The translations under genes and the position numbers were made by a program. The notes below the pieces were generated by a model. The model was not told the origin of the DNA. It searched no databases and saw nothing but the letters and a program-made list of their open reading frames with translations. Below, one piece after another: positions 1-64,000 of a stretch of DNA of 64,000 bases. Origin of the DNA: an uncultured Chloroflexia bacterium. Its GTDB lineage: Bacteria > Chloroflexota > Limnocylindria > Limnocylindrales > CSP1-4. The stretch spans positions 979,163-1,043,162 of the forward strand of contig CAWFXA010000003.1 of assembly GCA_963819655.1 (NCBI GenBank). Reading direction: 5' to 3'. Each line of letters opens with the position of its first letter. Position 1 is the stretch's first letter.

Positions 1-2
1 GC

Positions 3-104
3 TTCATCGCGATGGAGCTGGCCGGCGCGTTCCGACTCGGCGGTGACGTCGATCGGGCATTCGCCTACGGCATCGACCGCCTGACGCGCGCCATCGCGCG
101 CTGA
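3..104 (+). CDS. 3' end of TetR-family regulator (WHG-type C-terminal domain), truncated by window edge
   Basis: Manual translation FIAMELAGAFRLGGDVDRAFAYGIDRLTRAIAR* resembles TetR_C/WHG C-termini. Confidence 0.6.
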   Translation, partial: FIAMELAGAFRLGGDVDRAFAYGIDRLTRAIAR

Positions 105-144
105 CCGCCTCTGGTAGCCTGCCCATCCTCAGCAGGGGTGGTCG

Positions 145-1440
145 TTGAGCAGATCCGCGCATCGAAGCGCCGCTCCCACTCCGATCGCGGTAGGTCTGCT
201 GGCGCTGCTGGTCGCGGCCTGCGCCGGTCTGCCGGCCGCAGCCACGCCCGAGTCACAAGTGACGACCGGGCCGCCAACGCCATCGCCGGCTCCCTCCGCG
301 GCCGCCGCCCGGACGCCCAGACCGAGCGCCGCGGCGTCCCCGACCTCCGCGGCGGAGCTGTTGCCGATCGCCGGCGTCTGGCGCGTCCGAAAGACCCTGT
401 CGGCCGAGGATCAGTCGGGCCTGATCACCGACCCTGCGTTCGACGAGGAGACCTACTCGGTCGAGGCCGGCTGTCCGGACGAGCCGTGCGACAGCCTCGA
501 GGTCACGACCACCCCGCTCGGTCTCTCGTCGCCGGCGACGGTCATCCAGCTGTCGCGAGAGGACGCCACGTACGCATCGACCGCCCAGCCGGCAGTGGCG
601 GCCTCGTGCCTTTCGTCCGACGGCAGCCGCGTCGACGGCGGTGCGAGTGCCACCTCGACTCTCGAGCTCTGGATCGCGACCGAGCGGCCGGCCGGGACAT
701 CGGTCGCCTCGACCGTCCTCCGGGGCAGCCTCAAGGTTGACGTCACACCCACGCCGATCGGCGAGTCGGCGGGCTGTCAGTCGCTGACTGCATCATTCGA
801 CTTGACCGGTCGACGCGAGGAGGTCGCGGTCCGCGACCCGAATGGCAGCGCCGCCGGGCCCGACGTCAGACCGCCGACCGGCGCGGCCCTCGTCCGACTG
901 CCTTCACTCAGCGTGACGGTCAAGGGAGCGACGATCGACTACTTCGGCGTGACCGGCGACACGTCTCGCGAGCTCGCGGCGAGCATCGCGCGTGGCGGGG
1001 TGAAGGCGTGTGGCGCGATCGATTACGAATGGTTTCGGGGCGACGCGCGCCCGGCAGCATGCGTGATGACGCGGGTAAGCGACACACGACAGTCGATCCG
1101 CACGCAGACCAACGCATCGGGAGCCTGCCGGATCACGAGCGCGACGATCACCGCCTCGTACACCATCCACATGCCCCGTTGGACCGAGCCCGCTCGCGTG
1201 CCGAAGCGGCTGCTCGATTGGTGGCGCAAGATCGTCGACTTCATCGCCGACCATGAAGCCGGTCACGTCCGAGTCGGGGCCGACTACATCAAGAAGTTGA
1301 ACGCGCGGCTCGTCGGCAAACCGTGCGAGGACATCAACGCGATCATCCGATCGTGGGTGACACAGCACGCCGAGGCGCAGGAGGCGTACGACCGGGGCGA
1401 GTATTCGCGGGCCTGGCCGACCCCGGCCGCGGGCTACTGA
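145..1440 (+). CDS. Lipoprotein with C-terminal DUF922-like predicted Zn-dependent protease domain
   Basis: Lipobox LVAAC, P/S/T linker, C-terminal YFGVTG...MPRW...HEAGH (HExxH). Confidence 0.7.
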   Translation: MSRSAHRSAAPTPIAVGLLALLVAACAGLPAAATPESQVTTGPPTPSPAPSAAAARTPRPSAAASPTSAAELLPIAGVWRVRKTLSAEDQSGLITDPAFDEETYSVEAGCPDEPCDSLEVTTTPLGLSSPATVIQLSREDATYASTAQPAVAASCLSSDGSRVDGGASATSTLELWIATERPAGTSVASTVLRGSLKVDVTPTPIGESAGCQSLTASFDLTGRREEVAVRDPNGSAAGPDVRPPTGAALVRLPSLSVTVKGATIDYFGVTGDTSRELAASIARGGVKACGAIDYEWFRGDARPAACVMTRVSDTRQSIRTQTNASGACRITSATITASYTIHMPRWTEPARVPKRLLDWWRKIVDFIADHEAGHVRVGADYIKKLNARLVGKPCEDINAIIRSWVTQHAEAQEAYDRGEYSRAWPTPAAGY

Positions 1441-2043
1441 TCAGGACTCGGGAAGTCGCTCACCGGCCTCGATGCGGATCGGCAACCGGTTCTCGGCTGG
1501 CGTCAGCGGGCACGAGAACTTCGGGTCGTACACGCACGACGGGTGGTACGCGAGGTTGAAGTCGAGCGAGTACGTGCCGTCGTCTTCCGGTTCGAGGTCC
1601 AGGTAGCGACCGGCGCCGTACGTCTCGCGCCCGCTGGTCGTGTCGAGGAACGGGACGAAGAGCGACCGTCCGTCGCCGCCGTCGAAGGTGTACGCGGTCA
1701 GCCGGTGTGGATCGCCATCGATGTCGAACCGCAGGGTCCCGGCGCGATGAGCGGGACGAAGCTTGTTGTCCGACGTCGGGATCTGGAAGTTTGACGGCTC
1801 ATCGCCTTCGTAGGGCTGGAGGAGGAGGTCATCGAACCGTAGTGCCGTGTTAACAGGGTAATACGGTAACCCGGTGAAACTCGGGCGCTCCCCTTCCGGG
1901 ACGGGGCTGTGCGGACTCGACCGGAAGAACTCGTCCTTGTCCGCCCGAAACCCGTCGATCGCCTCTTCGTAGGACATCGGGCGATGCTCGTGGTGATGGT
2001 GCTCGTCCTGCTCGTGATCGTGGTCGTGGTCGTGCTCGGTCAC
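1441..2043 (-). CDS. DUF1684 family protein with His-rich N-terminus
   Basis: LFVPFLDTTSGRETYGAGRYLD, LDFNLAYHPSCVY, CPLTPAENRL motifs. Confidence 0.9.
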   Translation of the reverse strand: MTEHDHDHDHEQDEHHHHEHRPMSYEEAIDGFRADKDEFFRSSPHSPVPEGERPSFTGLPYYPVNTALRFDDLLLQPYEGDEPSNFQIPTSDNKLRPAHRAGTLRFDIDGDPHRLTAYTFDGGDGRSLFVPFLDTTSGRETYGAGRYLDLEPEDDGTYSLDFNLAYHPSCVYDPKFSCPLTPAENRLPIRIEAGERLPES

Positions 2044-2100
2044 CGATGCCTCCGGGCTGGTCGAACCATCGTGCGCCTCCGGTCAAGTCGCATCCGATCC

Positions 2101-4182
2101 TCAGCGGAGTCGGCTGACAAGCTCGAGCACCTCGTCGCCGTAGGCCTCGATCTTGGCCGGGCCGACGCCCTTCACGCGCCTCAGGGCCGCGGCCGACGGA
2201 GGCTTCATCTCGGCGATCGCGGCAAGGGTCTGGTCGTGGAACACGACGTAGGCGGGGACGCCGTCCTCGCGTGCGCGGCTGGTCCGCCACTCGCGGAGTG
2301 CTGCGTACAGCGGGTTGTCGTCGGCAACGCCATAGCCCGACGCCGCGGACGCGGTAGACGCGGCGCGGCGCGCTCCCTGGTCCGCGGCGAAACGGTCGGG
2401 GTGCTGCGTGATCCGGCCCTCCCCGTGCAGCGGCCGCGGACGCAGGTCGGCGAGGAACCGGCTCGGCTCGCGGCGGGTCGTGCGCCCGCGGGTCTCGCGC
2501 TCGGCAGCCCATGAGATCGCCAGGTAGCGACGCGCCCGGGTGATGCCGACGTAGAGGAGCCGCAGCTCCTCGGCGAGCAACTCATCGTCATCGAAGGCCT
2601 GCCGGACCGGCAGGATCCCCTCCTCCAGGGCGGGGAGCACGACCGCGTCCCATTCGAGCCCCTTGGCGCGGTGATATGTCAGCAGGTTCACGCCGTCGGC
2701 CGAGCCCGCGCGCTCCGCCGCGCGTCGCCGGTCGAGGTCCGCCAGAAAACCGGCCACCCCCACTCGCGCATCCGAGCGCGACAGCGTGGCCAGGATGTCC
2801 AAGAGCGTGTCCAGCGCCGCTGTCCGTTCCCGCGCCTCCTCGCCAGCATGACCCGCGACCGAGTCGTCGTCGTAGCCGAGCCGGTCGGCCCACAGCGCGC
2901 GGACCGCGGCGGTCAGCGCGGTCCCCGTTGCCTCGAGGTCGGCCCCTCGAACGAGGTCGATGGCCCCACGCACATCGGCCCGGTCGAAGAACCGGATCCC
3001 GCGGACCTGGTACGCGATGCCGGCCCGCGTCAGCACCGCCTCGATCGGTGCGAGCTGGGCGTTCATCCGGACGAGGACGGCGATCTCGGACGGAGCGGTC
3101 CCCTCCCGCAGGCGCTCGCGCACCCAGGCGGTCAGTGCGGTGAGTTCCCCGGACTCCGTTCCGTGGCGTGCGATGGTCGGCACGGGGCCGCTCGGTTGCG
3201 TGGCGACGAGTCTCTTCGGCCGCCCGGTCGAGGCGAGCAGCCGATTGGCGAGCTCCAGCACCTCGGGCGACGACCGGTAATTCTCGGCGAGGGTCACGAC
3301 ATGTGCGCCTGGGTGCCGTTCGGCGAACCCGGTCAGGAACGTGCTCGTCGCACCGGTGAACGTGTAGATGGTCTGGTCCTCGTCGCCGACGACGCAGACA
3401 TCGCGACGCTCGCCGACCCACAGCTCGAGCAGTCGCTCCTGGAGCGGGTTCGTGTCCTGGTATTCGTCGACGCTGAACCAGCTCTTGCGCGCGCGGATCG
3501 TGGCAGCGGCATCGTCGTCGCTCTCGAGCAGATCGATGGTGTCCAGAAGGAGGTCGTCGAAGTCGATCCGGCCGGCGCGGCTTTTCGCGCGCTCGTAGCC
3601 GCCGAACAGCCGCGTGAACAGGTCGACCGGGACGGGCGGTTCGCGGGACGGCGTCGTCGGGCTGCCGGCGACGGCACGCTCATATGTCGACGGCGTCAGT
3701 CGCCGGCTCTTGGCCCATTCGATCTCGTCGGCGAGGTCCTTGGCAGGGGTGAATCGGTAGTGGCCGGGCAACGCACGTGCGAGCGGCACCAGCAGCGGCA
3801 GCTTGGAATCGAGCAGAGAAGGCAGCGGCGACCCGTCGTGGAGAAGCGGCCAGAAGTGGCGGAGTTGGCTCAGCGCGTGGGCATGGAACGTCCGAGCCGT
3901 CACGCCCGGCAGGCCGAGCCCGCGCAGGCGCTCGACCATCTCGCTGGCGGCCTTGTCGGTGAACGTCACCACCAGCACCTGGTCCGGATCGACGACCCCG
4001 GTGGCGATCGCGTACGCGGTACGCCGGCTGATGACCCGCGTCTTGCCGGTGCCAGCGGCTGCGAGGATGGCGACCGGGCCCTCCGTCGCGCGGACGGCCT
4101 CGCGCTGGGCGTCGTTCAGGTCGTCGAGGAGGCGCTCGGGTTCGAGACGGGGCACCCCCGGATTATGGCGGTCGCCGCTCAT
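2101..4182 (-). CDS. uvrD2: ATP-dependent DNA helicase UvrD2 with C-terminal HRDC domain
   Basis: AAAGTGKT, VDEYQD, VGDEDQTIY, NYRS, HRAKGLEW, YVGITRA; HRDC LREWR...VPAYVVFHDQTL; start 4182 or leaderless GTG at 4155. Confidence 0.92.
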   Translation of the reverse strand: MSGDRHNPGVPRLEPERLLDDLNDAQREAVRATEGPVAILAAAGTGKTRVISRRTAYAIATGVVDPDQVLVVTFTDKAASEMVERLRGLGLPGVTARTFHAHALSQLRHFWPLLHDGSPLPSLLDSKLPLLVPLARALPGHYRFTPAKDLADEIEWAKSRRLTPSTYERAVAGSPTTPSREPPVPVDLFTRLFGGYERAKSRAGRIDFDDLLLDTIDLLESDDDAAATIRARKSWFSVDEYQDTNPLQERLLELWVGERRDVCVVGDEDQTIYTFTGATSTFLTGFAERHPGAHVVTLAENYRSSPEVLELANRLLASTGRPKRLVATQPSGPVPTIARHGTESGELTALTAWVRERLREGTAPSEIAVLVRMNAQLAPIEAVLTRAGIAYQVRGIRFFDRADVRGAIDLVRGADLEATGTALTAAVRALWADRLGYDDDSVAGHAGEEARERTAALDTLLDILATLSRSDARVGVAGFLADLDRRRAAERAGSADGVNLLTYHRAKGLEWDAVVLPALEEGILPVRQAFDDDELLAEELRLLYVGITRARRYLAISWAAERETRGRTTRREPSRFLADLRPRPLHGEGRITQHPDRFAADQGARRAASTASAASGYGVADDNPLYAALREWRTSRAREDGVPAYVVFHDQTLAAIAEMKPPSAAALRRVKGVGPAKIEAYGDEVLELVSRLR

Positions 4183-4304
4183 CCGAGACTCTCCGCCCGA
4201 CGGTCGTCCCCGCGAAACGAAAAAGGGAACGAATCCCGTCGGTCCGTGCGCCATTCCCTCAGACCGTCGCCCGTGTCCCGGTCGCGAGATCAAGGAGGTA
4301 GGGC

Positions 4305-4928
4305 ATGCGCCCATCGCTCACACATGTCGCCAGGTCGGTGGCCCTGGTCATCGGGCTCGGCCTGGTCCTCGCTGCGCCGGTCGCGGCGCGCGAACCCGTG
4401 GATCCGAACACGCTCAACCCGGCGCCGCCCGCGTCCTTCAACGCGACCTGCGAGCGGACCGGCAACATGGTCCTGTGCAACCTCGCGTTCAGCGATCCGC
4501 CGCTGGTCCTGGAGCCGAGCGGGGTCGTCTGTAGCGGCACCGAGCTCCTCGTGTCGCAGACCCGGGATGTTGTCGGCAAGCGCTTCTACGATGCGGACGG
4601 CAACCTCATCCGCCGGCACTTCCGAGAGGCCCTCGACGGGACCATCACCAACCCGTCGAGTGGGATCACCCTCGACTGGGTCGCCCACAACACGATCATC
4701 CACGACCTCGCGGTCCCTGGAGACATCGTGTCCGGGCGCACGTCGATCACGGGACAGCAGATGCGCATCTACGGCACCAACGGCACGGTCCTGGTCGATG
4801 TGGGGCACCTGGTCGTCGATGAGGCGACCGGTGAGCTGCTCAAGTCCAACGGCAAGCATGCCTTTGATGACTACTTCATCAACGGGAATACCGCGGCGCT
4901 CGCGCCGCTGTGTGACGCCATCTCCTGA
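4305..4928 (+). CDS. Secreted hypothetical protein
   Basis: AAGGAGG RBS, signal peptide ending PVAA, paired Cys, strong GC3 bias. Confidence 0.75.
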   Translation: MRPSLTHVARSVALVIGLGLVLAAPVAAREPVDPNTLNPAPPASFNATCERTGNMVLCNLAFSDPPLVLEPSGVVCSGTELLVSQTRDVVGKRFYDADGNLIRRHFREALDGTITNPSSGITLDWVAHNTIIHDLAVPGDIVSGRTSITGQQMRIYGTNGTVLVDVGHLVVDEATGELLKSNGKHAFDDYFINGNTAALAPLCDAIS

Positions 4929-5045
4929 GGGGACGCTGCGGCGATGCCGCAGCAGGAGCGGCCGTCGCGTGGACCACGATCGGACCATCCGACGGCCGCC
5001 TTTTCGTGCGCGACACCTTATTTGGGCGACCCCGATACTGGTCGC

Positions 5046-5618
5046 ATGCGCCGACTGATCTACTACATCACGATCTCCACCGACGGCATGTACGCAGACC
5101 CCGACGGCGGTTTGTCCCATTTCGAGCCGGCCGAGGATGAACACCGCTACGCCAACCGCCTCATCCGTGACGCGGGTGACATCGTCAATGGCCGCGTCAT
5201 GTACGACGTGATGGAGTACTGGGACGACCTCGACCTCGATGACCCCAACACCTCCGACATCGAGCGCGAGTTCGCGACCTTCTGGCGGGAGACCCCGAAA
5301 CACGTCGTGTCGCGCGGTCGACCGGTGCTCCGCGCGAACGCGACGCACATCGAGGGTGACGTCGTCGAGGCCGTCCGCCGCATGAAGACCGAGGATGGGC
5401 CGTACCTCGCGCTCGGCTGCGGCGCCGATCTCCTCGCTCAGCTGAGCGAGGCGGGGCTCATCGACGAGTACCGGTTCCTCGTTGCGCCGGTGGCGCTGGG
5501 TCGCGGCAAGGCCCTCTTCGCGAAGCTCGCCGCGCCGCTCGATCTCCGGCTCACCAGCGCGACGACGACCTCAGCCGGCGGCGTCCTGCTCGAATACGTC
5601 CCGGCCGCCGACCGCTGA
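5046..5618 (+). CDS. Dihydrofolate reductase / RibD C-terminal family protein
   Basis: MRRLIYYITISTDG, GRVMYD, GLIDEYRFLVAPVALGRGKALF. Confidence 0.88.
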   Translation: MRRLIYYITISTDGMYADPDGGLSHFEPAEDEHRYANRLIRDAGDIVNGRVMYDVMEYWDDLDLDDPNTSDIEREFATFWRETPKHVVSRGRPVLRANATHIEGDVVEAVRRMKTEDGPYLALGCGADLLAQLSEAGLIDEYRFLVAPVALGRGKALFAKLAAPLDLRLTSATTTSAGGVLLEYVPAADR

Positions 5619-5622
5619 GCGC

Positions 5623-6432
5623 ATGCACGGCTCCGCGACCGCCGCGAACAAGCTCGACCGGACCGGCTACGAGGTCGCGTTCGAGGACGACTTCGACCGG
5701 CCGACTCTCGACGAGACACGCTGGCTCCCCCACTACCTGCCGCACTGGAGCACGCCCGACCGGACCGCCACTCGCTACGAGATCCACGACGGCGTCCTGC
5801 GCCTGCTGATCGAGGCCGACCACGCACCGTGGTGCCCGGAACTCGATGGCGACCTGCGCGTGTCGTCGCTCCAGACCGGCGTGTTCGCCGGACCGGTGAG
5901 CTCGAAGATCGGCCAGCTCCAGTTCCATCCAGACGTCGTCGTCCGCACGCCGCAGGTGAACCGCGCGCTTCTCGCAGTCCATCACGGGCTCATCGAGACG
6001 CGGATGCGCGCCCTCGACGACCCGCGGGCGATGGTCTCGCTATGGATGATCGGCCTCGAGGACGAACCGGAGCATTCATCGGAGATCAACGTGGCCGAGA
6101 TCTTCGGACGCACCGTCGAGTCCCGCAGGGCGAGAATCGGCATGGGCGTCCACCCGTTCGGCGACCCGGCGATCATCGACGATTTCGTCGCCGAGGAGCT
6201 CGCGATCGACGTGCGCGACTGGCACACGTATTCCGCCGACTGGACGCCCGATCGCGTCGCCTGGTACGTGGACGAACGGCTGATCCGCGTGGTCGACCAG
6301 TCGGCCACCTACCCGATGCAGCTCATGCTCGGTATCTACGAATTCCCGGTCGACGACGACCCGCGCGACCCAGCCGACTACCCGAAGGCATTCGAGGTCG
6401 ACTGGGTGCGCGTGTCGCGCCTGCGGCTGTGA
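5623..6432 (+). CDS. Glycoside hydrolase family 16-like protein
   Basis: FEDDFD..LDETRW, EINVAE, WHTYSADWTPDRVAWYVD, PMQLML, FEVDWVRV. Confidence 0.8.
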   Translation: MHGSATAANKLDRTGYEVAFEDDFDRPTLDETRWLPHYLPHWSTPDRTATRYEIHDGVLRLLIEADHAPWCPELDGDLRVSSLQTGVFAGPVSSKIGQLQFHPDVVVRTPQVNRALLAVHHGLIETRMRALDDPRAMVSLWMIGLEDEPEHSSEINVAEIFGRTVESRRARIGMGVHPFGDPAIIDDFVAEELAIDVRDWHTYSADWTPDRVAWYVDERLIRVVDQSATYPMQLMLGIYEFPVDDDPRDPADYPKAFEVDWVRVSRLRL

Positions 6433-6436
6433 CGCG

Positions 6437-7045
6437 TCAGAAGTTCGGCGGCGTGATGGCTGAGACGATCTCCGCTTCCTCTTCGCCGACCGCCCGTGTC
6501 TTGTGCGGCAGGCCCGAGTCGTAATAGATGGAGTCGCCCTCGTTGAGCTCGTAGTCGACGTCACCGACGGTGATGACCACCTGGCCGCGCAGGACGAGAG
6601 CGCATTCCTCGCCCTCGTGCGCCATCGCCGTCGCGTCGACTCCGGGCTTGACGTGGACCAGGATCATCTCGATCTTGCGCCGCACATCGGGCGAGACCAG
6701 CTCGTAGGACAACGACCCGCCCGGCGGCTTGATGACCTTGCGCGCGTCCTTCCGCACGACCGCGCCATTGGATTCGGGTGCCGTGAACAGCAGGAAGACC
6801 GGCACTTCCAGGGCGGACGCGATCGAGCGGAGCACGAGGATCGACGGGTACGCGACGCCACGCTCGACGCTACTGAGGAAGCTGCGCGTGATGCCGACCA
6901 GCGCGGCGAGCCCGGTCAAGGTCAAGCCGCGCTCGGTCCGCAAGGCTCGGATCCGTCGGCCGAGCTGGTCGTCGCGTTCGATGGCTGACGTGCGAGCGGA
7001 GGAGCCCCTCTTCGGGCTCCTGGCCCGCGACCCGGGCGTGGACAT
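6437..7045 (-). CDS. XRE-family HTH transcriptional regulator with cupin sensor domain
   Basis: LGRRIRALRTERGLTL...LSSVERG..YPS; HEGEE; GDSIYYDSGLPH. Confidence 0.92.
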   Translation of the reverse strand: MSTPGSRARSPKRGSSARTSAIERDDQLGRRIRALRTERGLTLTGLAALVGITRSFLSSVERGVAYPSILVLRSIASALEVPVFLLFTAPESNGAVVRKDARKVIKPPGGSLSYELVSPDVRRKIEMILVHVKPGVDATAMAHEGEECALVLRGQVVITVGDVDYELNEGDSIYYDSGLPHKTRAVGEEEAEIVSAITPPNF

Positions 7046-7059
7046 GGAGCGGGTGGCCC

Positions 7060-8091
7060 TCAGCGAACGGCGACGCCGCCGCGCATCGGCTCCGCGCCGT
7101 ATTTACGCGTCAAGTATGGCAGAACCTCATCGCGGCAAACCTTCGCCACGATGGACGGATCGGGGCTCATGTCGGCCCAGATGATGTGGTCGCAACCGGC
7201 CTCGATGAAGGCCTCGAACCGGGCGATGATCTCCTCGCCGGACGTTGCGATGCAGAAGGCCGCCGAAAGGGCCTCGTCGCGCACCAGCAGGGCCCGCTGT
7301 TCGATGACCCGTGGATCCTGGATGTACGAATACGCCTCCGGGATGAGCAGCCCACCGTAGACGCGCGCTCCATCGAGCGCTTTCTCGCGATCGGGATGGT
7401 ACGACGTGCTGACCCACGCAGTCCGAAAGCCGTTCGGCGCGGCGCGCTCGGCCTCTGCGGCGCCGGCTTCGAACGCCGGAGCCAGGACATCACGGTGGAC
7501 CTCGGCGGGCACACCGACCGCGACGTATCCGTCGGCCAGGCGCCCGGCGTTGCCTGCCATCTTCGGACCACCGGCCGCGCAGATGATCGGGATCCGGTGC
7601 TCCAACTTCTGATAGAGGCGGAAGAAGGAGTCGAAGTACGTGCCCTGATGCCGGAAGTAGTCGGGCTCCTCCCAGCAGCGGCGGATGAGGCCGATCGCCT
7701 CGACAAGGCGCTCGATCCGTTCACGCAGAGGCGGCCACACGCCCGTGGTGGTCTTCTCGTTCATCGCCTCCCCGGTGCCCACGCCCAGGGCCACACGGCC
7801 TGGGTAGAGCAACTCGAGGGTCGCGATCTCGATCGCGACGTCGACCGGCTGATGGCGGATCCCGATCGGCGGGATCACCATCGGGCCGACGACGGCCCGT
7901 TCGGTGTTGGCGAGGAACGCCGTGAGGGTCGCCCAGATCCCCGCGCTGTGGCCCGACGAGTGCTGCCACGGCAGCGTGTGATCGCCTTCCCAGATGTGCG
8001 TGAAGCCGGCCTCCTCCAGGTCGCCGACCCGGCGCACGTTGTCCCGGACGTCATGACAGAGGCACTCGGGTGAGATGCCGAAGGTGACCAT
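7060..8091 (-). CDS. LLM-class flavin/F420-dependent oxidoreductase
   Basis: EEAGFTHIWEGDHTLPW, GRVALGVGTGEAMNE, AAGGPKMA...ADG. Confidence 0.88.
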   Translation of the reverse strand: MVTFGISPECLCHDVRDNVRRVGDLEEAGFTHIWEGDHTLPWQHSSGHSAGIWATLTAFLANTERAVVGPMVIPPIGIRHQPVDVAIEIATLELLYPGRVALGVGTGEAMNEKTTTGVWPPLRERIERLVEAIGLIRRCWEEPDYFRHQGTYFDSFFRLYQKLEHRIPIICAAGGPKMAGNAGRLADGYVAVGVPAEVHRDVLAPAFEAGAAEAERAAPNGFRTAWVSTSYHPDREKALDGARVYGGLLIPEAYSYIQDPRVIEQRALLVRDEALSAAFCIATSGEEIIARFEAFIEAGCDHIIWADMSPDPSIVAKVCRDEVLPYLTRKYGAEPMRGGVAVR

Positions 8092-8510
8092 CAGGCGTTC
8101 CCCACTGGAAGGCCGAGCTGCCCGAACAACGAGGCCGAGTCGTAGTACACGGTCTCGCGGGTGAAGAGCTCGGCGTTGTGCTCGTAGACGGATACGGCCT
8201 TGATCCGGAACGACCGACCGGTCGGGGCGTGGCCCACGAATTCACCCGTGTGCGTGCCGATCAGGTCGTACTCGGCCACGACCGTGTCGCCCCCGCAGGC
8301 GACGCAGTTCGTGACCTCGATATGGAGGTCCGGAAAACCGCGATAGAAGATGGCCATGAAATCGCGCATCTCGTCCTTGTTCCGGCACGGCTCGGGCACC
8401 GTGACGTCCTCGAAATAGACGTCGTCGGTGTAGTACGCGAGCACGGCCTCGAGGTCGCCGCGGCTCAGGTCGGCGATCTCGTCAAGGACAGCTTGGCGAG
8501 GGTCCATCAT
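8091..8510 (-). CDS. SnoaL-like / ester cyclase (NTF2 fold) protein
   Basis: GFPDLH, GTHTGEFVGHAPTGRS, YYDSASLFGQLG. Confidence 0.85.
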   Translation of the reverse strand: MMDPRQAVLDEIADLSRGDLEAVLAYYTDDVYFEDVTVPEPCRNKDEMRDFMAIFYRGFPDLHIEVTNCVACGGDTVVAEYDLIGTHTGEFVGHAPTGRSFRIKAVSVYEHNAELFTRETVYYDSASLFGQLGLPVGNA

Positions 8511-9426
8511 AGGAGGGCGCCTCCTTGACTCCGAGCAGCCGCAGGGCAGCACCGCCGAAGAAGCTCTGCTCGTCCTCCTCGGTGATGTACGGATCGAGGT
8601 CGTGTCGCTCGGTGTAGTCGCGGACCTTCTCGAAGAACGCCTTGCCGGTGTCGAACGGGACATACGGATAGTCCGAGCCCCACAGGAACCGGCCGAACAC
8701 GCCGAGCTTCTTGGCCCACGTCCAGATCTGGGCGACCCGCCACAGCGGCGCCGACTCGGCCCAGAACGCAAAGTCGCCGTAGATGTGCTCGAACTTCGCC
8801 ATGAAGTGCATCGTCTCCTCGGCCCACGCGAAACCGACGTGGCCGATGACGAGCTTCAGCTGCGGGAAGTCGATCATCACGTCTTCGAGCAGCAGCGGAT
8901 GGTCGTAGGCGAGCATCTTGCCCTTCGGGAACATGCTCCAGCCCGTGTGGGTGATGAGCGGCACGCCCATCGCCTCGGCGGCTTCGAACAACGGCCAGAT
9001 GCGACGGTCGTTGAGAGCCACGTAGTTGTAGGACGGGAGCATCTTCAGGCCCTTGAGGCCCTGCTCGTTGATGGCCCGCTCGAATCGCTTCACTTCGGCG
9101 TTGCCGCCGAGCGGGTTCGCGGTGTAGAAGCCGAACAGGCGATCCGGCCAGCGCTGCACCATCGACTGGACATAGGCCCCGTTCTCGGGGTCGTATGCGC
9201 CCCACGGCAGGTAGCCGACGCCGAGCACGAACGCCTTGTCGATCCCCGCCGCGTCCATGTCGGCGATCAGCCGCTCGCCGGGAACGCAGAAGTCCTCCGG
9301 TGTCCAGGGCTTGCCCGTGTGCCAGCAATCCTGGCCTTTGAACATGTTCACGTAGAACTCGCCGAGCTCGCGCGGGAAGTCGACCTCGAAGCGCTGCATG
9401 TGCGTGTGCGAGTTGATGAGCGTCAT
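8482..9426 (-). CDS. Amidohydrolase_2 family metal-dependent hydrolase
   Basis: NSHTH, GLKGLKM, HTG, GHVG, WGSDYP. Confidence 0.9.
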   Translation of the reverse strand: MTLINSHTHMQRFEVDFPRELGEFYVNMFKGQDCWHTGKPWTPEDFCVPGERLIADMDAAGIDKAFVLGVGYLPWGAYDPENGAYVQSMVQRWPDRLFGFYTANPLGGNAEVKRFERAINEQGLKGLKMLPSYNYVALNDRRIWPLFEAAEAMGVPLITHTGWSMFPKGKMLAYDHPLLLEDVMIDFPQLKLVIGHVGFAWAEETMHFMAKFEHIYGDFAFWAESAPLWRVAQIWTWAKKLGVFGRFLWGSDYPYVPFDTGKAFFEKVRDYTERHDLDPYITEEDEQSFFGGAALRLLGVKEAPSYDGPSPSCP

Positions 9427-9481
9427 GTGGTTCCTCGTGCGGTGTCGCGGTGAAGGCGTCGGACCTGGGTCGGGTCAGGGA

Positions 9482-11141
9482 TCACACATCGGGGTTTCCT
9501 CGGCGCACGACACGTCCGGTCCGGGCCGCCTCATCCACGACGCCATCGCGAACGATCGGCGTGCCGTTGACCAGGACGTGTTCGATGCCGACCGGCGCGG
9601 CGGTCGGCGCGCGATAGGTCGTGCGGTCGGCGACGGTCGCGGCGTCGAAGACGACGACGTCGGCGTAGTTGCCCTCGCGCAGCGTGCCGCGCTTCCTGAG
9701 CCCGACCCGCTGGGCGGGTAATGACGTGGACTTGCGGATGGCCTCCTCGACACTGAACAGGCCGCGGTCGCGGGCGAAATGCCCGAGGACGCGGGGGAAG
9801 GTGCCGTAGGCCGCCGGGTGCGGCTTGCCACGGCCGGTCAGGATCGCGTCGCTCTCGGCCGCCGCGAGCGGATGCGCGAGCAATTTCTCCAGCCCAGCCT
9901 CCTCCTCCGGTTCGCCGGACACACCGAAGTACAGGGCCATCGCGTGCCCGCTCTCCTCGAGCACGAGGTCGGCGGCCACGTCGAACGGATGGCGATCGCG
10001 CTCTTCGGCGATCTCCGTCAGACGAGCGGCCTTCGAGCGGTTTGTTCGCCTCGCTCTCGACCCACATGATCGAGACGTTCTGCCAGCCGGTCGCTTCGAC
10101 CAGGTTGTGTGGCCAGCCGCCCGGCGTCCAGCACGGCCAGCCGGGCACGTCCTCCTCGATCGAGCGGCGGATGCGGGCACGGGCGTCCGGATCGCGCAGC
10201 CGGCCGAGGAGACCGTCGACGCCGCCGGCCAGCGCCCACGGCGGGAAGATGGCCAGGAGCGTCGTGTTCGCCGCGATATACGGGATCACGTCGAAGCCCG
10301 TGTCGACGCCCCGCTCGCGGGCCGCTTCATGGAGCTCGATGATCGCATCGAGCTTGGACCAGTTCGGACGACCGAACGCCTCCATGTGGGAGTGCTGGGT
10401 CGAGATCCCGTTGACCTCGCCGACCCGGATGACCTCCTTGGTGGCCGGCAGAAGCGTCTCGCTCGAGCCCCGGATGTGGCTCGCATACAGCCCGTCGAAC
10501 GGACCCAGCTCCGACGCCAGGTCCTCGATCTCCTCGGGGGGCGCGAAGATCCCGGGTGCGTAGAGCAACCCGGAAGACAGGCCCCAGGCACCTTCCTCCA
10601 TCGCTTTCCGGAGCTGGTCGCGCATCCGCGTCCGCTCGTCCGGCGTGAGCTCGCGGCCTTCGAACCCGACCTCGTGGATGCGCAGGGCGCCATGGGCGAC
10701 CATCGGCACGACGTTGAACATCAGGCCATGGCCGTCCAGATAGTCCAGGTAGTCGCCAAAACCGGTCCAGGCGTCGGGCAGGTCGCCGGCGCGCAGGAAC
10801 GTCGTGTAGCTCGCCAGCTCGGCCCGGGTGCGCGGGTTGACCGGCGCGGGCGAATACCCGCAGTTCCCGGTCACCAGCGTCGTGATGCCCTGGGCGGCGA
10901 ACGGGGCCAGGACCTCCCCGTGCGACTCGTCGGCGACGACGAAGTCGCTGTGCGAATGGATGTCGATGAAGCCGGGCGAGACGATCCGGCCGGCCGCATC
11001 GATCACCGTCGCTCCGGGCGCGTCGTCGGGGATCCGTCCGATCGCGGCGATCATGCCGTCACGGATCCCGATGTCGGCCGGGAACCACGGGTTACCCGTG
11101 CCGTCGACGACGCGCCCGTTCCTGATCAGGACATCGAACAT
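9482..11141 (-). CDS. N-acyl-D-amino-acid deacylase (D-aminoacylase); single-base frameshift near 10022
   Basis: PGFIDIHSHSD, GNCG, GLSSGLLY; C-terminal HPAAYGTFPRVLG and ADVVVFD continue in another frame (PLEGRS/LTEIAEE). Confidence 0.88.
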
Positions 11142-11170
11142 GGCCTGCCCTGCGCTACGAACCCGCGGAC

Positions 11171-12625
11171 TCAGAAGCCGGGGTTTGCGGCCAGGTACGC
11201 GTCGATCTCGTCCTGGGCCTTCTTGTGCTCCGCGGCCGGATCGGCGCCGTGGAACGCAGCCGAGACCGCGGCCTCCACGACGTCCGAGATCTTCTGGTAG
11301 GCCGCGCGCGTGCCGTAGCGATTGTTCTTGAACTCCTGCTGCGCGAACGCGGTGTCGACTGCCGCCTGGTCAGCCGCGGGGACCGTCGAGTCGCTGTACG
11401 GAGCGATGTACGACGGGTAGCCGCTCTCGTCCGCGGGCTCGAAGGTGTGCAGCTCCTCACGGCGGGTGAGGAGGCCGAGCTGGGTCGCGGCGTTCGAGTA
11501 GTGCTTGATGAGGTCGAGCGCCGCTTCCTTGTACGGGCTCGTCTTCGGGATGCCGAAGCACTCCCCCACCACCTGGCCGCCCGAGGCGGGCAGGTCGCCG
11601 CCGTAGCCCGGGATGATCGCGACCTCGACCGGATCTTCGCCGAGCGCCGACAGGTTCGGGTCACGAGCCTCGTACCAGATGTGCTGGTAGTCGATCATCA
11701 TCGCGGCCTTGCCGCCGAGGAAGACCTTCTTGGCCTCGACGTCGTAGATCCCCCAGGGCGACTCGATGACCTCCTTCGGCATGTTCGGCAGCAGGTCGAT
11801 CATGTCCTGCGTTGCCTTGATCGCCACGGGGTCGTTGAACCGGACTTCGCCGTTGGGCCCGTACAGGTCACCGCCGTTGAGGTGGTACCAGACGCACCAC
11901 TTCGGGAAGAGGTAGAGCGGCGCCCAGCCGTCGACGTAGCCGAACTGGTCGCCGGTCGTGAACTGCTTCGCGGCCGCGAGGAACTCGGCGTAGGTCTTCG
12001 GCACGGTGACGCCCGCGTCCGCGAACATCTTCTTGTTGGCGTAAAGGACGTACGTGTAGATGTTGCTCGGCAGGCCGTAGAACTTGCCGCTCGAACCCTT
12101 GGCAGCTTCGATGGCCGCCGGCAGCATGACGCTCTCGTCGACGGTGACCCCAAGCTCGTCGAATGGGGTCAGGTACTGCTCATAGAGGTCGACCCAGGCG
12201 CGCCACAGGTAGGCGACGTCCCAGCTCTCGCCGCCGCTCTCGAAGGCCGGCGTGAGCTTGAGCGGAAGCGGGCCGAAGGCCTCACGGGTGAACTCGACCT
12301 TCGCTCCTGTTCGCTGCTCCCACTCCGGGGTGACCATCGCGTAGAACCCGGTGTGGTTCGCGAGCAGGACCTTGAGCGGTCGCTCGAGGGTGAACGTCGC
12401 CGCCTCGCTGGGTGCGACGGATGGGCCGATGCTCGCAGCCGGAGCGCTGCTCGGCGCCGCCACCGACGGGGCAGCGGTCGGGGTGCACGCGGCAAGCGCG
12501 ACGCTCGCGCCGGCCATGGTGGTGCCGGCGAGGAACCGCCGCCGCGTGAGCGGGCTGGCGAGAACCCCGTCCGGGTTCTCCAAGGGTCGCTGGGTCTGGT
12601 CCATGACATCCTCCTCCATAGACAT
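11171..12625 (-). CDS. ABC transporter solute-binding lipoprotein (CUT1 sugar family) with Tat signal
   Basis: LTRRRFL twin-arginine motif plus LAAC lipobox; YGLP..LYANK..PKTYAEF. Confidence 0.9.
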   Translation of the reverse strand: MSMEEDVMDQTQRPLENPDGVLASPLTRRRFLAGTTMAGASVALAACTPTAAPSVAAPSSAPAASIGPSVAPSEAATFTLERPLKVLLANHTGFYAMVTPEWEQRTGAKVEFTREAFGPLPLKLTPAFESGGESWDVAYLWRAWVDLYEQYLTPFDELGVTVDESVMLPAAIEAAKGSSGKFYGLPSNIYTYVLYANKKMFADAGVTVPKTYAEFLAAAKQFTTGDQFGYVDGWAPLYLFPKWCVWYHLNGGDLYGPNGEVRFNDPVAIKATQDMIDLLPNMPKEVIESPWGIYDVEAKKVFLGGKAAMMIDYQHIWYEARDPNLSALGEDPVEVAIIPGYGGDLPASGGQVVGECFGIPKTSPYKEAALDLIKHYSNAATQLGLLTRREELHTFEPADESGYPSYIAPYSDSTVPAADQAAVDTAFAQQEFKNNRYGTRAAYQKISDVVEAAVSAAFHGADPAAEHKKAQDEIDAYLAANPGF

Positions 12626-12631
12626 GACGAC

Positions 12632-13651
12632 CTACTTCACGGCGCCTTCGCCGAGACCTCGAATGAGATACCGCTGCATGAGCAGGGCCAAGGTGAGTAC
12701 CGGGATCGACGCGATCAGGCCGGCCATCGAGAGCTGCGGTTCGATCCGGTTGATGGGGTCCATGAGGTTGACGATCGCCGGCGCGAGCATCGGTGTGCTG
12801 CCGACGTAGAGCACCTTCGACACGAGCAGGTCATTCCACGACAGGACGAACGCGAAGACCGCGGCCGTCACGATGCTCGGCACGGTCACAGGCAGGACGA
12901 CCCGTCGCAGAGCCTGGAGCCGGCTCGCACCATCGATCCGCGCGGCGTGCTCGAGGTCCGGCTCCACCCCGTCGAACGTCCCGATGAGGATCCAGGTCAC
13001 GAGCGGCACGGTGAGCGCGATGTGCCCGATCGCCATCCCCGGCAGCGTGTCGATCAGCCCGAGGCCCTTGAAGATCGCAACGAGCGGCACGAGCAGCGCG
13101 ACGCCCGGAAGCATGTACGCGACCATCACCCCGGTGTACGTCGCGCCCCGGCCAGGGTACCGAAGCCGCGCGATGGCGTACGCCCCCAACAGGCCGAGCA
13201 GCGTCGTGACGATCGCTGCCGTGGTAGACACCAGGAGGCTGTTGCGCAGGCCGTCCTCGAAATACGGGATCCGCATGAGCTGGTCGAACGCGATGGTCGT
13301 CGGCGCCGGCGGCAGGACATGGGGTCCCGTCAGCAGATCGGCCCGCCTCTGCAAGGACCCGAGCACCACCACGAACCCGAACGGGATGACGATCAACAGC
13401 ACGACGCCGAGCGCAAGGAGCGACGCCACGACCCGTGCGCCGAGATCCTGGCGAAGCGCGTTGAGGCCGCGCCACAGGAGGGTCAGGCCGGCGAGGGTGG
13501 CGACGACCCAGACCCAGAATGGCAGCCCGAACGGGCGCGCGATCTGGACGAGCTCGAGGATGGCGGCGCCGGCGATGAGTCCGGCTCCCGCGATCGCCGC
13601 GACCTTGGCCATCCGCGGCTCGGTCGCCGTCCGCAGCCCGTTCGTCGTCAC
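12632..13651 (-). CDS. Carbohydrate ABC transporter permease (MalG-type)
   Basis: LEHAARIDGAS EAA loop, FVLSWND; GTG start overlaps the upstream TGA. Confidence 0.9.
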   Translation of the reverse strand: MTTNGLRTATEPRMAKVAAIAGAGLIAGAAILELVQIARPFGLPFWVWVVATLAGLTLLWRGLNALRQDLGARVVASLLALGVVLLIVIPFGFVVVLGSLQRRADLLTGPHVLPPAPTTIAFDQLMRIPYFEDGLRNSLLVSTTAAIVTTLLGLLGAYAIARLRYPGRGATYTGVMVAYMLPGVALLVPLVAIFKGLGLIDTLPGMAIGHIALTVPLVTWILIGTFDGVEPDLEHAARIDGASRLQALRRVVLPVTVPSIVTAAVFAFVLSWNDLLVSKVLYVGSTPMLAPAIVNLMDPINRIEPQLSMAGLIASIPVLTLALLMQRYLIRGLGEGAVK

Positions 13652-14586
13652 GACAGGAGTCCCCGCGCCCTGCCCCGCGTGAGGAGCAGGGCGAGCACCA
13701 CGACGAAGGCGGTGACGACATACGCAAGCACCGCGCCGTACCCGAAATCGGTCTGCTCGAACGTCGTCTTGAACGTGTAGAAGTACAGGTTGTACGTCGA
13801 GTAGCGCCCGGGCCCGCCACCGGTCAGCGCGAAGATCAGGTCGAAGAGCTGGATCGTGATCAGGACCTGGATGATCACCGCAGCGATGAGGGTCGGGCGC
13901 AGGAACGGCAGGACGACGTGGCGGAACCGGCGCCACCGGCCGGCACCATCGATCCGGGCGGCGTTGATGGTCTCCTCGGGCAGGTACTGGAGGGCGACCA
14001 GGAAGATCAGGGCGAGGAGCGAGAACGTCTTCCAGATGTGGATCGCGGTCAGCATGAACAGGGTTCCCGGGACGCCACTCAGGAAGAGCGGCGGCTGATC
14101 GACAAGGCCGGCGTTGACGAGCCACTCGCCGAGGAGGCCCCGGCGCGAGTCGAGGAACCACTGGAACATCGCGGCCACGACGACAGGCGGCAGTGCCCAC
14201 GGGATAAGGAGCGCTGCGCGGGCGAGGCTACGACCCGGGAAGCGCTCGTTGAGCACCAGGGCCACCGCCAGTCCGATGACCACGCCGAGCACCGCCGATG
14301 GGATGACGTACATCAGCGTCTGACCCGCGGCCTGGATGAAGATCGGATCGGTCGTGATGCGGAGCCAGTTGTCGAGGCCGACGAATGGTCCGAGGCGGCC
14401 AGGCACCGTCGAACGTCCGGTGACGGTCAGCAGGAGCGAGTACACGACGGGATAGCCGATGAGGCCGATGAAGAGGGCCGCCGTCGGGATCAGGAACAGC
14501 GCGGCATACGCCTGGTTCTCGCGGCGGATCGACAGCCCGCTCAGGCGGTTGCCGCGCTCGGACACAGTCACTGGCTCGGCGGTCAT
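13648..14586 (-). CDS. Carbohydrate ABC transporter permease (MalF-type)
   Basis: FVGLDNW, NAARIDGA, LTGGGPG. Confidence 0.92.
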   Translation of the reverse strand: MTAEPVTVSERGNRLSGLSIRRENQAYAALFLIPTAALFIGLIGYPVVYSLLLTVTGRSTVPGRLGPFVGLDNWLRITTDPIFIQAAGQTLMYVIPSAVLGVVIGLAVALVLNERFPGRSLARAALLIPWALPPVVVAAMFQWFLDSRRGLLGEWLVNAGLVDQPPLFLSGVPGTLFMLTAIHIWKTFSLLALIFLVALQYLPEETINAARIDGAGRWRRFRHVVLPFLRPTLIAAVIIQVLITIQLFDLIFALTGGGPGRYSTYNLYFYTFKTTFEQTDFGYGAVLAYVVTAFVVVLALLLTRGRARGLLS

Positions 14587-15716
14587 CGCGCCACCGCCTC
14601 GCGCGGTTCCGCGCCGGTGGGACGGGCGTCCAGCGGAAGGCTGATGCGCTGCCCGTTGTCAGGGTCGAAGAACAACAGGTGGTTCGGGGCGAACGTCACG
14701 CCGACCTCGTCGCCGACGGCCAGCTCCTCGGCCGGGACGCGCGCCCGGAGGGTCCGGTCCGCCACCACGATCGTGGCGTACTCATCGGGCGCGACGACCT
14801 CCGTGAGCGTGACGCGCCCGGTCATCGACGACGATGCGACGTCGCGCACGACCCGGACTCCCTCCGGGCGCACGCCGAGGACGACCGGCAGTGGCGTCGC
14901 CGGCGGGTCCTGGTCTCGGAGGTCGACGCCGATGACGCCGGCCTCGAAGCGCGCCCGCCCGTCGACGGCCACGATCTGGCCGGGGATGAAGTTCATCGGC
15001 AAGCGCCCGACGAACGAGGCGACGAACCGGTTCGCCGGTCGTCGGTAGATCGACCCCGGCGTGTCCACCTGCTGGACGTCACCGCGGGCCATGACGACGA
15101 CCCGGTCGCCCATCGCCTCGGCGTCGTCCTGGTCATGGGTGACGTAGATGAACGTCGCCCGCAACTGCTGATGGAGTCGCTTGAGCTCCTCACGCGTCGT
15201 CGCCCGCAGGTTCGCGTCGAGGTTGCTGATCGGTTCGTCGAGGAGGAAGACCTTCGGCTCGCGAACGATCGCCCGGCCCAGCGCCACGCGCTGACGCTCG
15301 CCGCCGCTCAGGGCGCGCGGATGACGGTCGAGCAGGCCGCCGATGCCGAGCATCTCCGCGACCTCGCCGACGCGGGCGTACCGGTCGGGCTTGTTCATGC
15401 CGCGGAGCATCAACGGGAAGCCGATGTTGTCGCGCGCGGTCATATGCGGGTACAGCCCGTAGGACTGGAAGACCATCGCGACGTCGCGCCGCTCCGGCGT
15501 GACGTTGGTCACATCGCGTCCGTCCATCAGGATCCGCCCGGAGGTGACCTCCTCGATGCCGGCGAGCAACTTGAGGACAGTGCTCTTGCCGGACCCCGAC
15601 GGCCCGAGCACGCAGGTGAATAGGCCATCCTCGAACGTCAGCGATGTCTCGCACAGGGCATCGCTCGCGGCGTTCGGGTAGCGCTTGACCACCCTGTCGA
15701 GGCGAACCTCAGCCAC
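14583..15716 (-). CDS. ABC transporter ATP-binding protein (MalK-type, TOBE domain)
   Basis: GPSGSGKS, LSGGERQ, LLDEP, YVTHDQ. Confidence 0.95.
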   Translation of the reverse strand: MAEVRLDRVVKRYPNAASDALCETSLTFEDGLFTCVLGPSGSGKSTVLKLLAGIEEVTSGRILMDGRDVTNVTPERRDVAMVFQSYGLYPHMTARDNIGFPLMLRGMNKPDRYARVGEVAEMLGIGGLLDRHPRALSGGERQRVALGRAIVREPKVFLLDEPISNLDANLRATTREELKRLHQQLRATFIYVTHDQDDAEAMGDRVVVMARGDVQQVDTPGSIYRRPANRFVASFVGRLPMNFIPGQIVAVDGRARFEAGVIGVDLRDQDPPATPLPVVLGVRPEGVRVVRDVASSSMTGRVTLTEVVAPDEYATIVVADRTLRARVPAEELAVGDEVGVTFAPNHLLFFDPDNGQRISLPLDARPTGAEPREAVAR

Positions 15717-17166
15717 GCTCGCTCCCGGCCGCGGCTGCGACGCGTTCTGGCCCGGCTCGGACGACCTCCCACTCCTCCCGGAGCTGGTCGGCATCGATGT
15801 TCAGGTCGGCGGCCAGGAAGTCGACCTCGACGTCGACCAGCGGCCTGGACCCCGCCCTGGTGGCGATCCGCTGGAGATACGAGCGCCGCAGCCGCGCCAG
15901 GTCGATCTCGCCGATGCCCATCGCTTCGATGGTCGGCGGGAAGACGATGCGCTGACCCGGACGCTCATCCTCGCGCGGCCCGACCGCCAGCTCGATGCCC
16001 ATCTCGCGGGCCAGCGTCAACTGGGCGGTCGGATGCTTGCCTGCGCCCGTGTATTCGGTCTCCTGGACGACGATGACCTCGTCCTCACGGAACTCTCGGG
16101 CCAGGACGAGGGCGGCCGCCAGGGAGGTGTTGCCGGCCGGTCCCCGCTCGAGGCCCTCGAGATCGGCGAGAAGCTGGGTCGTGTAGAAGACCTCGCCCTG
16201 GGTGACCGTGACGTAGCGGTCCAGGTAGCGCAGCCCGCGAGCCGCGTTCCGCGGCACGTCGACCCGATCGGGATCGACGGAGAAGGGAACCCCGAAACCG
16301 GTGTGGCCGGTCGTGAACGACTTGCGATTGAAGTCACGGTCGCTGGCCATGTGCAACCCGGTCAGGTCCACGCTGGCGCCGATCACGGACGTGTCGTCGG
16401 CACCCGCTCGCCGAAGACCCCTGGCGGTCCCGGTGACGTTGCCCCCGCCGCTGTGGGTCGCGACCACGGCCGACGGGGCCCGGCCGTACCGCTCCGTGCA
16501 TTCGACGGCGATCTCGTAGCCGAGCGTCTCGACACCCAGCGTCGCATACGGCGTGTACAGGCTGGCGTTGAAGTAACCGGTCTGCTCGAGCAGGCGCAGA
16601 TGGATGTAGAACAGCTCCGGACCGACGGTCAACTGCCAGACCTCGGCGCCGTACGCCTCGCACGCGCGTGTCTTCTCGAGGACTTCCGGCTGGCCGCGAC
16701 CGTTCGAGTCGAACACCTCCTGGAGGATCAGCGCCTTGAGCCCGTACATCGCGGCCTGCGACGCGATCGCCGCCCCGTAGTTGCCAGACGTGGCCGCGAT
16801 CACACCGGCAAAGCCACCGTCGGCGGCCTGCGCGAGACAGATCGACGCCCGGCGGGCCTTGAAGCTACCGGCCGCGTTCGCCGCCTCGTCCTTCACCAGG
16901 ATCCGCGCGCCAAATCCGGGCGGGGCCGCCTGGCGGGCCAGCGCGCTGAGCCGGTTCAGCTCGAGCAATGGAGTCTCACCGACCTTGTTCTGGCGCTGCA
17001 CGCGACGGACGTCCTCGAAGGTCGGCGGCGGGCTGTCGGCGAGGCCCGCGTAGTCGAACGCGATACCTCCCTCGAGCTCGTACCGGTCGTAATCGATCCC
17101 GATCGACCGCCGCATGATCTCGGCGCGGCGGGCCATGACGCCCGTGTACGAGTCGTCGCGGGTCAT
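15709..17166 (-). CDS. ortB: 2-amino-4-oxopentanoate thiolase beta subunit (PLP-dependent)
   Basis: SYTGVMARRAEIM, KDEAANAAGSFKARRAS, SDRDFNRKSFTTGHTGFGVPF, GPAGNTSLAAA, ETEYTGAGKH. Confidence 0.92.
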   Translation of the reverse strand: MTRDDSYTGVMARRAEIMRRSIGIDYDRYELEGGIAFDYAGLADSPPPTFEDVRRVQRQNKVGETPLLELNRLSALARQAAPPGFGARILVKDEAANAAGSFKARRASICLAQAADGGFAGVIAATSGNYGAAIASQAAMYGLKALILQEVFDSNGRGQPEVLEKTRACEAYGAEVWQLTVGPELFYIHLRLLEQTGYFNASLYTPYATLGVETLGYEIAVECTERYGRAPSAVVATHSGGGNVTGTARGLRRAGADDTSVIGASVDLTGLHMASDRDFNRKSFTTGHTGFGVPFSVDPDRVDVPRNAARGLRYLDRYVTVTQGEVFYTTQLLADLEGLERGPAGNTSLAAALVLAREFREDEVIVVQETEYTGAGKHPTAQLTLAREMGIELAVGPREDERPGQRIVFPPTIEAMGIGEIDLARLRRSYLQRIATRAGSRPLVDVEVDFLAADLNIDADQLREEWEVVRAGPERVAAAAGSERG

Positions 17167-17506
17167 CGCGGTTCGGACTCCTCGAGCGCTCGACGCGCGG
17201 CCACGCCGAGGGCCAGCAACTCGGGGACGGGGTCGCCGAAATCGGCGGGGTTGCGTGGGTTCACCGGGTCAGCCGACCGCCGACCTCACGTCCCAGGAGT
17301 GTGCGCACCGTGACGTCATCGCCGAGCGAGGCGGGCTCGGCCAGGAACCCCCGGATGCGGGCGACGAAGTCGGTCTCCGCGGTGTCCTGGGGCACGTTGG
17401 GGGCCCGGCCACCAGCTGGAAGGACGACCTGGCTGACCTCCACCCACGCCCCGGCCGGGACCGGCGTCGCGTCGGCCGCGGGGCTGCGGGGGAGCTTCGC
17501 CACCAC
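17163..17506 (-). CDS. ortA: 2-amino-4-oxopentanoate thiolase alpha subunit; single-base frameshift near 17264
   Basis: GAWVEVSQVVL..GRAPNVPQDT, GFL, TLLGR; shifted frame continues VNPRNPADFGDPVPELLALG and ends in an ATGA overlap with ortB. Confidence 0.85.
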
Positions 17507-17544
17507 GACCTCCGATCGTTCAAGCGCCGGAAAACGTGTCATGC

Positions 17545-17577
17545 ACGATATGCCAACGACCACCTTGCGTCAACGCA
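17545..17577 (-). promoter_or_regulatory. Sigma70-type promoter of the ort operon with palindrome over the -35
   Basis: Minus strand TTGACG-17nt-TATCGT; TGCGT-ca-ACGCA inverted repeat; GGAGG RBS before ortA. Confidence 0.6.
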
Positions 17578-17616
17578 TATAGTACAGACGAAGGCCCGTG
17601 CACGGAGGCATCCCGC

Positions 17617-18987
17617 GTGTCCAGCCTCGTCCAGGATGACGCCCTGCGATCGCTCTCGGAGACCCTGCGCGGCGAGCTGTTACTGCCCGGCGATGACGGC
17701 TACGAGACCGCGCGACGTGTCTTCAACGGCATGATCGACAAGCGCCCTGCGGCCATCGCCCGCGTCCGCGGGACGTCCGACGTGATCGCGGCGATCGCCT
17801 ACGCCCGGGACCGCGGTCTGCAGGTCGGCGTCCGCGGTGGCGGCCATAACGTGGCCGGCCACGGGACGTGCGATGACGGCCTGCTCATCGATTTCTCCCT
17901 GATGCGCGGCGCCCGGGTGGACCTCACGTCACAGACCGCGCGCGCGGATCCTGGCTGCAACTGGATCGACTTCGACACGGAGACCTCCGCTCACGGGCTC
18001 GCCACGACCGGCGGGACCGTCGGGAGCACCGGGATCGCGGGGCTGACCCTCGGTGGAGGGCTTGGCTTCCTGATGGGGAGCTATGGCTTGACGTGCGACA
18101 ACCTCGTCTCGGCCGACGTGGTGATGGCCGACGGGTCGTTCGTGACAGCAAGTGACGAGAGCCACGAGGAGCTCTTCTGGGGCATCCGCGGCGGGGGCGG
18201 CAACTTCGGGGTCGTCACCTCGTTCGAGTACTGCCTCCATCCGGTCGATCGGTTGCTGGCCGGGCTCGTCGCCTATCCGTTCGAGCACGCTCGCGCCGCG
18301 CTCGAGCTGTTCCGTGAGGTCACGGCGGTGGCGCCGGACGAGCTCAGTTGCGCCTTCGTGATGGTCACCGTCCCGGACGGCGGACCGCGCATCGCCGCCA
18401 TCGCGGCCTGCTACAACGGGCCGATCGAGGACGGCGAGAAGATCGTCGCGCCGATCCGCCGCCTCGGCCCGCCTCTCGACGACGGGATCCGCCCGATGAC
18501 CTATCCCGAGGTGCAGCGCATCTTTGCGGAGATCCCATTCGGGCTGCAGAACTACTGGAAGGGCCACTTCCTGCGCGACATGCCGGACGCGGCCATCGAC
18601 GCGGCCGTGGCGTCGTTCGAGGGGGTCACGTCGGATCACTCCGCGATCCTGATCGAGGCCCCGCACGGCGCCGTGCGCCGGGTACCGGATGACGCCACAG
18701 CGTTCGGCCAGCGCCAGGCCCGGTTCAACGCGAGCGCGCTCGCGGTCTGGGAAGGTCCGGCCGATCCGGACCGGCACATCCGATGGGTGCGCGACTATGC
18801 CGACGCGGTCGCGCCGTACGCGTCCGGAGACTACGTGAACTACCTGGCCGACGACGCGTCGAGCGCTGAAGTCGCGTCAGCCTACGGGGCCCAGCGCTTC
18901 GAACGGCTGGTCGCGCTCAAGAACCGCTACGACCCGTCGAACGTCTTCCGCTTCAATGCGAATATCGCCCCGAGTCGGCCGGCCTGA
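17617..18987 (+). CDS. FAD-binding oxidoreductase (BBE / 6-hydroxy-D-nicotine oxidase-like)
   Basis: RGGGHN, GIAGLTLGGG, RGGGGNFGVVT, YVNY, KNRYDPSNVF. Confidence 0.93.
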   Translation: MSSLVQDDALRSLSETLRGELLLPGDDGYETARRVFNGMIDKRPAAIARVRGTSDVIAAIAYARDRGLQVGVRGGGHNVAGHGTCDDGLLIDFSLMRGARVDLTSQTARADPGCNWIDFDTETSAHGLATTGGTVGSTGIAGLTLGGGLGFLMGSYGLTCDNLVSADVVMADGSFVTASDESHEELFWGIRGGGGNFGVVTSFEYCLHPVDRLLAGLVAYPFEHARAALELFREVTAVAPDELSCAFVMVTVPDGGPRIAAIAACYNGPIEDGEKIVAPIRRLGPPLDDGIRPMTYPEVQRIFAEIPFGLQNYWKGHFLRDMPDAAIDAAVASFEGVTSDHSAILIEAPHGAVRRVPDDATAFGQRQARFNASALAVWEGPADPDRHIRWVRDYADAVAPYASGDYVNYLADDASSAEVASAYGAQRFERLVALKNRYDPSNVFRFNANIAPSRPA

Positions 18988-19035
18988 CGCACGGCGCCCC
19001 CCAACCGTCGCAGGCCGGCCGACTATCCTTGATCC

Positions 19036-19395
19036 ATGGATGAGCAGACCGTTCGTGCCCACGCCCGCGCGATGTGCGACGCGATCGTCGCCGGCGACGT
19101 CGATCGGGCGATCGAGGATGTCAGCCCGGAGCTGCGCAGGAACCTCGGCGAGGTGATCAGCCTCTTTCCGCTGCCGTCGAGGGAGGCGGCGATCGAGTCG
19201 ATCGCTCAAGGCGGCTCGAGCTTCGTGGTCGTGCTGCGGCTGGTCGGCGAGAACGAGGAGGTCCAGGTCCAGACGCGCTGGAAGGATCGTGACGGCAAGC
19301 CGACGCTCGTCGAGGCGAGCCACCTGAGCCGGACCGAGGTCGCGGCGGAGGCCGCCGAGACCGAAGGTGGCGGCGAGGACGCGAACGGCGGCTGA
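19036..19395 (+). CDS. Small acidic hypothetical protein (NTF2-like?)
   Basis: Coding-like codon usage; TATCCT-N6-ATG leaderless signature. Confidence 0.65.
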   Translation: MDEQTVRAHARAMCDAIVAGDVDRAIEDVSPELRRNLGEVISLFPLPSREAAIESIAQGGSSFVVVLRLVGENEEVQVQTRWKDRDGKPTLVEASHLSRTEVAAEAAETEGGGEDANGG

Positions 19396-19431
19396 CGGCT
19401 CCGGTCGACGCCCCGGCTGACCGACCCCGGG

Positions 19432-20992
19432 TCAGCCCTCCATCCGGAGCTCTTCAAGGTCGAGCTCGCGCTCGATCAAGCGCAGCGTCAGGTCGTTGAT
19501 CTCGCCACGATCGCGCAGGTCGATCACGGCACCCCGTTGGGCGGTGATGACGCCGCGTTGGATCTCCTCGTGCTCGAGGCGCTCCTGCCGCCGTTCCTCG
19601 GTCTCGTCGGGGTCCTCGGTCGCGAGGTGCCGCGTCCGATCTTCAAGGCCTGCCTCGAGCCGGTCGAAGAGCGGCTGATGCCCCGGCCACGCCGGCCGCG
19701 ACCGCCCGATCTCGTCGAGCCCCGCCTGATAGGCCGCCGCGCGTGCGAGCCGTCAGCTCATCCCCTTCAAGCGCCGGAGCATCCCGCATCGCCCAGCGCA
19801 GAACCGCCGGCAGCGTCAGGCCCTGGCCGACGAGCGTGACGAGGATCACGGCGAACGTCAGCAACAGGATGAGGCTGCGCTCCGGGAAGTCCGGGGGTAG
19901 GGCGAGGGCGGCCGCCAGCGACACGGCGCCTCGCAATCCGGCCCAGCTCACGACGAACGTGAGACGTCGGGCGAGATCGGGGTCGCGCCGGGCGATCACC
20001 TGACGCGGCGTGTTCGGGAGGTTGCTGCTCACGAAGATCCAGATGATCCGTGCCGCAACCACGACCGCCGCGACCACCGCACTGAGACCGAGGAGCGCGA
20101 CCGGCGACCGGCCAGCGAGCCCTGCCAGGACGTCCGGCAGCTCCAGCCCGATCAGGACGAAGACGAACCCGTTGAGGACGAAGCCGACCATCTTCCAGGT
20201 GGTCAGCCACAGGACCCGACTGGTCGGCGTGAGGATCGTGCCGAGTCGGCGTCCGATGACAAGACCGGCCGTGACGGCGGCGAGCACGCCGGAAAGCTCG
20301 AGCTGCTCGGCGGGCAGGTAGGCGGCGAACGGGACGACGATCGAGATCAGGACCTCGACCGGCGCGTCGTCGAGCCGGTGCAGGACGATGGCAGCGACGC
20401 GACCGACGACGAAGCCGATCGCGACGCCCCCGACGGCGGCGACCGCGAACGAGGCCAGCGTTTCCGATAGCACGAACACGCCGCTCGCAGCGGCCAGGAC
20501 GGCGAAGCGGTACGCGACGAGGGCCGTCGCATCGTTGAGGAGAGCCTCGCCTTCGACCAGCGTCGTCACGATGCGCGGCGCTCCGATCCGGCGGAACACC
20601 GTCGTCGCGGCGAGGGCATCGGTCGGCGCCACGATCGCGCCGAGTGCGAAGGCCGGCGCCCAGCCGATGCCCGGGATCGCGATGTACGCGACGACCGCGA
20701 CGATCGTCATCGTGAAGAGCACGAGCCCGATCGACAGGCGCACCAACGGCCCGACATTGGCCCGAAGATCACGCGTGGGCGTCTCGACGGCGGCGCCGAA
20801 CAGGAGCGGCGGCAAGAAGACGAGCAGGATCAGCTCGGGCTCGAGCTCGAGGCGCGGCAGGCCGGGGACGAGCGCGAGCCCCAGCCCGCCGACGACGAGC
20901 AACGTCGGGTACGGCACGCCGACACGGCGCGCGATCTCGAACACGATCGCGATCGCGACGAGGATCGCGAGGACGGCGCTCAGGATCTCCAT
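19432..20992 (-). CDS. CPA1 Na+/H+ antiporter; frameshift near 19745
   Basis: FLPPLLF, APTDALA, EGEALLNDA, WAGLRGAVSLA; tail LRDRGEINDLTLRLIERELDLEELR in shifted frame. Confidence 0.9.
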
Positions 20993-21002
20993 GGGCGACC
21001 CG

Positions 21003-21497
21003 CTACGGCGCGCGCCTGGCGATCAGTTCCACGCACCACTCGCGCAGCCGCCCGAGGTGCTCGGCGTAGTGCTCGCTCCCGGTCTTGCGGATCCACCATG
21101 CCGCTTCATCGGTGGGTTCGCGCAGCTGCCACCACTCCTCGATCATGCGCGTCCGGCCCGCGTTGGCCTGGACCCAGGCGACCTCCCACGGCTGGTCGGC
21201 CATCGCCGCCAGCATGGCGGCATTGAGCGCGTCGATGTCGATGTCGTGGCCTTCGTACGTCCCGGCGCTGATGCGCTCGAACTGGAGCTGCCCTTCGGCC
21301 AGCCACGTGCCGACGTGGGCGACGACGTCGCGCACCGTCCAGTCGGGATCGCGCTGGTAACCCGGTTCGAGGTACTCCTCCGGGGTCAGCGAACGCACCA
21401 GTTCGACGATCTCGTACCAGCCCTGCCGCTCGGACTCGATCTCGGCGAGATACGGGTGATCGAGCCGATCGGCCGGCGCGGACGGATCGGTCTTCAT
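21003..21497 (-). CDS. DinB / maleylpyruvate isomerase N-terminal family protein
   Basis: WTVRDVVAH and HYAEH metal-binding His pattern. Confidence 0.8.
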   Translation of the reverse strand: MKTDPSAPADRLDHPYLAEIESERQGWYEIVELVRSLTPEEYLEPGYQRDPDWTVRDVVAHVGTWLAEGQLQFERISAGTYEGHDIDIDALNAAMLAAMADQPWEVAWVQANAGRTRMIEEWWQLREPTDEAAWWIRKTGSEHYAEHLGRLREWCVELIARRAP

Positions 21498-21880
21498 CGG
21501 GGCGCCGTCACGAATCCGCCTTCGAGTGGCAGCCCGGCATCCTCCCAGTCGAGCAGCCCGCCCGAGTAGCGGCGCACATTCCGATAGCCGCGCCGGATCA
21601 GGTCGCGGTACAGAGCCACGCTCGACAGGCAGTCGACGTGCGAGCAGTACACGACGACCTCGTCGTCGGGCGTGATGGCCGCATAGAGCTCGTCCGGTGT
21701 GTCGAAATGCAGCGAGCCCGGGATGTGCTTGGCGTCGAACGCCCAGCGATTGAGGGCCATGATCAACTTGAGGTCCTCGCCCCGATCGAGCTTCGCCTTG
21801 AGCTCCTCGCGACCGATCGTCCGGATCGGCTCGAGGCCGAGCGCCGCGGTCGGACGAGGCTGATCGATCGAGGACATCAA
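21494..21880 (-). CDS. Rhodanese-like domain protein
   Basis: HIPGS, VVVYC, YSGGLLDWEDAGLP. Confidence 0.9.
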   Translation of the reverse strand: MMSSIDQPRPTAALGLEPIRTIGREELKAKLDRGEDLKLIMALNRWAFDAKHIPGSLHFDTPDELYAAITPDDEVVVYCSHVDCLSSVALYRDLIRRGYRNVRRYSGGLLDWEDAGLPLEGGFVTAPR

Positions 21881-22224
21881 TGCAGATACTGCTCCCAGTC
21901 CGGCGGGACGCGCCCGGCCGGTCCCGGCGTCGGTTGGTCGAGCGGATGGTGGCGCGGCGGTGCGAGCACCGGGCCGCCCAGGTACCGCTCCGTGGCGTAA
22001 TCCCAGAACCAGTCCTCGCTCGGCTCGTAACTCTGGATGACCGGGTGCCGCTTATCGAACGCGTGCCGACTGGCGTGCTGCGATGGCGACGTGTCGCAGC
22101 AGCCGACGTGCCCGCATTGGGCGCAGCGGCGGAGGTGCAACCACCAGCCGCCCTCTGCTTCGCAGTCGACGCAACCCGGACCGCTCGGGGGGATGGTCGG
22201 GTCGATCCCGGTCTGGTGCGTCAT
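21877..22224 (-). CDS. UBP-type zinc finger protein
   Basis: CVDC, HLRRCAQCGHVGCCDTSPSQHA, SYEPSEDWFWDY. Confidence 0.92.
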   Translation of the reverse strand: MTHQTGIDPTIPPSGPGCVDCEAEGGWWLHLRRCAQCGHVGCCDTSPSQHASRHAFDKRHPVIQSYEPSEDWFWDYATERYLGGPVLAPPRHHPLDQPTPGPAGRVPPDWEQYLH

Positions 22225-22241
22225 CGCACCATCATGACGCC

Positions 22242-23063
22242 TCAGTCCACGTACGGACCGTTGTAGATCGGCGCCTCACCGTACGGCTTGCCGGCCATCA
22301 GCATGAACCGCGCCCCAGGCGTGGCCCCGTCAACGGTCAGGGCTCCGCCCGGTCCGAGGACTGCGATCGCCGATCGAGCGGCGCGGAGTCGGTTGGACCC
22401 GATGTCCGCCTCGCCTTCCAGCATGTAGACGAAGCCGTTGAAGTCCGACGGGATCGGTGTCGTGAAAGACCCGCCCTTCGGCAGCTCGACGTCCAGGATC
22501 AGTCCTGGTGTCCCGAGCTCCACGGGAGAGCCCGCGCCCACCATGATCCGGACGATCGCGTCGCCCTCCTGGCGCGTGGGGATGTCCTCCGGTTGCAGGA
22601 GTTGCGATGTCGGCTCGACGTTCTTGTCCTTGCGCGCGAGGTTCACCCAGAACAGCACGCCCCGGAACTCCGTCCCGGCCTTGCCTTCACGGAGCTCTTC
22701 CTCGCCGATGCTCTCGGCGTGGTACACGCCACGACCCGTTCGCAGCTTCAGCAACGAGCCGGGCTGCAGGCGCGCTCTCTCGAACGTGCCGCCGGGACCC
22801 GTGCTGTGCCCGGTGCTCGCCTCGCCCGAGATCACGTACCAGAGGTTGTCGAACCCGCGGTGCGGATGGGTCGTGTCGAGCGCCGCGCGCTCCGGATCGA
22901 TCGGGACGATCCCCTCGTGGACGAGGATGAATGGGTCGACCTGCTCGTACGGGATGCTCCGCGATGGCAGGGGCTCGAGGATCTCGAGACCCATCATCGG
23001 GCGGGTGTGGGCGTCCTCCAGGTGGACGACCTCGCGCTGTGCGGTTTCGACTTGCGTAGCCAT
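22242..23063 (-). CDS. Pirin family protein
   Basis: DPFIL, HPHRGF, GVYHAE, WVNL, GPYV. Confidence 0.9.
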   Translation of the reverse strand: MATQVETAQREVVHLEDAHTRPMMGLEILEPLPSRSIPYEQVDPFILVHEGIVPIDPERAALDTTHPHRGFDNLWYVISGEASTGHSTGPGGTFERARLQPGSLLKLRTGRGVYHAESIGEEELREGKAGTEFRGVLFWVNLARKDKNVEPTSQLLQPEDIPTRQEGDAIVRIMVGAGSPVELGTPGLILDVELPKGGSFTTPIPSDFNGFVYMLEGEADIGSNRLRAARSAIAVLGPGGALTVDGATPGARFMLMAGKPYGEAPIYNGPYVD

Positions 23064-23086
23064 GACCTGTGCTCTCTTTCTCGGTC

Positions 23087-23737
23087 CTAGAACCCGAGGA
23101 CCTCGTCGACCAGGACGACCGTGATGCGGCCAGGGTCGATCTCGCGATTGATGATCAGGATCTTGTTCACGCCGCTGTGGATGCCGTAGGCGGCCTGCGC
23201 GCGGGCGTCCTCGAGCGGGAACGCGTACTCGTCGATGCGACGGAGTCCTTCCTCGAGGTCCGCGACGATCTTCTGAGTGCCCACGACGAGGATGACGCGC
23301 CCGGCGCCGGCGGCGTATGGCCCGAGCTGGCTGCCGCTGTTCGAGGCCGCGATCAGCGATCCCGTCTCGGTGACCGCATGGACGCTGCCGAGCATCACGT
23401 CCGGGGCGGCACCCAACCGCCGGATCTCATCGGCCTGGGTCGCCCGATCCATGCTCCAGATCTGCGGGCGGAGGGGGTCGTACCGGCCTGACTTCTCGAT
23501 GGCATCGGTGATGCCGGTCGTCTCGAGCGTCTCCGATGCGCCGTGATGGACCTGCGCTCTCTCGGGGATCAGACCCAGGACTGTGCGCTTCGCCTCAGCA
23601 GCGTTGGCGGCGCGAAGCACGGTGATGCCGTGCGACTCGAGGGCGGCGGCCGCCCGCTGGACGCGGGATTCCTCCGCCAAGGTCCCGAACCGACGTGTGG
23701 CTGACCGGTCGAGTCCGGGGTTTGTTGCGGTGATCAC
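23087..23737 (-). CDS. LUD (lactate utilization) domain protein
   Basis: GASETL, GSVHAVTETG, VILVVGTQKIV, LVDEVLGF; GTG start after GAAGGAAG. Confidence 0.85.
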   Translation of the reverse strand: MITATNPGLDRSATRRFGTLAEESRVQRAAAALESHGITVLRAANAAEAKRTVLGLIPERAQVHHGASETLETTGITDAIEKSGRYDPLRPQIWSMDRATQADEIRRLGAAPDVMLGSVHAVTETGSLIAASNSGSQLGPYAAGAGRVILVVGTQKIVADLEEGLRRIDEYAFPLEDARAQAAYGIHSGVNKILIINREIDPGRITVVLVDEVLGF

Positions 23738-23776
23738 GAATGACTTCCTTCCGGCGTTCGTTGTTGCTATGATTAG

Positions 23777-23822
23777 TTGCAACTGCAAGAACCACCGTAC
23801 GCCTATTTGGTTGCACATGCAA
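23777..23822. promoter_or_regulatory. Two MarR-type operators TTGCA-N2-TGCAA between divergent LUD and marR genes
   Basis: ttgcaactgcaa 23777-23788 and ttgcacatgcaa 23811-23822, the second overlapping the marR ATG. Confidence 0.7.
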
Positions 23823-24317
23823 GCACTAGCAGGATCAGATCCCGCGGCCCTGATCGAGCGCCTCGTGAGCCAGGAGATGCCCGACAGGCGTGGCCTGGCG
23901 GCCTGGCAGGCACTCCTGCGCGCGCAGGCGTCCCTCACGCGCCAGCTCGACACCGACCTCGTCAAGGAGACCGGCCTGTCGCTGGCCGACTTCGACGTTC
24001 TCGCCCAACTGGCCGTCACGGGTGGGTCGCTGCGGATGACCGAGCTCGCGAATCGAGCCCTCATCTCGCGGTCGGGCATGACCCGTCGTGTGGCGCGACT
24101 CGTCGGGGAGGGCCTGGTCACACGGGCAGGGGCGGACGCGGACGCGCGCGGCATCGTCGTCGCGCTCACCGATGCGGGCCTTGCCCGCCTCGCCGAGACG
24201 GCACCCGTCCACATGCGCGGGATCGCCCACCTGTTCGTCGATCGACTCGACGACCGCGAACTCGAGACGCTCGAGCACACCCTCGAGAAGGTGACGATCG
24301 ACTGCTCGTTCGGCTGA
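23817..24317 (+). CDS. MarR family transcriptional regulator
   Basis: LRMTELA, SRSGMTRRVARL..EGLVTR, DARG..LTDAG. Confidence 0.92.
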   Translation: MQALAGSDPAALIERLVSQEMPDRRGLAAWQALLRAQASLTRQLDTDLVKETGLSLADFDVLAQLAVTGGSLRMTELANRALISRSGMTRRVARLVGEGLVTRAGADADARGIVVALTDAGLARLAETAPVHMRGIAHLFVDRLDDRELETLEHTLEKVTIDCSFG

Positions 24318-24372
24318 GGGTGCGGGAGACGGGCGGAGACCCGGTCGTCGCGCCGCCTGCGCCGCCCACGGC

Positions 24373-24497
24373 GCCCGACCCGCCCCAGCCCCCGACGCCC
24401 GGGCCGCCCCCGACCACGCCGCCCGACCCGCCCCAGCCCAAGCGCCCTAGCCCGCGCCCGACCCGCCCCAGCCCAAGCGCCCTAGCTGCGCCCGACC
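24373..24497. repeat. C-rich tandem repeat (GCCCGACCCGCCCCAGCCC x3, ~35-bp period)
   Basis: Units at 24373, 24421, 24456 and a partial at 24490. Confidence 0.85.
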
Positions 24498-24677
24498 ATG
24501 AACGATGCGCATCACGACGACCTTATGGCGCGCCCTTCGATGCGTCTGCGGCCGCCAAGGGCCGCAACCCAACGTAACGTCCGTCGTGGTGCGCGGAACG
24601 CATGGTCGTGGCCCCCAAATCGGGCGACCGGCCGGCCTCCAGCCGTCATAAGGTTGTCCTGATGCGCGAACTGCATG
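24497..24677. repeat. Three-armed palindromic REP/BIME- or MITE-like element, copy 1
   Basis: 34-bp arms: forward 24497-24530, inverted 24571-24604 and 24644-24677; homologous to 26622-26812. Confidence 0.8.
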
Positions 24678-24741
24678 CTCGGCGAGACGCGCGTATACGG
24701 CTGAGCGTCGACGAGGGCGGTCGAGATCGGGGTTTGACTGG

Positions 24742-25497
24742 ATGTTGATGCTTCGACCACGCGCGTCGATCCACCATACCGATGGCGGCTGGTTCAGCGC
24801 CTACTGGCACTTCAGCTTCGACTTCTACAACGACCCGGAGAACACGTGGTTCGGCGACCTGCGTGTCTTCAACGACGACACCCTCGTGCCCGGCGCGACC
24901 TGGCCGATGCACCCGCACCGTGACATCGAAGGCATCACGTATGTCGCCGAGGGGATGTTCGAGCACGCCGACAGCCACGGGAACGGCGGCATCCTGCCGC
25001 CCGGCTCGGTGCAGCGGGCGACCCTTGGCTCGGGGATGGAGCACTCCGAGGGCAACAACAGCCAGACCGAGCCGATGCGGTTCATCCAGATGTGGATCAT
25101 CCCGGCGCGGCGCGGCCTCGAACCGTCGATCGAGCAGCGGGAGTTCCCGGAGGCGCAGCGGCGCGGTCGGTGGATGCCGGTCCTCGTGCCGGCCGCCGGG
25201 TACGGCGGTCCCGACGCACCGACGAACGCCGACGCGGTGACCGTCCACCAGGACGCGACGGTGTACGCCACGTTGGTCGATCCCGGCGGGACCGTGACCC
25301 ACCGATTTCGGCCCGGCTTCCAGGGCTATCTCTTCGTGGTCCATGGAACGGCCCACGTGGCCACCGACTCGGACGCCGGCGAGCTGGACGAGGGCGGAGC
25401 GGCAAAGGTCATCGCTGAGTCTGAAGTCGACGTGCGAGCGCGCGACGTGGGCGCAGAGCTGCTGCTCGTCGAGACGAGGGCTGTGGAGCGCGACTGA
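24742..25497 (+). CDS. Pirin family protein (YhhW-like)
   Basis: HFSFDFY, FGDLRVFNDD, HPHRDIE, HSEGN, FIQMWI, HQDA. Confidence 0.92.
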   Translation: MLMLRPRASIHHTDGGWFSAYWHFSFDFYNDPENTWFGDLRVFNDDTLVPGATWPMHPHRDIEGITYVAEGMFEHADSHGNGGILPPGSVQRATLGSGMEHSEGNNSQTEPMRFIQMWIIPARRGLEPSIEQREFPEAQRRGRWMPVLVPAAGYGGPDAPTNADAVTVHQDATVYATLVDPGGTVTHRFRPGFQGYLFVVHGTAHVATDSDAGELDEGGAAKVIAESEVDVRARDVGAELLLVETRAVERD

Positions 25498-25570
25498 GGC
25501 TCGCGGGCCGCGACACTTCTCCGCATCAGGCGCTGATCGCGAACCGTGCGCGGCCCTACCATCCGGTCGT

Positions 25571-26593
25571 ATGGATGCTCGAGCCGCGGAATCCCTTCTA
25601 GGTCTCGCCGAGAAAGCGAGCGCCCGCTCCCGGGGTCCCGAAGCAAAGGCGGCCGTCCAGCAGCTCGAGGACCAATACGACGCTCTGGTCGCGGCGATCG
25701 AGTGGTTCATCGAACACGAGCGGACCGATGAGGCGCTCCGCGTCGCGAACGCGCTGTATCGGTTCTGGATCACGAAGCAGCGGTTCGAGGAAGGTGCTGA
25801 CTGGTTCGACCGTGTGCTTGGAGCGCCCGGTGGCGCGGCGCCCCTGCGCGGACAGGCCTTCGTCAACGCCGGCTTCATGCCCTTCTGGCTCGGCCAGGAC
25901 GACCGCGCCGCTGAGCTTTTCGGTGAAGGCCTCGAGATCGGCCGCGGGCTCGGCGACGCGCCGATGATCTCCCAGGCCTTGGGCGGCCTCGCGCGCGTTG
26001 CCCTCCGCACGGACGTGCCAGAGGGTCGGCGGCTCGCCCGCGAGGCTCTGGCCGTCAGCGATGCGGCGGCTGACGAGGCTGGACGCTCGAACGCGCTCCA
26101 CCTCCTCGGTGTCGGCGCCCAGATCGCGGGCGACCTGCCGGAGGCGCGCGACTGGATGACGCAGCGCCTGGCCCTCGTCCGGGCAGCCGGCAACGAGTTC
26201 CTGATCGCGTCCGAAGCCGCCAACCTGAGCATGGTCGAGCGGCAGCTCGGAAACCTGGATGGAGCCGAGGCGCTCGTGCGCGAGACCCTCGAGATCGGCG
26301 CACGGATCAAGGACGAGTTCACGAGGCCTTTCGCCATCAACGGGCTGGCGGCCATCGCCACGGAACGAGGTCAGTTCGAACGCGCGGCGATCCTGGTCGG
26401 CGCCGCCGAATCGATGATGGAGGCGCAACACATGGCGTGGCCGCCCGACGAGCGGCCGCATTACGTACGCATGCTCGCCGTTCTTCCCGAGGCGATGGGT
26501 TCCGCCGAGTTCGAGCGAGCCCGGATGGCCGGGCAGTCGATGGCTCCGGACGAAGCCGTCGACTTCGCCCTCGGGGCTCGCTCGGCTAACTAG
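25571..26593 (+). CDS. Tetratricopeptide-repeat protein (stand-alone TPR part of ATPase-TPR regulators)
   Basis: Ala-rich helical repeats, ALYRFW, AAILVGAAE, DEAVDFAL. Confidence 0.75.
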   Translation: MDARAAESLLGLAEKASARSRGPEAKAAVQQLEDQYDALVAAIEWFIEHERTDEALRVANALYRFWITKQRFEEGADWFDRVLGAPGGAAPLRGQAFVNAGFMPFWLGQDDRAAELFGEGLEIGRGLGDAPMISQALGGLARVALRTDVPEGRRLAREALAVSDAAADEAGRSNALHLLGVGAQIAGDLPEARDWMTQRLALVRAAGNEFLIASEAANLSMVERQLGNLDGAEALVRETLEIGARIKDEFTRPFAINGLAAIATERGQFERAAILVGAAESMMEAQHMAWPPDERPHYVRMLAVLPEAMGSAEFERARMAGQSMAPDEAVDFALGARSAN

Positions 26594-26621
26594 CGCGCGC
26601 GGCGACCGACACCCGCACGAC

Positions 26622-26812
26622 CATGAACGATGCGTCTGAGGGCGACCTTATGGCGCGCTGCGTCGCCTCTTGTGCCGACTAAGGTGGCCTGGACCGAACA
26701 TAAGGTCCGTCCTGACGCGCGGAACGCATGAACGCGGCCTCCGATCGGGCGCGGACCGGACGCAAACCGGCCGACAGCCGTCATAAGGTTGCTCTGATGC
26801 GCACAGTTCATG
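26622..26812. repeat. Three-armed palindromic REP/BIME- or MITE-like element, copy 2
   Basis: Arms 26622-26655 (forward), 26697-26730 and 26779-26812 (inverted). Confidence 0.8.
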
Positions 26813-26830
26813 ATTGGCGGGACGCCGTGG

Positions 26831-26877
26831 TTGCCAGGACACCGCTGATTGCCGGGACACCCTGATTGCCGGGACAC
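26831..26877. repeat. Short direct repeat TTGCCRGGACAC x3 (17-18 bp period)
   Basis: ttgccaggacacc-gctga-ttgccgggacacc-ctga-ttgccgggacac. Confidence 0.8.
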
Positions 26878-26936
26878 GGACGTGACGGACGCCGACACGG
26901 ACAGGCGAGACGCCGACCACCCCAGGAGGCCACGAG

Positions 26937-28106
26937 ATGACGATCACCGAGCGGCGGATGGACCGGATGGTCGACAGCGTCGCCCACGTCTTCGAGTGGT
27001 ACCTCGGCGGCGACTGGGAGAAGCACCACCTCGATCCGGACATCGCCGACTTCACGTTCGGCAACCCGCAGGAGATGCCGCTCCCCGGTCTGGTCGGCGC
27101 TCTCCAAAGGAACGCCGAGCCCAAGGACAAGGACTGGTTCGCGTACAAGCTGAACGAGGCCGAACCGCGGGCCATCGTCGCCGAGAGCCTCCAGCAACGG
27201 ACCGGCATCGTCTACCGGCCCGAGGACATCTCACTGACCGCCGGCGCGTTCGGCGCGTTGGGTGTCACGATCCGCGCGCTGTGCGACGAGGACGACGAGG
27301 TCATCTTCCTGTCGCCGCCGTGGTTCTTCTACGAGCTGATGATCGCGTCGTCGGGCGCGAAAGCCGTGCGGGTCCGCCTGCGGGCGCCTACCTTCGACCT
27401 CGATCCCGACGCCATCGCCGCGGCGATCACGCCGCGGACGCGGGCCATCATCGTCAACAGCCCGAACAACCCGACCGGGCGGATCTATCGACAGCCCGAG
27501 CTCGCCGCGCTCGGCGATCTGCTCCGGGACGCCTCGGAGCGCCACGGCCGGCCGATCGTGCTGCTCTCCGACGAGTCGTACAACCGGATCGTCTTCGACG
27601 GCATAGCCTTCCATAGCCCCGCCCTCGACTACGCGGCGACGATCACGATCTACACCTACGGCAAGACGCTTCTGGCGCCCGGTCAGCGCATCGGCTGGGC
27701 GGCGATGACACCGGATTTCCCCGACCGCGAGGCGACCGGCTACCGGATCTTCGTCCAGCAGCTGGCCGCCGGCTGGGGCTTTCCGAACGCGCTGCTGCAG
27801 CACGCGATCGGCGACCTCGAGAACCTCTCGATCGACATCGACGCGCTCCAGGCTCGGCGTGACCGGATGGTCCCTGCACTCCGCGAGATGGGTTACGAGG
27901 TGACGAACCCGGAGGGCACGTTCTACCTCATGGTGCGTTCGCCCGACCCCGACGACCTCGCTTTCAGCACCAAGCTCGCCGAGCTCGGCGCGCTCGTGCT
28001 GCCGGGCACGATCGTCGAGTCGCCCGGCTGGTTCCGCATCTCGCTGACGGCCAGCGACGAGATGGTCGAGCGCGGCCTCGAGGCGTTCCGCGCCGCGCGC
28101 GCCTGA
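26937..28106 (+). CDS. Class I/II PLP-dependent aminotransferase
   Basis: VNSPNNPTG, SDESY, YGKTLLAPGQRIG, FRISL. Confidence 0.93.
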   Translation: MTITERRMDRMVDSVAHVFEWYLGGDWEKHHLDPDIADFTFGNPQEMPLPGLVGALQRNAEPKDKDWFAYKLNEAEPRAIVAESLQQRTGIVYRPEDISLTAGAFGALGVTIRALCDEDDEVIFLSPPWFFYELMIASSGAKAVRVRLRAPTFDLDPDAIAAAITPRTRAIIVNSPNNPTGRIYRQPELAALGDLLRDASERHGRPIVLLSDESYNRIVFDGIAFHSPALDYAATITIYTYGKTLLAPGQRIGWAAMTPDFPDREATGYRIFVQQLAAGWGFPNALLQHAIGDLENLSIDIDALQARRDRMVPALREMGYEVTNPEGTFYLMVRSPDPDDLAFSTKLAELGALVLPGTIVESPGWFRISLTASDEMVERGLEAFRAARA

Positions 28107-28143
28107 GGCACGCGTGCCTGAGGCATCGGAGTATCGTCTGGCC

Positions 28144-28389
28144 ATGGCCGATCTCGATCTCTTCCAGACCATCAATGCGCTGTCCGCCGAGGAGGAACAG
28201 CTCTGGGCGTCGGCGAGCGACGGCAGCGGGCTGACGCAGCAGCAACAGGACCGGCTCGACGCGATCAAGGTCGAGCTCGACCGGGCCTACGACCTCCTCC
28301 ACCAGCGCCAGGCGCGCGAGGCGGCGGGCCTCGATCCGGAGGACGCGTCGATCCGCTCGGCCGAGACCGTCGAGGGCTACGAGCAGTAA
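28144..28389 (+). CDS. DUF2630 family protein
   Basis: VELDRAYDLLHQRQA...GLDP...RSAETVEGYEQ. Confidence 0.88.
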   Translation: MADLDLFQTINALSAEEEQLWASASDGSGLTQQQQDRLDAIKVELDRAYDLLHQRQAREAAGLDPEDASIRSAETVEGYEQ

Positions 28390-28462
28390 CGACGGTTTCG
28401 GGTGGCGCTTGCGACCGCGGAAGCCCGGCGTTGATGGCGCCGGGCTTCACGCGATACACGGG

Positions 28463-29674
28463 TCACGGCGCCATGCGCTGCCATGACTGCCCGCCGTCGG
28501 CCAACCAGGATGGCTGGCCCTGGGTCCCACCATTCGAGTCGAACAGAAGCACACTGCCGTCCGATCGAGTGGTCAGGATCCATCGGTCGTCGGGCGACCA
28601 GCCGAACCAGGTCCCCCACGCATCGATATACGCGTCGGTGACCTGCGTGCACGGCCCACCGTCGATGCGGGCCACGCACAGCCAGGTGTCCTCCGCGTCG
28701 TTGGCAGCCATACCGACGATCCTGGTGCCGTCGTTGGACAGGCGGCCAAAGCCAGGGCCGACAGCGATCTCGGTTCGTGTCGCGAGATCGATGACATGCG
28801 TGCCATCCACCCCGTTGATCGAACCGAAGAACGCGAACCGCCGGCCATCCGGCGTCCAGCCAGAGGCGCGCGAGACAACCACGTCGCCCTCGGGCATGGG
28901 TAGCGGTTCGACAGAGCCGTCTTCCGCGGAAACGAGAGACAGGATCGGAGCCGAATCGGTGCCGCCCAGGAACATCAACTGGCGCCCGTCGGGGGGTCGC
29001 CAGTAGATATCACCGTCCGCGTTGGATACACCGAGGCTCCGGACCGTGCCATCCGCCGCATCGATGAGAAAGACGGGGCCATTCGATTGGACCGCGATCG
29101 ATCGGCCGTCCGGGGACCAGAGGATGTTCTCAGGGTCGAGCCCGACGATCGGGTCGGTCTTTGCGATCACCGGATCGCTGCCGTCGGCGTTGGTTATGAC
29201 GGGCACATCTCCGGGACCAGTCGTTCGCATGAATACGAGTCGCGTGCCGTCGAGCGAGAAACGCGGATCGTGATCGGTCTCCGGCCCCGCGACGATCGGC
29301 TGCCGCGTGCCCGTGACGGGATCGACGGTGTAGATGTCGCCACCGCTCGCGTAGGCGACCACGCCATTGGCGGCGAGGCCGAACGGCGCCGGCAGTTGGC
29401 GCGGGCTGCCGATGTAGAACGCGACGGAGGCCGCGATCAAGATCGCGAGGACGGCCAGCACGCCGATCGTCCGCCACGGGAGCGGCTTGAGGGTCTGTCG
29501 GCCGAGCGTGATGACGCTCATGGGAAGCCACCTTTCGGGGAAGCTCCAGCGCGGCCGCTGGCGCGTGCCCGCGGTCAGCCGGAGGATGTCGTCGGTGAAG
29601 TCGGGCACGCGCGGCGCCGCAGTGTCGGCGAACCAGGCCGTCAGCTCGCGTTCGAGGTTTTCGGTGCGGTTCAT
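28463..29674 (-). CDS. Membrane-anchored TolB/PD40 beta-propeller protein, putative anti-sigma factor
   Basis: LERELTAW...TRQRPRW N-terminus, one TM helix, WSPDG/WTPDG repeats; coupled to ECF sigma. Confidence 0.8.
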   Translation of the reverse strand: MNRTENLERELTAWFADTAAPRVPDFTDDILRLTAGTRQRPRWSFPERWLPMSVITLGRQTLKPLPWRTIGVLAVLAILIAASVAFYIGSPRQLPAPFGLAANGVVAYASGGDIYTVDPVTGTRQPIVAGPETDHDPRFSLDGTRLVFMRTTGPGDVPVITNADGSDPVIAKTDPIVGLDPENILWSPDGRSIAVQSNGPVFLIDAADGTVRSLGVSNADGDIYWRPPDGRQLMFLGGTDSAPILSLVSAEDGSVEPLPMPEGDVVVSRASGWTPDGRRFAFFGSINGVDGTHVIDLATRTEIAVGPGFGRLSNDGTRIVGMAANDAEDTWLCVARIDGGPCTQVTDAYIDAWGTWFGWSPDDRWILTTRSDGSVLLFDSNGGTQGQPSWLADGGQSWQRMAP

Positions 29675-30228
29675 GCGATCACCGTCCGGGATTCCGCTGG
29701 CGCTCGCTCGTCGGCCGCGATCGCGGCGCGGAGCTCGGCCAGGGCTCGGTGCAGGCGCGATTGCGCGGTGCCCTGTGGGATGTCGAGTGTCTCGGCGACC
29801 GCCGAGGCGGTCAGGCCGACGTAGTAGTGCAGGACGAGGACCGCCCGCAGATCCGGACCGAGCCGCCGGAAGGCGCGCTCGAGCTGATCGCGGTCGGCGA
29901 TGTCCCTCGTCTCGTCGCCGACGCTCGGCGACATGATGGGCGAGAGCTCGACCTCGATCGCCCGGCGCTTTCGACGGCGCACGGCATCGAGGCACGAGTT
30001 GACGGTCAGTCGGTGGAGCCAGGCGTCGAACTTGTCGGGCTCACGCAATCCCGGCAGGTCGCGCCACGCTCGGATGTAGGCGTCCTGGACCGCGTCTCGC
30101 GCGAGCTCCTGGTCCCGGACGATGAGGCGGGCGACGGCTTCCAGCCGCGCGATGGACGCGCCGACGAGCGCCGCGAAGGCGTCATGATCGCCTCGGCCCG
30201 CTCGTTCGACGAGTTCCCGCTGGTCCAC
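29671..30228 (-). CDS. ECF RNA polymerase sigma factor
   Basis: DAVQDAYIRAW, AWLHRLTVN, VAETLDIPQGTAQSRLHRA. Confidence 0.93.
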   Translation of the reverse strand: MDQRELVERAGRGDHDAFAALVGASIARLEAVARLIVRDQELARDAVQDAYIRAWRDLPGLREPDKFDAWLHRLTVNSCLDAVRRRKRRAIEVELSPIMSPSVGDETRDIADRDQLERAFRRLGPDLRAVLVLHYYVGLTASAVAETLDIPQGTAQSRLHRALAELRAAIAADERAPAESRTVIA

Positions 30229-30240
30229 AGCCACCCCTCG

Positions 30241-30268
30241 GTGACGCGACACGTTCGGCCGCGTTCAA
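30241..30268 (-). promoter_or_regulatory. Putative autoregulatory ECF promoter TTGAAC-N16-CGTCAC
   Basis: AAC/CGT motif pair with 16-nt spacer directly upstream of the sigma gene. Confidence 0.55.
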
Positions 30269-30337
30269 GGGTAATGGCGTCAGTTGCCGGTGAACTTGTC
30301 CCGCAACGCCACGCCGGGCTGGTCACGTCAAAAGAAC

Positions 30338-30390
30338 TTGACATCATGTCAGCCACGGTTTACATTCGACGATGTCAATGATGCTTTACA
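30338..30390 (+). promoter_or_regulatory. Sigma70 promoter with two TGTCA-N8-TTACA operator repeats
   Basis: TTGACA-17nt-TACATT; tgtcagccacggtttaca and tgtcaatgatgctttaca. Confidence 0.7.
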
Positions 30391-30402
30391 TGGGAGCCTG
30401 AG

Positions 30403-30831
30403 ATGTCCTTCGACGAGAAGAGCGCGTGGATCGGTGTCGCACTCGCGTTCGTCGTGCCTGGGGTCTACCTCGCGATCATCTTCGGTCAACTCCAGACCAC
30501 GGCAGTCGGCGAGATCGCCTATCAGGGGCCGATGCTCGCGACGATCGGACTCGGCATCGCCTTCGGGATCATCGCGCACATCGCGGTCGCGATCGGCGCG
30601 CCAAAGGACGCCGACAAGCGCGACGAACGCGACTCCAGCATCAACCGATATGGCGAGTACATCGGAAGCATCGTGCTCTACGGCGGCATGCTGGTGACGC
30701 TCGCCCTGGCTCTCGCGTCGTTCGAGTACTTCTGGATCGCCAACGCGATCTACGCGACGTTCCTCGTGGCGGCACTCATTTCATCGGCCGCGAAGATCGT
30801 CGCCTACCGTCGCGGTTTCCAGCCATGGTGA
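30403..30831 (+). CDS. Four-TM membrane protein (DERD motif) paired with an XRE regulator
   Basis: MSFDEKSAW, DERDSSI, FWIANAIY, KIVAYRRG. Confidence 0.8.
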   Translation: MSFDEKSAWIGVALAFVVPGVYLAIIFGQLQTTAVGEIAYQGPMLATIGLGIAFGIIAHIAVAIGAPKDADKRDERDSSINRYGEYIGSIVLYGGMLVTLALALASFEYFWIANAIYATFLVAALISSAAKIVAYRRGFQPW

Positions 30832-31049
30832 AGCCGACCAGGGTCACGAACGACATCCGACGGCTCAGGTTCGCGCACGGCGAGATGACGCAAGCCGAGC
30901 TCGCCGATCGGATCGGCGTCACCCGCCAGACGATCATCGCCATCGAGCAGGGCCGCTACTCCCCTTCCCTCGAGATGGCATTCCAGGTCGCTCGAGTCTT
31001 CAACGTGCCGCTCGACGACGTCTTCCAATACCCGGAGATCAAGACATGA
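30825..31049 (+). CDS. Small XRE-family HTH regulator
   Basis: MTQAELADRIGVTRQTIIAIEQGRYSPSLEMAF. Confidence 0.93.
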   Translation: MVKPTRVTNDIRRLRFAHGEMTQAELADRIGVTRQTIIAIEQGRYSPSLEMAFQVARVFNVPLDDVFQYPEIKT

Positions 31050-32284
31050 CCACGATGAAAGCGATCGTCTACGACGAGTACGGCTCGGCTGACGTCCTCG
31101 AACTCAGGCACATCGACCGCCCCGTGCCCAAGGACGATGAGGTCCTCGTGCGGATCCGGGCAGCCGCCGCCAACCCGGCCGACTGGCGCATGATGCGCGC
31201 CGATCCACAGCTCGTTCGCTTGTCACGGGGCCTGCGTCGGCCACGACGGAACAGCGTTCTGGGCAGCGACATGGCCGGTGAGGTCGAAGCCGTCGGCAAG
31301 GACGTGACGCGATTCCGTCCAGGCGATGAGGTCTATGCCGAAGTCGACGCTGGTGGTTTCGCCGAGTACGTCAGCGTTCCGGAGAAGCTGCTCGGTCTGA
31401 AGCCGGCGAACCTGACGTTCGAGCAGGCAGCAGCCGTGCCGATGACCGCGCTGACGGCCCTGCAGGCCCTGCGCGATCGAGGCCGAATCGAGGCAGGGCA
31501 GCGCGTGCTGATCAACGGTGCGTCCGGAGGCATCGGGACGTTCGCCGTGCAGATCGCAAAGTCGTATGGCGCGTATGTGACCGGCGTGTGCAGCACGAGG
31601 AACGTCGACATGGTCCGGTCGATCGGCGCCGACGATGTCGTCGATTACACGCGCGAGGACTTCGCGGACGGCACGCGGCGCTATGACCTGATCCTCGACA
31701 CGGTGGGCAATCGCTCGCTGTCCGAGTACAGGCGTGCGCTGACGCCCAAGGGAACGCTGGTCATGATCGGGGGTCGCGGAAGTCGATTGCTCGGCCCGGC
31801 GGGCCAGCTGTTCAGGGCGATGGCGTTGTCCCCGTTCGTCAGCCACAGACTGCTCGCGATCCTGGCGAGACCCAACCGCGAGGACCTGGACGTCCTGAAA
31901 GGACTCATCGAAGCGGGCCACGTCACGCCGGTCATCGACAGGACGTACCCGCTGAGCGAGGCCCCCGACGCGATCCGGTACCTGGAAGGGCGACACGCCC
32001 GCGGTAAGGTCGTCGTGACCGTCGCTTTGTCGCAGCGGACACAATCTGGTGACGCCCGTCACCTACACTCCTCGGCGACCCCCGGAGACTCTGGAGAATT
32101 TGGTGCTAGTCGGTCGAGCGCGCGCGACCCGCTGGTTGGTCGCCCTGTCCGGCACGTCCCTTCTGGCGGGATCGTTCGTCGCGATCGCTCCAGCACCGGT
32201 CGCCCAGGCGGCAGTCCCGCCCGTCTATCACGCGGTAGCAGTCGGGATGGTCTTCGGGATCACGGGCGCCACCGCGATAAATGA
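31046..32284 (+). CDS. NAD(P)-dependent alcohol dehydrogenase / quinone oxidoreductase; homology ends about 32023, then reads through
   Basis: VLINGASGGIG, PVIDRTYPL, HARGKVVVTV. Confidence 0.9.
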   Translation: MTTMKAIVYDEYGSADVLELRHIDRPVPKDDEVLVRIRAAAANPADWRMMRADPQLVRLSRGLRRPRRNSVLGSDMAGEVEAVGKDVTRFRPGDEVYAEVDAGGFAEYVSVPEKLLGLKPANLTFEQAAAVPMTALTALQALRDRGRIEAGQRVLINGASGGIGTFAVQIAKSYGAYVTGVCSTRNVDMVRSIGADDVVDYTREDFADGTRRYDLILDTVGNRSLSEYRRALTPKGTLVMIGGRGSRLLGPAGQLFRAMALSPFVSHRLLAILARPNREDLDVLKGLIEAGHVTPVIDRTYPLSEAPDAIRYLEGRHARGKVVVTVALSQRTQSGDARHLHSSATPGDSGEFGASRSSARDPLVGRPVRHVPSGGIVRRDRSSTGRPGGSPARLSRGSSRDGLRDHGRHRDK

Positions 32285-35200
32285 CACGGGGGTCGTGGCA
32301 GGCCAGTACGGCGTCCCGAATCAGTCATCGAACGGTGTCGCTCGCGTCACGGGAGCGGCGATCGAACGGATCGATGTCGCCGGCGGATCTCCGTTCGCCA
32401 TCAACTCGAGCGGGTCCATGGTCGGGACGTCCGGGAGCGCCACGCTGCAGGCCATCCGGGTCGACGGCACGACGGTCACCACCATCCCGGGCCTCGAGGG
32501 AACCGCTGCCGACGTCGCCTACGACATCGATGACGCCGGCACGACCGTCGTCGGCGCCTCCTTTCTCAGTAACGGCGAGAGCCGCGCTTGGACGAACGAC
32601 GGATCCGAAACCACGCAACTTGCGACTTTCGGCGGCACGTACGAGATCGCCAGCAGGATCAATGAAGCCGGGCTGATCGCAGGAAGTGCACGAGACGCCG
32701 CTGGCGACATGCATCTCGTCACCTGGCAGGGCGGCCTGATCGCGGACATCGGTGGAGGCGCCTACTCCTCGGCGAGCGTCGCCGATATGAACGAGGCGGG
32801 ACAGGTCATCGGTTCTGTCACGGCGCCGCCCAACGACAATCGCGCGATCCTCTGGGACGGCAGCGCGGCGATCGACCTCGGCGTGCTGCCTGGCGGCAAT
32901 TGGACGAGTGCCGGCGCCCTGAACGAGTCGGGCGGAGTGGTCGTATCGGCAAGGAACTCGTCTGGGAAGTTCCGAGCGGCCCGCTGGGATGGCACCGGCC
33001 TGGTTGATCTGGGTGTGCTTCCGGGAGGCGACGAGTCCTTCGCGACCGGGATCAACGAACAGGGGCAGATCACTGGCGTCTCGTTCGTCGCGCCAGGCCA
33101 GACGCATGGATTCCTGATCGACGCCGGGGTGATGTACGACGTCAACGACTTGCTCCCGGCACATTCCGTCGAAGTCATGAACGCCCAGGCGATCTCTGAC
33201 TCCGGGCACATCCTTGCCTATGGCCTGAACGGCCAGCCGATCCTCCTTGTCCCGGGCACGCGACCAGCAGCGGCCTACGATGTCGTCGACCTTGGCGCCG
33301 GACTCGCGGGTCAGACATTCGACGCGTTCGCCACTGACATGAACGCCGCGCACCAGGCGACCGGGAGCATCAACAACCGAGCGTTCCGCTTCGACGGCAC
33401 GTCCTCGTCGTACGTCTTCTCGACGTTCGTCGAGTCCAACGGCGCGGCCCTCAACGCCGACGGGGTGGTGGCGGGCTATGCCGACAACGGCGGCGACCTC
33501 GAGGCCTACCGCTACGACGGGGCGGTCCAGTTCCTCGGGACGCTGGGGGGCGCCAGCAGCAATGCCCGCGACATCAATGACGCCGGCGACATCGTCGGCA
33601 GCGCCGACACGGCCGGCGGTCAACGCCACGCATTCCTGTATCGCGACGGGGCGATGACCGACCTGCACACACTCGCCGGCGCGACGTCCGACGCCAGCAA
33701 GATCAACGAGGCGGGCACGGTCATCGGCAACTATTCGCCGAGCCCAGGGACGTTCCGAGGCTTCGTGTCCGACGGGACGACGACAACCGACCTCGGGTCG
33801 CTCGGTGGCGGGACCACCGCACCATGGGGGCTGAACGAATCCGGCGTCATCGTCGGGACGTCCGGCGGCCAAGCCTTCCGGTACGTCAACGGGACGATGA
33901 CGAGCGTCGCCCCTCCCGGCTCGAGCTCGAGCGATGCCATCGCCATCAACGAAAGCGGCAGCATCGCCGGCTCGTATCTGGATGGGTCGGGTAGCCGCCG
34001 CGGCTTCCTCCTCGACGACGGCACCTACGCGCTGATCCCTGGCATGGGCGGCACGTTCGCGACCGTCACCGACATCAATGAATCCCGGCAGGTCATCGGC
34101 TACGCGTCGACCGAGAGCTCGACCCGCGGCTACCTCTTCGACGACGGTGAGCTCATCGATCTGAGCGCACATCTGCCGCTCGGTTATGAGGCGCTGATCG
34201 TGTCCGCGTGGGAGATCGACGACGGCGGCACGATCCTCGCGCGCGGGCAGACCTCGGACTTCCGGGAGCGCGCCTTGCTGCTCGTCCCGACCGAACCACC
34301 GGCCACGACGCCGCTCACGATCGACGCGAGCAGGCCCGCGCCATCGAGCGTCGCCCGCTACGACCGCTTCGAGAAGCAGTTCACGCTCAGCCGCACGTAC
34401 GGCGTCGACGTCCACGACCCGGCGACGATCGACGTCACGGCGACGTTCACCGCTCCGAGTGGCGCGAGCTACACGGTTCCCGCATTCTTCGGGACTGACT
34501 ACACGCTTCGTCCTAACACGGGTGTGGGCGATTCGGAGCTCTACGACCCTGTGCCCGGGACGGAATCTGGGGTCTGGCACGCGCGGTTCTCTCCGGACGA
34601 GACCGGCACGTGGCGATACACGCTCCGTGCCCAGGACAAGGTCGCCGGACAGCAGGCGACTGCCGTCACCTCGCCCAGGACCTTCGCGGTCACCGCGTCG
34701 AGCGCCAAGGGCCAGATCGAACGCGACCCACGCGACGATCGATTCCTGCGCTACACCGATGGAACGCCTTTCTTGCCGATGGGCCACAACGTCGCGTTCG
34801 GCGACGGCAACCCGTTCAACGACGGCAGCCATTTCTACGAGCCTCATTTCCAGTCGATGCAGGCCGCCGGCCAGAACTGGACCCGTGTGTGGATGACCGA
34901 CTTCTACATCACGGCGATCGAGTGGAACGCCACGCATTTCTCCGGGCAGTACGACGGCGTAGGTCAGTACGGAGACGTTCCCGCCTTCCGCGTCGAACAG
35001 ATCCTCGACCTCGCCGAGCAGTACGGCCTCGAGGTCCAACTGGTGCTCAACGACCACGGCCAGTTCAGTAGTCACGTCAACGCGCGGTGGGACGACAACC
35101 CCTACAACACAGACAACGGCGGTCCCGTGCCGGCAGCTGACCCGGCCGCGTTCTTCAGCGATCCGACCGCCAAGCAGCTGTTCAAGCAGCGGCTGCGCTA

Positions 35201-37454
35201 CCTCGTCGCCCGCTATGGCGCCTACCGCGACATCCTTGCCTGGGAGCTTTTCAACGAGACCCAGTTCATCGGCTCCGCGAGTCGGAACCCGTTCACGAGC
35301 CAGGAAGTCCGCGACGATCTCGTCGCGTGGCACGCCGAGATGGCGGCATATCTCCGCTCGCTCGACCCGTACGACCACCTGATCACAACCAGCTCGGACA
35401 TCGACACGAGCGCGGCCACGATCTGGAACGACCCCAACATCGATCTTGTGCAGGTCCACGATTACGGCTCGGTCAGCGGCCGTGACCAGCGCTTCCGCGG
35501 CTACGCGGAGGATCTCAACGCCACCTACGGCAAACCGGTCATCGTCGGCGAGTTCGGGTTGCCGAGCGAACCGGTCCTAGATAACGTCTCGCCGGAACCC
35601 GGCTTCGACCCGACGACCTCGCCACTGTCGCCCGACAAAGTCGCCCACCTCGTGCAGGCGACGCACCTCCACAACTCGATGTGGGCGACGGCGATGTCGG
35701 CGTCCGGTGCGATGTCGTGGTGGTGGGGCGGCTACATCCTGGACAACGCCGCCCAACATCGGACGCCGCCCGACTTCCCCGCCAACGAGCGCCACAACCC
35801 GCCGTTGCGTGACTTCTTCGCCGGTGAGGACCTCGCGGGCATGAGCCTCGAGCCCTCGAGCATCACGGCGCCGGCGACCGTCGTCGCGCTGGGCCAGGAC
35901 AACGGAGCTGAGGGCTTCGCCTGGATCCGCGATGCCGAGAACGAATACGGCAGCGGCGTCGGACCGGGCGACGTCGCCGGACGGACGATGAGCGGCGTGT
36001 CGGTCACCTTCGCCGGATTCGCCGACGGGGCGTATGGCATCGAGGTGCACGACCCGTGGGGCGTCGCCCCGGTCGACGATTCGGTCGTGGCCGTCGCGAC
36101 GGGCGGCACGCTCACGGTGCCGCTCCCGGACTTCACCCGGGACCTCGCGATCAAGATCGGACCCGCGCCGGCGACCGCCCCGGGTGCCCCAAGTGGGGTC
36201 ACCGCCGCGAAGGGCAACGCCCAGGCGACCGTGTCCTGGACGCCGCCGGTCGACGACGGCGGGAGCCTGATCACCGCGTACACGGTCACCTCGAGCCCAG
36301 GCGGCGTCACCGCCTCGGTCGACGGCTCGACCACCAGCGCAGTCGTCACCGGATTGACGAACGGGACCAGCTACACGTTCACGGTCACCGCGACCAACGT
36401 GGTCGGCACGGGTCCGGCCTCGGCCGCCTCGAACGCCGTGACGCCTGCCGCGCCCGTTCCCCAGTCGATCACCTTTACGAAGCCGCCGAACTCGAACATG
36501 CTCCAATCCCCGGTGGTCGTCAGCCCGACGGCCAGTTCCGGGCTGACCGTCGCATTGACCTCGAACACGCCGGCGGTCTGTTCCGTCGATGGCTTCAACA
36601 TCAACCTGTTGTCCGCTGGCACGTGCACGATCACGGCGACCCAGCCCGGGAACTCCGACTTCCTCCCGGCAAACCCGGTTCCCCGTTCGTTCACGGTCGC
36701 CCAGGTTGCACAGTCGATCACGTTCGCCCGACCAGCGAACGCGAACCTGCTCCAGTCGCCGCTGACCGTCAGCCCGACGGCCAGCTCCGGCCTGCCGGTC
36801 ACTCTCACCTCGACGACCCAGCCCGTGTGCACGGTCAGTGGCTTTGAGATCACCCTGCTCACCGCCGGCACCTGCACGATCACCGCGACCCAGCCCGGCA
36901 ACAACGTCTACCGGGCAGCCAATCCGATCCCCCGCTCGTTCACGGTGTCGAAGGTCGCGCAATCCATCACCTTCCCCAAGCCGCCGAACGCGACCTTGGT
37001 CCAATCGCCGGTCGCGGTGACCGCCACGGCGAGCTCCGGCCTGCAGGTGACGCTGACGTCGACGACGCCGTCGGTCTGCTCGGTGAGCGGGGCCTCCGTG
37101 ACGCTGCTCATCGCCGGCACGTGCTCGATCCAGGCGACCCAGCCCGGCGACAACATCTACCTGGCGGCGCCCGTGCTGACCCGCTCATTCAATGTGACGA
37201 AAGCCACGCAGACGATCACGCTCCCGAACCCGGGCACGCAATCGATGCAGAGCCCGACCGTCGTGCTGAACCCGTCGGCCTCATCGGGGTTGCCGGTCAC
37301 GCTCACATCGCAGACCACCGCGGTCTGCACCGTGAGCGGCAACACGGTGACCCTCCTGAGGACCGGCACGTGCCGGGTCCGGGGTACCCAACCCGGGAAC
37401 GCCACCTATGCGGCCGCGCCGGCCGTCACGATCTCGTTCACCGTGGCGCCGTAG
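32049..37454 (+). CDS. Large secreted protein: two HAF-repeat propellers, DUF5060-like, GH5-like glycoside hydrolase, FN3, four Ig-like repeats
   Basis: Signal peptide; DLG.LGG..S.A..INE.G repeats; WHARFSPDETGTW; WELFNE and VGEFG catalytic Glu motifs; FN3 WTPP.DDGGS..YTV. Confidence 0.85.
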   Translation: MTPVTYTPRRPPETLENLVLVGRARATRWLVALSGTSLLAGSFVAIAPAPVAQAAVPPVYHAVAVGMVFGITGATAINDTGVVAGQYGVPNQSSNGVARVTGAAIERIDVAGGSPFAINSSGSMVGTSGSATLQAIRVDGTTVTTIPGLEGTAADVAYDIDDAGTTVVGASFLSNGESRAWTNDGSETTQLATFGGTYEIASRINEAGLIAGSARDAAGDMHLVTWQGGLIADIGGGAYSSASVADMNEAGQVIGSVTAPPNDNRAILWDGSAAIDLGVLPGGNWTSAGALNESGGVVVSARNSSGKFRAARWDGTGLVDLGVLPGGDESFATGINEQGQITGVSFVAPGQTHGFLIDAGVMYDVNDLLPAHSVEVMNAQAISDSGHILAYGLNGQPILLVPGTRPAAAYDVVDLGAGLAGQTFDAFATDMNAAHQATGSINNRAFRFDGTSSSYVFSTFVESNGAALNADGVVAGYADNGGDLEAYRYDGAVQFLGTLGGASSNARDINDAGDIVGSADTAGGQRHAFLYRDGAMTDLHTLAGATSDASKINEAGTVIGNYSPSPGTFRGFVSDGTTTTDLGSLGGGTTAPWGLNESGVIVGTSGGQAFRYVNGTMTSVAPPGSSSSDAIAINESGSIAGSYLDGSGSRRGFLLDDGTYALIPGMGGTFATVTDINESRQVIGYASTESSTRGYLFDDGELIDLSAHLPLGYEALIVSAWEIDDGGTILARGQTSDFRERALLLVPTEPPATTPLTIDASRPAPSSVARYDRFEKQFTLSRTYGVDVHDPATIDVTATFTAPSGASYTVPAFFGTDYTLRPNTGVGDSELYDPVPGTESGVWHARFSPDETGTWRYTLRAQDKVAGQQATAVTSPRTFAVTASSAKGQIERDPRDDRFLRYTDGTPFLPMGHNVAFGDGNPFNDGSHFYEPHFQSMQAAGQNWTRVWMTDFYITAIEWNATHFSGQYDGVGQYGDVPAFRVEQILDLAEQYGLEVQLVLNDHGQFSSHVNARWDDNPYNTDNGGPVPAADPAAFFSDPTAKQLFKQRLRYLVARYGAYRDILAWELFNETQFIGSASRNPFTSQEVRDDLVAWHAEMAAYLRSLDPYDHLITTSSDIDTSAATIWNDPNIDLVQVHDYGSVSGRDQRFRGYAEDLNATYGKPVIVGEFGLPSEPVLDNVSPEPGFDPTTSPLSPDKVAHLVQATHLHNSMWATAMSASGAMSWWWGGYILDNAAQHRTPPDFPANERHNPPLRDFFAGEDLAGMSLEPSSITAPATVVALGQDNGAEGFAWIRDAENEYGSGVGPGDVAGRTMSGVSVTFAGFADGAYGIEVHDPWGVAPVDDSVVAVATGGTLTVPLPDFTRDLAIKIGPAPATAPGAPSGVTAAKGNAQATVSWTPPVDDGGSLITAYTVTSSPGGVTASVDGSTTSAVVTGLTNGTSYTFTVTATNVVGTGPASAASNAVTPAAPVPQSITFTKPPNSNMLQSPVVVSPTASSGLTVALTSNTPAVCSVDGFNINLLSAGTCTITATQPGNSDFLPANPVPRSFTVAQVAQSITFARPANANLLQSPLTVSPTASSGLPVTLTSTTQPVCTVSGFEITLLTAGTCTITATQPGNNVYRAANPIPRSFTVSKVAQSITFPKPPNATLVQSPVAVTATASSGLQVTLTSTTPSVCSVSGASVTLLIAGTCSIQATQPGDNIYLAAPVLTRSFNVTKATQTITLPNPGTQSMQSPTVVLNPSASSGLPVTLTSQTTAVCTVSGNTVTLLRTGTCRVRGTQPGNATYAAAPAVTISFTVAP
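36462..37450 (+). repeat. Four intragenic 249-bp (83-aa) Ig-like repeats
   Basis: Q(S/T)IT starts at 36462, 36711, 36960, about 37209; ASSGL.V.LTS.T..VC.V...GTC....TQPG. Confidence 0.85.
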
Positions 37455-37493
37455 CGGCATTCCTGGGCACCCCTCCGGCTCAGGCGGGGCTGC

Positions 37494-40052
37494 CTAATTC
37501 AGCGAGATGAACCCGTCGACGTCGACCCGGGGATGACGGGCGGTCCCGACGACGCGGACCATGATCGTGCGCGTGGCACTCGCCGCCCAGCGGCGTTCGA
37601 ACACGACCCGCGGCGTGCCGGTCACCGGCGCGTACAAGTCCACGGTCGTCGCGTACACGCCGTTGATGTAGATCCGTGCCTGCCCGCGAGTCGGTCCGAC
37701 AGGAGCGACCAGTGCGAGCCCGTACCCGGTCCGTCTGAATGTCGCCGTCCGGCCTGCCACTGACGCCGCGCGCGTCTTGCCGCCCCAGTACGACGCACTC
37801 GTACTCGTCCCCCACGATCCCCCGTAGGTGACGGCGGTGCTCGACTCCTGGTACGCGACGAAGCGACGCGTCGGAGACGAGATCCAGGCGCTCGCCCGAC
37901 CCACGCCATCGATGGCGCGGATCCGGTAGGCGTATGTGCGACCGGGGACGACCGCGCGATCGATGGAGGGCGACGGCCAGGTTGTACTGACCGTCGCCCA
38001 TGCTCCCCCGTTGATCCGCTGCTGGATCTCGTATCTGGCGATCCCGGAACCGAGGTCAGTTCCCGTCCAGGTGACGCGGGCAGGGACCGTCGTACCGACG
38101 CCGGATCCCTTGGCGAACCCGATAGCAGGAGTCGTGACCGTCGGCGAAGCGGTATCGAGCGAGATCGTGTCCGTCCGCGACGCCGACGCGCGACCATCCG
38201 TATAGCGCCACCGAGCGTGCACAGTCCGGGGACCGTTGCCCGGCTGGAGGGTCCACGACACGGATGACGCCCACGGCAGGGCCGCCCAGCTCACGCCGTC
38301 GTTCGACAGCTCGATGTATTCGACTCCCGTCTGGCTGGGGATCGGCACGTCGACGAGCACGTCCGGCGTCGATGTCCAGGAGGCGCCGCCGGCGATCGAG
38401 ACGGTGCCGGCCGGTATGCCGCGGTCGAGGACGATCGTGTCGGTCTTCATCTCGCTCCAGCGCCCCAGGACGTCCGCCCATTTGATCCAGATGGTTCGCA
38501 CGCCATCCGCGTCGTCGCCGTACCACGGCGCGGTCAACCAGGCCGTGATCTCCGGCGTGTAGGGCTGCGTATGGAACCGTCGGATGTCGTTGGGATCCGT
38601 CGATATCCAGAGCGCCGTCGCACCGACGGCAGGGACCGCGACAGTCACGATCGGGTCGTCGGTCATCGCATCGCCGCCATTGATCACGACGTCCCCGGTG
38701 GACAGGGCGGGCTGGATCGTGACCGAGGTCAACGCCGAGGTCGACGGCAGATAGGCCGCGTCGCCGTGAAAACGACCCTCGAACTGATACGTCCCTGCGG
38801 CTCGACCGGGCAGCGTGACGTCGAGCCCGCCGCCGGATCCCGATCCGCGGAGCACCATCCCGGCCGGGGTCTTCTCCCACAGCTCGACCGTCCCGGTCAC
38901 GTCAGTCCTGTCCTTGTGCACAGACACCCCGATCCGGACGGGCTCGTTGGCGATGTACGTCTGCTGGAGCCCGATCGTCGTCTGCGTGTCGTTCTTGGCG
39001 ATGACCGTGTGCCCGGTGTCCTCGGAGGCGGTGAACGATGAGACCTCGAACGGCTGGTAGCGGAGGCGGACGTCGGACTCGCCGCCGTAGTCGCTGGTGA
39101 ATTGGACGCGGTACTTCCCGTCCGGGTCCAGGTCCCAGTGGAAGTCGATGTCCATTGCACCGACAGCACGCTCGACGCCGTCGTCTGCCGTGACATAGAC
39201 GCGGATCCGGCCCGGCCTCAGCTGCTCTGGCAGCAAGGTGAAATCGATCGCCGACGCGCTATCGACGTGTGCCGGCTCGATGTCGTCGATCGCCAAGGTC
39301 GTCTGGACCGTCGGCTCATCCTGGATGCGGTCCTCCGGCATGGTGAATTGGTCGTACAGGCGCACCTGATCGATATCCCCGACGAAGCCTGGCCCGCAGC
39401 CGCCGTCCGCCCCACCGATGACCAGGGGTTCGGCGCCGCTGCCCGCGTAATCGACGCCTTCGGTCTGGCCGTGCGGGCTGGTCGCGACGTTCCACCCATC
39501 CACGCGGATGCCGACGCTCCCCCACCCATCGGACCGGCCGACGATCTGGAGCTCGACGTGATGCCAGGAGCCGTCCCACAGGGACGCGAGCGCCATGTCC
39601 GGATGCGTGGCGACGACCTGTACCCCAGTCGACGCTCGAAGGTCGCGATAGTGGACGGCGACGTAGCGCCCATCGACGACCATCGCGTAGCCACCGCCGC
39701 CGCACAGGATCGAGCCCTTGTCGACGATGACCTCGCCATCCTCGGGAGGCGTGTCGGGATCGCCACGGAGCCACAGATCGACCGTCACCTGGAGTCCACG
39801 CTGGGCCGCCGCATCCGGGATCGTGACGCGATCCGAGCCGTCGAAGTGGAACGCGCGACCGACGTGTCCGTCGGCGACGGAAGTCGCGCCCGCGATAGTG
39901 CCGTTCATCGACCCGATCGCGTCATCCGCAACGGTGCCGCTCGCCTCGTCGAATGCCCAGCGCGCGGTCGGTACACCGGGCGCTGCAAGGACGGCCGTCG
40001 CCATCGCCGCTGAGGCCAGGAGTAGTACGAATGGCGGCAACGCGCGGTACAT
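37494..40052 (-). CDS. Secreted LamG/ConA-like, Ig-like and FN3 multidomain protein
   Basis: Signal peptide; WAFDEASGT..D, WHHV, FVGDIDQVRLYD; SGIARYEIQ, YRIRAID. Confidence 0.8.
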   Translation of the reverse strand: MYRALPPFVLLLASAAMATAVLAAPGVPTARWAFDEASGTVADDAIGSMNGTIAGATSVADGHVGRAFHFDGSDRVTIPDAAAQRGLQVTVDLWLRGDPDTPPEDGEVIVDKGSILCGGGGYAMVVDGRYVAVHYRDLRASTGVQVVATHPDMALASLWDGSWHHVELQIVGRSDGWGSVGIRVDGWNVATSPHGQTEGVDYAGSGAEPLVIGGADGGCGPGFVGDIDQVRLYDQFTMPEDRIQDEPTVQTTLAIDDIEPAHVDSASAIDFTLLPEQLRPGRIRVYVTADDGVERAVGAMDIDFHWDLDPDGKYRVQFTSDYGGESDVRLRYQPFEVSSFTASEDTGHTVIAKNDTQTTIGLQQTYIANEPVRIGVSVHKDRTDVTGTVELWEKTPAGMVLRGSGSGGGLDVTLPGRAAGTYQFEGRFHGDAAYLPSTSALTSVTIQPALSTGDVVINGGDAMTDDPIVTVAVPAVGATALWISTDPNDIRRFHTQPYTPEITAWLTAPWYGDDADGVRTIWIKWADVLGRWSEMKTDTIVLDRGIPAGTVSIAGGASWTSTPDVLVDVPIPSQTGVEYIELSNDGVSWAALPWASSVSWTLQPGNGPRTVHARWRYTDGRASASRTDTISLDTASPTVTTPAIGFAKGSGVGTTVPARVTWTGTDLGSGIARYEIQQRINGGAWATVSTTWPSPSIDRAVVPGRTYAYRIRAIDGVGRASAWISSPTRRFVAYQESSTAVTYGGSWGTSTSASYWGGKTRAASVAGRTATFRRTGYGLALVAPVGPTRGQARIYINGVYATTVDLYAPVTGTPRVVFERRWAASATRTIMVRVVGTARHPRVDVDGFISLN

Positions 40053-40211
40053 CGGGCGCGGAGCGTACGGTGCCCCGGTACGGGACGTCCATACTTTGGA
40101 GTCTGTCGGCGGGCCGTCATCCGCGGTTCGCGTTGCGACTGGTCAACGAGCCGCCGATCGAGGTTCGACACGGGCCTGGCGTTGAGGCACCACTGGCGCA
40201 GGAGGTGACAC

Positions 40212-40664
40212 ATGACCTTCGCATTGATGAGCCCGGCCTTCGACGATGGCGCCGCGATCCCGCGGACGTTCAGCTGTGACGGCGACGACGTCTCGCCGCC
40301 GCTCGAATGGAGCGATGCGCCCGACAAGACGGCCGCGCTGGCGCTGATCGTCGACGACCCGGACGCGCGTGGCTTCGTGCACTGGGTGGTGTTCGACATG
40401 GTCGGGTCGCAGAGCGGCGGCCTTCCCGAAGGCGTCTCGGCGTCGCCGGACGCTCCCCCGCAAGGCACCAACGACTTTCGCCGCGTCGGCTGGGGCGGCC
40501 CGTGCCCGCCGTCCGGGACCCATCGATACCGGTTCACGCTGTACGCGCTCGATGACGTGCTGGGCCTGGCCGAAACGCCGACAACCGACGAGGTAAGAGC
40601 GGCGATGCAGAACCACGTCGTCGGCGAGGCCGAGTTGAACGCGACCTACACCCGCCAGCGTTGA
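40212..40664 (+). CDS. YbhB/YbcL PEBP (Raf kinase inhibitor-like) protein
   Basis: SPPLEW, DDPDA, FVHW, GPCPPSGTHRYRF. Confidence 0.93.
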   Translation: MTFALMSPAFDDGAAIPRTFSCDGDDVSPPLEWSDAPDKTAALALIVDDPDARGFVHWVVFDMVGSQSGGLPEGVSASPDAPPQGTNDFRRVGWGGPCPPSGTHRYRFTLYALDDVLGLAETPTTDEVRAAMQNHVVGEAELNATYTRQR

Positions 40665-40698
40665 TCGCTAGCCCGCCAGAGCTGTCTGTGAGGCGGCA

Positions 40699-41589
40699 TT
40701 GCTTCAATCCCTGATCGATCAGATCTTCCTGATCGTGCTCGCCGTCTTCGCCGCAGCTTCGTTGGTGATCGTCGGCTCACTCCGAACCCGCTTACGTGCG
40801 TCGATCGCGGCCGATCCTCGAGGGATGCGCAACGCGCTGATCGCGGGCGTCGCGTTGTCGGCGCTTCTCGCATGCGCGAACGTCCTCGTCGCGGTGGCAG
40901 CCCTCATTCCCAGTTCTCGGGAGGGGTTCTGGGCCCAGTACTTGCTGGTCCCGTTCCTGTACCTGGCCGGTCTCGTTTCACTCGCACTGCTCGACAGCTA
41001 CGCCATCTGGCCGGCTCGCCCGGGGAATCGCGGCGCCGCCGTGGCGCGTGGTCTGCTGAGCTTCATTTTCGTGGTAGCCGGCGTCTTCACCATAGCCTCG
41101 GCGGCCAGCGGGGCAGCGCAGGTGGCGGAGCAAGCGGCCCAAGAGGAGGAAAGTGAAGCCGTCAAGGCGCGATCTGCGGGATTGTCGATGGTGATCTCGG
41201 TGGTCGATGCACAGCTCGGAGCATCGACAGTCAACGGCAGGATCGTGTCCCACCTCACGCTCGACGTGGCCATCCGTTCGACAACGGGAATCGAACTCCG
41301 GCAAGCGGAGCCAGGGTCCGGCTATCACTGGATCAACGTGGCTCCACCCGGTACCGGGTTCCCACTCCAACCCGAGGCAGGATTGGGCCTCCCCGCGCAC
41401 ATCCCCGCGGGCTCCGATGAAACCTACCGTCTCGAGGTGCCCATCGACGAGTTGCGGCTCGAGCCTTCAGATGAATTCACAACCGGGACATGGACGGCCT
41501 CACTGTTCCTCGAGGGGAGCGGCGGCGCACCGGGATCGCGGCCCATGTACGAGACCAGGACCTCGTTCGTGGTTCCCGATACGCCGTAG
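40699..41589 (+). CDS. Hypothetical membrane protein (4 TM plus extracellular beta domain)
   Basis: Hydrophobic helices; fills the gap between PEBP and ettA. Confidence 0.6.
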   Translation: MLQSLIDQIFLIVLAVFAAASLVIVGSLRTRLRASIAADPRGMRNALIAGVALSALLACANVLVAVAALIPSSREGFWAQYLLVPFLYLAGLVSLALLDSYAIWPARPGNRGAAVARGLLSFIFVVAGVFTIASAASGAAQVAEQAAQEEESEAVKARSAGLSMVISVVDAQLGASTVNGRIVSHLTLDVAIRSTTGIELRQAEPGSGYHWINVAPPGTGFPLQPEAGLGLPAHIPAGSDETYRLEVPIDELRLEPSDEFTTGTWTASLFLEGSGGAPGSRPMYETRTSFVVPDTP

Positions 41590-41640
41590 GCGTCCGCCGC
41601 AGCGCCGACTTGCGGCCTCGCGCCGTACCCTTGGACGGAC

Positions 41641-43318
41641 ATGCCAGCCGAATTCATCTACACGACGTACCGGCTCGCCCGGCACTACCCGCCCGACCGG
41701 ACCGTCCTCGAGGACATCTCGCTCAGCTTCTACCCGGGCGCCAAGATCGGCGTCATCGGGCCGAACGGCGCGGGCAAGTCGAGCCTGCTGCGGATCATGG
41801 CCGGGCTCGACGACGGGTTCACGGGCGACGCCCGCCTGACGCCCGGCTTCAGCGTCGGCTACCTCGATCAGGAACCGCAACTGGACCCGAGCAAAGACGT
41901 GAAGGGCAACGTTCTCGACGGCGTCCGCCCCGTCCAGGACCTCATCGACCAGTACAACGCCGTCATGGCCAAGTGGTCCGACCCCGACGCCGACTACGAG
42001 GCGGTCGGCGCCGAGCAGTCAGCACTCGAGGACAGGATCAACGCCGCCGATGCGTGGAACCTCGAGCGCAACGTCGACATCGCGACGGACGCGCTGCGCT
42101 GCCCTCCGGACGACCAGGACGTCAGCACGCTTAGCGGCGGCGAGCGACGCCGCGTGGCCCTGGCAAGGCTCCTCCTCCAGCACCCGGACCTGCTGCTGCT
42201 CGACGAGCCGACGAACCACCTCGACGCCGAGTCGGTCGACTGGCTCGAGCGTTTCCTCGACGAGTACAGCGGCACGGTCGTGGCCGTCACCCACGACCGC
42301 TACTTCCTCGACAACGTCGCGAAGTGGATCCTCGAGCTCGAGCGCGGCCGCGGCATCCCCTTCTCCGGCAACTACTCGAGCTGGCTGGAGCAGAAGCTCG
42401 AGCGCCTGTCGCGCGAGCAGAAGACGGCCGACGCGCGCCAGCGGACGCTCGCCCGCGAGCTCGAATGGGTGCGCTCGTCGGCGAGGGCCCGCCAGTCGAA
42501 GGGCAAGGCACGCCTGACGTCGTACGAGCAGCTGCTGGCCGAGTCGAACGACGCGAAGCGCACCGAGCGCGAGCTCGAGATCGCCATCCCGCCCGGACCG
42601 CGCCTCGGCGACCAGGTCATCGAGGTCGACGGACTGCGCAAGGGCTTCGGCGACCGGCTGCTCATCGAGGACCTGACGTTCTCGCTGCCGCGCTCGGGCA
42701 TCGTCGGGATCATCGGCCCGAACGGCGCCGGCAAGACGACGCTGTTCCGGATGCTCGTCGGTCAGGAGCCGCCGGATGCCGGGTCGATCACGATCGGCGA
42801 CACGGTCGTGATGTCGCTACGTCGACCAGTCGCGCGACTCGCTGCGCGGCGACCTGACGGTCTTCCAGGAGATCACCGACGGCGTCGAGGCGATCAAGGT
42901 CGGTCCGCGCGAGGTGCCCGCGCGCGCGTACGTGTCGTCATTCAACTTCCGGGGCACCGACCAGCAGAAGATGGTCGGCCAGCTGTCGGGCGGCGAGCGC
43001 AACCGGGTCCACCTCGCCAAGCTGCTCCAGTCGGGCGGCAACGTGCTGCTGCTCGACGAGCCGACCAACGACCTCGACGTCGATACGCTGCGCGCGCTCG
43101 AGACCGGGCTCGAGTCGTTCCCGGGCTGCGTCGTCGTCATCAGCCACGACCGCTGGTTCCTCGACCGGATCGCGACCCACATCCTCGCCTTCGAGGGCGA
43201 TTCGCAGGTGCGGTTCTTCGAGGGCAACGTCAGCGACTACGAGGCGTTCCGCCACAAGGAGCTGGGCACCGCCGCCGACCAGCCGCATCGCATCCGGTAC
43301 AAGCGGCTGGTGGCCTGA
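41641..43318 (+). CDS. ettA: Energy-dependent translational throttle EttA (ABC-F); one extra base near 42817
   Basis: [59 protein letters not shown]; 558 aa after correction. Confidence 0.95.
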
Positions 43319-43401
43319 CGCTGTTGATGCATATCTCCGGGCGGTCGGCGGACCTTCGGTAGCTGATGCGCATGGGCCGCATCAAGCGGCTGGTGGCGTA
43401 G
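43180..43401 (+). repeat. ettA 3' end plus downstream hairpin; left copy of ~220-bp direct repeat (att-like)
   Basis: Aligns with 51757-51977; contains the core CAAGCGGCTGGTGGC(CTGA/GTAG) twice (43300-43318, 43383-43401). Confidence 0.9.
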
Positions 43402-43432
43402 GCGGCAGGTGACCGCACGAGTCGCTTGGGCC

Positions 43433-43461
43433 TTGACCGCTTGGACGGGCCGTCGCATCCT
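43433..43461 (+). promoter_or_regulatory. Putative sigma70 promoter about 330 nt upstream of the sugar ABC operon
   Basis: TTGACC-17nt-CATCCT. Confidence 0.5.
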
Positions 43462-43794
43462 CCTACCGGCGCCAGCCGGCAACGCTGCCGGTCATTCGAG
43501 CAGACGCCATCGGGCCACCAAAGCCACTTCGAGTGAAAGGCGGTTGGTGGTGCGGTGTCGGAGCGCGATCGAACCTGACCGGGTAGACCCTGAGTCGGCA
43601 TCGTCGGATCGCGTCTCGTTCGGTTCGCTCAACGATCAATCAGCGATGGGAGTTCGCGTCGAAGAGGCGCGAGCCGCAATCCAGCCCCGTTCCGCGGCAT
43701 CGAGGCCGCGAGAGATCAAGGAGGTGACAGAGCCAACACCGGCGGTGACCGCGGCCCGCACCGCGGCTCCGAACGCGTAGGAGGAGGATCCCGG

Positions 43795-45081
43795 ATGAGG
43801 AACAGATCACTGGTGCTGCTTGGGGCGATGGTGATCGCCCTCGCGGCGGCCTGCAGCGGCGGCCAGGGCGCGAAGCCCGCGAAGCTGACGGTTGCGGCCC
43901 TCCAGGGCGATGAGAGCCTCGGATTGAAGGCGATCGCCGCAAGCTGCGGGACGCAGATCGGTACCACGATCGAGTTCGTGGACAACCCCTACGACGCCCT
44001 GTACGAGAAGCTCGTCACGACCTTCCAGGCGAACGACGGCACGTTCGACCTCGTCATGATCGACGATCCGTGGATGCCGAAGTTCGGCACTGACGGATCC
44101 TTCCAGGACCTTGGCCAATTCGGCATCAAGAGCGATCCCGACATCGCGCAGATCGTCTGGGATGTCGGCACCTGGCCGCCCCCGCACGGCGCCGTGCCAC
44201 CCAGCGAGAAGGGCAAGCCTGCCCAGCTGCTCGGCGTGACGGTCGTCGGCAACGTCCAGATGTTCATGAACCGCACAGACATCCTGCCTGCCCCCAAGAC
44301 CTACGATGAGGTGCTGGCCAACGCGAAGGCCCAGGACAAAGCCGACTTCGCGGGCTACATCATCCGGGGCAAGGCCACCAACCCCGTGACCGCGGACTTC
44401 CTGCCGATCCTTTGGTCGTTCGGTGGGGACGTCTTCGACGAGGACTGGAACGTCGTCTTCGACAACGACGCATCCAAGGCCGCTATCAAGTTCCTTGTCG
44501 AGGACCTCAAGGCCGCCGCCCAGGATGACCCGGCCAATACCGACGCCGCCGATCGATCGCAGCTCTTCTCCACGGGGAAGGGTCTGCAGTCGTCCGTGTG
44601 GCCCGGCGAGATCGCCGGCATCGTCAACAACGCGGAGACGTCGCAAGTCATCGGCAAGGCCGAATACACACCGATCCCGGCCGGCCCATCGGGCAAGGGC
44701 ATCGGCATGATGGGCAACTGGATGCTTGCCATCCCGAAGGCATCGAAGAACGGCGCTACCGCAGCTGAGTTCATCAAGTGCGCGATGTCCGCCGACTCCC
44801 AGAAGGTGATGGCGGCCAACAAGGGCATCCCGTCGCGGACCAGCGTGCTGAACGACGCCGCGCTCGGCGAGGCCAACCCGTACTTCCCCGTCTTGGCGCA
44901 GGCCCTGACGGTGCCTCCCAACTGGCGTCCTCGAACCGACCAATGGAACGCCGTCGAGAAGATCATCGGAACGCATCTCAACAACGCCCTCGCGGGTGGC
45001 GAGACGGCCGATGATGTCGCGACCAAGGCGTCCGCAGAGATCCGGACCCTGATGCAGGGAGCCGGCTATCCGACCCAGTAG
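43795..45081 (+). CDS. Sugar ABC transporter substrate-binding lipoprotein
   Basis: LAAAC lipobox, FDLVMIDDPW, PKTYDE, IPSRTSV. Confidence 0.92.
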   Translation: MRNRSLVLLGAMVIALAAACSGGQGAKPAKLTVAALQGDESLGLKAIAASCGTQIGTTIEFVDNPYDALYEKLVTTFQANDGTFDLVMIDDPWMPKFGTDGSFQDLGQFGIKSDPDIAQIVWDVGTWPPPHGAVPPSEKGKPAQLLGVTVVGNVQMFMNRTDILPAPKTYDEVLANAKAQDKADFAGYIIRGKATNPVTADFLPILWSFGGDVFDEDWNVVFDNDASKAAIKFLVEDLKAAAQDDPANTDAADRSQLFSTGKGLQSSVWPGEIAGIVNNAETSQVIGKAEYTPIPAGPSGKGIGMMGNWMLAIPKASKNGATAAEFIKCAMSADSQKVMAANKGIPSRTSVLNDAALGEANPYFPVLAQALTVPPNWRPRTDQWNAVEKIIGTHLNNALAGGETADDVATKASAEIRTLMQGAGYPTQ

Positions 45082-45105
45082 TCCAGTCATAGCGGCAATG
45101 TCCAA

Positions 45106-45147
45106 GGCCGGCCGGCCCGCGGTCCTCGCACCGCGGCCCGGCCGGCC
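45106..45147 (+). other. Strong intercistronic stem-loop after the SBP gene (mRNA stabiliser/attenuator)
   Basis: ggccggccgg-cccgcggt-loop-accgcgg-cccggccggcc. Confidence 0.65.
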
Positions 45148-45159
45148 ACGGTATTTCTC

Positions 45160-46065
45160 ATGACGACGATCGCCGCGCGCCTCCGGATCGGACCGGGCGC
45201 CACCGCGACCAGGCATGAGCGGCTGGCCTACCGGCTGCTGCTGCCCGTCTTCGGGACGGTCGTGGTGGTCGCCACGATCCCGTTCGTCCTGGCTGTCATC
45301 GAGTCGGTCACGCGCGCGGGCGAGTTCGTCGGTCTCGCGAACTACGTCCGTGCTCTGAGCAACCCGGGGCTCGCCGAGTCGGTGCGCCAGACCGCGATCT
45401 ACGGTCTGATCGTCGTCCCGTCCGAGATCCTGCTCGGACTGGGCCTCGCCCTGCTCGTCCACAAGACGATCCGATCGGCAGCCGTGAAGGCGACGATCTA
45501 CGTCCTGGCCATCATCCCGATCGTCATCCCCGGTGTCGCGGCCGGCGTGATCTTCCGGCTCATCTATGCCCCGGAGTACGGCCTGCTGAACTTCATCCTC
45601 GAGCAGCTCGGGCTCATCCAGCGGCAGATCCTCTGGCTGTCCGTGCCGCCGCTGGCGATGTTTTCCGTGGCCAGCGTCGACATCTGGCAGTGGACCGCCT
45701 TCGTCTATCTCGTCCTCTTCGCCGGGCTCCAGACCGTGCCGCACGAATCGGTCGAGGCGGCCCAGGTGGACGGGGCCAGCGCATGGGCGCAATTCCGGCA
45801 CATCGAGCTTCCGTTCATCCGACCGCTCGTGCTGCTGGTGCTGTTCTTCCGGATCGCCGACGTGTTACGGGTCTTCGACCACGTCTTCATCCTGACCGGC
45901 GGCGGGCCCGGCACCACCACCGAGTTCCTCAGCATCTACCTCTATCGGATCGCCTTCAAGTTCTCGGATCTGCCGCAGGCGTCGGCCCTCGCGGTCATGA
46001 TGATGGTCGGGATGACGGTCTTCTACACGGTCATCCTCCGGTTCATGCCCCTCGAGACCGACTGA
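45160..46065 (+). CDS. Sugar ABC transporter permease
   Basis: FVGLANY, DIWQWT, EAAQVDGA, LTGGGPG. Confidence 0.93.
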   Translation: MTTIAARLRIGPGATATRHERLAYRLLLPVFGTVVVVATIPFVLAVIESVTRAGEFVGLANYVRALSNPGLAESVRQTAIYGLIVVPSEILLGLGLALLVHKTIRSAAVKATIYVLAIIPIVIPGVAAGVIFRLIYAPEYGLLNFILEQLGLIQRQILWLSVPPLAMFSVASVDIWQWTAFVYLVLFAGLQTVPHESVEAAQVDGASAWAQFRHIELPFIRPLVLLVLFFRIADVLRVFDHVFILTGGGPGTTTEFLSIYLYRIAFKFSDLPQASALAVMMMVGMTVFYTVILRFMPLETD

Positions 46066-46907
46066 TGCGACGAGGACGCCCGCTGACAAGGGTCCTGACG
46101 GTGATCGCGTTGCTGGCCGTCGGGTTCATCTTCTTCTCTCCGCTCTATGTCCTCGTCGCAACGTCGCTCAAGACCAAGGCCGAGCTGTTCCTGCCCGAGC
46201 CGACGGTGATCCCACAGAACCCGTCGCTGGCGGCCTACGAGAATGTGCTGTTCGGCCGGAACATGATCACCCTGCTCGGGAACAGCGTGATCGTGTGCCT
46301 TATCTCGACCGTCCTGTCGCTCATCATCGCGATGGCGATCTGCTACCCGATCACCCGCCTGCCGACCTCCCGTCGGACACGGGCAGCCGTCATGAACTGG
46401 GCGCTCTCGCTCCGGTTCCTGGCGCCGATCGCGGTGGTCATCCCGTACTTCACGATCGTCCGCACGCTCGGGATCTACAACCAGCTGCCCGCCCTGATCC
46501 TCGCCTACACGATCTTCAACCTGCCGCTGTCGATCTGGATGCTCAGAGGTTTCCTGCGGGAGATCCCCCTCGAGATCGAGGACGCGGCCCTGGTCGATGG
46601 TGCGAGTCGCTGGCAGGCCTTCCGCCACGTGCTCCTGCCGATGAGCCGCATCGGTGTCGTGGCCGCCGGGATCATCGTGTTCGCCTTCGACTGGGCCGAA
46701 TTCCAGTTCGCCTTCATCCTGACCGCGACACCCCAGGCCCAGACCTTCCCGGTCGGGGTCGCCGGGCTCGTGACGCAATTCGAGATCATCTGGAACGAGA
46801 TGGCCGCGGCGGCGGTCATCGCGATCATCATCCCGGTCATCGTGATGTTCGCGGCCCGACGCCACGTCACGGCCGGGCTGACGTTCGGCGTCATCCGCGA
46901 GAAGTAG
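46065..46907 (+). CDS. Carbohydrate ABC transporter permease
   Basis: FNLPLSIWML, EIEDAALVDGAS, AGLTFG. Confidence 0.93.
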   Translation: MRRGRPLTRVLTVIALLAVGFIFFSPLYVLVATSLKTKAELFLPEPTVIPQNPSLAAYENVLFGRNMITLLGNSVIVCLISTVLSLIIAMAICYPITRLPTSRRTRAAVMNWALSLRFLAPIAVVIPYFTIVRTLGIYNQLPALILAYTIFNLPLSIWMLRGFLREIPLEIEDAALVDGASRWQAFRHVLLPMSRIGVVAAGIIVFAFDWAEFQFAFILTATPQAQTFPVGVAGLVTQFEIIWNEMAAAAVIAIIIPVIVMFAARRHVTAGLTFGVIREK

Positions 46908-46924
46908 GCAGAGAAGGGCGATCG

Positions 46925-47767
46925 ATGGCAGGGGCCGACGGCCGTTCGGCGACGGGGATCTACCTCAACGGCGCGACCATCATGACCACCCGGACCGCCC
47001 GTCACATCGAGGTCGCCCGTGCGGCCGGCTTCGATGGCGTGGAGGTACGCGCCGAGCGACTCCTCGACGCGCCCGACGAGGTCCGCGAGGCGGCCGCCGT
47101 CGTCAAGCCCGGCGAGGTGTGGAGCCTGAACGGGATCCAGCTCCAGCTCGGGTCGGACGGACGGCTCGACCACGAACGACTCGAGGCCGAGCTGCCGCCA
47201 CGGCTCGAGATCTGTCGATCCCTCGGTGCGTCCTATCTGCTCGTGGTGCCGCCGCGTGCACCGGGCGCCGAACAGGCCCCGTCGGTCGTCGCGATGCGCG
47301 AGGGTCTCGCCCGCATCCGGGACGCCGCCGCGATCGTCGAGGCGGGCACGGCATTCGAGTTCCTCGGATTCGCGGACTGCCCGATCGACACGCCGGAGCT
47401 CGCGGCGGAGGTCGTGTCGTCCGTGCCGGGCGTCGAGCTCGTGCTGGACTCGTGCCATTGGCACGCCAGCGGCGCCGGCTCGCTCGACGAATTCCCGGTC
47501 GATCGCTTGGCGATGGTCCACCTCAACGATGCACCGCCAAAGCCTCCGCGCGAGATCGAGGATGCGGATCGCGTGTTACCGGGCGGCGGCGTGATCCGTC
47601 TCGCCGACCTGGTGGCGGACCTCACCGGACGCGGCTACCGTGGAGCGTGGAGTCTCGAGACGTTCAATCCCTCGTACTGGGTGGACGACCCGATGGAGAT
47701 CGCAACGATCGGCCGGCGTCTCCTCGGCGACCTGCTTGATCCGCCCGCCACCGGGAGCCGGATATGA
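46925..47767 (+). CDS. Sugar phosphate isomerase/epimerase (AP2Ec TIM barrel, IolI-like)
   Basis: AGFDGVE, FEFLGF, LDSCH, VHLND, DADRVLPG, SLETFNP. Confidence 0.88.
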   Translation: MAGADGRSATGIYLNGATIMTTRTARHIEVARAAGFDGVEVRAERLLDAPDEVREAAAVVKPGEVWSLNGIQLQLGSDGRLDHERLEAELPPRLEICRSLGASYLLVVPPRAPGAEQAPSVVAMREGLARIRDAAAIVEAGTAFEFLGFADCPIDTPELAAEVVSSVPGVELVLDSCHWHASGAGSLDEFPVDRLAMVHLNDAPPKPPREIEDADRVLPGGGVIRLADLVADLTGRGYRGAWSLETFNPSYWVDDPMEIATIGRRLLGDLLDPPATGSRI

Positions 47768-47925
47768 AGGTCGCACTCGTTGTCGATACGCTGCGCGCGC
47801 TCGAGACCGGGCTCGAGTCGTTCTTCGAGGGCAACGTCAGCGACTACGAAGCGTTCCGGCGCAAGGAGCTGGGAACCGCCGCCGACCAGCCGCATCGCAT
47901 CCGGTATACGCGGCTCGTGGCCTGA
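47764..47925 (+). CDS. 53-aa mini-ORF built from two pieces of the EttA C-terminus
   Basis: [53 protein letters not shown]; ATGA overlap upstream; next ATG at 47927; may be an untranslated remnant. Confidence 0.5.
   Translation: MKVALVVDTLRALETGLESFFEGNVSDYEAFRRKELGTAADQPHRIRYTRLVA
47782..47925 (+). repeat. Internally deleted copy of the ettA 3' end
   Basis: 47782-47823 identical to 43079-43120; 47824-47925 matches 43217-43318 with 7 substitutions. Confidence 0.92.
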
Positions 47926-47926
47926 C

Positions 47927-49096
47927 ATGGACTGGGCGGCGAGCGTCCAAGCGGAGATCGACGCGGCGACCGTCCAACCCCTCGTTCGTCGCCACCTCGC
48001 GTCGCCAGACGCCCGGCCGACGGCGATCACCGTCCGGCCGCTCGAGTACCCGAACGTCGATCCAGATGCTCGCCTGCTCATGCGCGTGGATGGCCAGGCG
48101 ACGGAAGGTGGTGGCCAGTCGCCGTGGTCGATCGTCCTCAAGGCCTTCCGTCGGGTCGACGGGCCAGCCGTCGACGATCCGACTCACTACGAGTACTGGC
48201 AGCGGGAACCGCTCTTCTTCGAGTCCGGGCTGTGGGCGGACCTCCCGCCCGGCCTGCGATCCGTGCGACCGCTCGCCGTCGACCGGCGATCACCGGATGA
48301 GCTCTGGGTCTGGCTCGAGCCCCTGACGGACGAATACCCCGACGGCTGGCCAGCGGCGCGGTTCGAGCTGGCGGCTCATCACCTCGGGCGGTTCGCCGGA
48401 GGGTACCTTGCCGGCCACCCCATCCCGACCGCGCCATGGCTTTCGGCGACGCGGTCCATTCATCAGCAATGGAGCGTCGCGAACCCTGAGATCGGCGAGC
48501 CGGTCCTGCACGCCCTCGAGACACCGCCGACGACATCGTCCGGCGCGCCTTTCGCGTCCGCGAGCGACCGCGAGGCGTTGCGTGCCGCATTCCGTCGCCA
48601 GGCGGATCTGCTGGACGCGGCGGACGCCCTGCCTCGCGTGGTGTGCCATAACGACACGTTGGCCGCGAATCTGTTCGCTTGTCGTGCCCCCGACGGGTCG
48701 TCCGAGACCGTGGCGATCGACTGGGCGCTCGTCGGGATCGGACCGGTCGGCGCGGATCTCGGACAGCTCGTGGCCGGGAGCGCCACCTTCTTCCGAGCGC
48801 CCGTCGATGATCTCGAGACGCTCGACCGTCGGTGCTTCGAGGCATACGTCAGCGGCCTCGAGGAGGCGGCCGGTGTCGTGCCGCGCGATGTTCGGCTGGC
48901 GAGTCTTACAACCGTCCTGGCGCAGTGGACGTCGATCGTCGCGTGGCACCTGGTCCTTGCGCTCGATCCGGCGAACGACGAGTGGGTCGAGGCGTTCTGG
49001 CATCGACCACGATCGGACGTCGTCGAACAGTTCACCCCGCTGCTGTCATTCCTGGCGCGGCGCGCGAACGAAACGGTCGATCTGCTCGATCCGTGA
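47927..49096 (+). CDS. Aminoglycoside phosphotransferase / choline kinase-like protein
   Basis: IVLK, YWQRE, WLE, CHNDTLAANLF, AIDWA, DLGQL. Confidence 0.85.
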   Translation: MDWAASVQAEIDAATVQPLVRRHLASPDARPTAITVRPLEYPNVDPDARLLMRVDGQATEGGGQSPWSIVLKAFRRVDGPAVDDPTHYEYWQREPLFFESGLWADLPPGLRSVRPLAVDRRSPDELWVWLEPLTDEYPDGWPAARFELAAHHLGRFAGGYLAGHPIPTAPWLSATRSIHQQWSVANPEIGEPVLHALETPPTTSSGAPFASASDREALRAAFRRQADLLDAADALPRVVCHNDTLAANLFACRAPDGSSETVAIDWALVGIGPVGADLGQLVAGSATFFRAPVDDLETLDRRCFEAYVSGLEEAAGVVPRDVRLASLTTVLAQWTSIVAWHLVLALDPANDEWVEAFWHRPRSDVVEQFTPLLSFLARRANETVDLLDP

Positions 49097-49169
49097 GGAG
49101 GGGTCGACCGACCTGAGGCGGCGCTAGCCCGTCGCCGGAGTCTCCTCCGACGCCGGTGATGCAGGAAGA

Positions 49170-49198
49170 TTGACTCATGTTGATGAGTCATATAGCCT
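49170..49198 (+). promoter_or_regulatory. TA promoter with perfect operator TGACTCAT-gttg-ATGAGTCA
   Basis: TTGACT-17nt-TAGCCT; ATG 7 nt later (leaderless). Confidence 0.8.
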
Positions 49199-49205
49199 CA
49201 CACCC

Positions 49206-49466
49206 ATGACCAAGCGGCTGCAGGTACTGATGGATGACGACGAGCTGCGCTCGATCCAGCGACTCGCCCGAAAGGAACGCGTCACGACCGCGGAATGGGT
49301 GAGGCAACGCCTTCGCGAGGCGCAGGATCAGCGAGCGCGGCCAGATACCGAGCGCAAGCTGGCCGTCATCCGAGCGGCTTCCAAGTACAACGCGCCGGCA
49401 CCGGACATCAAGCAGATGAATGCGGAGATCGAGCAAGGCTACCTCGAGGACGGCTCGATCCCGTGA
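49206..49466 (+). CDS. vapB: RHH/CopG-type antitoxin (VapB)
   Basis: MTKRLQVLMDDDE...TTAEWVRQ; GTGA overlap with the PIN gene. Confidence 0.82.
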   Translation: MTKRLQVLMDDDELRSIQRLARKERVTTAEWVRQRLREAQDQRARPDTERKLAVIRAASKYNAPAPDIKQMNAEIEQGYLEDGSIP

Positions 49467-49858
49467 TCTTCATCGACACGAACATCCCGATGTACCTGAT
49501 CGGCGCCGACCAGACTCTGCAACTACGTGCTCGAACGTTGGTTGAGGACGCAGTCGCACTCGGCGAAGTGTTGTGCACCGATGCCGAGGTGCTCCAGGAG
49601 ATCCTCCATCGGTATCTGGCCATCCGCCGCCCGGAGTTCATCGACCCAGCATTCGAGACGCTGCTCGGTGTCGTCGACGTCGTCTACCCGATCGAGCGTG
49701 AGGACGTCGAACGTGGACGACGAGTCTTGCGGACCACGGACCGGTTATCGGCACGCGATGCGCTCCACATCGCGGTGATGCAACGCCATGATGTCGACCG
49801 TGTGTGCACCTTCGACAGCGGCTTCGAGGGAATCCCGGGGCTGACGCGGATCAGCTGA
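49463..49858 (+). CDS. vapC: PIN-domain toxin (VapC)
   Basis: IFIDTNIPMY, EVLQEI, ARDALHIA, TFDSGF. Confidence 0.92.
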   Translation: MIFIDTNIPMYLIGADQTLQLRARTLVEDAVALGEVLCTDAEVLQEILHRYLAIRRPEFIDPAFETLLGVVDVVYPIEREDVERGRRVLRTTDRLSARDALHIAVMQRHDVDRVCTFDSGFEGIPGLTRIS

Positions 49859-49882
49859 ACCGTCGGGGCGGAACCCTTGTTG

Positions 49883-49911
49883 GCCGATGCGCATGGGCCG
49901 CATCAATCGGC
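49883..49911. repeat. Isolated copy of the ettA-downstream hairpin GATGCG-CATGGGC-CGCATC
   Basis: gatgcgcatgggccgcatcaa identical to the cores near 43365 and 51941; lies between convergent vapC genes. Confidence 0.8.
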
Positions 49912-49924
49912 GTACCGCTGAGCG

Positions 49925-50356
49925 CTAGCGATCGACGCGTTTCAGCCACTCCGTCGGACTGACCGCATCAACGACGGGTCGCGATCGAGTCCGGAGCTCG
50001 TCATCGAGCGTCACGAGGGTTGCTGCGTGTCGCAACGCGGTCGCGGCATAGATCGCGTCCGCACCGCGCAACTGCAGGCGCCCGGCGAGGGCGGCGGCGT
50101 CCGCCGACGCATCGACATCGAGCGCGTGCAGCACGAGGCCGGGCATCCCGAGCAACGCTTGCCCGGCTTGCAAGGCGAGATCGGCGTCGCCGGTCCGACG
50201 TGCGATCGCGGCAGCCACCTCAACGAGGGTGAGGGTCGGTTGGTGGGTCGGCAGGTCCGCTGCGAATGCCGCGGCCAGGAACGCCGCCGCATCCGCGCCG
50301 GCCGGGTCATCCGGTGTCCCGGCCGCCACGAGCACCGACGCGTCGATGGTGATCAC
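49925..50356 (-). CDS. vapC: PIN-domain toxin (VapC)
   Basis: ITIDASV, LVEVAAA, LRGADAIY, LVTLD. Confidence 0.9.
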   Translation of the reverse strand: MITIDASVLVAAGTPDDPAGADAAAFLAAAFAADLPTHQPTLTLVEVAAAIARRTGDADLALQAGQALLGMPGLVLHALDVDASADAAALAGRLQLRGADAIYAATALRHAATLVTLDDELRTRSRPVVDAVSPTEWLKRVDR

Positions 50357-50628
50357 CGTGAGCGGTCGGCGATCACGATCTCCCGAGTCGTCCGCGGATC
50401 TTGAGCGGCTTCGGCGACTCGGTGGCCGATCGCCTCCCACCGTTTCAGCCAGGTGTCGGCGGCGGCCGGTCGGTCGACTTCAGCGATGGCCTCAGCAAGG
50501 CCCGGCGCTTCGTCGAGCCACCGCTCGAACAGCAGGACGGTCACCTCGCGAACCGATCGCCCCTCCATGGCCGACCGTGCCTTGACGCGCCGATAGAGGC
50601 CATCCGGGACATCGATCGTGGCTTTCAT
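50353..50628 (-). CDS. vapB: RHH antitoxin (VapB)
   Basis: MKATIDVPDGLYRRVKARSAMEGRSVRE; promoter TTGACG-17-TATACA-N6-ATG. Confidence 0.85.
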   Translation of the reverse strand: MKATIDVPDGLYRRVKARSAMEGRSVREVTVLLFERWLDEAPGLAEAIAEVDRPAAADTWLKRWEAIGHRVAEAAQDPRTTREIVIADRSR

Positions 50629-50716
50629 GCTTGCTGTATAACCGTATTGCTGCCGAGCGTCAAGGCGTCGGAGCGCACACAACACCGGAGTTGTCGATCC
50701 TCGCGCATGGCCCGCT

Positions 50717-51655
50717 CTACTGGGTGAGGTCGATGACCTCACGGACGGCGTCAGTGACTAGGTCGGTGTCAGCCTCGTCCATCCAGTGTGGCGCGCTCAC
50801 CACGCGCCACATGCCCGGGGACCAGCTTTCGACCCACGCAATCCGCAGGGCATCTTCCGCTTCTGTGCCGCGGTTGGAGGCATCCTGCGCCGCCAGGTAG
50901 AGCAGCGGCACGTCGGGCTCGCGATCGCGGCGGTCATGGATCCACATCGCGAGGCTGCAGTTGTCAAGCTTCTCCACCGAGTCATTCGCGTCGGCTTGGC
51001 GGTTGGCCTCGAGACAGGGGCCCCGAAAACCATTCATCTCGTCGATGTCGTAGTCCACGCCCGTTGATGAATCGAGCAGGACGACACCGGCAACGCGGTC
51101 CGGGTGAGCGACAGCGTACGCCGATGCCACGAGCCCGCCGAACGATGCTCCCAGGAGCACGAAGGGTCCTTCCTCGCCCAGGGCGGCCAGGAAGCCGTCG
51201 ACGTCTGCGATCACATCTTCTGGGGTCTGCGCGCCGTCGACGCCCTCGCTTCGACCGGTGTTGCGACGTTCGTAAGAACAGACCCGGAAGGTTTCGCCGA
51301 GGGCTTTCTCGATGCCCGCCGCGATGGCCACGCCGCGCTTGCTGAGGTCGTCGGCCCAGCCGGTGAAGTACACGACAGTAGGCGAGCCGTCTCCGGCGCA
51401 CCGGGCGTAGATGTCGTGGCCGTCCACGTCGACAAGCCCTTCAACGGCGCTGCCTGGATCGACCGGCAGCGCGATACGGGCGGGGCCTTCAGGTTCCGGC
51501 GAGGTCGGAGTGGGCTGTGGGGACGGGGAGCCGCCGGAATCGATCGACGCTGGCGGGTTCGTCGTGGACTGGGTCGCTCCACCGCACCCAGCGAGGGTCA
51601 GGGTCAGGATCGCCGCGACCGTTGCGCTTGCGCCGCCGCGCGAGATGCTGGTCAT
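50717..51655 (-). CDS. Alpha/beta hydrolase lipoprotein
   Basis: LAGC lipobox, YERRNTGRS, GASFGG nucleophile elbow, PHW. Confidence 0.87.
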   Translation of the reverse strand: MTSISRGGASATVAAILTLTLAGCGGATQSTTNPPASIDSGGSPSPQPTPTSPEPEGPARIALPVDPGSAVEGLVDVDGHDIYARCAGDGSPTVVYFTGWADDLSKRGVAIAAGIEKALGETFRVCSYERRNTGRSEGVDGAQTPEDVIADVDGFLAALGEEGPFVLLGASFGGLVASAYAVAHPDRVAGVVLLDSSTGVDYDIDEMNGFRGPCLEANRQADANDSVEKLDNCSLAMWIHDRRDREPDVPLLYLAAQDASNRGTEAEDALRIAWVESWSPGMWRVVSAPHWMDEADTDLVTDAVREVIDLTQ

Positions 51656-51756
51656 GGCCGTCCCGCCTCCGTGTCGGGTACCCGGGCCTGCGTGTCTGGC
51701 TCGGGCCGACGTCGCAACGATATACGCCGACAGTCGGAGCAAGTGAAGGGCGTAGG

Positions 51757-51977
51757 CATCCTCGCCTTCGAGGCGATTCGCAAGTTGCTCCTTCGAGGGC
51801 AACGTCAGCGACTACGAGGCGTTCCGCCACAAGGAGCTGGGCACCGCCGCCGACCAGCCGCACCGCATCCGGTACAAGCGGCTGGTGGCCTGACGACTGT
51901 TGATGCATATTTCCCGGCGGTCGGCGGACCTTCGGTAGCTGATGCGCATGGGCCGCATCAAGCGGCTCGTGGCCTGA
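51757..51977 (+). repeat. Right copy of the ~220-bp direct repeat (ettA 3' end plus hairpin; attR-like)
   Basis: 51791-51893 differs from ettA 43216-43318 at 1 base; 5' ~35 bp degraded; downstream 84 bp conserved. Confidence 0.92.
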
Positions 51978-51984
51978 GTGGGCT

Positions 51985-52452
51985 TCAGGCGGTGAGCTGC
52001 ACCACCTCGATCTCCGGGGAGTTGTCGCCCAGGCGCGGACGCCACGACCGGTCGTCCGTGACCACCAGGTCCGCGCCGGTCACCACGGCACTCGCGACGA
52101 TGAGTGCGTCGGGCATCGGCAGATCGGTCGACGCGCGCAGCCGCGCCGCCTCGCGCGCGACGTCGTAGGTCACCGGGACGAGGCGCAGGTCCCCGAAGTG
52201 CTGGAGGAATGCCTCCGCCGTCGCGACCGCGCCTGCACCGCGGCGGAACGGACGCACGAGAATCTCCGCGACCGTGACCATCGACAGCGATGCGAGATTG
52301 CGGCCGGTCGCCACGAATGCGTCGAAGAGCTCTTCGGCTCGGGAACTTCCCGGCTCGCCACCGGCCAGGTATGCGAGAACGACCGAGCTGTCGATCAGGA
52401 GCGAAGCTCCCGGCGGGATGGTGTCGGATAGCTGACGCGGGCGGTCAGCCAC
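51985..52452 (-). CDS. vapC: PIN-domain toxin (VapC)
   Basis: LIDSSV, TVAEIL, PDALIVASA, VTDD. Confidence 0.9.
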   Translation of the reverse strand: MADRPRQLSDTIPPGASLLIDSSVVLAYLAGGEPGSSRAEELFDAFVATGRNLASLSMVTVAEILVRPFRRGAGAVATAEAFLQHFGDLRLVPVTYDVAREAARLRASTDLPMPDALIVASAVVTGADLVVTDDRSWRPRLGDNSPEIEVVQLTA

Positions 52453-52696
52453 GCGGCTCCCACGTCGCACGCTCTCCCGCGAGGTAGTCGGCGGGATCCC
52501 CGTATACGTCGCGCAAAGCGCCGGCGTAGCTCGAGCGGATGCGATGCAGGCGGATCGTGTCGGGATCGTCGGGCGTGATCTCGACCAGGAATCGATCCCC
52601 TTCGGCGACGCCGGCGGTCTCGACGATCGGCTCCGGGAGCGTCAGCTGGCTCTTTGCACGAAGACGGGCCTCCGCATGGACGGCGAGTCGTGACAT
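52445..52696 (-). CDS. AbrB/MazE-type antitoxin
   Basis: RLRAKSQLTLP...GVAEGD; YLAGERATW; TAAGCT -10 just before the ATG. Confidence 0.85.
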   Translation of the reverse strand: MSRLAVHAEARLRAKSQLTLPEPIVETAGVAEGDRFLVEITPDDPDTIRLHRIRSSYAGALRDVYGDPADYLAGERATWEPRG

Positions 52697-52772
52697 GTAC
52701 GACAGCTTACACGAGAGTCCCACTCGCACGCAATGGGTGCGACCGACCGAGCTTCGATACGACTTGGCTCGC

Positions 52773-53324
52773 TCAGAGCGCCGCTTCGCGGGCTCGGTGC
52801 CACGCCTCGCTGAGGCCGAGGGCTGAGGTCCAGCGGTCGATGTAGTCCTCATCGAGGTCGCTCACGATGGCGATGATCCCCGCGACATCGCGCATCTGTC
52901 GTTCGGAGCCTGTCGCTGCCGCCCACTCGAGCTTGGCGATGACCAGATCCTCGGCGGTCGCGACGAACCCCGGCGTGCCGAGGAGGTCGGCCGGTGCTCG
53001 CCGACCGAATTCCTCGATCGAGAACGGCCGATCCCGGCGGATGATCAGATCCACCTTCGTCGCGTCCGGTCCGATGGCGTTGAATTGCGAGCGCTGCGCC
53101 AGGGCCTCGCGCGCCACGTCCGGGTCGATGTAGAAGTCAGCCGCGATCAACGCGCCAACGAAGCGGGTCAGCGCTTCGACCGTCGGGTCGATGACGATGT
53201 CGACGTCCCGGGTCGCACGTGGCTCGCCGTGGTACGAGCTCGCCAGGGAGCCGGTGACCATGTAGGGAACTCCCGCGGCGTCGAGCCTGGTGATCACGGC
53301 CGCCAGCAGTCCGGCGAAGGTCAC
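52773..53324 (-). CDS. Nucleotidyltransferase, MenT1 (Rv0078A)-like putative toxin
   Basis: GS.A...GEPRATRDVDIV, KVD, EDLVIAKL, RQMRD. Confidence 0.8.
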   Translation of the reverse strand: MTFAGLLAAVITRLDAAGVPYMVTGSLASSYHGEPRATRDVDIVIDPTVEALTRFVGALIAADFYIDPDVAREALAQRSQFNAIGPDATKVDLIIRRDRPFSIEEFGRRAPADLLGTPGFVATAEDLVIAKLEWAAATGSERQMRDVAGIIAIVSDLDEDYIDRWTSALGLSEAWHRAREAAL

Positions 53325-53572
53325 GACTCGGCGGTGGGCTCCGATCCCGCCGTCATCGCCGCGTCGGGCCTGGCCAGCATCCGGGCGAGCTCAGCCGCGT
53401 GCTCGTCCGCCGACCAGTCCGGGTGTCGTTGACGGATCCCCAATTCGGTCAGCGCGCGGACGTCAGCACTCAGCTCGGCGGCCAATCGCAGACGCTCAGC
53501 GGGCGTCATCGATCGGTACGCATCGAGCTGCCGACGGTGGGCGTCGACCGACGTATCGCGTGGTCGGAGCAC
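53321..53572 (-). CDS. Small helical partner, MenA1 (Rv0078B)-like putative antitoxin
   Basis: DTS...MTPAERLRLA...GIRQRHPDWS; GTGA overlap with the NTase. Confidence 0.72.
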   Translation of the reverse strand: MLRPRDTSVDAHRRQLDAYRSMTPAERLRLAAELSADVRALTELGIRQRHPDWSADEHAAELARMLARPDAAMTAGSEPTAES

Positions 53573-53694
53573 GGTCGCACTTTACCGCGGCGGCGATCAA
53601 GAGTGGTGGCGCGCGGAGCCAGATGTAGCCTGCTGGCTAAGGGACGATCACCAGTCCAGCGACCGCCGCGAAGGACGACCAAGCGGGCGGGTGG

Positions 53695-54546
53695 TCATTC
53701 GGTATCGGTCGGTGGGAGGGTGCTCGTCGGGACGACCGTGATCTCAGTGCCCACGGTGACGTCGGACATCCCGTCCGGCGAATAGCCGTTCGCAAAGAGG
53801 CCATGTACACCTGGAGCGATATCCGATGGGATCCGAGTGTGGATCACGACCGACCCATTGGCAGACGTCCAGGCGAACCGGCCGATCTGTCGGCAAGGGT
53901 GAGGCCAGCATTCACCCTGGGTCGGGTGCGTGTCGATGGTGAGATGGACCCGGCTCTTCGGAAGAAAACCGCCCGCGGTGACCGTCACGCGCTGTCCAGG
54001 CACGACTGTATCGTCGTCGATCTGCATCACCTCGGGCGAACCGATGACCAGGATGTAGACGTACGCCGAGCAGTCGAGGCTGACGACCCGCAACTGGGTC
54101 TCGCCGATCGACGCATCGACGGGGATCAGACCGTCGACCACGCCATCGCCGTCGTTACCAGCCGTGCCAGTCCCGATCGGTCGCTCGGCAAGATCAGGCC
54201 ACCACTCCCCGTAGAGGAGAGTCACGACCGAGCCGGGCGCGAAGCCCTCGAAGCGGATTCGAACCGTGCCGCCTCGAACGATGTGATCTACCGGGGCTCG
54301 GGCGAAGGTCGTATCGCAGACGGGGTCGGGAGGGGTCCCGGTCGGCGCCGGTGTGGCGGTTGGCACAGGCGTCGCGGTGGGCGCAGGGGTCTCGGTCGGA
54401 GTCGGCGTCGGCGTCGCCGTGGGGGTGGGCGTCGGTGTCGGAGTCGGCGTCGCCGCGGACCCGGGTGACGCCAAACTCGCGACGAGCAGGAGCCCAATCC
54501 CCGACCCCACCGCAGACCGCCATCGCCATCGTCGACTGTCGTGCAT
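53695..54546 (-). CDS. Secreted PT-repeat protein with two Ig-like domains, ending TLPPTDTE (paralog of 60892-61699)
   Basis: Signal peptide, (TP)n stalk, duplicated GF.P...V.L...G...IP.D unit, TQGECWP.PCR. Confidence 0.8.
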   Translation of the reverse strand: MHDSRRWRWRSAVGSGIGLLLVASLASPGSAATPTPTPTPTPTATPTPTPTETPAPTATPVPTATPAPTGTPPDPVCDTTFARAPVDHIVRGGTVRIRFEGFAPGSVVTLLYGEWWPDLAERPIGTGTAGNDGDGVVDGLIPVDASIGETQLRVVSLDCSAYVYILVIGSPEVMQIDDDTVVPGQRVTVTAGGFLPKSRVHLTIDTHPTQGECWPHPCRQIGRFAWTSANGSVVIHTRIPSDIAPGVHGLFANGYSPDGMSDVTVGTEITVVPTSTLPPTDTE

Positions 54547-54568
54547 TGCCGCACCTCCTAACGGCTAG

Positions 54569-54600
54569 ATGACGCGATCCGCTGGTGGGTCTTGCAGTCG
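54569..54600 (-). promoter_or_regulatory. ECF-type promoter TGCAAG-N16-CGTCAT
   Basis: Same boxes and spacing upstream of the paralog (61723-61754) while the spacer has diverged. Confidence 0.65.
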
Positions 54601-54877
54601 CGAGCGCGATGCGACGCCGAAGAACGGGCGGAGCCGGCAATGCCGACTCCGCCCGGTGTCCTGCGCCCGGCGCGAGGGGGGATCGCGTCGATGCAGGCTT
54701 GGCGCCGAACCGAGGGCAGGGGGATGCCCCCGGCCGGCGAACAGGGATCTCTGGTGACCGAGATATCGTCCGACGCCGCGGCGCCGAGTCCTACGGCACG
54801 AGGCAGCAATACGGAAACCGGTCGATTGCCGAGGTCATGCAGTCGACCGACAGCCCGGTCGTACACTCAGAGGCTCG

Positions 54878-56284
54878 GTGGGCACGACGACGACTCGGAA
54901 CGTCATCACGCTCGTCCTGCCGGAGATCGAGACGGTCGTCGCGGCCCTCGCCGCGGACCTGGCGGACTCGCAGGACGAGCTGCGAGCGCGCGTCCGCCTG
55001 GCGTACCTGAGCACCATGGTCGCCGCCGATGCCGACGATCTCGAGGCGGCCATCGACGTCCTTCGCGCCCGCGCAGCCGGCGACGAGGTGGCCAACCCGT
55101 TCGGCCGCCGCGTCAAGGCAGACTCGTTCGACGACGTGGTCGAGGTCGCCGACCGAGCGCTCGCCGAGGGCAGTCTCGACCTCATGACCGTCCTCGCGCT
55201 CCAGTACCAGTCCGGCGCGATCGCGGCCGTGCAGGGTCGGCGGTTGCTCCTGTTCCGCGATGTCAACGACCAGATCTACCGCCTCATGTGGGAGCACGGG
55301 GCGGCCGAGCTGGCCCGACGCGGCGACCCGCCGGAGCGGTACATCGAGCTTGGTCGCTGGCTGATGCTGTGGACCGAGATGTCGTCCCTGGCGGTCAGCG
55401 AGGGGTATCGAGCCACCGAGCGCGATTTCCTTGCCCGTGACGTCGCCGCCCGCCGTGCCGCGCTCGATGAACTGATCGGCTCCATCCCCACCGACACGCG
55501 CGCCAGGTCGCGGGTTCGTCGGCTGGCGGTGCGGTACGGCCTCGACCCCGACGCGGCGTATCGGGTCGCCGCGATCCTCCCGGGTCCCGAGGTCGACCCG
55601 ACGCCTGATGAAGCGGGCATCGACGACGACGACCTCGACGACCTCGCCCGGCGCATCGATCAGCTCCTGAGCCGGCGCGCCGCCAGCGACCGCCCGTACG
55701 ACGGGATCCGGGTGCCCATGGCGTTCAGCTGGCGGGGATCGATCGTGGCCATCCTGGGGTCCGACCCGCGCGAGTGGGTGCGGCTGCAGGAGTCGCTGGG
55801 GAGGGTCCTCGCGCCGACCGGTCGCAGTCGGCGTCAGGCGGTGACGGCCGCCGACCCGACGTGGACCGCCATCGCGATGCGCGCCGACGGGGTCCCGGCG
55901 CTGGCGCGGTCGATGGTCGAGCTGCAGGAGGGCCTACGCGTGGCCAAACGGATCGGCCGGCGTGGGGTGATCGACGACGTCGCCGAGCTCGGCGTCGAAC
56001 GGCTGCTACTGAGCGACCCGGACCTGGCCGCGGCGGTCATCGATCGCGAGCTCGGGCCGCTCCTGGCGGACCCGCGCCTGGGCGACGAGCTGGTCGAGAC
56101 GCTCCAGATCTACTACGACGTCGGCGGCAACCGACGCGCGACGGCCCGCCGTCTCCACCTTGCGGATCGCACCGTGGCGTACCGGCTGGAGCGCGCCGAG
56201 GACCTGCTCGGCCACGGGTTCGACGGCGAACCGGGCCGGCGGCTCAACCTCGCGCTGACGCTGCGGCGTCTGATAGGCCACTAG
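54878..56284 (+). CDS. PucR/CdaR family transcriptional regulator
   Basis: LGPLL...LVETL..Y....GNRRATARRLHLADRTVAYRLERAEDLLG. Confidence 0.88.
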   Translation: MGTTTTRNVITLVLPEIETVVAALAADLADSQDELRARVRLAYLSTMVAADADDLEAAIDVLRARAAGDEVANPFGRRVKADSFDDVVEVADRALAEGSLDLMTVLALQYQSGAIAAVQGRRLLLFRDVNDQIYRLMWEHGAAELARRGDPPERYIELGRWLMLWTEMSSLAVSEGYRATERDFLARDVAARRAALDELIGSIPTDTRARSRVRRLAVRYGLDPDAAYRVAAILPGPEVDPTPDEAGIDDDDLDDLARRIDQLLSRRAASDRPYDGIRVPMAFSWRGSIVAILGSDPREWVRLQESLGRVLAPTGRSRRQAVTAADPTWTAIAMRADGVPALARSMVELQEGLRVAKRIGRRGVIDDVAELGVERLLLSDPDLAAAVIDRELGPLLADPRLGDELVETLQIYYDVGGNRRATARRLHLADRTVAYRLERAEDLLGHGFDGEPGRRLNLALTLRRLIGH

Positions 56285-56397
56285 GGAGCCGGGCCCACCT
56301 GACCGGCGCGCAGCGACCGCGTCTCGCCGAAGCGAAACGCGCACACTCATTGAGGGCCAGCCTTGACGGCCCGCGCGGCAGAAGGAGGCTCGAACCG

Positions 56398-56685
56398 ATG
56401 TGCTGCATGATCGCCGCCCTGTTCGCGTTCGGCCCGAGGGCCGCCATCCTGATCTGGTACGTCCTTGAGCCAGTGCGCTGGAACCAGACGTTCGATACGT
56501 TCCTGTGGCCGCTCGCAGGCTTCCTCGTCGCGCCATGGACGACGCTGATGTACGTCCTCGTGTACCCGGCCGGCATCAATGGCTTCGACTACGTCTGGCT
56601 CGTGATCGGGATAGCGTTTGACCTGTTCTCGTGGTCAGGTAACGCCTACACGAACCGCGATCGGATGCCGATGTCGCGGGCCTGA
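56398..56685 (+). CDS. Small conserved membrane protein
   Basis: AAGGAGG RBS; MCC...GPRAA...WPLAGFLVAPWTTLMY. Confidence 0.75.
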   Translation: MCCMIAALFAFGPRAAILIWYVLEPVRWNQTFDTFLWPLAGFLVAPWTTLMYVLVYPAGINGFDYVWLVIGIAFDLFSWSGNAYTNRDRMPMSRA

Positions 56686-56768
56686 AGCCCATACGCTCGA
56701 CCGCGATGCCAACGCTCGCGCCCTGACCGGTACGAGCGGCTCGTCGCATAGGACCGGCGAGGGTCGGC

Positions 56769-57287
56769 TCAGCCCACCTCGTGCGTCATCTGGTCGATCG
56801 CAACCGTGGCGGCCAGGACGAGGGCGACGTCCTCGTTCGGACCGATCTCGACGCCGTACGTGTCGCGTACGCGGAACCACTTCTTCGAGACGTTCGCGAC
56901 CTGGTTGCCGTCCCGCTCGAACTCGTACTGATGGTCGGTGATCTTGCCCTTGACCTCGTACTTCACGCCGTTCGCGACCTCGACATCGAACCGCTCTCGA
57001 AGCGGGGTGAACAAGGCCTTCTTGACGGTCGCCAGCGTCTGCCCTCCACGCTCGATAGTCATGACATCGCGAACGCTCACCAGCTTCTCCTTGAGCGTGG
57101 CCACCTCATTCCCTGCGACGTCCTCGATGACGAGGGTCTTACGGATCCGGAAGGCCTTGCCATCGACCTTGAACGCGCGTTGGCCGGCGCCGTTCTCGAT
57201 CCAGTAGTCGTCGCCGATGGAGACCAGCGACTGGCGCATCTGGTAGACGTTGGCTGGTGCGCTGTCGTCTCGGTTTCGGCGGAACAT
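56769..57287 (-). CDS. LURP-one-related / scramblase (tubby-like) protein
   Basis: SIGDDYWIE, FKVDGK, VSKKWFRVRDTYGVEI. Confidence 0.9.
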   Translation of the reverse strand: MFRRNRDDSAPANVYQMRQSLVSIGDDYWIENGAGQRAFKVDGKAFRIRKTLVIEDVAGNEVATLKEKLVSVRDVMTIERGGQTLATVKKALFTPLRERFDVEVANGVKYEVKGKITDHQYEFERDGNQVANVSKKWFRVRDTYGVEIGPNEDVALVLAATVAIDQMTHEVG

Positions 57288-57397
57288 GGCTCATCCCTCC
57301 TGGGTTCGATCCCGCGTTTGTCGAGTCGCCCCACCTTATCCCCGGTCCACAAACCTCGGGCTGAACACCGACGTCCGGTGCAAGAGCGATCCGGGCG

Positions 57398-59399
57398 TTA
57401 GGCCGGGCGACTGGGCACCAGTGTTCCCACGGTCGCGCCGGCCCTCGCGCCCTCGGCGGTCGCGTCCATGAGGGTCCGCGGCGACAGCGCGTCGCCGACG
57501 ACGACGACGGGCAGGTCAGGCGCCGCGGCGGCGAGGTCGTCGCGCAGCGTGATGAGCCCCTTGCGACGGCCGGCGATCACGACCAGGGCGATGCCGTCGC
57601 GCTGTTCGTCCTGCTTCGCTGTAGAGGTGGCGGAGGGTCACGGCGTTCGGATGAGCTGGCGACACCGGCCGACGTTCGGCGTGAGCCGGACGCCGTCGCG
57701 CGCGAGCCGCTGCAGCACGAACGGCAGCTGCGTCGCGTCGATGAGGTCGGCGACCGCAGGGTGGGTCGTCGCGATCTCGACCTCGAAGCCCGCGGCGACC
57801 AACATCTCGGCCGCCGTCGGCGCGAGCTGCGCGCCGTCGTCGTCGAGGATCAGGGCGGAACCCAACGACGGGTCGGGAAGGATGGTCGCACCGCCCTCGA
57901 GCAGCGCGTCGACGTCGAGCACGGGGATCGGGCCCGGCAGTCCGGCCTCGGGTCGCAGGACTCGACCCCGTCGCGACGATGACGGCGTCGGGCCGCTCGG
58001 CAAGCACGGTCGAGGCGTCCGCGTCGACGCCCAGGCGGATGTCGACACCCGCCGCCTCCGCCTCCTCGCGCAGCCAGTCGATGTAGCGATGCCAGCGTTC
58101 GCGCCCGGACCGGAGCCCGGCCAGTCGAGCTCGACCACCGAGCTCCGGACGCCGCTCGAACAGCACCACCTCGTGGCCACGGAGCGCGGCCGCCCGGGAA
58201 GCCTCCAGGCCGGCCACCCCTCCCCCGACGACCACGACGCGCGCCGGCTCCTCGGCCGGCACGACGTCGGCCAGCCCCGGATGCCGGACCGCCGGATTGA
58301 CCGAGCAGTACATCGGCATGCCCGTGTACAGGCGGCCGATGCACCCATCGTTGAGCCCGATGCACGGCCGGTGCCGCCGGCCATCCGCGATCTTCAGCGG
58401 CAGATCCGGGTCGGCGATGATCGCCCGGGTCATCCCGACGAGCTCGACCCCGGCGGCGACCACCGACTCGGCCATGGCCGGCTCGACGATCCGCCCTGCG
58501 ACCAGCGTCGGCACGCCGACCTCGCGCCGGAACCGGATCGCCCGCTCGTTGTAGACGCCCTCGGGCAGCGCGTCGCCGGGGACGAAGTAGCCGGTCGACA
58601 GGCGCGTCGCGCCGGTGCCGCCGCTGACGCTGAAGAGGTCGATCGCGCCGGTCGACGCCAGGCTCTGTGCGATCTCGATCATCTCGTCCGGACCCAGGCC
58701 GCCGGTCAGGCATTGATCGACCGCCATCCGGAAGCCGACGATGAACCGGTCGGACACCGCGGCACGCACGGCCAGCAGCACCTCGCGCGCGAACCGGGTG
58801 CGGTTCTCGAGGGAGCCGCCGTACTCGTCCGTGCGCGTGTTGACCCGCGGGTCGAAGAACTGCTCGATCAGGTGCCCGCCGAACGACGTGACCTCGGCGC
58901 CATCGAGTCCGCAGCGCTCGAGCCGGCGGGCCACGTCGGCGAAGCGCTCGACGATGGCCGGCAGCTCGTCGGTCGCGAGCGGCACCGGGACCTCCATGTG
59001 GACGCCCTCGGGCAGGTCCGACGGCGCGCGCAGCGGGATGCCCGAGATGGCGGACGTGCCGCGGCGGCCCATGTGCGTCATCTGCGACATCACGAGCCCG
59101 CCATGCTCGTGGACGCCGTCGGCCAGCGCCCGGAGCGCCGGCTCGTTGCGCTCGTCCCAGAGCGCGACCGAGCCGTACGACGCCTCCGTCGACGGGTCGA
59201 CCGACGCCGACCCGAACGTCATCACCAGCCCGCAGCCGCCGGCGGCCTTGCGCACGTGGTAGTCGACCTCGCTGCGGTCGATCAGCCCGTCGCGGCTCCA
59301 GCCGGTGGCGTGCGGCGTCGACACGATGCGGTTCCGCAGCCGGCGCCCGCGGATCTCGAAGGGCGACAGGAGGAGCGGGTAGCGCTCGGCGGTCGGCAC
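57398..59399 (-). CDS. NADH:flavin oxidoreductase (OYE + 4Fe-4S + FAD, FadH-like); about 3 frameshifts at ~57960, ~57655, ~57605
   Basis: LRNRIV, NTRTDEYGGSLENRTRF, CIGLNDGC, CSVNP, VVGGGVAG, VGDALSPR. Confidence 0.88.
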
Positions 59400-59488
59400 G
59401 ACCGAACCGTCCCAACGCAGACATCGCGTGTCAACCCGAACCGGCGCGCTGTGTAGGACCCCGTGGTGCGTCGGCGTAAGCTGCTCCG

Positions 59489-59962
59489 ATGACCGGATCG
59501 GGCCCGATCACGGCTCAGGCATCGAGATCGACGTTCCGGATGGAGTGCTCGGTCGCGACCGACATCCACGCACCTGCCGAACGCGTCTGGTCGCTCCTCA
59601 CCGATGCGCCCGGCATGACGGGTTGGAACTCCACGCTGACGAGCATCGAGGGTCCGATCGAGCTCGGTGGGACCGTGAAGATGCAGGTGCCCGAGGCTCC
59701 GGGGAGGACGTTCGCACCGAAGGTCACGCGGTTCGAGGCCAACCGGATGATGGAGTGGCGCGAGGGCAATCCGCTGTTCCTCGGTGTCAGGACCTACACG
59801 TTGACGCCAGCGCAGGATGGCCGCTCTACGCGGTTCGAGATGACCGAGGTCTTCAGCGGCCCGATGCTCCCCATGATCGCCGGGCGGCTGCCGGACTTCG
59901 GCCCGATCTTCGAGCGGTATGCGACCGACCTGAAGGCGCGAGCGGAGCTCGAACCGGGCTAA
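59489..59962 (+). CDS. SRPBCC domain protein
   Basis: IHAPAERVWSLLTD...WNS, EVFSG, LKARAE. Confidence 0.88.
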   Translation: MTGSGPITAQASRSTFRMECSVATDIHAPAERVWSLLTDAPGMTGWNSTLTSIEGPIELGGTVKMQVPEAPGRTFAPKVTRFEANRMMEWREGNPLFLGVRTYTLTPAQDGRSTRFEMTEVFSGPMLPMIAGRLPDFGPIFERYATDLKARAELEPG

Positions 59963-60774
59963 CGCCTCCGCGGGCGGCCAGCCGACAATGCCGCCTCCAA
60001 TTCGCTCGTGGACACGGCGAAATCGAGATACGTATAGGTCCCCGTCGTCTGCAGCTCACGACCCGCCGCGATCAGTGCGCCGTAGGCCGCCCTGGCCAGG
60101 CCGCCACCGGTCGAGACGCGTCGAACGCCGAGCGCCTCGAGTTCGGAGATGGACGGGCCACCCCGCATGGCGAGGACGTTCACCGGAGCATCCACGGCCT
60201 TCACGAGCCGCTCGATCTGGTCGCGCTCGACGAGCCCGGGGGCGTACACGACATCGGCGCCCGCGGCGCGATACGCGACGAGGCGTTCGATGGTGTCGGC
60301 CAGATCGTCGATGCCGTACAGGTGGTTCTCGGCGCGAGCCGTCAGAACCAGCCCATGCTTCCTGGCCGCTTCGCTGGCCGCCGCCACGCGCTCGGTGGCG
60401 ACGTCGAGGGCATCGATCGAGCGTGTGGCGGGGTCGTAGTCCTCGATCGAACAGCCGGCCGCCCCCGCGGCCGCGATCAGCTCCACGGTCCGGGCGACGC
60501 CGGCCGGGTCATCGGCGAAGCACCGCTCCGCATCGACGCTCACGGGCACGTCGACGGCGGCGACGAGTGCCTCCACGTGGCTCAGGAGCTCGTCGCGACT
60601 GACGTCCTGATCGGCGCGCCCGAGCGATGCAGCGTGACCCGAGCTCGTGGTCGCGATCGCCTCGAAACCGATCGAGGCCAGCAACCGCGCCGACCCGATG
60701 TCCCATGCGTTCGGCATGACGAACAGCCCGTCACCATGCAGGGCGCGGAAGCGTTCACGGCGGTCGACGCGCAC
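59959..60774 (-). CDS. Isocitrate lyase / PEP mutase family protein
   Basis: PNAWDIGSA, ATTSSG, SVDAE, SIED, LTARAE, GVRRVSTGG. Confidence 0.92.
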   Translation of the reverse strand: MRVDRRERFRALHGDGLFVMPNAWDIGSARLLASIGFEAIATTSSGHAASLGRADQDVSRDELLSHVEALVAAVDVPVSVDAERCFADDPAGVARTVELIAAAGAAGCSIEDYDPATRSIDALDVATERVAAASEAARKHGLVLTARAENHLYGIDDLADTIERLVAYRAAGADVVYAPGLVERDQIERLVKAVDAPVNVLAMRGGPSISELEALGVRRVSTGGGLARAAYGALIAAGRELQTTGTYTYLDFAVSTSELEAALSAGRPRRR

Positions 60775-60891
60775 GCCGCAAGGATGGCGGACGGTGCCAG
60801 CCAGGGCAATCTGGCGTCAGGCAAGTCGCCCTGGCGCTCCGTCGATCGATGTCGCCGCGCACGTCCGGCTGCCCATCCCTCGTCGGCGACC

Positions 60892-61699
60892 TCAGGATGC
60901 CGTATCGGTGGGCGGCAGCGTTACTCCCGGCCCGACCATGATGTCGACGCCGAGGCTGTCTTCCCTGTCTCCGCCAGCCATATATCCACTCACCCAAAGT
61001 GAGTGCGCGCCGGGCGCCGTGTCGCGCGGGATCCGGACATGGACCACGACCGACCCGACAGCAGAGGTTCTCGCAGTCCCGAGGAAGCGACACGGGCGAG
61101 GCCAGCACTCGCCCTGGGTCGGGTAAGTGTCGATCGAGACCAAGACGTGGCCGTTCACCGTGAACCCGCCCGCCCTGAGCGTGACTCGCTGTCCAGGGAT
61201 GACTGTGTCGTCGTCGACCGTGACCTGCTCGGGGGAACCGAGGACCACGACGTAGGCATTCGCGATGCACTCACCGCTGACGACATCCAACTGGGTCTCA
61301 CCGATCGGCGCATCGGCAGGGATGACACCCTGGACGACACCACTCCCCTGGGCATCGGCTGTGCCGGAACCGATCTCAACCGTGACATCAGCCGACCAAT
61401 CCATGAGAAGGAGCGTGACGTCCGCATTCGGCGCGAAGCCTACGAACCGCACGCGCACGATGTCACCTCGAACGACGTTGTCGTCGACCTGGGCGAACGT
61501 CTCCTGGCACGGGGTTTGGGTCGGCGACGGCGTCTCGGTCGGTGACGGAGTGGCAGTCGGCGTCGGAATCGCTGTCGTGGGTCGGGGTCGGTGTCGCCGC
61601 GCCGGTCACAGGCGAACTGCTCGCAAGCGCCAGGACGCACAGTACGGCGAGGCTTGCTCCGCCCGCCATCCACCGCCGCCATCGTCGATCGTCGCGCAT
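60892..61699 (-). CDS. Secreted PT-repeat protein ending TLPPTDTAS (paralog of 53695-54546); frameshift near 61578
   Basis: MRDDRRWRRW signal then PT stalk in another frame; VDDDTVIPGQRVTL, TQGECWPRPCR. Confidence 0.8.
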
Positions 61700-61722
61700 G
61701 CCTCGTACCTCCTGACGAGCAC

Positions 61723-61754
61723 ATGACGCGGAGAGTCGACGTTTCTTGCAGTCG
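61723..61754 (-). promoter_or_regulatory. ECF-type promoter TGCAAG-N16-CGTCAT
   Basis: Matches 54569-54600. Confidence 0.65.
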
Positions 61755-61770
61755 CCAACCTGCTGAGGCG

Positions 61771-61956
61771 TCAACCTGCCTGCGGCGCCCTCATCATCCG
61801 CGTGCCACAGCAGCACGTGAACGGCTCCATCCGCGGCATCTTGGCCGGGTCGCCGTGGTGGGTGAGCCGGATCTCGCAGCCGCATTTCGGGCAGGCGAAG
61901 TCGTCACCGTCCTGCATCGCTGAGGCTCCAGCCGAGTCCGAGCGACCCGCTTCCAT
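61771..61956 (-). CDS. Small Cys-rich metal-binding protein (metallothionein/desulforedoxin-like)
   Basis: GGAGG RBS; CPKCGC...HH...CCCG. Confidence 0.65.
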   Translation of the reverse strand: MEAGRSDSAGASAMQDGDDFACPKCGCEIRLTHHGDPAKMPRMEPFTCCCGTRMMRAPQAG

Positions 61957-62150
61957 CGGTCATACCTCCAATGCGTCGGGCAGGGTCGTTCCGTACACCC
62001 TACGCCGGCTCGGAGGAACAGTCACGGAGGTGCCGAGGGCTCGACGACCTAGACCCACCAAGTTTGGTCCGGTACCCTGCACGTCCTTGACGGCACGCGT
62101 CGCGGAGGGCGGCGGGCCGTCCTGATCGTCCCCGCGACCGAGGCCCGTCA

Positions 62151-63266
62151 TTGCCCGACGCCCACCGCGTTCGTTCCGATCGCCCACGCCGTACCGCGCT
62201 CCGAGCCGCGGCCGCGGCGATCCTCGCCGTACCGGTCATCGCACTGGTCATCGCCGAGTCGCTCGCACGGCGGGTCGGCCGGCCGGCCATCGTCGTGGTC
62301 CTGCTGCTGACCGGCACGGCCGCGGTCTCGGCGGTCTCGATGACGCCGATCACAGCGAGCCAGGCGACGACCCCGACACCGATCCCCGCCGACCAGTTCC
62401 ATCCGGTCGCCACTTCGGGCCCGGCCGTGCGCCCAAGTCCAGCGGCCCGTGCGTCGCCGTCGTGCCGCCTTCGGCTCCGCCCGACGCCGACGCCCGAAGC
62501 CACGCCCGCGCCGGAGGCGCCGACCGTCATCCGCTTCCGGCCGCGTGATGGCTGGACGGCCGTGTCGCGCTTCGCCGCCGTGTCGGTCCGGTTCAGCCAG
62601 CCGATGGATCACGCCTCGACCGAGCGGGCGTTCCACATCACCGTCGACCAGAAGCCGGTCACCGGGACGGTCCGCTGGGCCGAGGGCGACACCGTCCTCG
62701 TCGTCGATCCGGACCGTCCCCTGCCCTATCGCTCGCGCGTCACGCTGTCAGTCGATCGCGGTGCCCGCTCCGCGGACGGTGCCACGCTCAAGGCGGCGCG
62801 ATCCGTGACGTTCACCGTGCAGTCGCGCCCTGCGCCGGCCAGTCGCCCGACACCGAAGCCGACCCCGCGTCCCGCCGCCGCCACGACCGGGTGGCGCTGG
62901 CCGCTGATCGGACCGATCACCCAGCGGTTCGGGGAAAGCAAGACCAAGTACGGCGTCCACCAGGGGATCGACATCGACGGCCAGACCGGCGATCGCGTCC
63001 GCGCGGCACGCGGCGGGCGGGTCGTGCTCGCCGGCACCTCGGACGCATGCGGCGGCCTGCAGGTCCACATCGACCATGGCAACGGGTTCGAGAGCTGGTA
63101 CCGCCATCTGTCGCGCATCGAGGTCAAGCGCGGGGACGTGGTCGCTGCCGGAACCGTCATCGGCCGCGTCGGCAACACCGGATGCAGCCTCGGGTCGCAC
63201 CTCCATTTCGGGATCCGCCGAGGCACGACCTTCGTCGACCCGCTCCGCTACCTGCCGCCCCGCTGA
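62151..63266 (+). CDS. M23 family metallopeptidase with SbsA Ig-like (Big_5) domain
   Basis: VRFSQPMD Ig domain; WPLIGPITQRFG, HQGIDID, YRHLS, HLHF. Confidence 0.88.
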   Translation: MPDAHRVRSDRPRRTALRAAAAAILAVPVIALVIAESLARRVGRPAIVVVLLLTGTAAVSAVSMTPITASQATTPTPIPADQFHPVATSGPAVRPSPAARASPSCRLRLRPTPTPEATPAPEAPTVIRFRPRDGWTAVSRFAAVSVRFSQPMDHASTERAFHITVDQKPVTGTVRWAEGDTVLVVDPDRPLPYRSRVTLSVDRGARSADGATLKAARSVTFTVQSRPAPASRPTPKPTPRPAAATTGWRWPLIGPITQRFGESKTKYGVHQGIDIDGQTGDRVRAARGGRVVLAGTSDACGGLQVHIDHGNGFESWYRHLSRIEVKRGDVVAAGTVIGRVGNTGCSLGSHLHFGIRRGTTFVDPLRYLPPR

Positions 63267-63303
63267 GTCGCCATCACCCAAGGGGTCGACCTCGTAGCAG
63301 CGC

Positions 63304-63332
63304 TTGACAGTTTTGCTGCACGTTAGTACGCT
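63304..63332 (+). promoter_or_regulatory. Sigma70 promoter of TA pair
   Basis: TTGACA-17nt-TACGCT; ctgcac...gtgcag inverted repeat nearby. Confidence 0.65.
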
Positions 63333-63366
63333 GGACTACACGAGTTGTGCAGTGAGGTGGTCGAGA

Positions 63367-63627
63367 ATGGCCGGAGAGCAGGGGAAGCGTTACAACGTCG
63401 TGCTCGACGATGACCATGCCGCGAGGCTCAATGAGTTGGCTGCTCGCCTCTACGTCCAGCCGGGCACGGTCGCGCGCTCGCTGCTCTCCACTGCTCTCGA
63501 TCAGGTCGATCCGGAAGCGGCCACGCTGACGGCGCTCCTGGACTCGATCCCCGGCGCGTGGGAGCGGACGATGGAAGGCGTCGCAGATGCCAAGGCTGGG
63601 CGCGTCGTCCCCCTCGACCAGCTCTGA
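63367..63627 (+). CDS. Putative RHH antitoxin
   Basis: KRYNVVLDDDHAARL...; EGVADAKAGRVVPLDQL tail typical of RelB/ParD-like antitoxins. Confidence 0.75.
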   Translation: MAGEQGKRYNVVLDDDHAARLNELAARLYVQPGTVARSLLSTALDQVDPEAATLTALLDSIPGAWERTMEGVADAKAGRVVPLDQL

Positions 63628-63630
63628 TCG

Positions 63631-63922
63631 ATGGCAAGGGTCGTCGTTGCGCAACGCGCGAGGACGGACCTTACGCAGCTGATCGTCAGCCGCCGACTGC
63701 CCAAGGACACCCGTGAACGCGTGCGTCGATCGCTATCCCAGCTCGAAACGTTCCCGCTCGCAGGCCGGAGGCTGATCGGAGGCTGGCAGGCATTCCGGCT
63801 GATCCTTGGACCGTGGCCGTGGATGCTGGTGATCTACCAGTACGACGAGACCGACCGACACGGTCACGGTCGTCGCTGTCCATGACGCACGGACCGGGTC
63901 CGCTGCAACATCCGCCCGCTGA
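63631..63922 (+). CDS. RelE/ParE family toxin; frameshift near 63855
   Basis: ARTDL, LETFPLAGR, LVIYQYD then VTVVAVHDAR in shifted frame. Confidence 0.8.
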
Positions 63923-64000
63923 CACAAACGTCATCACCGAGGGTCATCGACGAGCTAGGCCCCCAGCGCTGCGACCGGTGACCTAGCGGGTCATCTCGCC

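Follow-up and report, generated by a model that had tools for sequence, protein, structure and literature searches.

An ortAB-led operon with a sugar-type importer and amidohydrolases, an undescribed gene context of 2-amino-4-oxopentanoate thiolase

The window (the whole stretch of 64,000 nucleotides analysed here, from a high-GC soil Chloroflexota lineage) contains 11 co-directional minus-strand genes at positions 6437-17586, which were read as one operon from open reading frames and domain annotation (Table 1). Consecutive genes are spaced from a 4-nt overlap up to about 61 nt, and a search of 6200-19500 for terminator-like sites was negative, shuffled sequences giving an expectation of 3.4. 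The operon genes named in the initial annotation were all recovered in place on the minus strand by profile matches and ORF reading: an operon led by ortAB, with a CUT1 ABC transporter, two amidohydrolases, a SnoaL protein, an LLM oxidoreductase and an XRE-cupin regulator, was borne out, as was the divergent BBE-type gene; a correction was that the transporter has its own ATPase in the operon. The joint occurrence of ortAB, importer and hydrolases is confirmed as an observation, and it is an undescribed variant.

Table 1. Features of the ortAB operon and its divergent neighbour (positions in the window).
Feature	Position	Strand	Evidence
XRE-family HTH + cupin regulator, PuuR-like architecture, last operon gene	6437-7045	minus	HTH_3 46.8 bits, Cupin_2 63.7 bits
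LLM oxidoreductase, Adf/FGD (F420 alcohol dehydrogenase) type	7060-8091	minus	Bac_luciferase 150 bits
SnoaL/NTF2-like protein, about 139 aa	8091-8510	minus	SnoaL 77.5 bits
Amidohydro_2 metal hydrolase, decarboxylase/hydratase family, 314 aa	8482-9426	minus	PF04909 117 bits
Amidohydro_3, D-aminoacylase type, long form, about 551 aa	9485-11141	minus	domain profile match
SBP lipoprotein, sugar (CUT1) type	11171-12625	minus	SBP_bac_8 and SBP_bac_1, about 88 bits each
ABC permease 2, MalG/GlcU type	12632-13651	minus	BPD_transp_1-type; GlcU 105.3 bits, MalG 97.1 bits
ABC permease 1, UgpA/MalF type	13648-14586	minus	BPD_transp_1 68.4 bits
ABC ATPase, MalK/UgpC type, C-terminal TOBE/OB domains	14583-15716	minus	ABC_tran 114 bits, TOBE_2, OB_MalK
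ortB, PLP-dependent large thiolase subunit, 485 aa	15709-17166	minus	NF040741 equivalog 731.2 bits (cut-off 550)
ortA, small subunit of 2-amino-4-oxopentanoate thiolase	17163-17506	minus	PF22010 69.9 bits
Divergent promoter + candidate operator	17542-17586		sigma-70-like site + inverted repeat
FAD-linked oxidase/oxygenase, BBE/EncM type, divergent	17617-18987	plus	FAD_binding_4 102 bits, BBE 44.4 bits

Read literally, ortA and the Amidohydro_3 gene are broken here, since both are frameshifted in the assembly. Compared with three close relatives, ortA, whose GTG start at 17506 is preceded by GGAGG, lacks 1 nt near 17264, leaving its last 33 codons out of frame; at this site (17264/17265) the contigs of three runs have one more letter (no run was of the same strain, the best sharing 0.35 of the words). 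Its match to NF040739 covers profile positions 2-65 of 93 and scored 69.8 bits (cut-off 70), the intact orthologues L009 and L014 reaching 91.7 and 99 bits, and the shifted frame closes with a TGA that overlaps the ATG of ortB. In the Amidohydro_3 gene, 1 additional nt at about 10022 relative to L009, L011 and L014 throws roughly the last 178 codons out of frame, the C-terminal frame being open down to 9485. Both shifts are probably assembly errors: the neighbouring Na+/H+ exchanger gene is likewise shifted, the two broken genes are still open and conserved past the shift, and elsewhere the leucyl-tRNA synthetase gene is split into two overlapping ORFs, indicating indel errors of the assembly, since this gene is essential. 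If the shifts were real, the operon would be inactive in this genome, and the route dead here whatever the relatives do. Such decay would agree with the absence of either shift from the three close relatives, and of the ortA shift from the contigs of three runs, as well as with the rare and patchy occurrence of OrtB (above the cut-off in two of 151 genomes of the class, and in none of nine other sampled genomes of the genus), but given the signs of assembly error we regard it as unlikely.

Within the importer, the ATPase (start GTG 15716) scored 368 bits with the UgpC model, under its cut-off of 432, and the matches of permease 2 fall on the C-terminal part of an ORF spanning 12632-14200, with possible starts at 13651 or 13612. 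An N-terminal twin-arginine motif (RRRF) and, after it, a lipobox Cys were read directly in the translation of the SBP, whose best solved relatives are sugar-binding proteins (though with no better than E 1e-11) and which has numerous invariant Trp and Tyr residues. The Amidohydro_3 enzyme has the same fold as the D-aminoacylase of Alcaligenes faecalis (1m7j), N-acyl-D-glutamate deacylase (3gip) and OngB of oxidised-chitin catabolism (9kb1), the intact orthologue L014 scoring 259 bits against 3gip and 1m7j and 195 bits against 9kb1. The HxH, Cys, His, His and Asp residues align throughout, the intact relatives keeping these metal or catalytic positions of 1m7j, whereas the long form is longer by about 70 residues and has an additional segment of about 50-70 aa, Trp-rich and conserved. 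Members of the D-aminoacylase family also cleave L-Xaa-D-Xaa dipeptides, and OngB presumably deacetylates N-acetyl-glucosaminate. We see an even chance that D-deacylation by this enzyme is a step of the pathway. Among solved structures, the Amidohydro_2 protein is closest to BB4693, itself uncharacterised (3irs, E 7e-11), with the decarboxylases LigW and ACMSD next; the SnoaL protein (start ATG 8510 after AAGGAGG) has generic SnoaL-fold relatives only. The divergent flavoenzyme (start GTG 17617 after GGAGG) has EncM as its best solved relative (357 bits, E 1.7e-105), 6-hydroxy-D-nicotine oxidase scoring 198 bits. Any roles of these three proteins and of the LLM oxidoreductase in the route are putative.

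The best solved relatives of the LLM oxidoreductase are the F420-dependent secondary-alcohol dehydrogenase Adf of methanogens (1rhc, 179 bits) and the FGD glucose-6-phosphate dehydrogenases (160 and 153 bits), with which it has the DH..PW and GEAMNE motifs in common; it differs from them in falling short of the cut-off of every NCBIfam F420 model (159.9 bits with F420_G6P_DH, 154 bits with TIGR03557) and in sitting in an amino-acid catabolic operon. Genes for F420 biosynthesis, for which the initial annotation had suggested a search, were recovered in part: cofD and cofE are present, but the 91%-complete host genome yielded no match for cofG/cofH (FO synthase), so that F420 supply in the host is putative. 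A CofE match was present in all seven genomes with an LLM gene in the locus (six above the cut-off and one split in two pieces), and in none of the four genomes of anaerobes without it.

A comparison was made across 80 loci, a biased sample consisting of the best of 442 relatives of the window OrtB. Thirty-one were ornithine-type only, 38 were XRE-cupin/Amidohydro_3-type only, one was mixed and 10 were neither; no locus combined XRE with OraE, or Amidohydro_3 with OraE or OraS. The initial annotation had staked its reading beforehand on conservation of the neighbourhood, and conserved it is: 13 of the 80 loci contain all six partner genes, in an order that differs in L026, L029 and L120, and 11 of these 13 have the BBE enzyme; a smaller core (XRE-cupin, OrtAB, Amidohydro_3 and SnoaL) was seen in other phyla. 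In 10 loci (Thermodesulfobacteriota, Bacillota and similar) this core has alanine racemase, alanine dehydrogenase or both beside it, which fits D-alanine as product. The version of the anaerobes is without the LLM, Amidohydro_2, BBE enzyme and CUT1 importer, suggesting either different chemistry upstream in the several versions or an accessory status of these genes.

In a quick OrtB tree the window clade had 99% support, and its joining with Thermoleophilia, L029 and L021 had 87%; the phylogeny tracked gene context, with 7 label changes as opposed to 27.2 in shuffles. This congruence, the overlapping or abutting of the genes in one transcription unit and the persistence of the association through rearrangement and cross-phylum transfer make it very improbable that ortAB and the transporter/hydrolase set are unrelated modules, adjacent by accident and sharing no pathway. 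That view would find some footing in the long Amidohydro_3 family, present in 118 of 401 Chloroflexota genomes (E<=1e-80), commonly without OrtAB, and for this reason not a marker of the route, and in Thermoleophilia, where Amidohydro_3 and LLM lie outside the ortAB unit, in a neighbouring one with BtpA, FGGY-kinase and GFO/IDH/MocA genes.

The 81 aligned OrtB rows had 156 near-invariant positions, including GSFK (Lys103) and GGGN (240-243), and only two conservative differences (M/L at 42 and V/L at 148) separated the ornithine-type (31 rows) from the window-group sequences (24 rows). The window OrtB also matched PALP (171.8 bits) and is 58-67% identical to homologues from Bacillota, Thermotogota and other phyla, including those of ornithine clusters. 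With OrtB so little changed from one context to the other, the end step most likely is the same, and OrtAB probably cleaves 2-amino-4-oxopentanoate (AKP) to D-alanine and acetyl-CoA by thiolysis, as judged from sequence; no solved OrtAB structure was found on which pocket residues could be mapped.

The cluster for oxidative L-ornithine degradation was reportedly described originally by Fonknechten in 2009. The pathway is taken here as drawn in a figure legend of PMC8803604. Its cluster in anaerobes (orr, oraS/oraE, ord and ortA/ortB, in Clostridium sticklandii and C. difficile) has the same terminal enzyme pair, and ortA and ortB are adjacent and translationally coupled in both settings. In contrast, the racemase, B12 aminomutase, GlmL-like protein and Ord of that cluster were found neither in the operon nor in the host genome, and the partners of ortAB here are the ABC importer, two amidohydrolases, SnoaL, LLM and XRE-cupin proteins. 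Absence was judged on the whole genome (completeness 91.25%), in which tblastn searches with the Ord, OraE, OraS and GlmL-like proteins of ornithine-type loci gave no match (E<=1e-5) and neither did the DAP_DH_C and OAM_alpha profiles; ortAB had been called an orphan here, and the genome-wide search for ord/oraSE upheld this. The sole Lys-AminoMut_A match was weak and partial; the 782-aa ORF that gave it belongs to a different contig and has no B12-binding or OAM_dimer domains. OraS was likewise detected in none of 12 genomes with window-type context, as compared with three of three ornithine-type controls.

A primary paper on the HplG route is said to have OrtAB then cleave the 2-amino-4-ketopentanoate formed. 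HplG, a glycyl-radical C-N lyase, opens trans-4-hydroxy-D-proline to 2-amino-4-ketopentanoate (PMC13450708); this is a second known AKP source. This hydroxyproline route shows that OrtAB may be recruited to routes other than that of ornithine. The window differs from it too: PFL-like glycyl-radical enzymes were found neither in the host genome nor in the nine genomes with window-type context from Chloroflexota, Thermoleophilia and Bacillota (Desulfobacterota excluded), and no proline-racemase-family gene was present in the 80 loci, the single such gene of the host lying elsewhere in its genome with hydroxyproline genes absent around it. OrtAB, known from anaerobic ornithine and hydroxyproline fermentation, appears to be fed here without B12 or a radical enzyme.

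On balance, we favour by a little a substrate-inducible catabolic operon ending in OrtAB cleavage of AKP, (2R)-2-amino-4-oxopentanoate, supplied by a third route, one that involves neither ornithine nor B12 nor a glycyl-radical enzyme. In this scheme, the sugar-type importer with its Tat-exported lipoprotein SBP would take up a conjugate, Amidohydro_3 would hydrolyse the N-acyl or peptide linkage of an amino acid in D configuration, the Adf-like LLM enzyme with F420 would oxidise a secondary alcohol at C4, yielding the methyl ketone AKP, OrtAB would split AKP by thiolysis to acetyl-CoA and D-alanine, and a host alanine racemase homologue would handle the D-alanine. Substrate and order of steps are what we infer. 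The sequence of import, deacylation, C4 oxidation and thiolysis proposed in the initial annotation fits the Amidohydro_3 ligand positions, the likeness of the LLM to Adf with its motifs, and the near-unchanged OrtB, while its "cyclic" or "4-hydroxy" compound found no support. C4 oxidation by the LLM is a tentative element, and it would not be a universal step, since the version of the module in anaerobes is without this gene.

The same operon could alternatively serve an OrtAB clade that cleaves another 2-amino-4-oxo acid, hydroxylated or with a longer acyl chain, to alanine and a non-acetyl acyl-CoA. No enzyme that would feed AKP could be recognised, a bulkier, polar substrate is suggested by the sugar type of the importer and the wealth of Trp and Tyr in its SBP, and the window OrtB clade is distinct; the near-invariance of OrtB across contexts and its score above the equivalog cut-off nevertheless leave little probability for a changed thiolase substrate. 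Lower still is the probability of biosynthesis, with OrtAB condensing D-alanine and acetyl-CoA to AKP and the SnoaL, EncM-like and LLM proteins tailoring a small natural product. These families, including the flavoenzyme nearest to EncM, are typical of polyketide tailoring, but an SBP-dependent ABC importer is common to all versions, there are several amide hydrolases, the regulator belongs to the XRE-cupin, catabolic PuuR-like type, alanine racemase and alanine dehydrogenase stand in line with the module in other phyla, and no PKS, NRPS or exporter was found in the annotated loci.

For the favoured catabolic reading, the XRE-cupin protein would control the operon, and probably also the divergent flavoenzyme gene, through an operator bracketing the promoter. 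The regulator scored 82.7 bits with the PuuR model (under the cut-off of 211), and a homologue adjoins ortAB in 36 of the 80 loci. The minus-strand promoter (17573-17545) has a -35 TTGACG, a 17-nt spacer and a -10 TATCGT, and is flanked by inverted-repeat arms at 17542-17553 and 17575-17586 (12 nt, 83% complementary, 21 nt apart), a candidate operator which the XRE-cupin protein may bind. This was the one sigma-70-like site in 6200-19500, located in the divergent spacer, a number no higher than in shuffles (0.9), so that the site counts only because relatives conserve it: a promoter core of about 60 bp was nearly invariant in 11 Limnocylindria-type sequences, the whole alignment having 53% mean column identity. 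Contigs from a rhizosphere RNA library, 92-99% alike, mapped to the operon of relatives and bridged ortA/ortB and ortB/ATPase, which, as such libraries may contain DNA, is no more than a weak hint.

The eleven co-directional genes that run from ortA to an XRE-cupin regulator gene are spaced from a 4-nt overlap to about 61 nt apart and form a real and conserved operon, in a window whose GC content was 64-72% per kb. Together with OrtA, the product of ortB is predicted to act on 2-amino-4-oxopentanoate (AKP). It scored 731.2 bits on the NCBI OrtB equivalog model (cut-off 550), was aligned over profile positions 2-459 of 464, and gave the only match to this model in the genome. It also matched PALP (171.8 bits), as a fold-type II PLP enzyme, and its GSFK (K103) and GGGN (240-243) motifs were near-invariant across 81 OrtB rows; K103, to judge from a threonine-synthase-type motif, is presumably the PLP lysine. 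A search for a solved OrtAB structure on which the pocket could be mapped found none. The window copy of OrtA scored 69.8 bits (cut-off 70), covering positions 2-65 of 93, because a frameshift removes profile positions 66-93; the intact orthologues of the compared loci L009 and L014 scored 91.7 and 99 bits, respectively. In its other frame, the shifted tail of ortA ends in a TGA that overlaps the ATG of ortB.

Location of the operon, its neighbours and other features mentioned in the text (window positions unless a locus or contig is named; G000, the window's own genome; C1 and C2, its contigs; L numbers, compared loci)
Feature	Location	Strand	Remark
Operon, eleven genes	17506 down to 6437	minus	order in the next two rows
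First genes: ortA, ortB, MalK/UgpC-type ABC ATPase, two MalF/MalG-type permeases, family-1 solute-binding protein (SBP)		minus	ortA shifted near 17264
Following genes: Amidohydro_3 (D-aminoacylase type), Amidohydro_2, SnoaL, luciferase-like oxidoreductase (LLM), XRE-HTH + cupin regulator		minus	Amidohydro_3 gene shifted near 10022
BBE-type flavoenzyme gene	17617-18987	plus	divergent from operon
119-aa ORF	19036-19395	plus	directly 3' of flavoenzyme gene
Na+/H+ exchanger gene	19435-20992	minus	shift near 19750; last ~105 codons in another frame
Two pirin-family genes	22242-23063, 24742-25497		
cofD and cofE	G000:C1:139267-141576		adjacent
782-aa ORF	L008 (G000:C1:424000-443999), 9522-11870		partial Lys-AminoMut_A match
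Leucyl-tRNA synthetase gene	L121 (G000:C2:1121000-1140999), 4470-7147		two overlapping ORFs
Member of uncharacterised Cys-rich family	L057:14371-15270		paralogues in other loci
Class-III aminotransferase and DapB_N/DAP_DH_C genes	L029:14600-16990	minus	beside Dehalococcoidia module

Three window genes, namely ortA, the Amidohydro_3 gene and the Na+/H+ exchanger gene, were shifted by one base relative to the L009 and L014 proteins, and the first two shifts were also seen against the DNA of three relatives. Real frameshifts, in an operon that is decaying in this organism, are in our judgement quite improbable, and indel errors of the assembly are the more probable explanation: the three shifted genes fall within 22 kb and the leucyl-tRNA synthetase gene is split elsewhere in the genome, which suggests that single-base indel errors are frequent in this assembly. 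Contigs from three public runs, of which one was an RNA library, had one more letter at 17264/17265, these contigs coming from relatives that represent other strains; none of the public runs whose reads were placed on the window represented this strain (best share 0.35), and the indel in the Amidohydro_3 gene was not covered.

The initial annotation had described an orphan ortAB pair, and this description held beyond the window, as neither ord nor oraSE was found elsewhere in the genome (91.25% complete) by profile and tblastn searches. No matches were obtained in it for DAP_DH_C, the C-terminal domain of 2,4-diaminopentanoate dehydrogenase, or for OAM_alpha, the OraS family, and tblastn with the Ord, OraE, OraS and GlmL-like proteins of ornithine-type loci yielded none for any of the four (E<=1e-5). 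Two of the family searches for ornithine genes were positive in no control genome, and the OraS search was therefore repeated on genomes reached through the compared loci: OAM_alpha was detected in all the genomes with ortAB beside ornithine genes (n = 3/3), whereas those with ortAB in the new context, beside the XRE-cupin/Amidohydro_3/SnoaL-type module, were all negative (n = 0/12). PFL-like glycyl-radical enzymes were not matched in the window's genome, with three control genomes positive, nor in the related non-Desulfobacterota genomes (n = 0/9). The genome thus differs from one described source of AKP, the B12-dependent ornithine route (PMC8803604), in that OraS/OraE and Ord were not found in it, and from a second, in which the glycyl-radical enzyme HplG opens the ring of trans-4-hydroxy-D-proline (review, PMC13450708), in that a PFL-like glycyl-radical enzyme was not found. 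A weak, partial match to the Lys-AminoMut_A TIM barrel (104.9 bits), the only one in the genome, came from a 782-aa ORF whose neighbours are a MoaD/MoaE fusion gene and an O-methyltransferase gene; it was rejected as OraE, since the B12-binding and OAM_dimer domains are missing and tblastn with OraE was negative.

The distribution of the operon was assessed in the best 80 loci of 442 OrtB relatives (one genome per species), a sample that is biased to the window's clade because the best matches were taken, by tblastn with the window proteins and with reference proteins of annotated loci. Only new-context genes (XRE-cupin, Amidohydro_3, SnoaL, M28 peptidase or an uncharacterised family) accompanied ortAB in 38 loci and only ornithine-type genes (OraE, OraS or Ord) in 31, with both contexts present in a single locus (L076) and neither in ten, some of them on short contigs. 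XRE-cupin was never found together with OraE (n = 0/80), nor Amidohydro_3 together with OraE or OraS (n = 0/80). The full partner set of Amidohydro_3, SnoaL, XRE-cupin, LLM, Amidohydro_2 and CUT1 SBP was recovered in 13 of the 80 loci, 11 of which also had the BBE gene, confirming the new operon of the initial annotation as a conserved neighbourhood whose context extends to other phyla. Gene order was rearranged in L026, in the Dehalococcoidia locus L029 and in L120, from a further Chloroflexota genome, where the contig ends inside ortB and no LLM was seen. All OrtB matches at 77-96% identity came from MAGs labelled as Limnocylindria-type Chloroflexota, the lineage to which these nearest relatives assign the window. 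The operon is rare within the window's own class, with OrtB above the cut-off in 2 of the 151 genomes sampled (one being the unpublished G096) and in none of the nine other genomes of the genus.

In a quick maximum-likelihood tree built from the 81 OrtB rows, the window sequence fell in a Chloroflexota clade (99% support), inside a 26-row group (87% support) that also contained Thermoleophilia, L029 and L021; Desulfobacterota-type rows formed a second clade (98% support). Context labels changed 7 times on this tree, compared with 27.2 times in shuffles. The rows shared 156 near-invariant positions, and only two conservative positions separated 31 ornithine-type rows from 24 rows of the window's group. 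Because OrtB is near-invariant and alanine racemase and alanine dehydrogenase genes occur at loci of other phyla, CoA-dependent thiolysis of (2R)-AKP to acetyl-CoA and D-alanine would most likely be the end step; the window's genome has an alanine racemase homologue (35% identity).

Module composition varied with the lineage. Loci labelled Thermodesulfobacteriota, Spirochaetota and Bacillota carried the core together with a branched-chain-type ABC importer, an M28 peptidase, a flavodoxin-like protein and one or two copies of the uncharacterised Cys-rich family, and ten loci of this type had alanine racemase and/or alanine dehydrogenase genes with the module. Thermoleophilia loci combined M28 and M24 peptidases, the uncharacterised family, OrtAB, XRE-cupin and a HapK-like protein, and in two of them LLM and Amidohydro_3 adjoined the module. 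Given the different conserved module in 38 of the 80 closest loci and the negative aminomutase searches in the 12 such genomes, several uncultured phyla would therefore use a substrate that yields acetyl-CoA and alanine.

The uncharacterised family was found in 12 loci of other phyla, in anaerobe and Thermoleophilia versions, but not in the window. Three Cys are conserved in it, and it has no Pfam or NCBIfam match; its model (pLDDT 91.6) bore a weak likeness to H-NOX, V4R and phenol-sensor (PoxR/MopR) domains (best Foldseek E 1.4e-3), from which an enzyme function is not derivable. Directly beside the Dehalococcoidia module at L029 lie a class-III aminotransferase gene and a gene with DapB_N and DAP_DH_C domains, the latter having the character of a native amine dehydrogenase, Ord-like (34% to Ord); this version hints at a 4-amino precursor as a possible feed for AKP. 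A further ortAB context, observed in the Bacillaceae loci L039 and L051, included a class-III aminotransferase, a GntR regulator, a PotD-type ABC importer and a Fer2_4 and Pyr_redox_2 pair that resembles the subunits of opine or sarcosine oxidases.

The importer of the window operon is of the CUT1 (sugar) type, with a MalK-like ATPase bearing TOBE/OB, two MalF/MalG-type permeases and a family-1 SBP that has a twin-arginine signal and a lipobox. None of its genes matched a model at the equivalog cut-off, and structure prediction for the SBP from a 14-row alignment (pLDDT 46.5) was too low to use. The intact Amidohydro_3 orthologue of L014 aligned in both halves with the D-aminoacylase 1m7j and the N-acyl-D-glutamate deacylase 3gip (259 bits) and kept the HxH, Cys, His, His and Asp positions of 1m7j, of which, following the literature on 1m7j, we take the Asp to be catalytic and the others to be binuclear-site ligands; the codon for this Asp lies beyond the frameshift in the window gene. 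Compared with 1m7j and 3gip it has an extra Trp-rich segment, and in NCBIfam it matched only subfamily PRK09061, at 189.8 bits, below the cut-off of 340. Amidohydro_3 may thus be the D-aminoacylase-type deacylase of the route. Many Chloroflexota genomes encode the long form of this protein (118 of 401 at E<=1e-80, with one unpublished genome, G354, included in the count), which is therefore not specific to OrtAB; a second long copy in the window's genome adjoins a YgjP-like peptidase gene. A protein atlas lookup returned generic names only for Amidohydro_3 and Amidohydro_2. The nearest solved relatives of Amidohydro_2 were an uncharacterised protein, followed by the decarboxylases LigW and ACMSD, and PDB sequence searches with Amidohydro_2 and SnoaL provided no functional lead. 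The divergently encoded flavoenzyme contains FAD_binding_4 and a C-terminal BBE domain, its best solved relative being EncM (E 1.7e-105).

The LLM most resembled Adf, an F420-dependent secondary-alcohol dehydrogenase (179 bits); when aligned with 1rhc, 5lxe and 3b4y, it keeps two motifs common to Adf and FGD, DH..PW and GEAMNE, which presumably supply the catalytic His/Trp and the catalytic Glu, respectively. The biosynthesis of F420, the cofactor that the initial annotation had associated with this enzyme, was recovered in part: cofD (298 bits) and cofE (252 bits) were found above their cut-offs, and cofG and cofH had no matches in the genome (91% complete); either the FO synthase is missing from the assembly or the organism relies on FO from outside. 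A CofE match was present in all the genomes with an LLM at the locus (n = 7/7, one of them split), whereas the anaerobe genomes lacking LLM were negative (n = 0/4), a comparison confounded by kinship. A methyl-carbinol dehydrogenase beside a thiolase whose substrate must be a methyl ketone is a suggestive combination, and oxidation of a 4-hydroxy precursor is therefore favoured as the most likely role of the LLM, an assignment that we make with limited confidence.

For the chemistry that precedes the thiolase, we infer a possible scheme in which the operon would provide soil Chloroflexota and Thermoleophilia with an oxygen-compatible AKP route without B12 or a radical enzyme: an imported conjugate would be cleaved by the D-aminoacylase to release a D-4-hydroxy amino acid, which the F420-dependent Adf-like dehydrogenase would oxidise to AKP, the thiolase substrate. 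As a whole this scheme is speculative and should be considered rather unlikely. Other substrates were evaluated. Free hydroxyproline was rejected, since a proline-racemase-family gene was found in none of the 80 loci and the copy in the window's genome is unlinked; moreover, we know of no non-radical chemistry by which 4-hydroxyproline could become AKP. Oxidised amino sugars, degraded by an OngB-type route, were also rejected, as the deacylase resembles D-aminoacylases more than it does OngB; 2-amino-aldonates lose their amino group on dehydration and so would not yield AKP. Kynurenine-type aryl substrates are unlikely given the near-invariance of OrtB.

The literature searched contained no description of the present ortAB context or of bacterial 4-hydroxynorvaline catabolism, and took OrtAB to mark anaerobic ornithine fermentation; in automatic annotation it would therefore give misleading pathway assignments for genomes from soil and sediment. 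If true, the scheme with a D-4-hydroxy amino acid would represent a first link of coenzyme F420 to the catabolism of amino acids and a third AKP source, different in mechanism, and the anaerobes' module, which includes a Cys-rich protein with a V4R-like fold, would arrive at AKP by yet another step. Once identified, the substrate would reveal a further catabolic pathway and allow functions to be given to a large D-aminoacylase subfamily and to a SnoaL family, and a role for F420 in amino-acid breakdown might follow from it; the SBP ligand, the deacylase substrate, and the cofactor and substrate of the LLM make a clean set of points to test.

Terminator-like sites were not found at positions 6200-19500, and the only sigma-70-like site of this region (TTGACG, 17 nt, TATCGT) lies in the 111-bp divergent spacer between the operon and the flavoenzyme gene. 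This match alone is no evidence, because shuffles of the region yield 0.9 such sites on average. Two 12-nt inverted-repeat arms flank the site on both sides, and the core of about 60 bp that holds the site and the arms was nearly invariant in 11 related sequences, with diverged flanks; it is read as a candidate promoter and operator, and the XRE-cupin protein would be the one to bind the latter. The 119-aa ORF that follows the flavoenzyme gene is 90-96% conserved in L009 and L014, had no Pfam or NCBIfam matches, and may be co-transcribed with that gene. Downstream of the operon region, the two pirin-family genes are accompanied by LUD-domain, rhodanese and zf-UBP-type genes, all unrelated to the finding.

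Follow-up and report, generated by a model that had tools for sequence, protein, structure and literature searches.

Stacked ettA 3′ ends heading cargo units in a Chloroflexia genome: probable displacement anchored in a housekeeping gene

Organization of the region downstream of ettA

The window is a 64,000-nucleotide stretch of the metagenome-assembled genome (MAG) of an uncultured Chloroflexia bacterium (assembly GCA_963819655.1, here G000). The working copy of ettA is followed by three cargo units, which are separated by shortened copies of the ettA 3′ end, and by a gene of the LOR family (Table 1). Counting the working gene, the ettA 3′ end occurs six times in direct orientation, from position 43301 to 56751 of the window. 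Copy a is the end of the working gene, c and e are long remnants, and b, f, and g are short cores. The sequence-only reading described five 19-nt cores, all of which are present on the + strand, and placed the end of the array at position 53610. However, it overlooked a sixth direct core, g (CGG TAC GAG CGG CTC GTC GCA TAG), and the array therefore ends at 56751. The 19-nt core is expected by chance 0.01 times per window, and none of 100 shuffled sequences reached five copies.

Table 1 Features of the ettA region (positions in the window)
Feature	Position	Strand	Family or basis
ettA, ABC-F translation factor gene, working copy	41641..43318	+	ABC_tran (Pfam); translation
Core a, last 18 nt of ettA	43301-43318	+	
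Dispersed ~60-nt repeat copy, just 3′ of ettA stop	43325..43384	+	96% to 51901-51960 copy (family D6)
Core b, 3′-terminal 18 nt of an ettA allele (…GCG TAG), heads cargo 1	43384..43401	+	
Cargo 1, sugar ABC operon	43402..47775	+	Pfam
Cargo 1, binding protein	43795-45081	+	Pfam
Cargo 1, two permeases	45160-46065, 46062-46907	+	Pfam
Cargo 1, xylose-isomerase-like TIM barrel	46925-47767	+	Pfam
Cargo 1, oxidoreductase start, ~5 codons	from 47764	+	complete homologue in G407/G181
Remnant c, ettA 43073-43120 + 43213-43318, heads APH-like gene	47776..47925	+	
Cargo 2	47926..51756	both	Pfam
Cargo 2, APH-like ORF	47927-49093/49096	+	no Pfam or NCBIfam family
Cargo 2, RHH/PIN pair	49170-49858	+	Pfam
Cargo 2, partial dispersed repeat	49873-49905		
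Cargo 2, PIN/ParD-like pair	49925-50742	-	Pfam
Cargo 2, alpha/beta hydrolase	50717-51655/51802	-	Pfam
Remnant e, last 139 nt of ettA, two 1-nt deletions	51757..51893	+	
Second dispersed-repeat copy	51901-51960	+	
Core f, heads cargo 3	51960-51977	+	
Cargo 3	51978..56727	both	Pfam
Cargo 3, PIN (vapC3)	51985-52470	-	Pfam
Cargo 3, antitoxin beside PIN	52445-52852	-	
Cargo 3, 'MenT-like' ORF	~52773/52776-53324	-	no family
Cargo 3, Rv0078B-like antitoxin	53321-53572	-	Pfam
Cargo 3, Thr/Pro-rich secreted protein	53695-54546	-	
Cargo 3, PucR-type regulator	54878-56284	+	Pfam
Cargo 3, small membrane protein	56380-56685	+	
Core g, 3′-terminal 24 nt of an ettA allele (… GCA TAG)	56728..56751	+	
LOR-family gene, putative ancestral downstream neighbour of ettA	56769..57287	-	Pfam PF04525; synteny

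A self-comparison of the window recovered the families of long tail copies, as the sequence-only reading had anticipated. The segments 43216-43320, 47823-47927 (92% identity), and 51791-51895 (99%) belong to one tail family, 43073-43120 is 96% identical to 47776-47823, and a 219-nt unit at 43180-43397 is repeated at 51757-51973 with 95% identity. The cores are distinct ettA alleles, which differ mostly at synonymous sites. Cores b and f deviate from a by synonymous or stop-codon changes only, whereas g differs from a by three synonymous substitutions, one non-synonymous substitution, and a change of the stop codon. There are five synonymous and two non-synonymous differences between a and c in the last 105 nt. 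Over the same length, e is 99% identical to a, though it is otherwise decayed. Relative to ettA, remnant c has an internal deletion of 92 nt. The left ends of the copies in the window are positioned 18, 18, 24, 137, and 150 nt from the ettA end, and remnants in other genomes are 88 nt (G407), 369 nt (G408), and 289 nt (G405) long.

Three of the 14 local direct-repeat pairs in the genome (60–600 nt long, at least 85% identical, and spaced by 0.3–30 kb) are ettA tails. BLASTN identified no further copies of the tail elsewhere in G000, next to an integrase or otherwise. Comparison with G407 and with a contig from sequencing run X1 shows that the assembled working ettA contains one surplus base near 42815-42817. 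The gene is 93% identical to that of G407 over 1705 nt of DNA, and full-length homologues are present in all 41 relatives searched.

Cargo genes

The cargo units comprise four to seven genes each, on both strands. Most of the functions assigned to them previously agree with the Pfam matches; the exceptions are the ORFs labelled as a phosphotransferase (APH-like) and as MenT-like, neither of which matches a Pfam or NCBIfam family. Three ORFs have a PIN domain, and each adjoins a small ORF, which belongs to the RHH_1 family (E = 0.0026), is ParD-like (E = 0.0026), or has no family. Based on the adjacency or overlap of their genes, these pairs can be classified as putative type II VapBC-like toxin–antitoxin (TA) modules. 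A fourth putative TA pair consists of an Rv0078B-type antitoxin and an ORF without a family. The same TA pairs occur in the hypervariable region of relatives that have no tail repeats, and homologues of the cargo 3 genes are found in other orders in relatives.

The 4.36-kb block of cargo 1 is located elsewhere in the region in G407 (94.6% identity) and G181 (89%), where it is not flanked by tails. In both genomes the fifth gene of the sugar operon, which encodes a Gfo/Idh/MocA oxidoreductase (PF01408 in G407), is complete. In the window, the oxidoreductase gene is cut at approximately codon 6 and fused in frame to approximately nucleotide 1433 of ettA in remnant c. The joint contains a microhomology of CTC or CTCG (read by eye), followed by two mismatches. 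The left joint of remnant c appears to be illegitimate.

Dispersed repeat next to cores b and f

Cores b and f are not free-standing, since each lies directly 3′ of a copy of a dispersed repeat of about 60 nt. The repeat has the motif TGATGCAYAT ... TGATGCG-N7-CGCATCA, the core of which is a 7-7-7 inverted repeat. The genome contains 22 copies with at most one mismatch in the 19-nt core of the repeat, and 38 copies with at most three. They are positioned on both strands, between ordinary genes, throughout the genome. The predicted fold of the repeat is no better than that of shuffled sequences (z = −0.56). The repeat was considered as an attC-, dif-, or lox-like site and rejected because of its occurrence on both strands, unremarkable fold, and lack of a common flank.

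Junctions and arrays in related genomes

All four junctions that head a unit (b, c, f, and g) occur as genuine ettA-stop junctions in another genome or sample. A contig from run X2 continues from the ettA tail through GTAG and 26 nt into cargo 1 from position 43413 onward, without the dispersed-repeat copy at 43325-43384. The junction of remnant c with the APH-like gene is contiguous in G408 (92%) and G407. The junction of f with vapC3 is the ettA–vapC3 junction of G382, and the unit formed of the dispersed repeat, f, and vapC3 is also present in G407. The DNA 3′ of g (56752-57314) comes directly after the ettA stop codon in G024, G228, and G409; in G407 and G408 it comes after the remnants. 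Core g probably marks the ancestral ettA-stop junction. In a BLASTN extension, G296 seemed to provide a native junction of ettA with the APH-like gene, but was dropped because the gene there is different.

The native junctions support the earlier proposal that insertions have repeatedly used the ettA terminus, and indicate that older ends were displaced downstream together with their own downstream genes. Cargo behind ettA was also expected to vary among relatives, and in the closest relative, G407, the units formed of a tail with the APH-like gene, a tail with the LOR gene, and the repeat with f and vapC3 are arranged in a different order from that in the window. Among the 98 genomes of the genus with a tail match, all of the compared genomes being MAGs with frameshifts, four (G000, G405, G407, and G408) carry at least two tails on one contig, and 94 have a single tail. 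Of the five genomes whose tails are most similar, three are the array carriers G000, G407, and G408. In G264, a degenerate stretch resembling a tail follows the small membrane gene, but its score was below the threshold.

Contigs from Logan (runs X1–X4) provided additional information on the joints; the best run covers 0.28 of the sampled words, and uncovered parts and joints with a short side (about 20) were excluded as evidence. Contigs of two other samples end at 47774, the start of remnant c. An X1 contig extends from cargo 1 into the first bases of remnant c. In an X1 contig, 47472-47782 is connected to 49205-50664 through 226 other nucleotides, and the APH gene is therefore missing.

Search for a recombinase

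The sequence-only reading saw no recombinase or transposase, and family searches of the window confirm this: none of the 77 ORFs (18 of the array and 59 open frames of at least 200 amino acids elsewhere in the window) belongs to such a family. There is no PF00589 or PF00239 match within the range of the contig that corresponds to the window. The PF00589 matches of G000, which is 91% complete, lie far from the window, and PF00239 has no match in this genome. Three of the PF00589 loci are not Xer-like: C2:733792, C2:738003, and a broken one at C3:2310-2776. The ettA contigs of G407 and G408 are free of PF00589 matches, and that of G405 has only two, both distant. None of the 58 open frames of the 20-kb insert in G405 encodes a recombinase. 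For all four arrays of the genus, no tyrosine or serine recombinase was found within the array or nearby.

Viral loci matching the C-terminus of EttA were also inspected (63 loci, two of which, L184 and L202, were read closely). Neither the 30 of the 63 loci with listed tblastn matches nor the two read closely showed an ettA tail fragment beside an integrase. The proviruses found in IMG/VR, with their integrases, are positioned on the 5′ side of ettA. An Rfam scan of 41000-58000 produced nothing relevant and one chance match to a miRNA.

Similar remnants in other phyla

The pattern recurs independently, with similar remnants in other phyla. In locus L073, ettA is followed by a PIN/MazE-type (vapBC) pair and a tail of about 75 nt, the last five codons of which encode the same peptide with different codons. 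The repeat in L073 extends 10 nt beyond the stop codon. An Acidobacteriota MAG (L133) contains a 71-nt tail 2.3 kb downstream and a second ettA fragment, and short ettA remnants are present in L129 and L176. The match in L175 (34 nt, 85%) was too weak to be considered a remnant.

Probable displacement anchored in ettA and alternative explanations

The array was probably formed by serial additive insertion, with a homology anchor in ettA and an illegitimate joint at the far end. The 13.4 kb from the ettA stop codon (43318) to the end of core g (56751) are best explained as stacked alternative versions of the ettA end together with its downstream region. The reading builds on the observed stack, native junctions, variable lengths of the remnants, truncated cargo gene, and absence of recombinase genes. 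We infer the following enzymology and order of events. DNA from a related strain, which starts within ettA and continues into its own downstream genes, would enter the cell and pair by homology with the resident ettA, to which it would provide a new 3′ end. The non-homologous far end would join illegitimately within the resident ettA tail, either by homology-facilitated illegitimate recombination (HFIR) of a linear piece or, equally possibly, through circularization by end-joining and one subsequent RecA crossover. The part of the resident tail from the joint to the stop codon would be retained downstream, together with the resident genes. Repeated rounds would stack the units, and later deletions would trim the remnants. 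A dedicated recombinase would be unnecessary.

The genome encodes a Ku homologue, which is in favour of displacement. [quoted passage not shown] Other points against displacement are that the microhomology at the c joint is followed by two mismatches, that no junction has been caught mid-event, and that at least four events are stacked in one lineage, whereas 94 of the 98 genomes are single-tailed. The clustering of the arrays in one lineage would fit a lineage-specific enzyme. To explain the 219-nt duplication of a-b in e-f, an additional step must be assumed, either gene conversion or a circle, and gene conversion between tails is proposed as the reason for the near identity of a, e, and the adjacent dispersed repeats.

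The sequence-only reading interpreted the units as integron-like cassettes moved by a recombinase, an idea that is not supported in view of the variable left ends, the cut oxidoreductase gene, the missing recombinase, and the multi-gene composition of the units on both strands. A related explanation, that elements with the ettA 3′ end in their attP inserted serially by means of a recombinase acting in trans or subsequently lost, as in CIMEs and ccr-less SCC, is rather unlikely. Every unit is flanked by direct repeats of the target 3′ end and the working gene is complete, as such accretion would have it, and phage 21/e14 offers a parallel, with a duplication of about 165 nt of icd. The continuation of the L073 repeat past the stop codon would fit an att core, the arrays are concentrated in the closest relatives, G000 has the two non-Xer-like PF00589 genes and the broken one, and integrases use the 5′ side of ettA in the IMG/VR proviruses. 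However, the left ends of the remnants are spread from 18 to 369 nt without a shared boundary, the unit before c stops within a truncated gene, the four arrays have no recombinase in them or nearby, the genome contains no additional tail copy, and cargo 1 resides at other sites in G407 and G181 without flanking tails. Of the 63 viral loci, the 30 listed and the two read closely also speak against it.

Once two tails exist, they might themselves serve as mobile recombination sites, with host RecA excising circles of a tail with its cargo, reinserting them at any ettA tail, and swapping them between strains. Such exchange would make the array an active cassette system without a recombinase, and not a fossil record. 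The different order of the same units in G407 and the near identity of a and e despite the decay of e are in agreement with such exchange, for which tails of 88–369 nt suffice. Nevertheless, it is quite improbable: the deletions and frameshifts of c and e are those of decaying fossils, and cores b, f, and g have 18–24 nt, less than RecA needs for efficient exchange. The 15 of the 150 Logan joints that were listed include no tail-to-tail joint or circle, which is a weak argument because of this fraction. It is very improbable that the array is an artefact of long-read metagenome assembly, in which alternative haplotypes from different strains were joined end to end in a hypervariable region. 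The MAG consists of three contigs, ettA contains at least one probable indel error, and the region is hypervariable between strains, but the remnants are truncated and decayed instead of being full strain copies, three other MAGs (G405, G407, and G408) have arrays of their own, contigs from two other samples end at 47774, and the X1 contig crosses from cargo 1 to c.

The entry of small modules without mobility genes, such as TA pairs and single operons, is poorly documented beyond polymorphic-toxin loci. Under displacement, the ettA locus documents at least four additive gains in readable form. Each gain is labelled by a displaced housekeeping-gene end, and the states before the gains are found in relatives. 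Because the signature recurs in unrelated phyla, it suggests that highly conserved genes can serve as general homology anchors for additive gain. In a bolder version, which we consider unlikely, the strongly conserved ettA 3′ end would be a recombinase-free landing pad and portable site across phyla, where host recombination could place any DNA with an ettA tail behind ettA and tail-headed units, often TA pairs, could then be excised, exchanged, and re-stacked between strains. If true, it would represent a general, undescribed route by which integrase-less modules such as TA loci spread beside conserved genes. Within the parts of the literature that our search covered, no paper treats ettA/yjjK as an insertion site.

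Comparison with known systems

Integrative elements insert at the 3′ ends of genes, for example phage 21/e14 at icd, ICESt/CIME at fda, and SCC at rlmH. The ettA array resembles them in the conserved-gene 3′ target, the intact gene, the displaced end preserved as a direct repeat, and the tandem arrangement, which in these elements includes recombinase-less units. Such elements are characterized by a defined att core, by a cognate recombinase, and by boundaries that leave cargo genes whole. All three were sought for the ettA array, but no att core, no recombinase in or near the array, and no clean ends were found. TA cassettes are also carried by chromosomal integrons and by attC clusters that lack an integrase, and these systems share with the ettA array the succession of units, the several TA pairs, and the lack of a local recombinase. 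Unlike integrons, the ettA array has no attC-type sites, its boundaries are remnants of ettA coding sequence of 18–150 nt, the window has no IntI-type PF00589 match, and the units contain multiple genes on both strands. Should exchange also take place at the remnants, the locus would correspond to an integron that needs no recombinase.

On balance, the ettA array is more plausibly assigned to the displacement kind, to the exclusion of an integron-like or integrase system. The displacement in orphan arrays is one for which Jackson et al. 2009 is reportedly cited. Orphan cdiA-CT/cdiI and rhs-CT arrays, explained by 'C-terminal displacement', are described in the consulted part of Poole et al. 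2011 (PMC3150448). As in the ettA array, a full-length gene is followed by its own 3′ fragments of varying conserved length, each of which heads a variable module found attached, in other strains, to the full-length gene; the modules are repositioned between related strains, and no dedicated recombinase is known. In the CdiA/Rhs systems, as presented there, conserved and variable sequence meet within a polymorphic toxin gene, and the modules consist of toxin tips with immunity genes. In the ettA array, by contrast, they meet at the stop codon of a gene for a housekeeping translation factor, and the modules consist of ordinary genes from downstream, namely a sugar operon, TA pairs, a hydrolase, and a regulator.

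Arrays of immunity genes of the Vibrio cholerae type VI secretion system (T6SS) are proposed to arise by sequential displacement in the consulted part of Kirchberger et al. 2017 (PMC5361080). The proposed process similarly combines a conserved upstream anchor with an illegitimate far joint and shifts the old genes downstream, sometimes with the 3′ end of the displaced gene, so that successive rounds build an array. The same part of the source describes no housekeeping anchor of the ettA kind. In V. cholerae, it indicates, selection on effectors and immunity is the driving force and the incoming module displaces an effector gene or domain, whereas in the ettA array the anchor, ettA itself, is complete after each round.

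Copies of the ettA end in the window

The window is the final 64 kb of contig C3 of the source genome (G000; 3.49 Mb in 3 contigs, 69% G+C, estimated to be 91% complete). The five 19-nt cores that the sequence-only reading had located are all present, position for position; 0.01 would be expected by chance, and none of 100 shuffles reached five. The long copies of the ettA tail are confirmed as well, with 105 nt present in three copies at 100, 92, and 99% identity and an additional 48 nt common to ettA and remnant c. The array had been proposed to end at 53610. Its repeats stand, but a sixth direct site, core g, picked up by a degenerate 14-mer, extends it to 56751. A matrix built from the ettA ends of relatives and the window cores finds six sites on the plus strand of the window, none on its minus strand, and no second site in the loci of 23 relatives. 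The whole genome has no more than 14 local direct-repeat pairs (60-600 nt), three of which are ettA tails.

The working ettA end (a) differs from remnant c by five synonymous and two non-synonymous changes, and from core g by three synonymous changes, the TGA/TAG stop change, and one non-synonymous change. Cores b and f carry solely synonymous or stop-codon changes. The cores are distinct alleles, separated mainly by synonymous changes, which fits each of them having once been the end of a working ettA. Remnants c and e are 93% and 95-99% identical, respectively, to the tail of their own genome, versus at most 92.7% to those of the 23 relatives. The last 105 nt of remnant e are nearly identical to a, with decay farther left; this near-identity is read as gene conversion between tails.

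The additional base that splits the window ettA is missing from the relative G407 and from a contig of sequencing run X1. It is probably a consensus error of the long-read assembly, the alternative being a real frameshift; the genomes compared are all MAGs, several with frameshifts. The two genes upstream of the window ettA are positioned downstream of ettA in G021, G241, G181, and G408, so the 5' flank of ettA is also rearranged between relatives.

Features of the ettA region in the window, in relatives, and in other contigs (positions without a prefix are those of the window)
Feature	Position	Strand	Description
YbhB/PEBP-family gene	40212-40664		upstream of ettA
Unknown ORF	40699-41589		upstream of ettA
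ettA	41641-43318	+	N-terminal 389 residues in frame 1, true C-terminus in frame 2
Additional ettA base	~42815-42817		splits ettA into two frames
219-nt unit	43180-43397		matches 51757-51973, 95% identity
Dispersed repeat	43325-43384, 51901-51960; genome C2:1717966-1742059 and elsewhere		TGATGCAYAT … TGATGCG-N7-CGCATCA
Cargo 1 (after core b)			sugar ABC binding protein, two permeases, xylose-isomerase-like TIM barrel
Cargo 2 (after remnant c)			APH-like ORF, RHH/PIN pair, PIN/ParD-like pair, alpha/beta hydrolase
Truncated dispersed-repeat copy	49873-49905		between two convergent PIN genes
Cargo 3 (after core f)			PIN + antitoxin, unknown ORF + Rv0078B-type antitoxin, Thr/Pro-rich secreted protein, PucR-type regulator, small membrane protein
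Thr/Pro-rich secreted protein	53695-54546	-	Thr/Pro-rich stretch encoded by 18-nt periodic repeats, 54341-54469
Core g	56728-56751		sixth direct site; LOR-family gene follows
G405 array	G405:C21		ettA, 20 kb lower-GC (62-66%) metabolic genes, 289-nt remnant
G407 array			ettA, APH-like pseudogene, 88-nt remnant, LOR gene, two repeat copies + f core, vapC3-antitoxin … PucR, small membrane gene, complete sugar operon
G408 array	C1:11942-14187 (L249)		ettA with 1033-nt internal deletion, APH-like gene, 369-nt remnant, LOR gene
G124 remnant	G124:C72:147-376 (L017)		ettA 3' remnant with 171-nt in-frame internal deletion
Palindrome	L184:668-760		~90 nt, near-perfect, right after ettA stop
Provirus ORFs	L185:3399-4703; L187:3416-4705		~430 aa, end ~30 nt upstream of ettA start

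Cores b and f are each preceded by a ~60-nt repeat that is dispersed in the genome. Copies whose 19-nt core has no more than one mismatch number 22; they lie on both strands, often as convergent pairs 100-140 nt apart. The repeat matched nothing in Rfam and showed no fold signal. It is also seen at ettA-downstream junctions of relatives, as two copies in G407 and inverted in G228.

Gene content and recombinases

The cargo 2 gene that had been taken for a phosphotransferase, here called APH-like, is an ORF matching no Pfam or NCBIfam family. No recombinase or transposase family is represented among the 18 array ORFs or among 59 other open frames (200 aa or longer) of the window, in agreement with the initial impression. 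The genome holds six matches to the tyrosine recombinase family PF00589 at five loci, all outside the window, and none to the serine recombinase family PF00239. The ettA contigs of G407 and G408 lack a tyrosine recombinase. G405 has only two Xer-like genes, both distant from its array, and no mobility gene among the 58 open frames of its insert. A further tail copy, as a possible mark of an attP site, was not found by BLASTN elsewhere in G000. A Ku homologue is present in the genome.

Native ettA-stop junctions

Each unit of the window begins with a junction that is found elsewhere as a true ettA-stop junction, which bears out the proposal that the ettA terminus is reused for insertion. The DNA from core g into the LOR gene equals that right after ettA in G024, G228, and G409. 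The APH-like gene that follows remnant c is contiguous with ettA in G408 (92% across the junction) and in G407, where its start codon is ATC. The joint of core f with vapC3, the PIN gene opening cargo 3, is the same as the ettA-vapC3 junction of G382, and the unit of repeat, core f, and vapC3 recurs in G407, distant from any long tail. For core b and cargo 1, a Logan contig of sequencing run X2, which attests presence only, reads ettA tail, GTAG, 26 other letters, and the window from 43413 onward, without the dispersed repeat. The window is thus a stack of four alternative haplotypes of ettA end plus downstream DNA, each of which is single elsewhere.

The region downstream of ettA in relatives

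The region downstream of ettA is hypervariable. Up to 18 kb was compared at 23 loci, from 22 genomes of the genus and G124 of another genus, and the DNA past the ettA stop is nearly always different from one genome to the next. Genes that return there in changing order include TA pairs, PucR, the small membrane protein, and the LOR gene. Across the 22 genus loci, no second tail occurs downstream of ettA. A census scored six candidates in each of 131 genus genomes. A tail match was obtained in 98, and at least two tails on the same contig and strand were present in G000, G405, G407, and G408. The tails most similar to those of the window include G408 (97%), G352 (96%), and G407 and G409 (both 95%); G352 and G409 are single-tailed.

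G408 has no full-length ettA, nt 1-207 being joined to nt 1241-1678. The island between ettA and the remnant of G405 (L252/L253) contains sugar transport, dehydrogenase, P450, and corrinoid-methyltransferase-like genes. Among 301 genomes drawn from the family, with only two candidates scored in each, one more same-contig double came to light, G124. On a 6.1-kb contig, its remnant follows the stop of an unrelated gene and precedes the full ettA by ~4 kb.

Remnants beyond the clade

Eighty metagenome loci (39 with at least 3 kb downstream) and 80 species-representative loci (66 with at least 3 kb) were examined. The metagenome locus L073 has ettA, a PIN/MazE-type pair, and a ~75-nt ettA tail. 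Both of its tails end in KKFSR*, encoded by different codons (TTT AGC CGC versus TTC TCA AGG), and the repeat extends 10 nt beyond the stop. L133, from an Acidobacteriota MAG, carries, 2.3 kb downstream of ettA, a 71-nt tail with stop and, at 6.7 kb, a second ettA fragment; TPR and kinase genes lie in between. Shorter remnants occur in L129 (31 nt, 97%) and L176 (26 nt, 92%). The orientation is direct throughout. The candidate in L175 is doubtful.

The palindrome after the ettA stop lies on a related metagenome contig whose EttA C-terminus is 82% identical. Fourteen IMG/VR proviruses of 16-54 kb (L185-L198; locus G+C 0.40-0.61) end exactly at ettA. The ORF next to the ettA start is present in all three inspected (L185, L187, L194), and both ORFs scanned (L185, L187) have Arm-DNA-bind_2 and Phage_integrase domains. 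These hosts thus seem to have a prophage attachment region on the 5' side of ettA.

Origin of the array

Cargo 1 is a discrete 4.36-kb block that occurs elsewhere in the region in G407 (94.6%) and G181 (89%). The sugar operon of these two genomes continues into a Gfo/Idh/MocA oxidoreductase gene (PF01408). In the window, the oxidoreductase is cut after ~five codons and fused to ~nt 1433 of ettA, which is the start of remnant c. That this joint falls inside a gene points to illegitimate joining and away from an att site; microhomology at the joint was read by eye. The left ends of the remnants are scattered: those of the window lie at 18, 18, 24, 137, and 150 nt, those of relatives at 88, 289, and 369 nt.

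The array probably formed by serial additive insertion, with a homology anchor in ettA and an illegitimate joint at the far end. From the observed structure and the comparison with relatives we infer an enzymatic route in which incoming DNA would be anchored by homology in ettA and its far end joined illegitimately. The far joint could result from homology-facilitated illegitimate recombination (HFIR) of linear DNA, or an end-joined circle could be integrated by one RecA crossover. Remnants may have been trimmed afterwards, with occasional conversion between tails.

Construction of the array by an integrase that acted in trans, or has since been lost, would suit the clustering of arrays in one small clade, the three non-Xer-like integrase loci of G000, and the rarity of HFIR in experiments, as stated in an excerpt of PMC5361080; nevertheless, the c joint lies within a gene, and this explanation is unlikely. 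Active RecA-driven exchange of tail-headed units, the boldest of the readings considered, is similarly unlikely. Misassembly is highly improbable, since three other genomes hold arrays and contigs from two other samples break at 47774.

Comparison with known systems

The portion of the literature covered by a non-exhaustive search held nothing relevant on ettA/yjjK as an insertion site. Among the systems described in the excerpts consulted, the closest to serial insertion at an ettA anchor are orphan cdiA-CT/rhs-CT arrays and the T6SS immunity arrays of V. cholerae. Orphan cdiA-CT/rhs-CT fragments "retain varying amounts" of conserved sequence, and their modules occupy different positions in related strains (excerpts of PMC3150448). 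A mechanism with an anchor and an illegitimate end has been proposed for the V. cholerae arrays (excerpt of PMC5361080). In contrast to both systems, the anchor in the window lies at the stop-codon end of a gene for a housekeeping translation factor, and the cargo consists of ordinary downstream genes.
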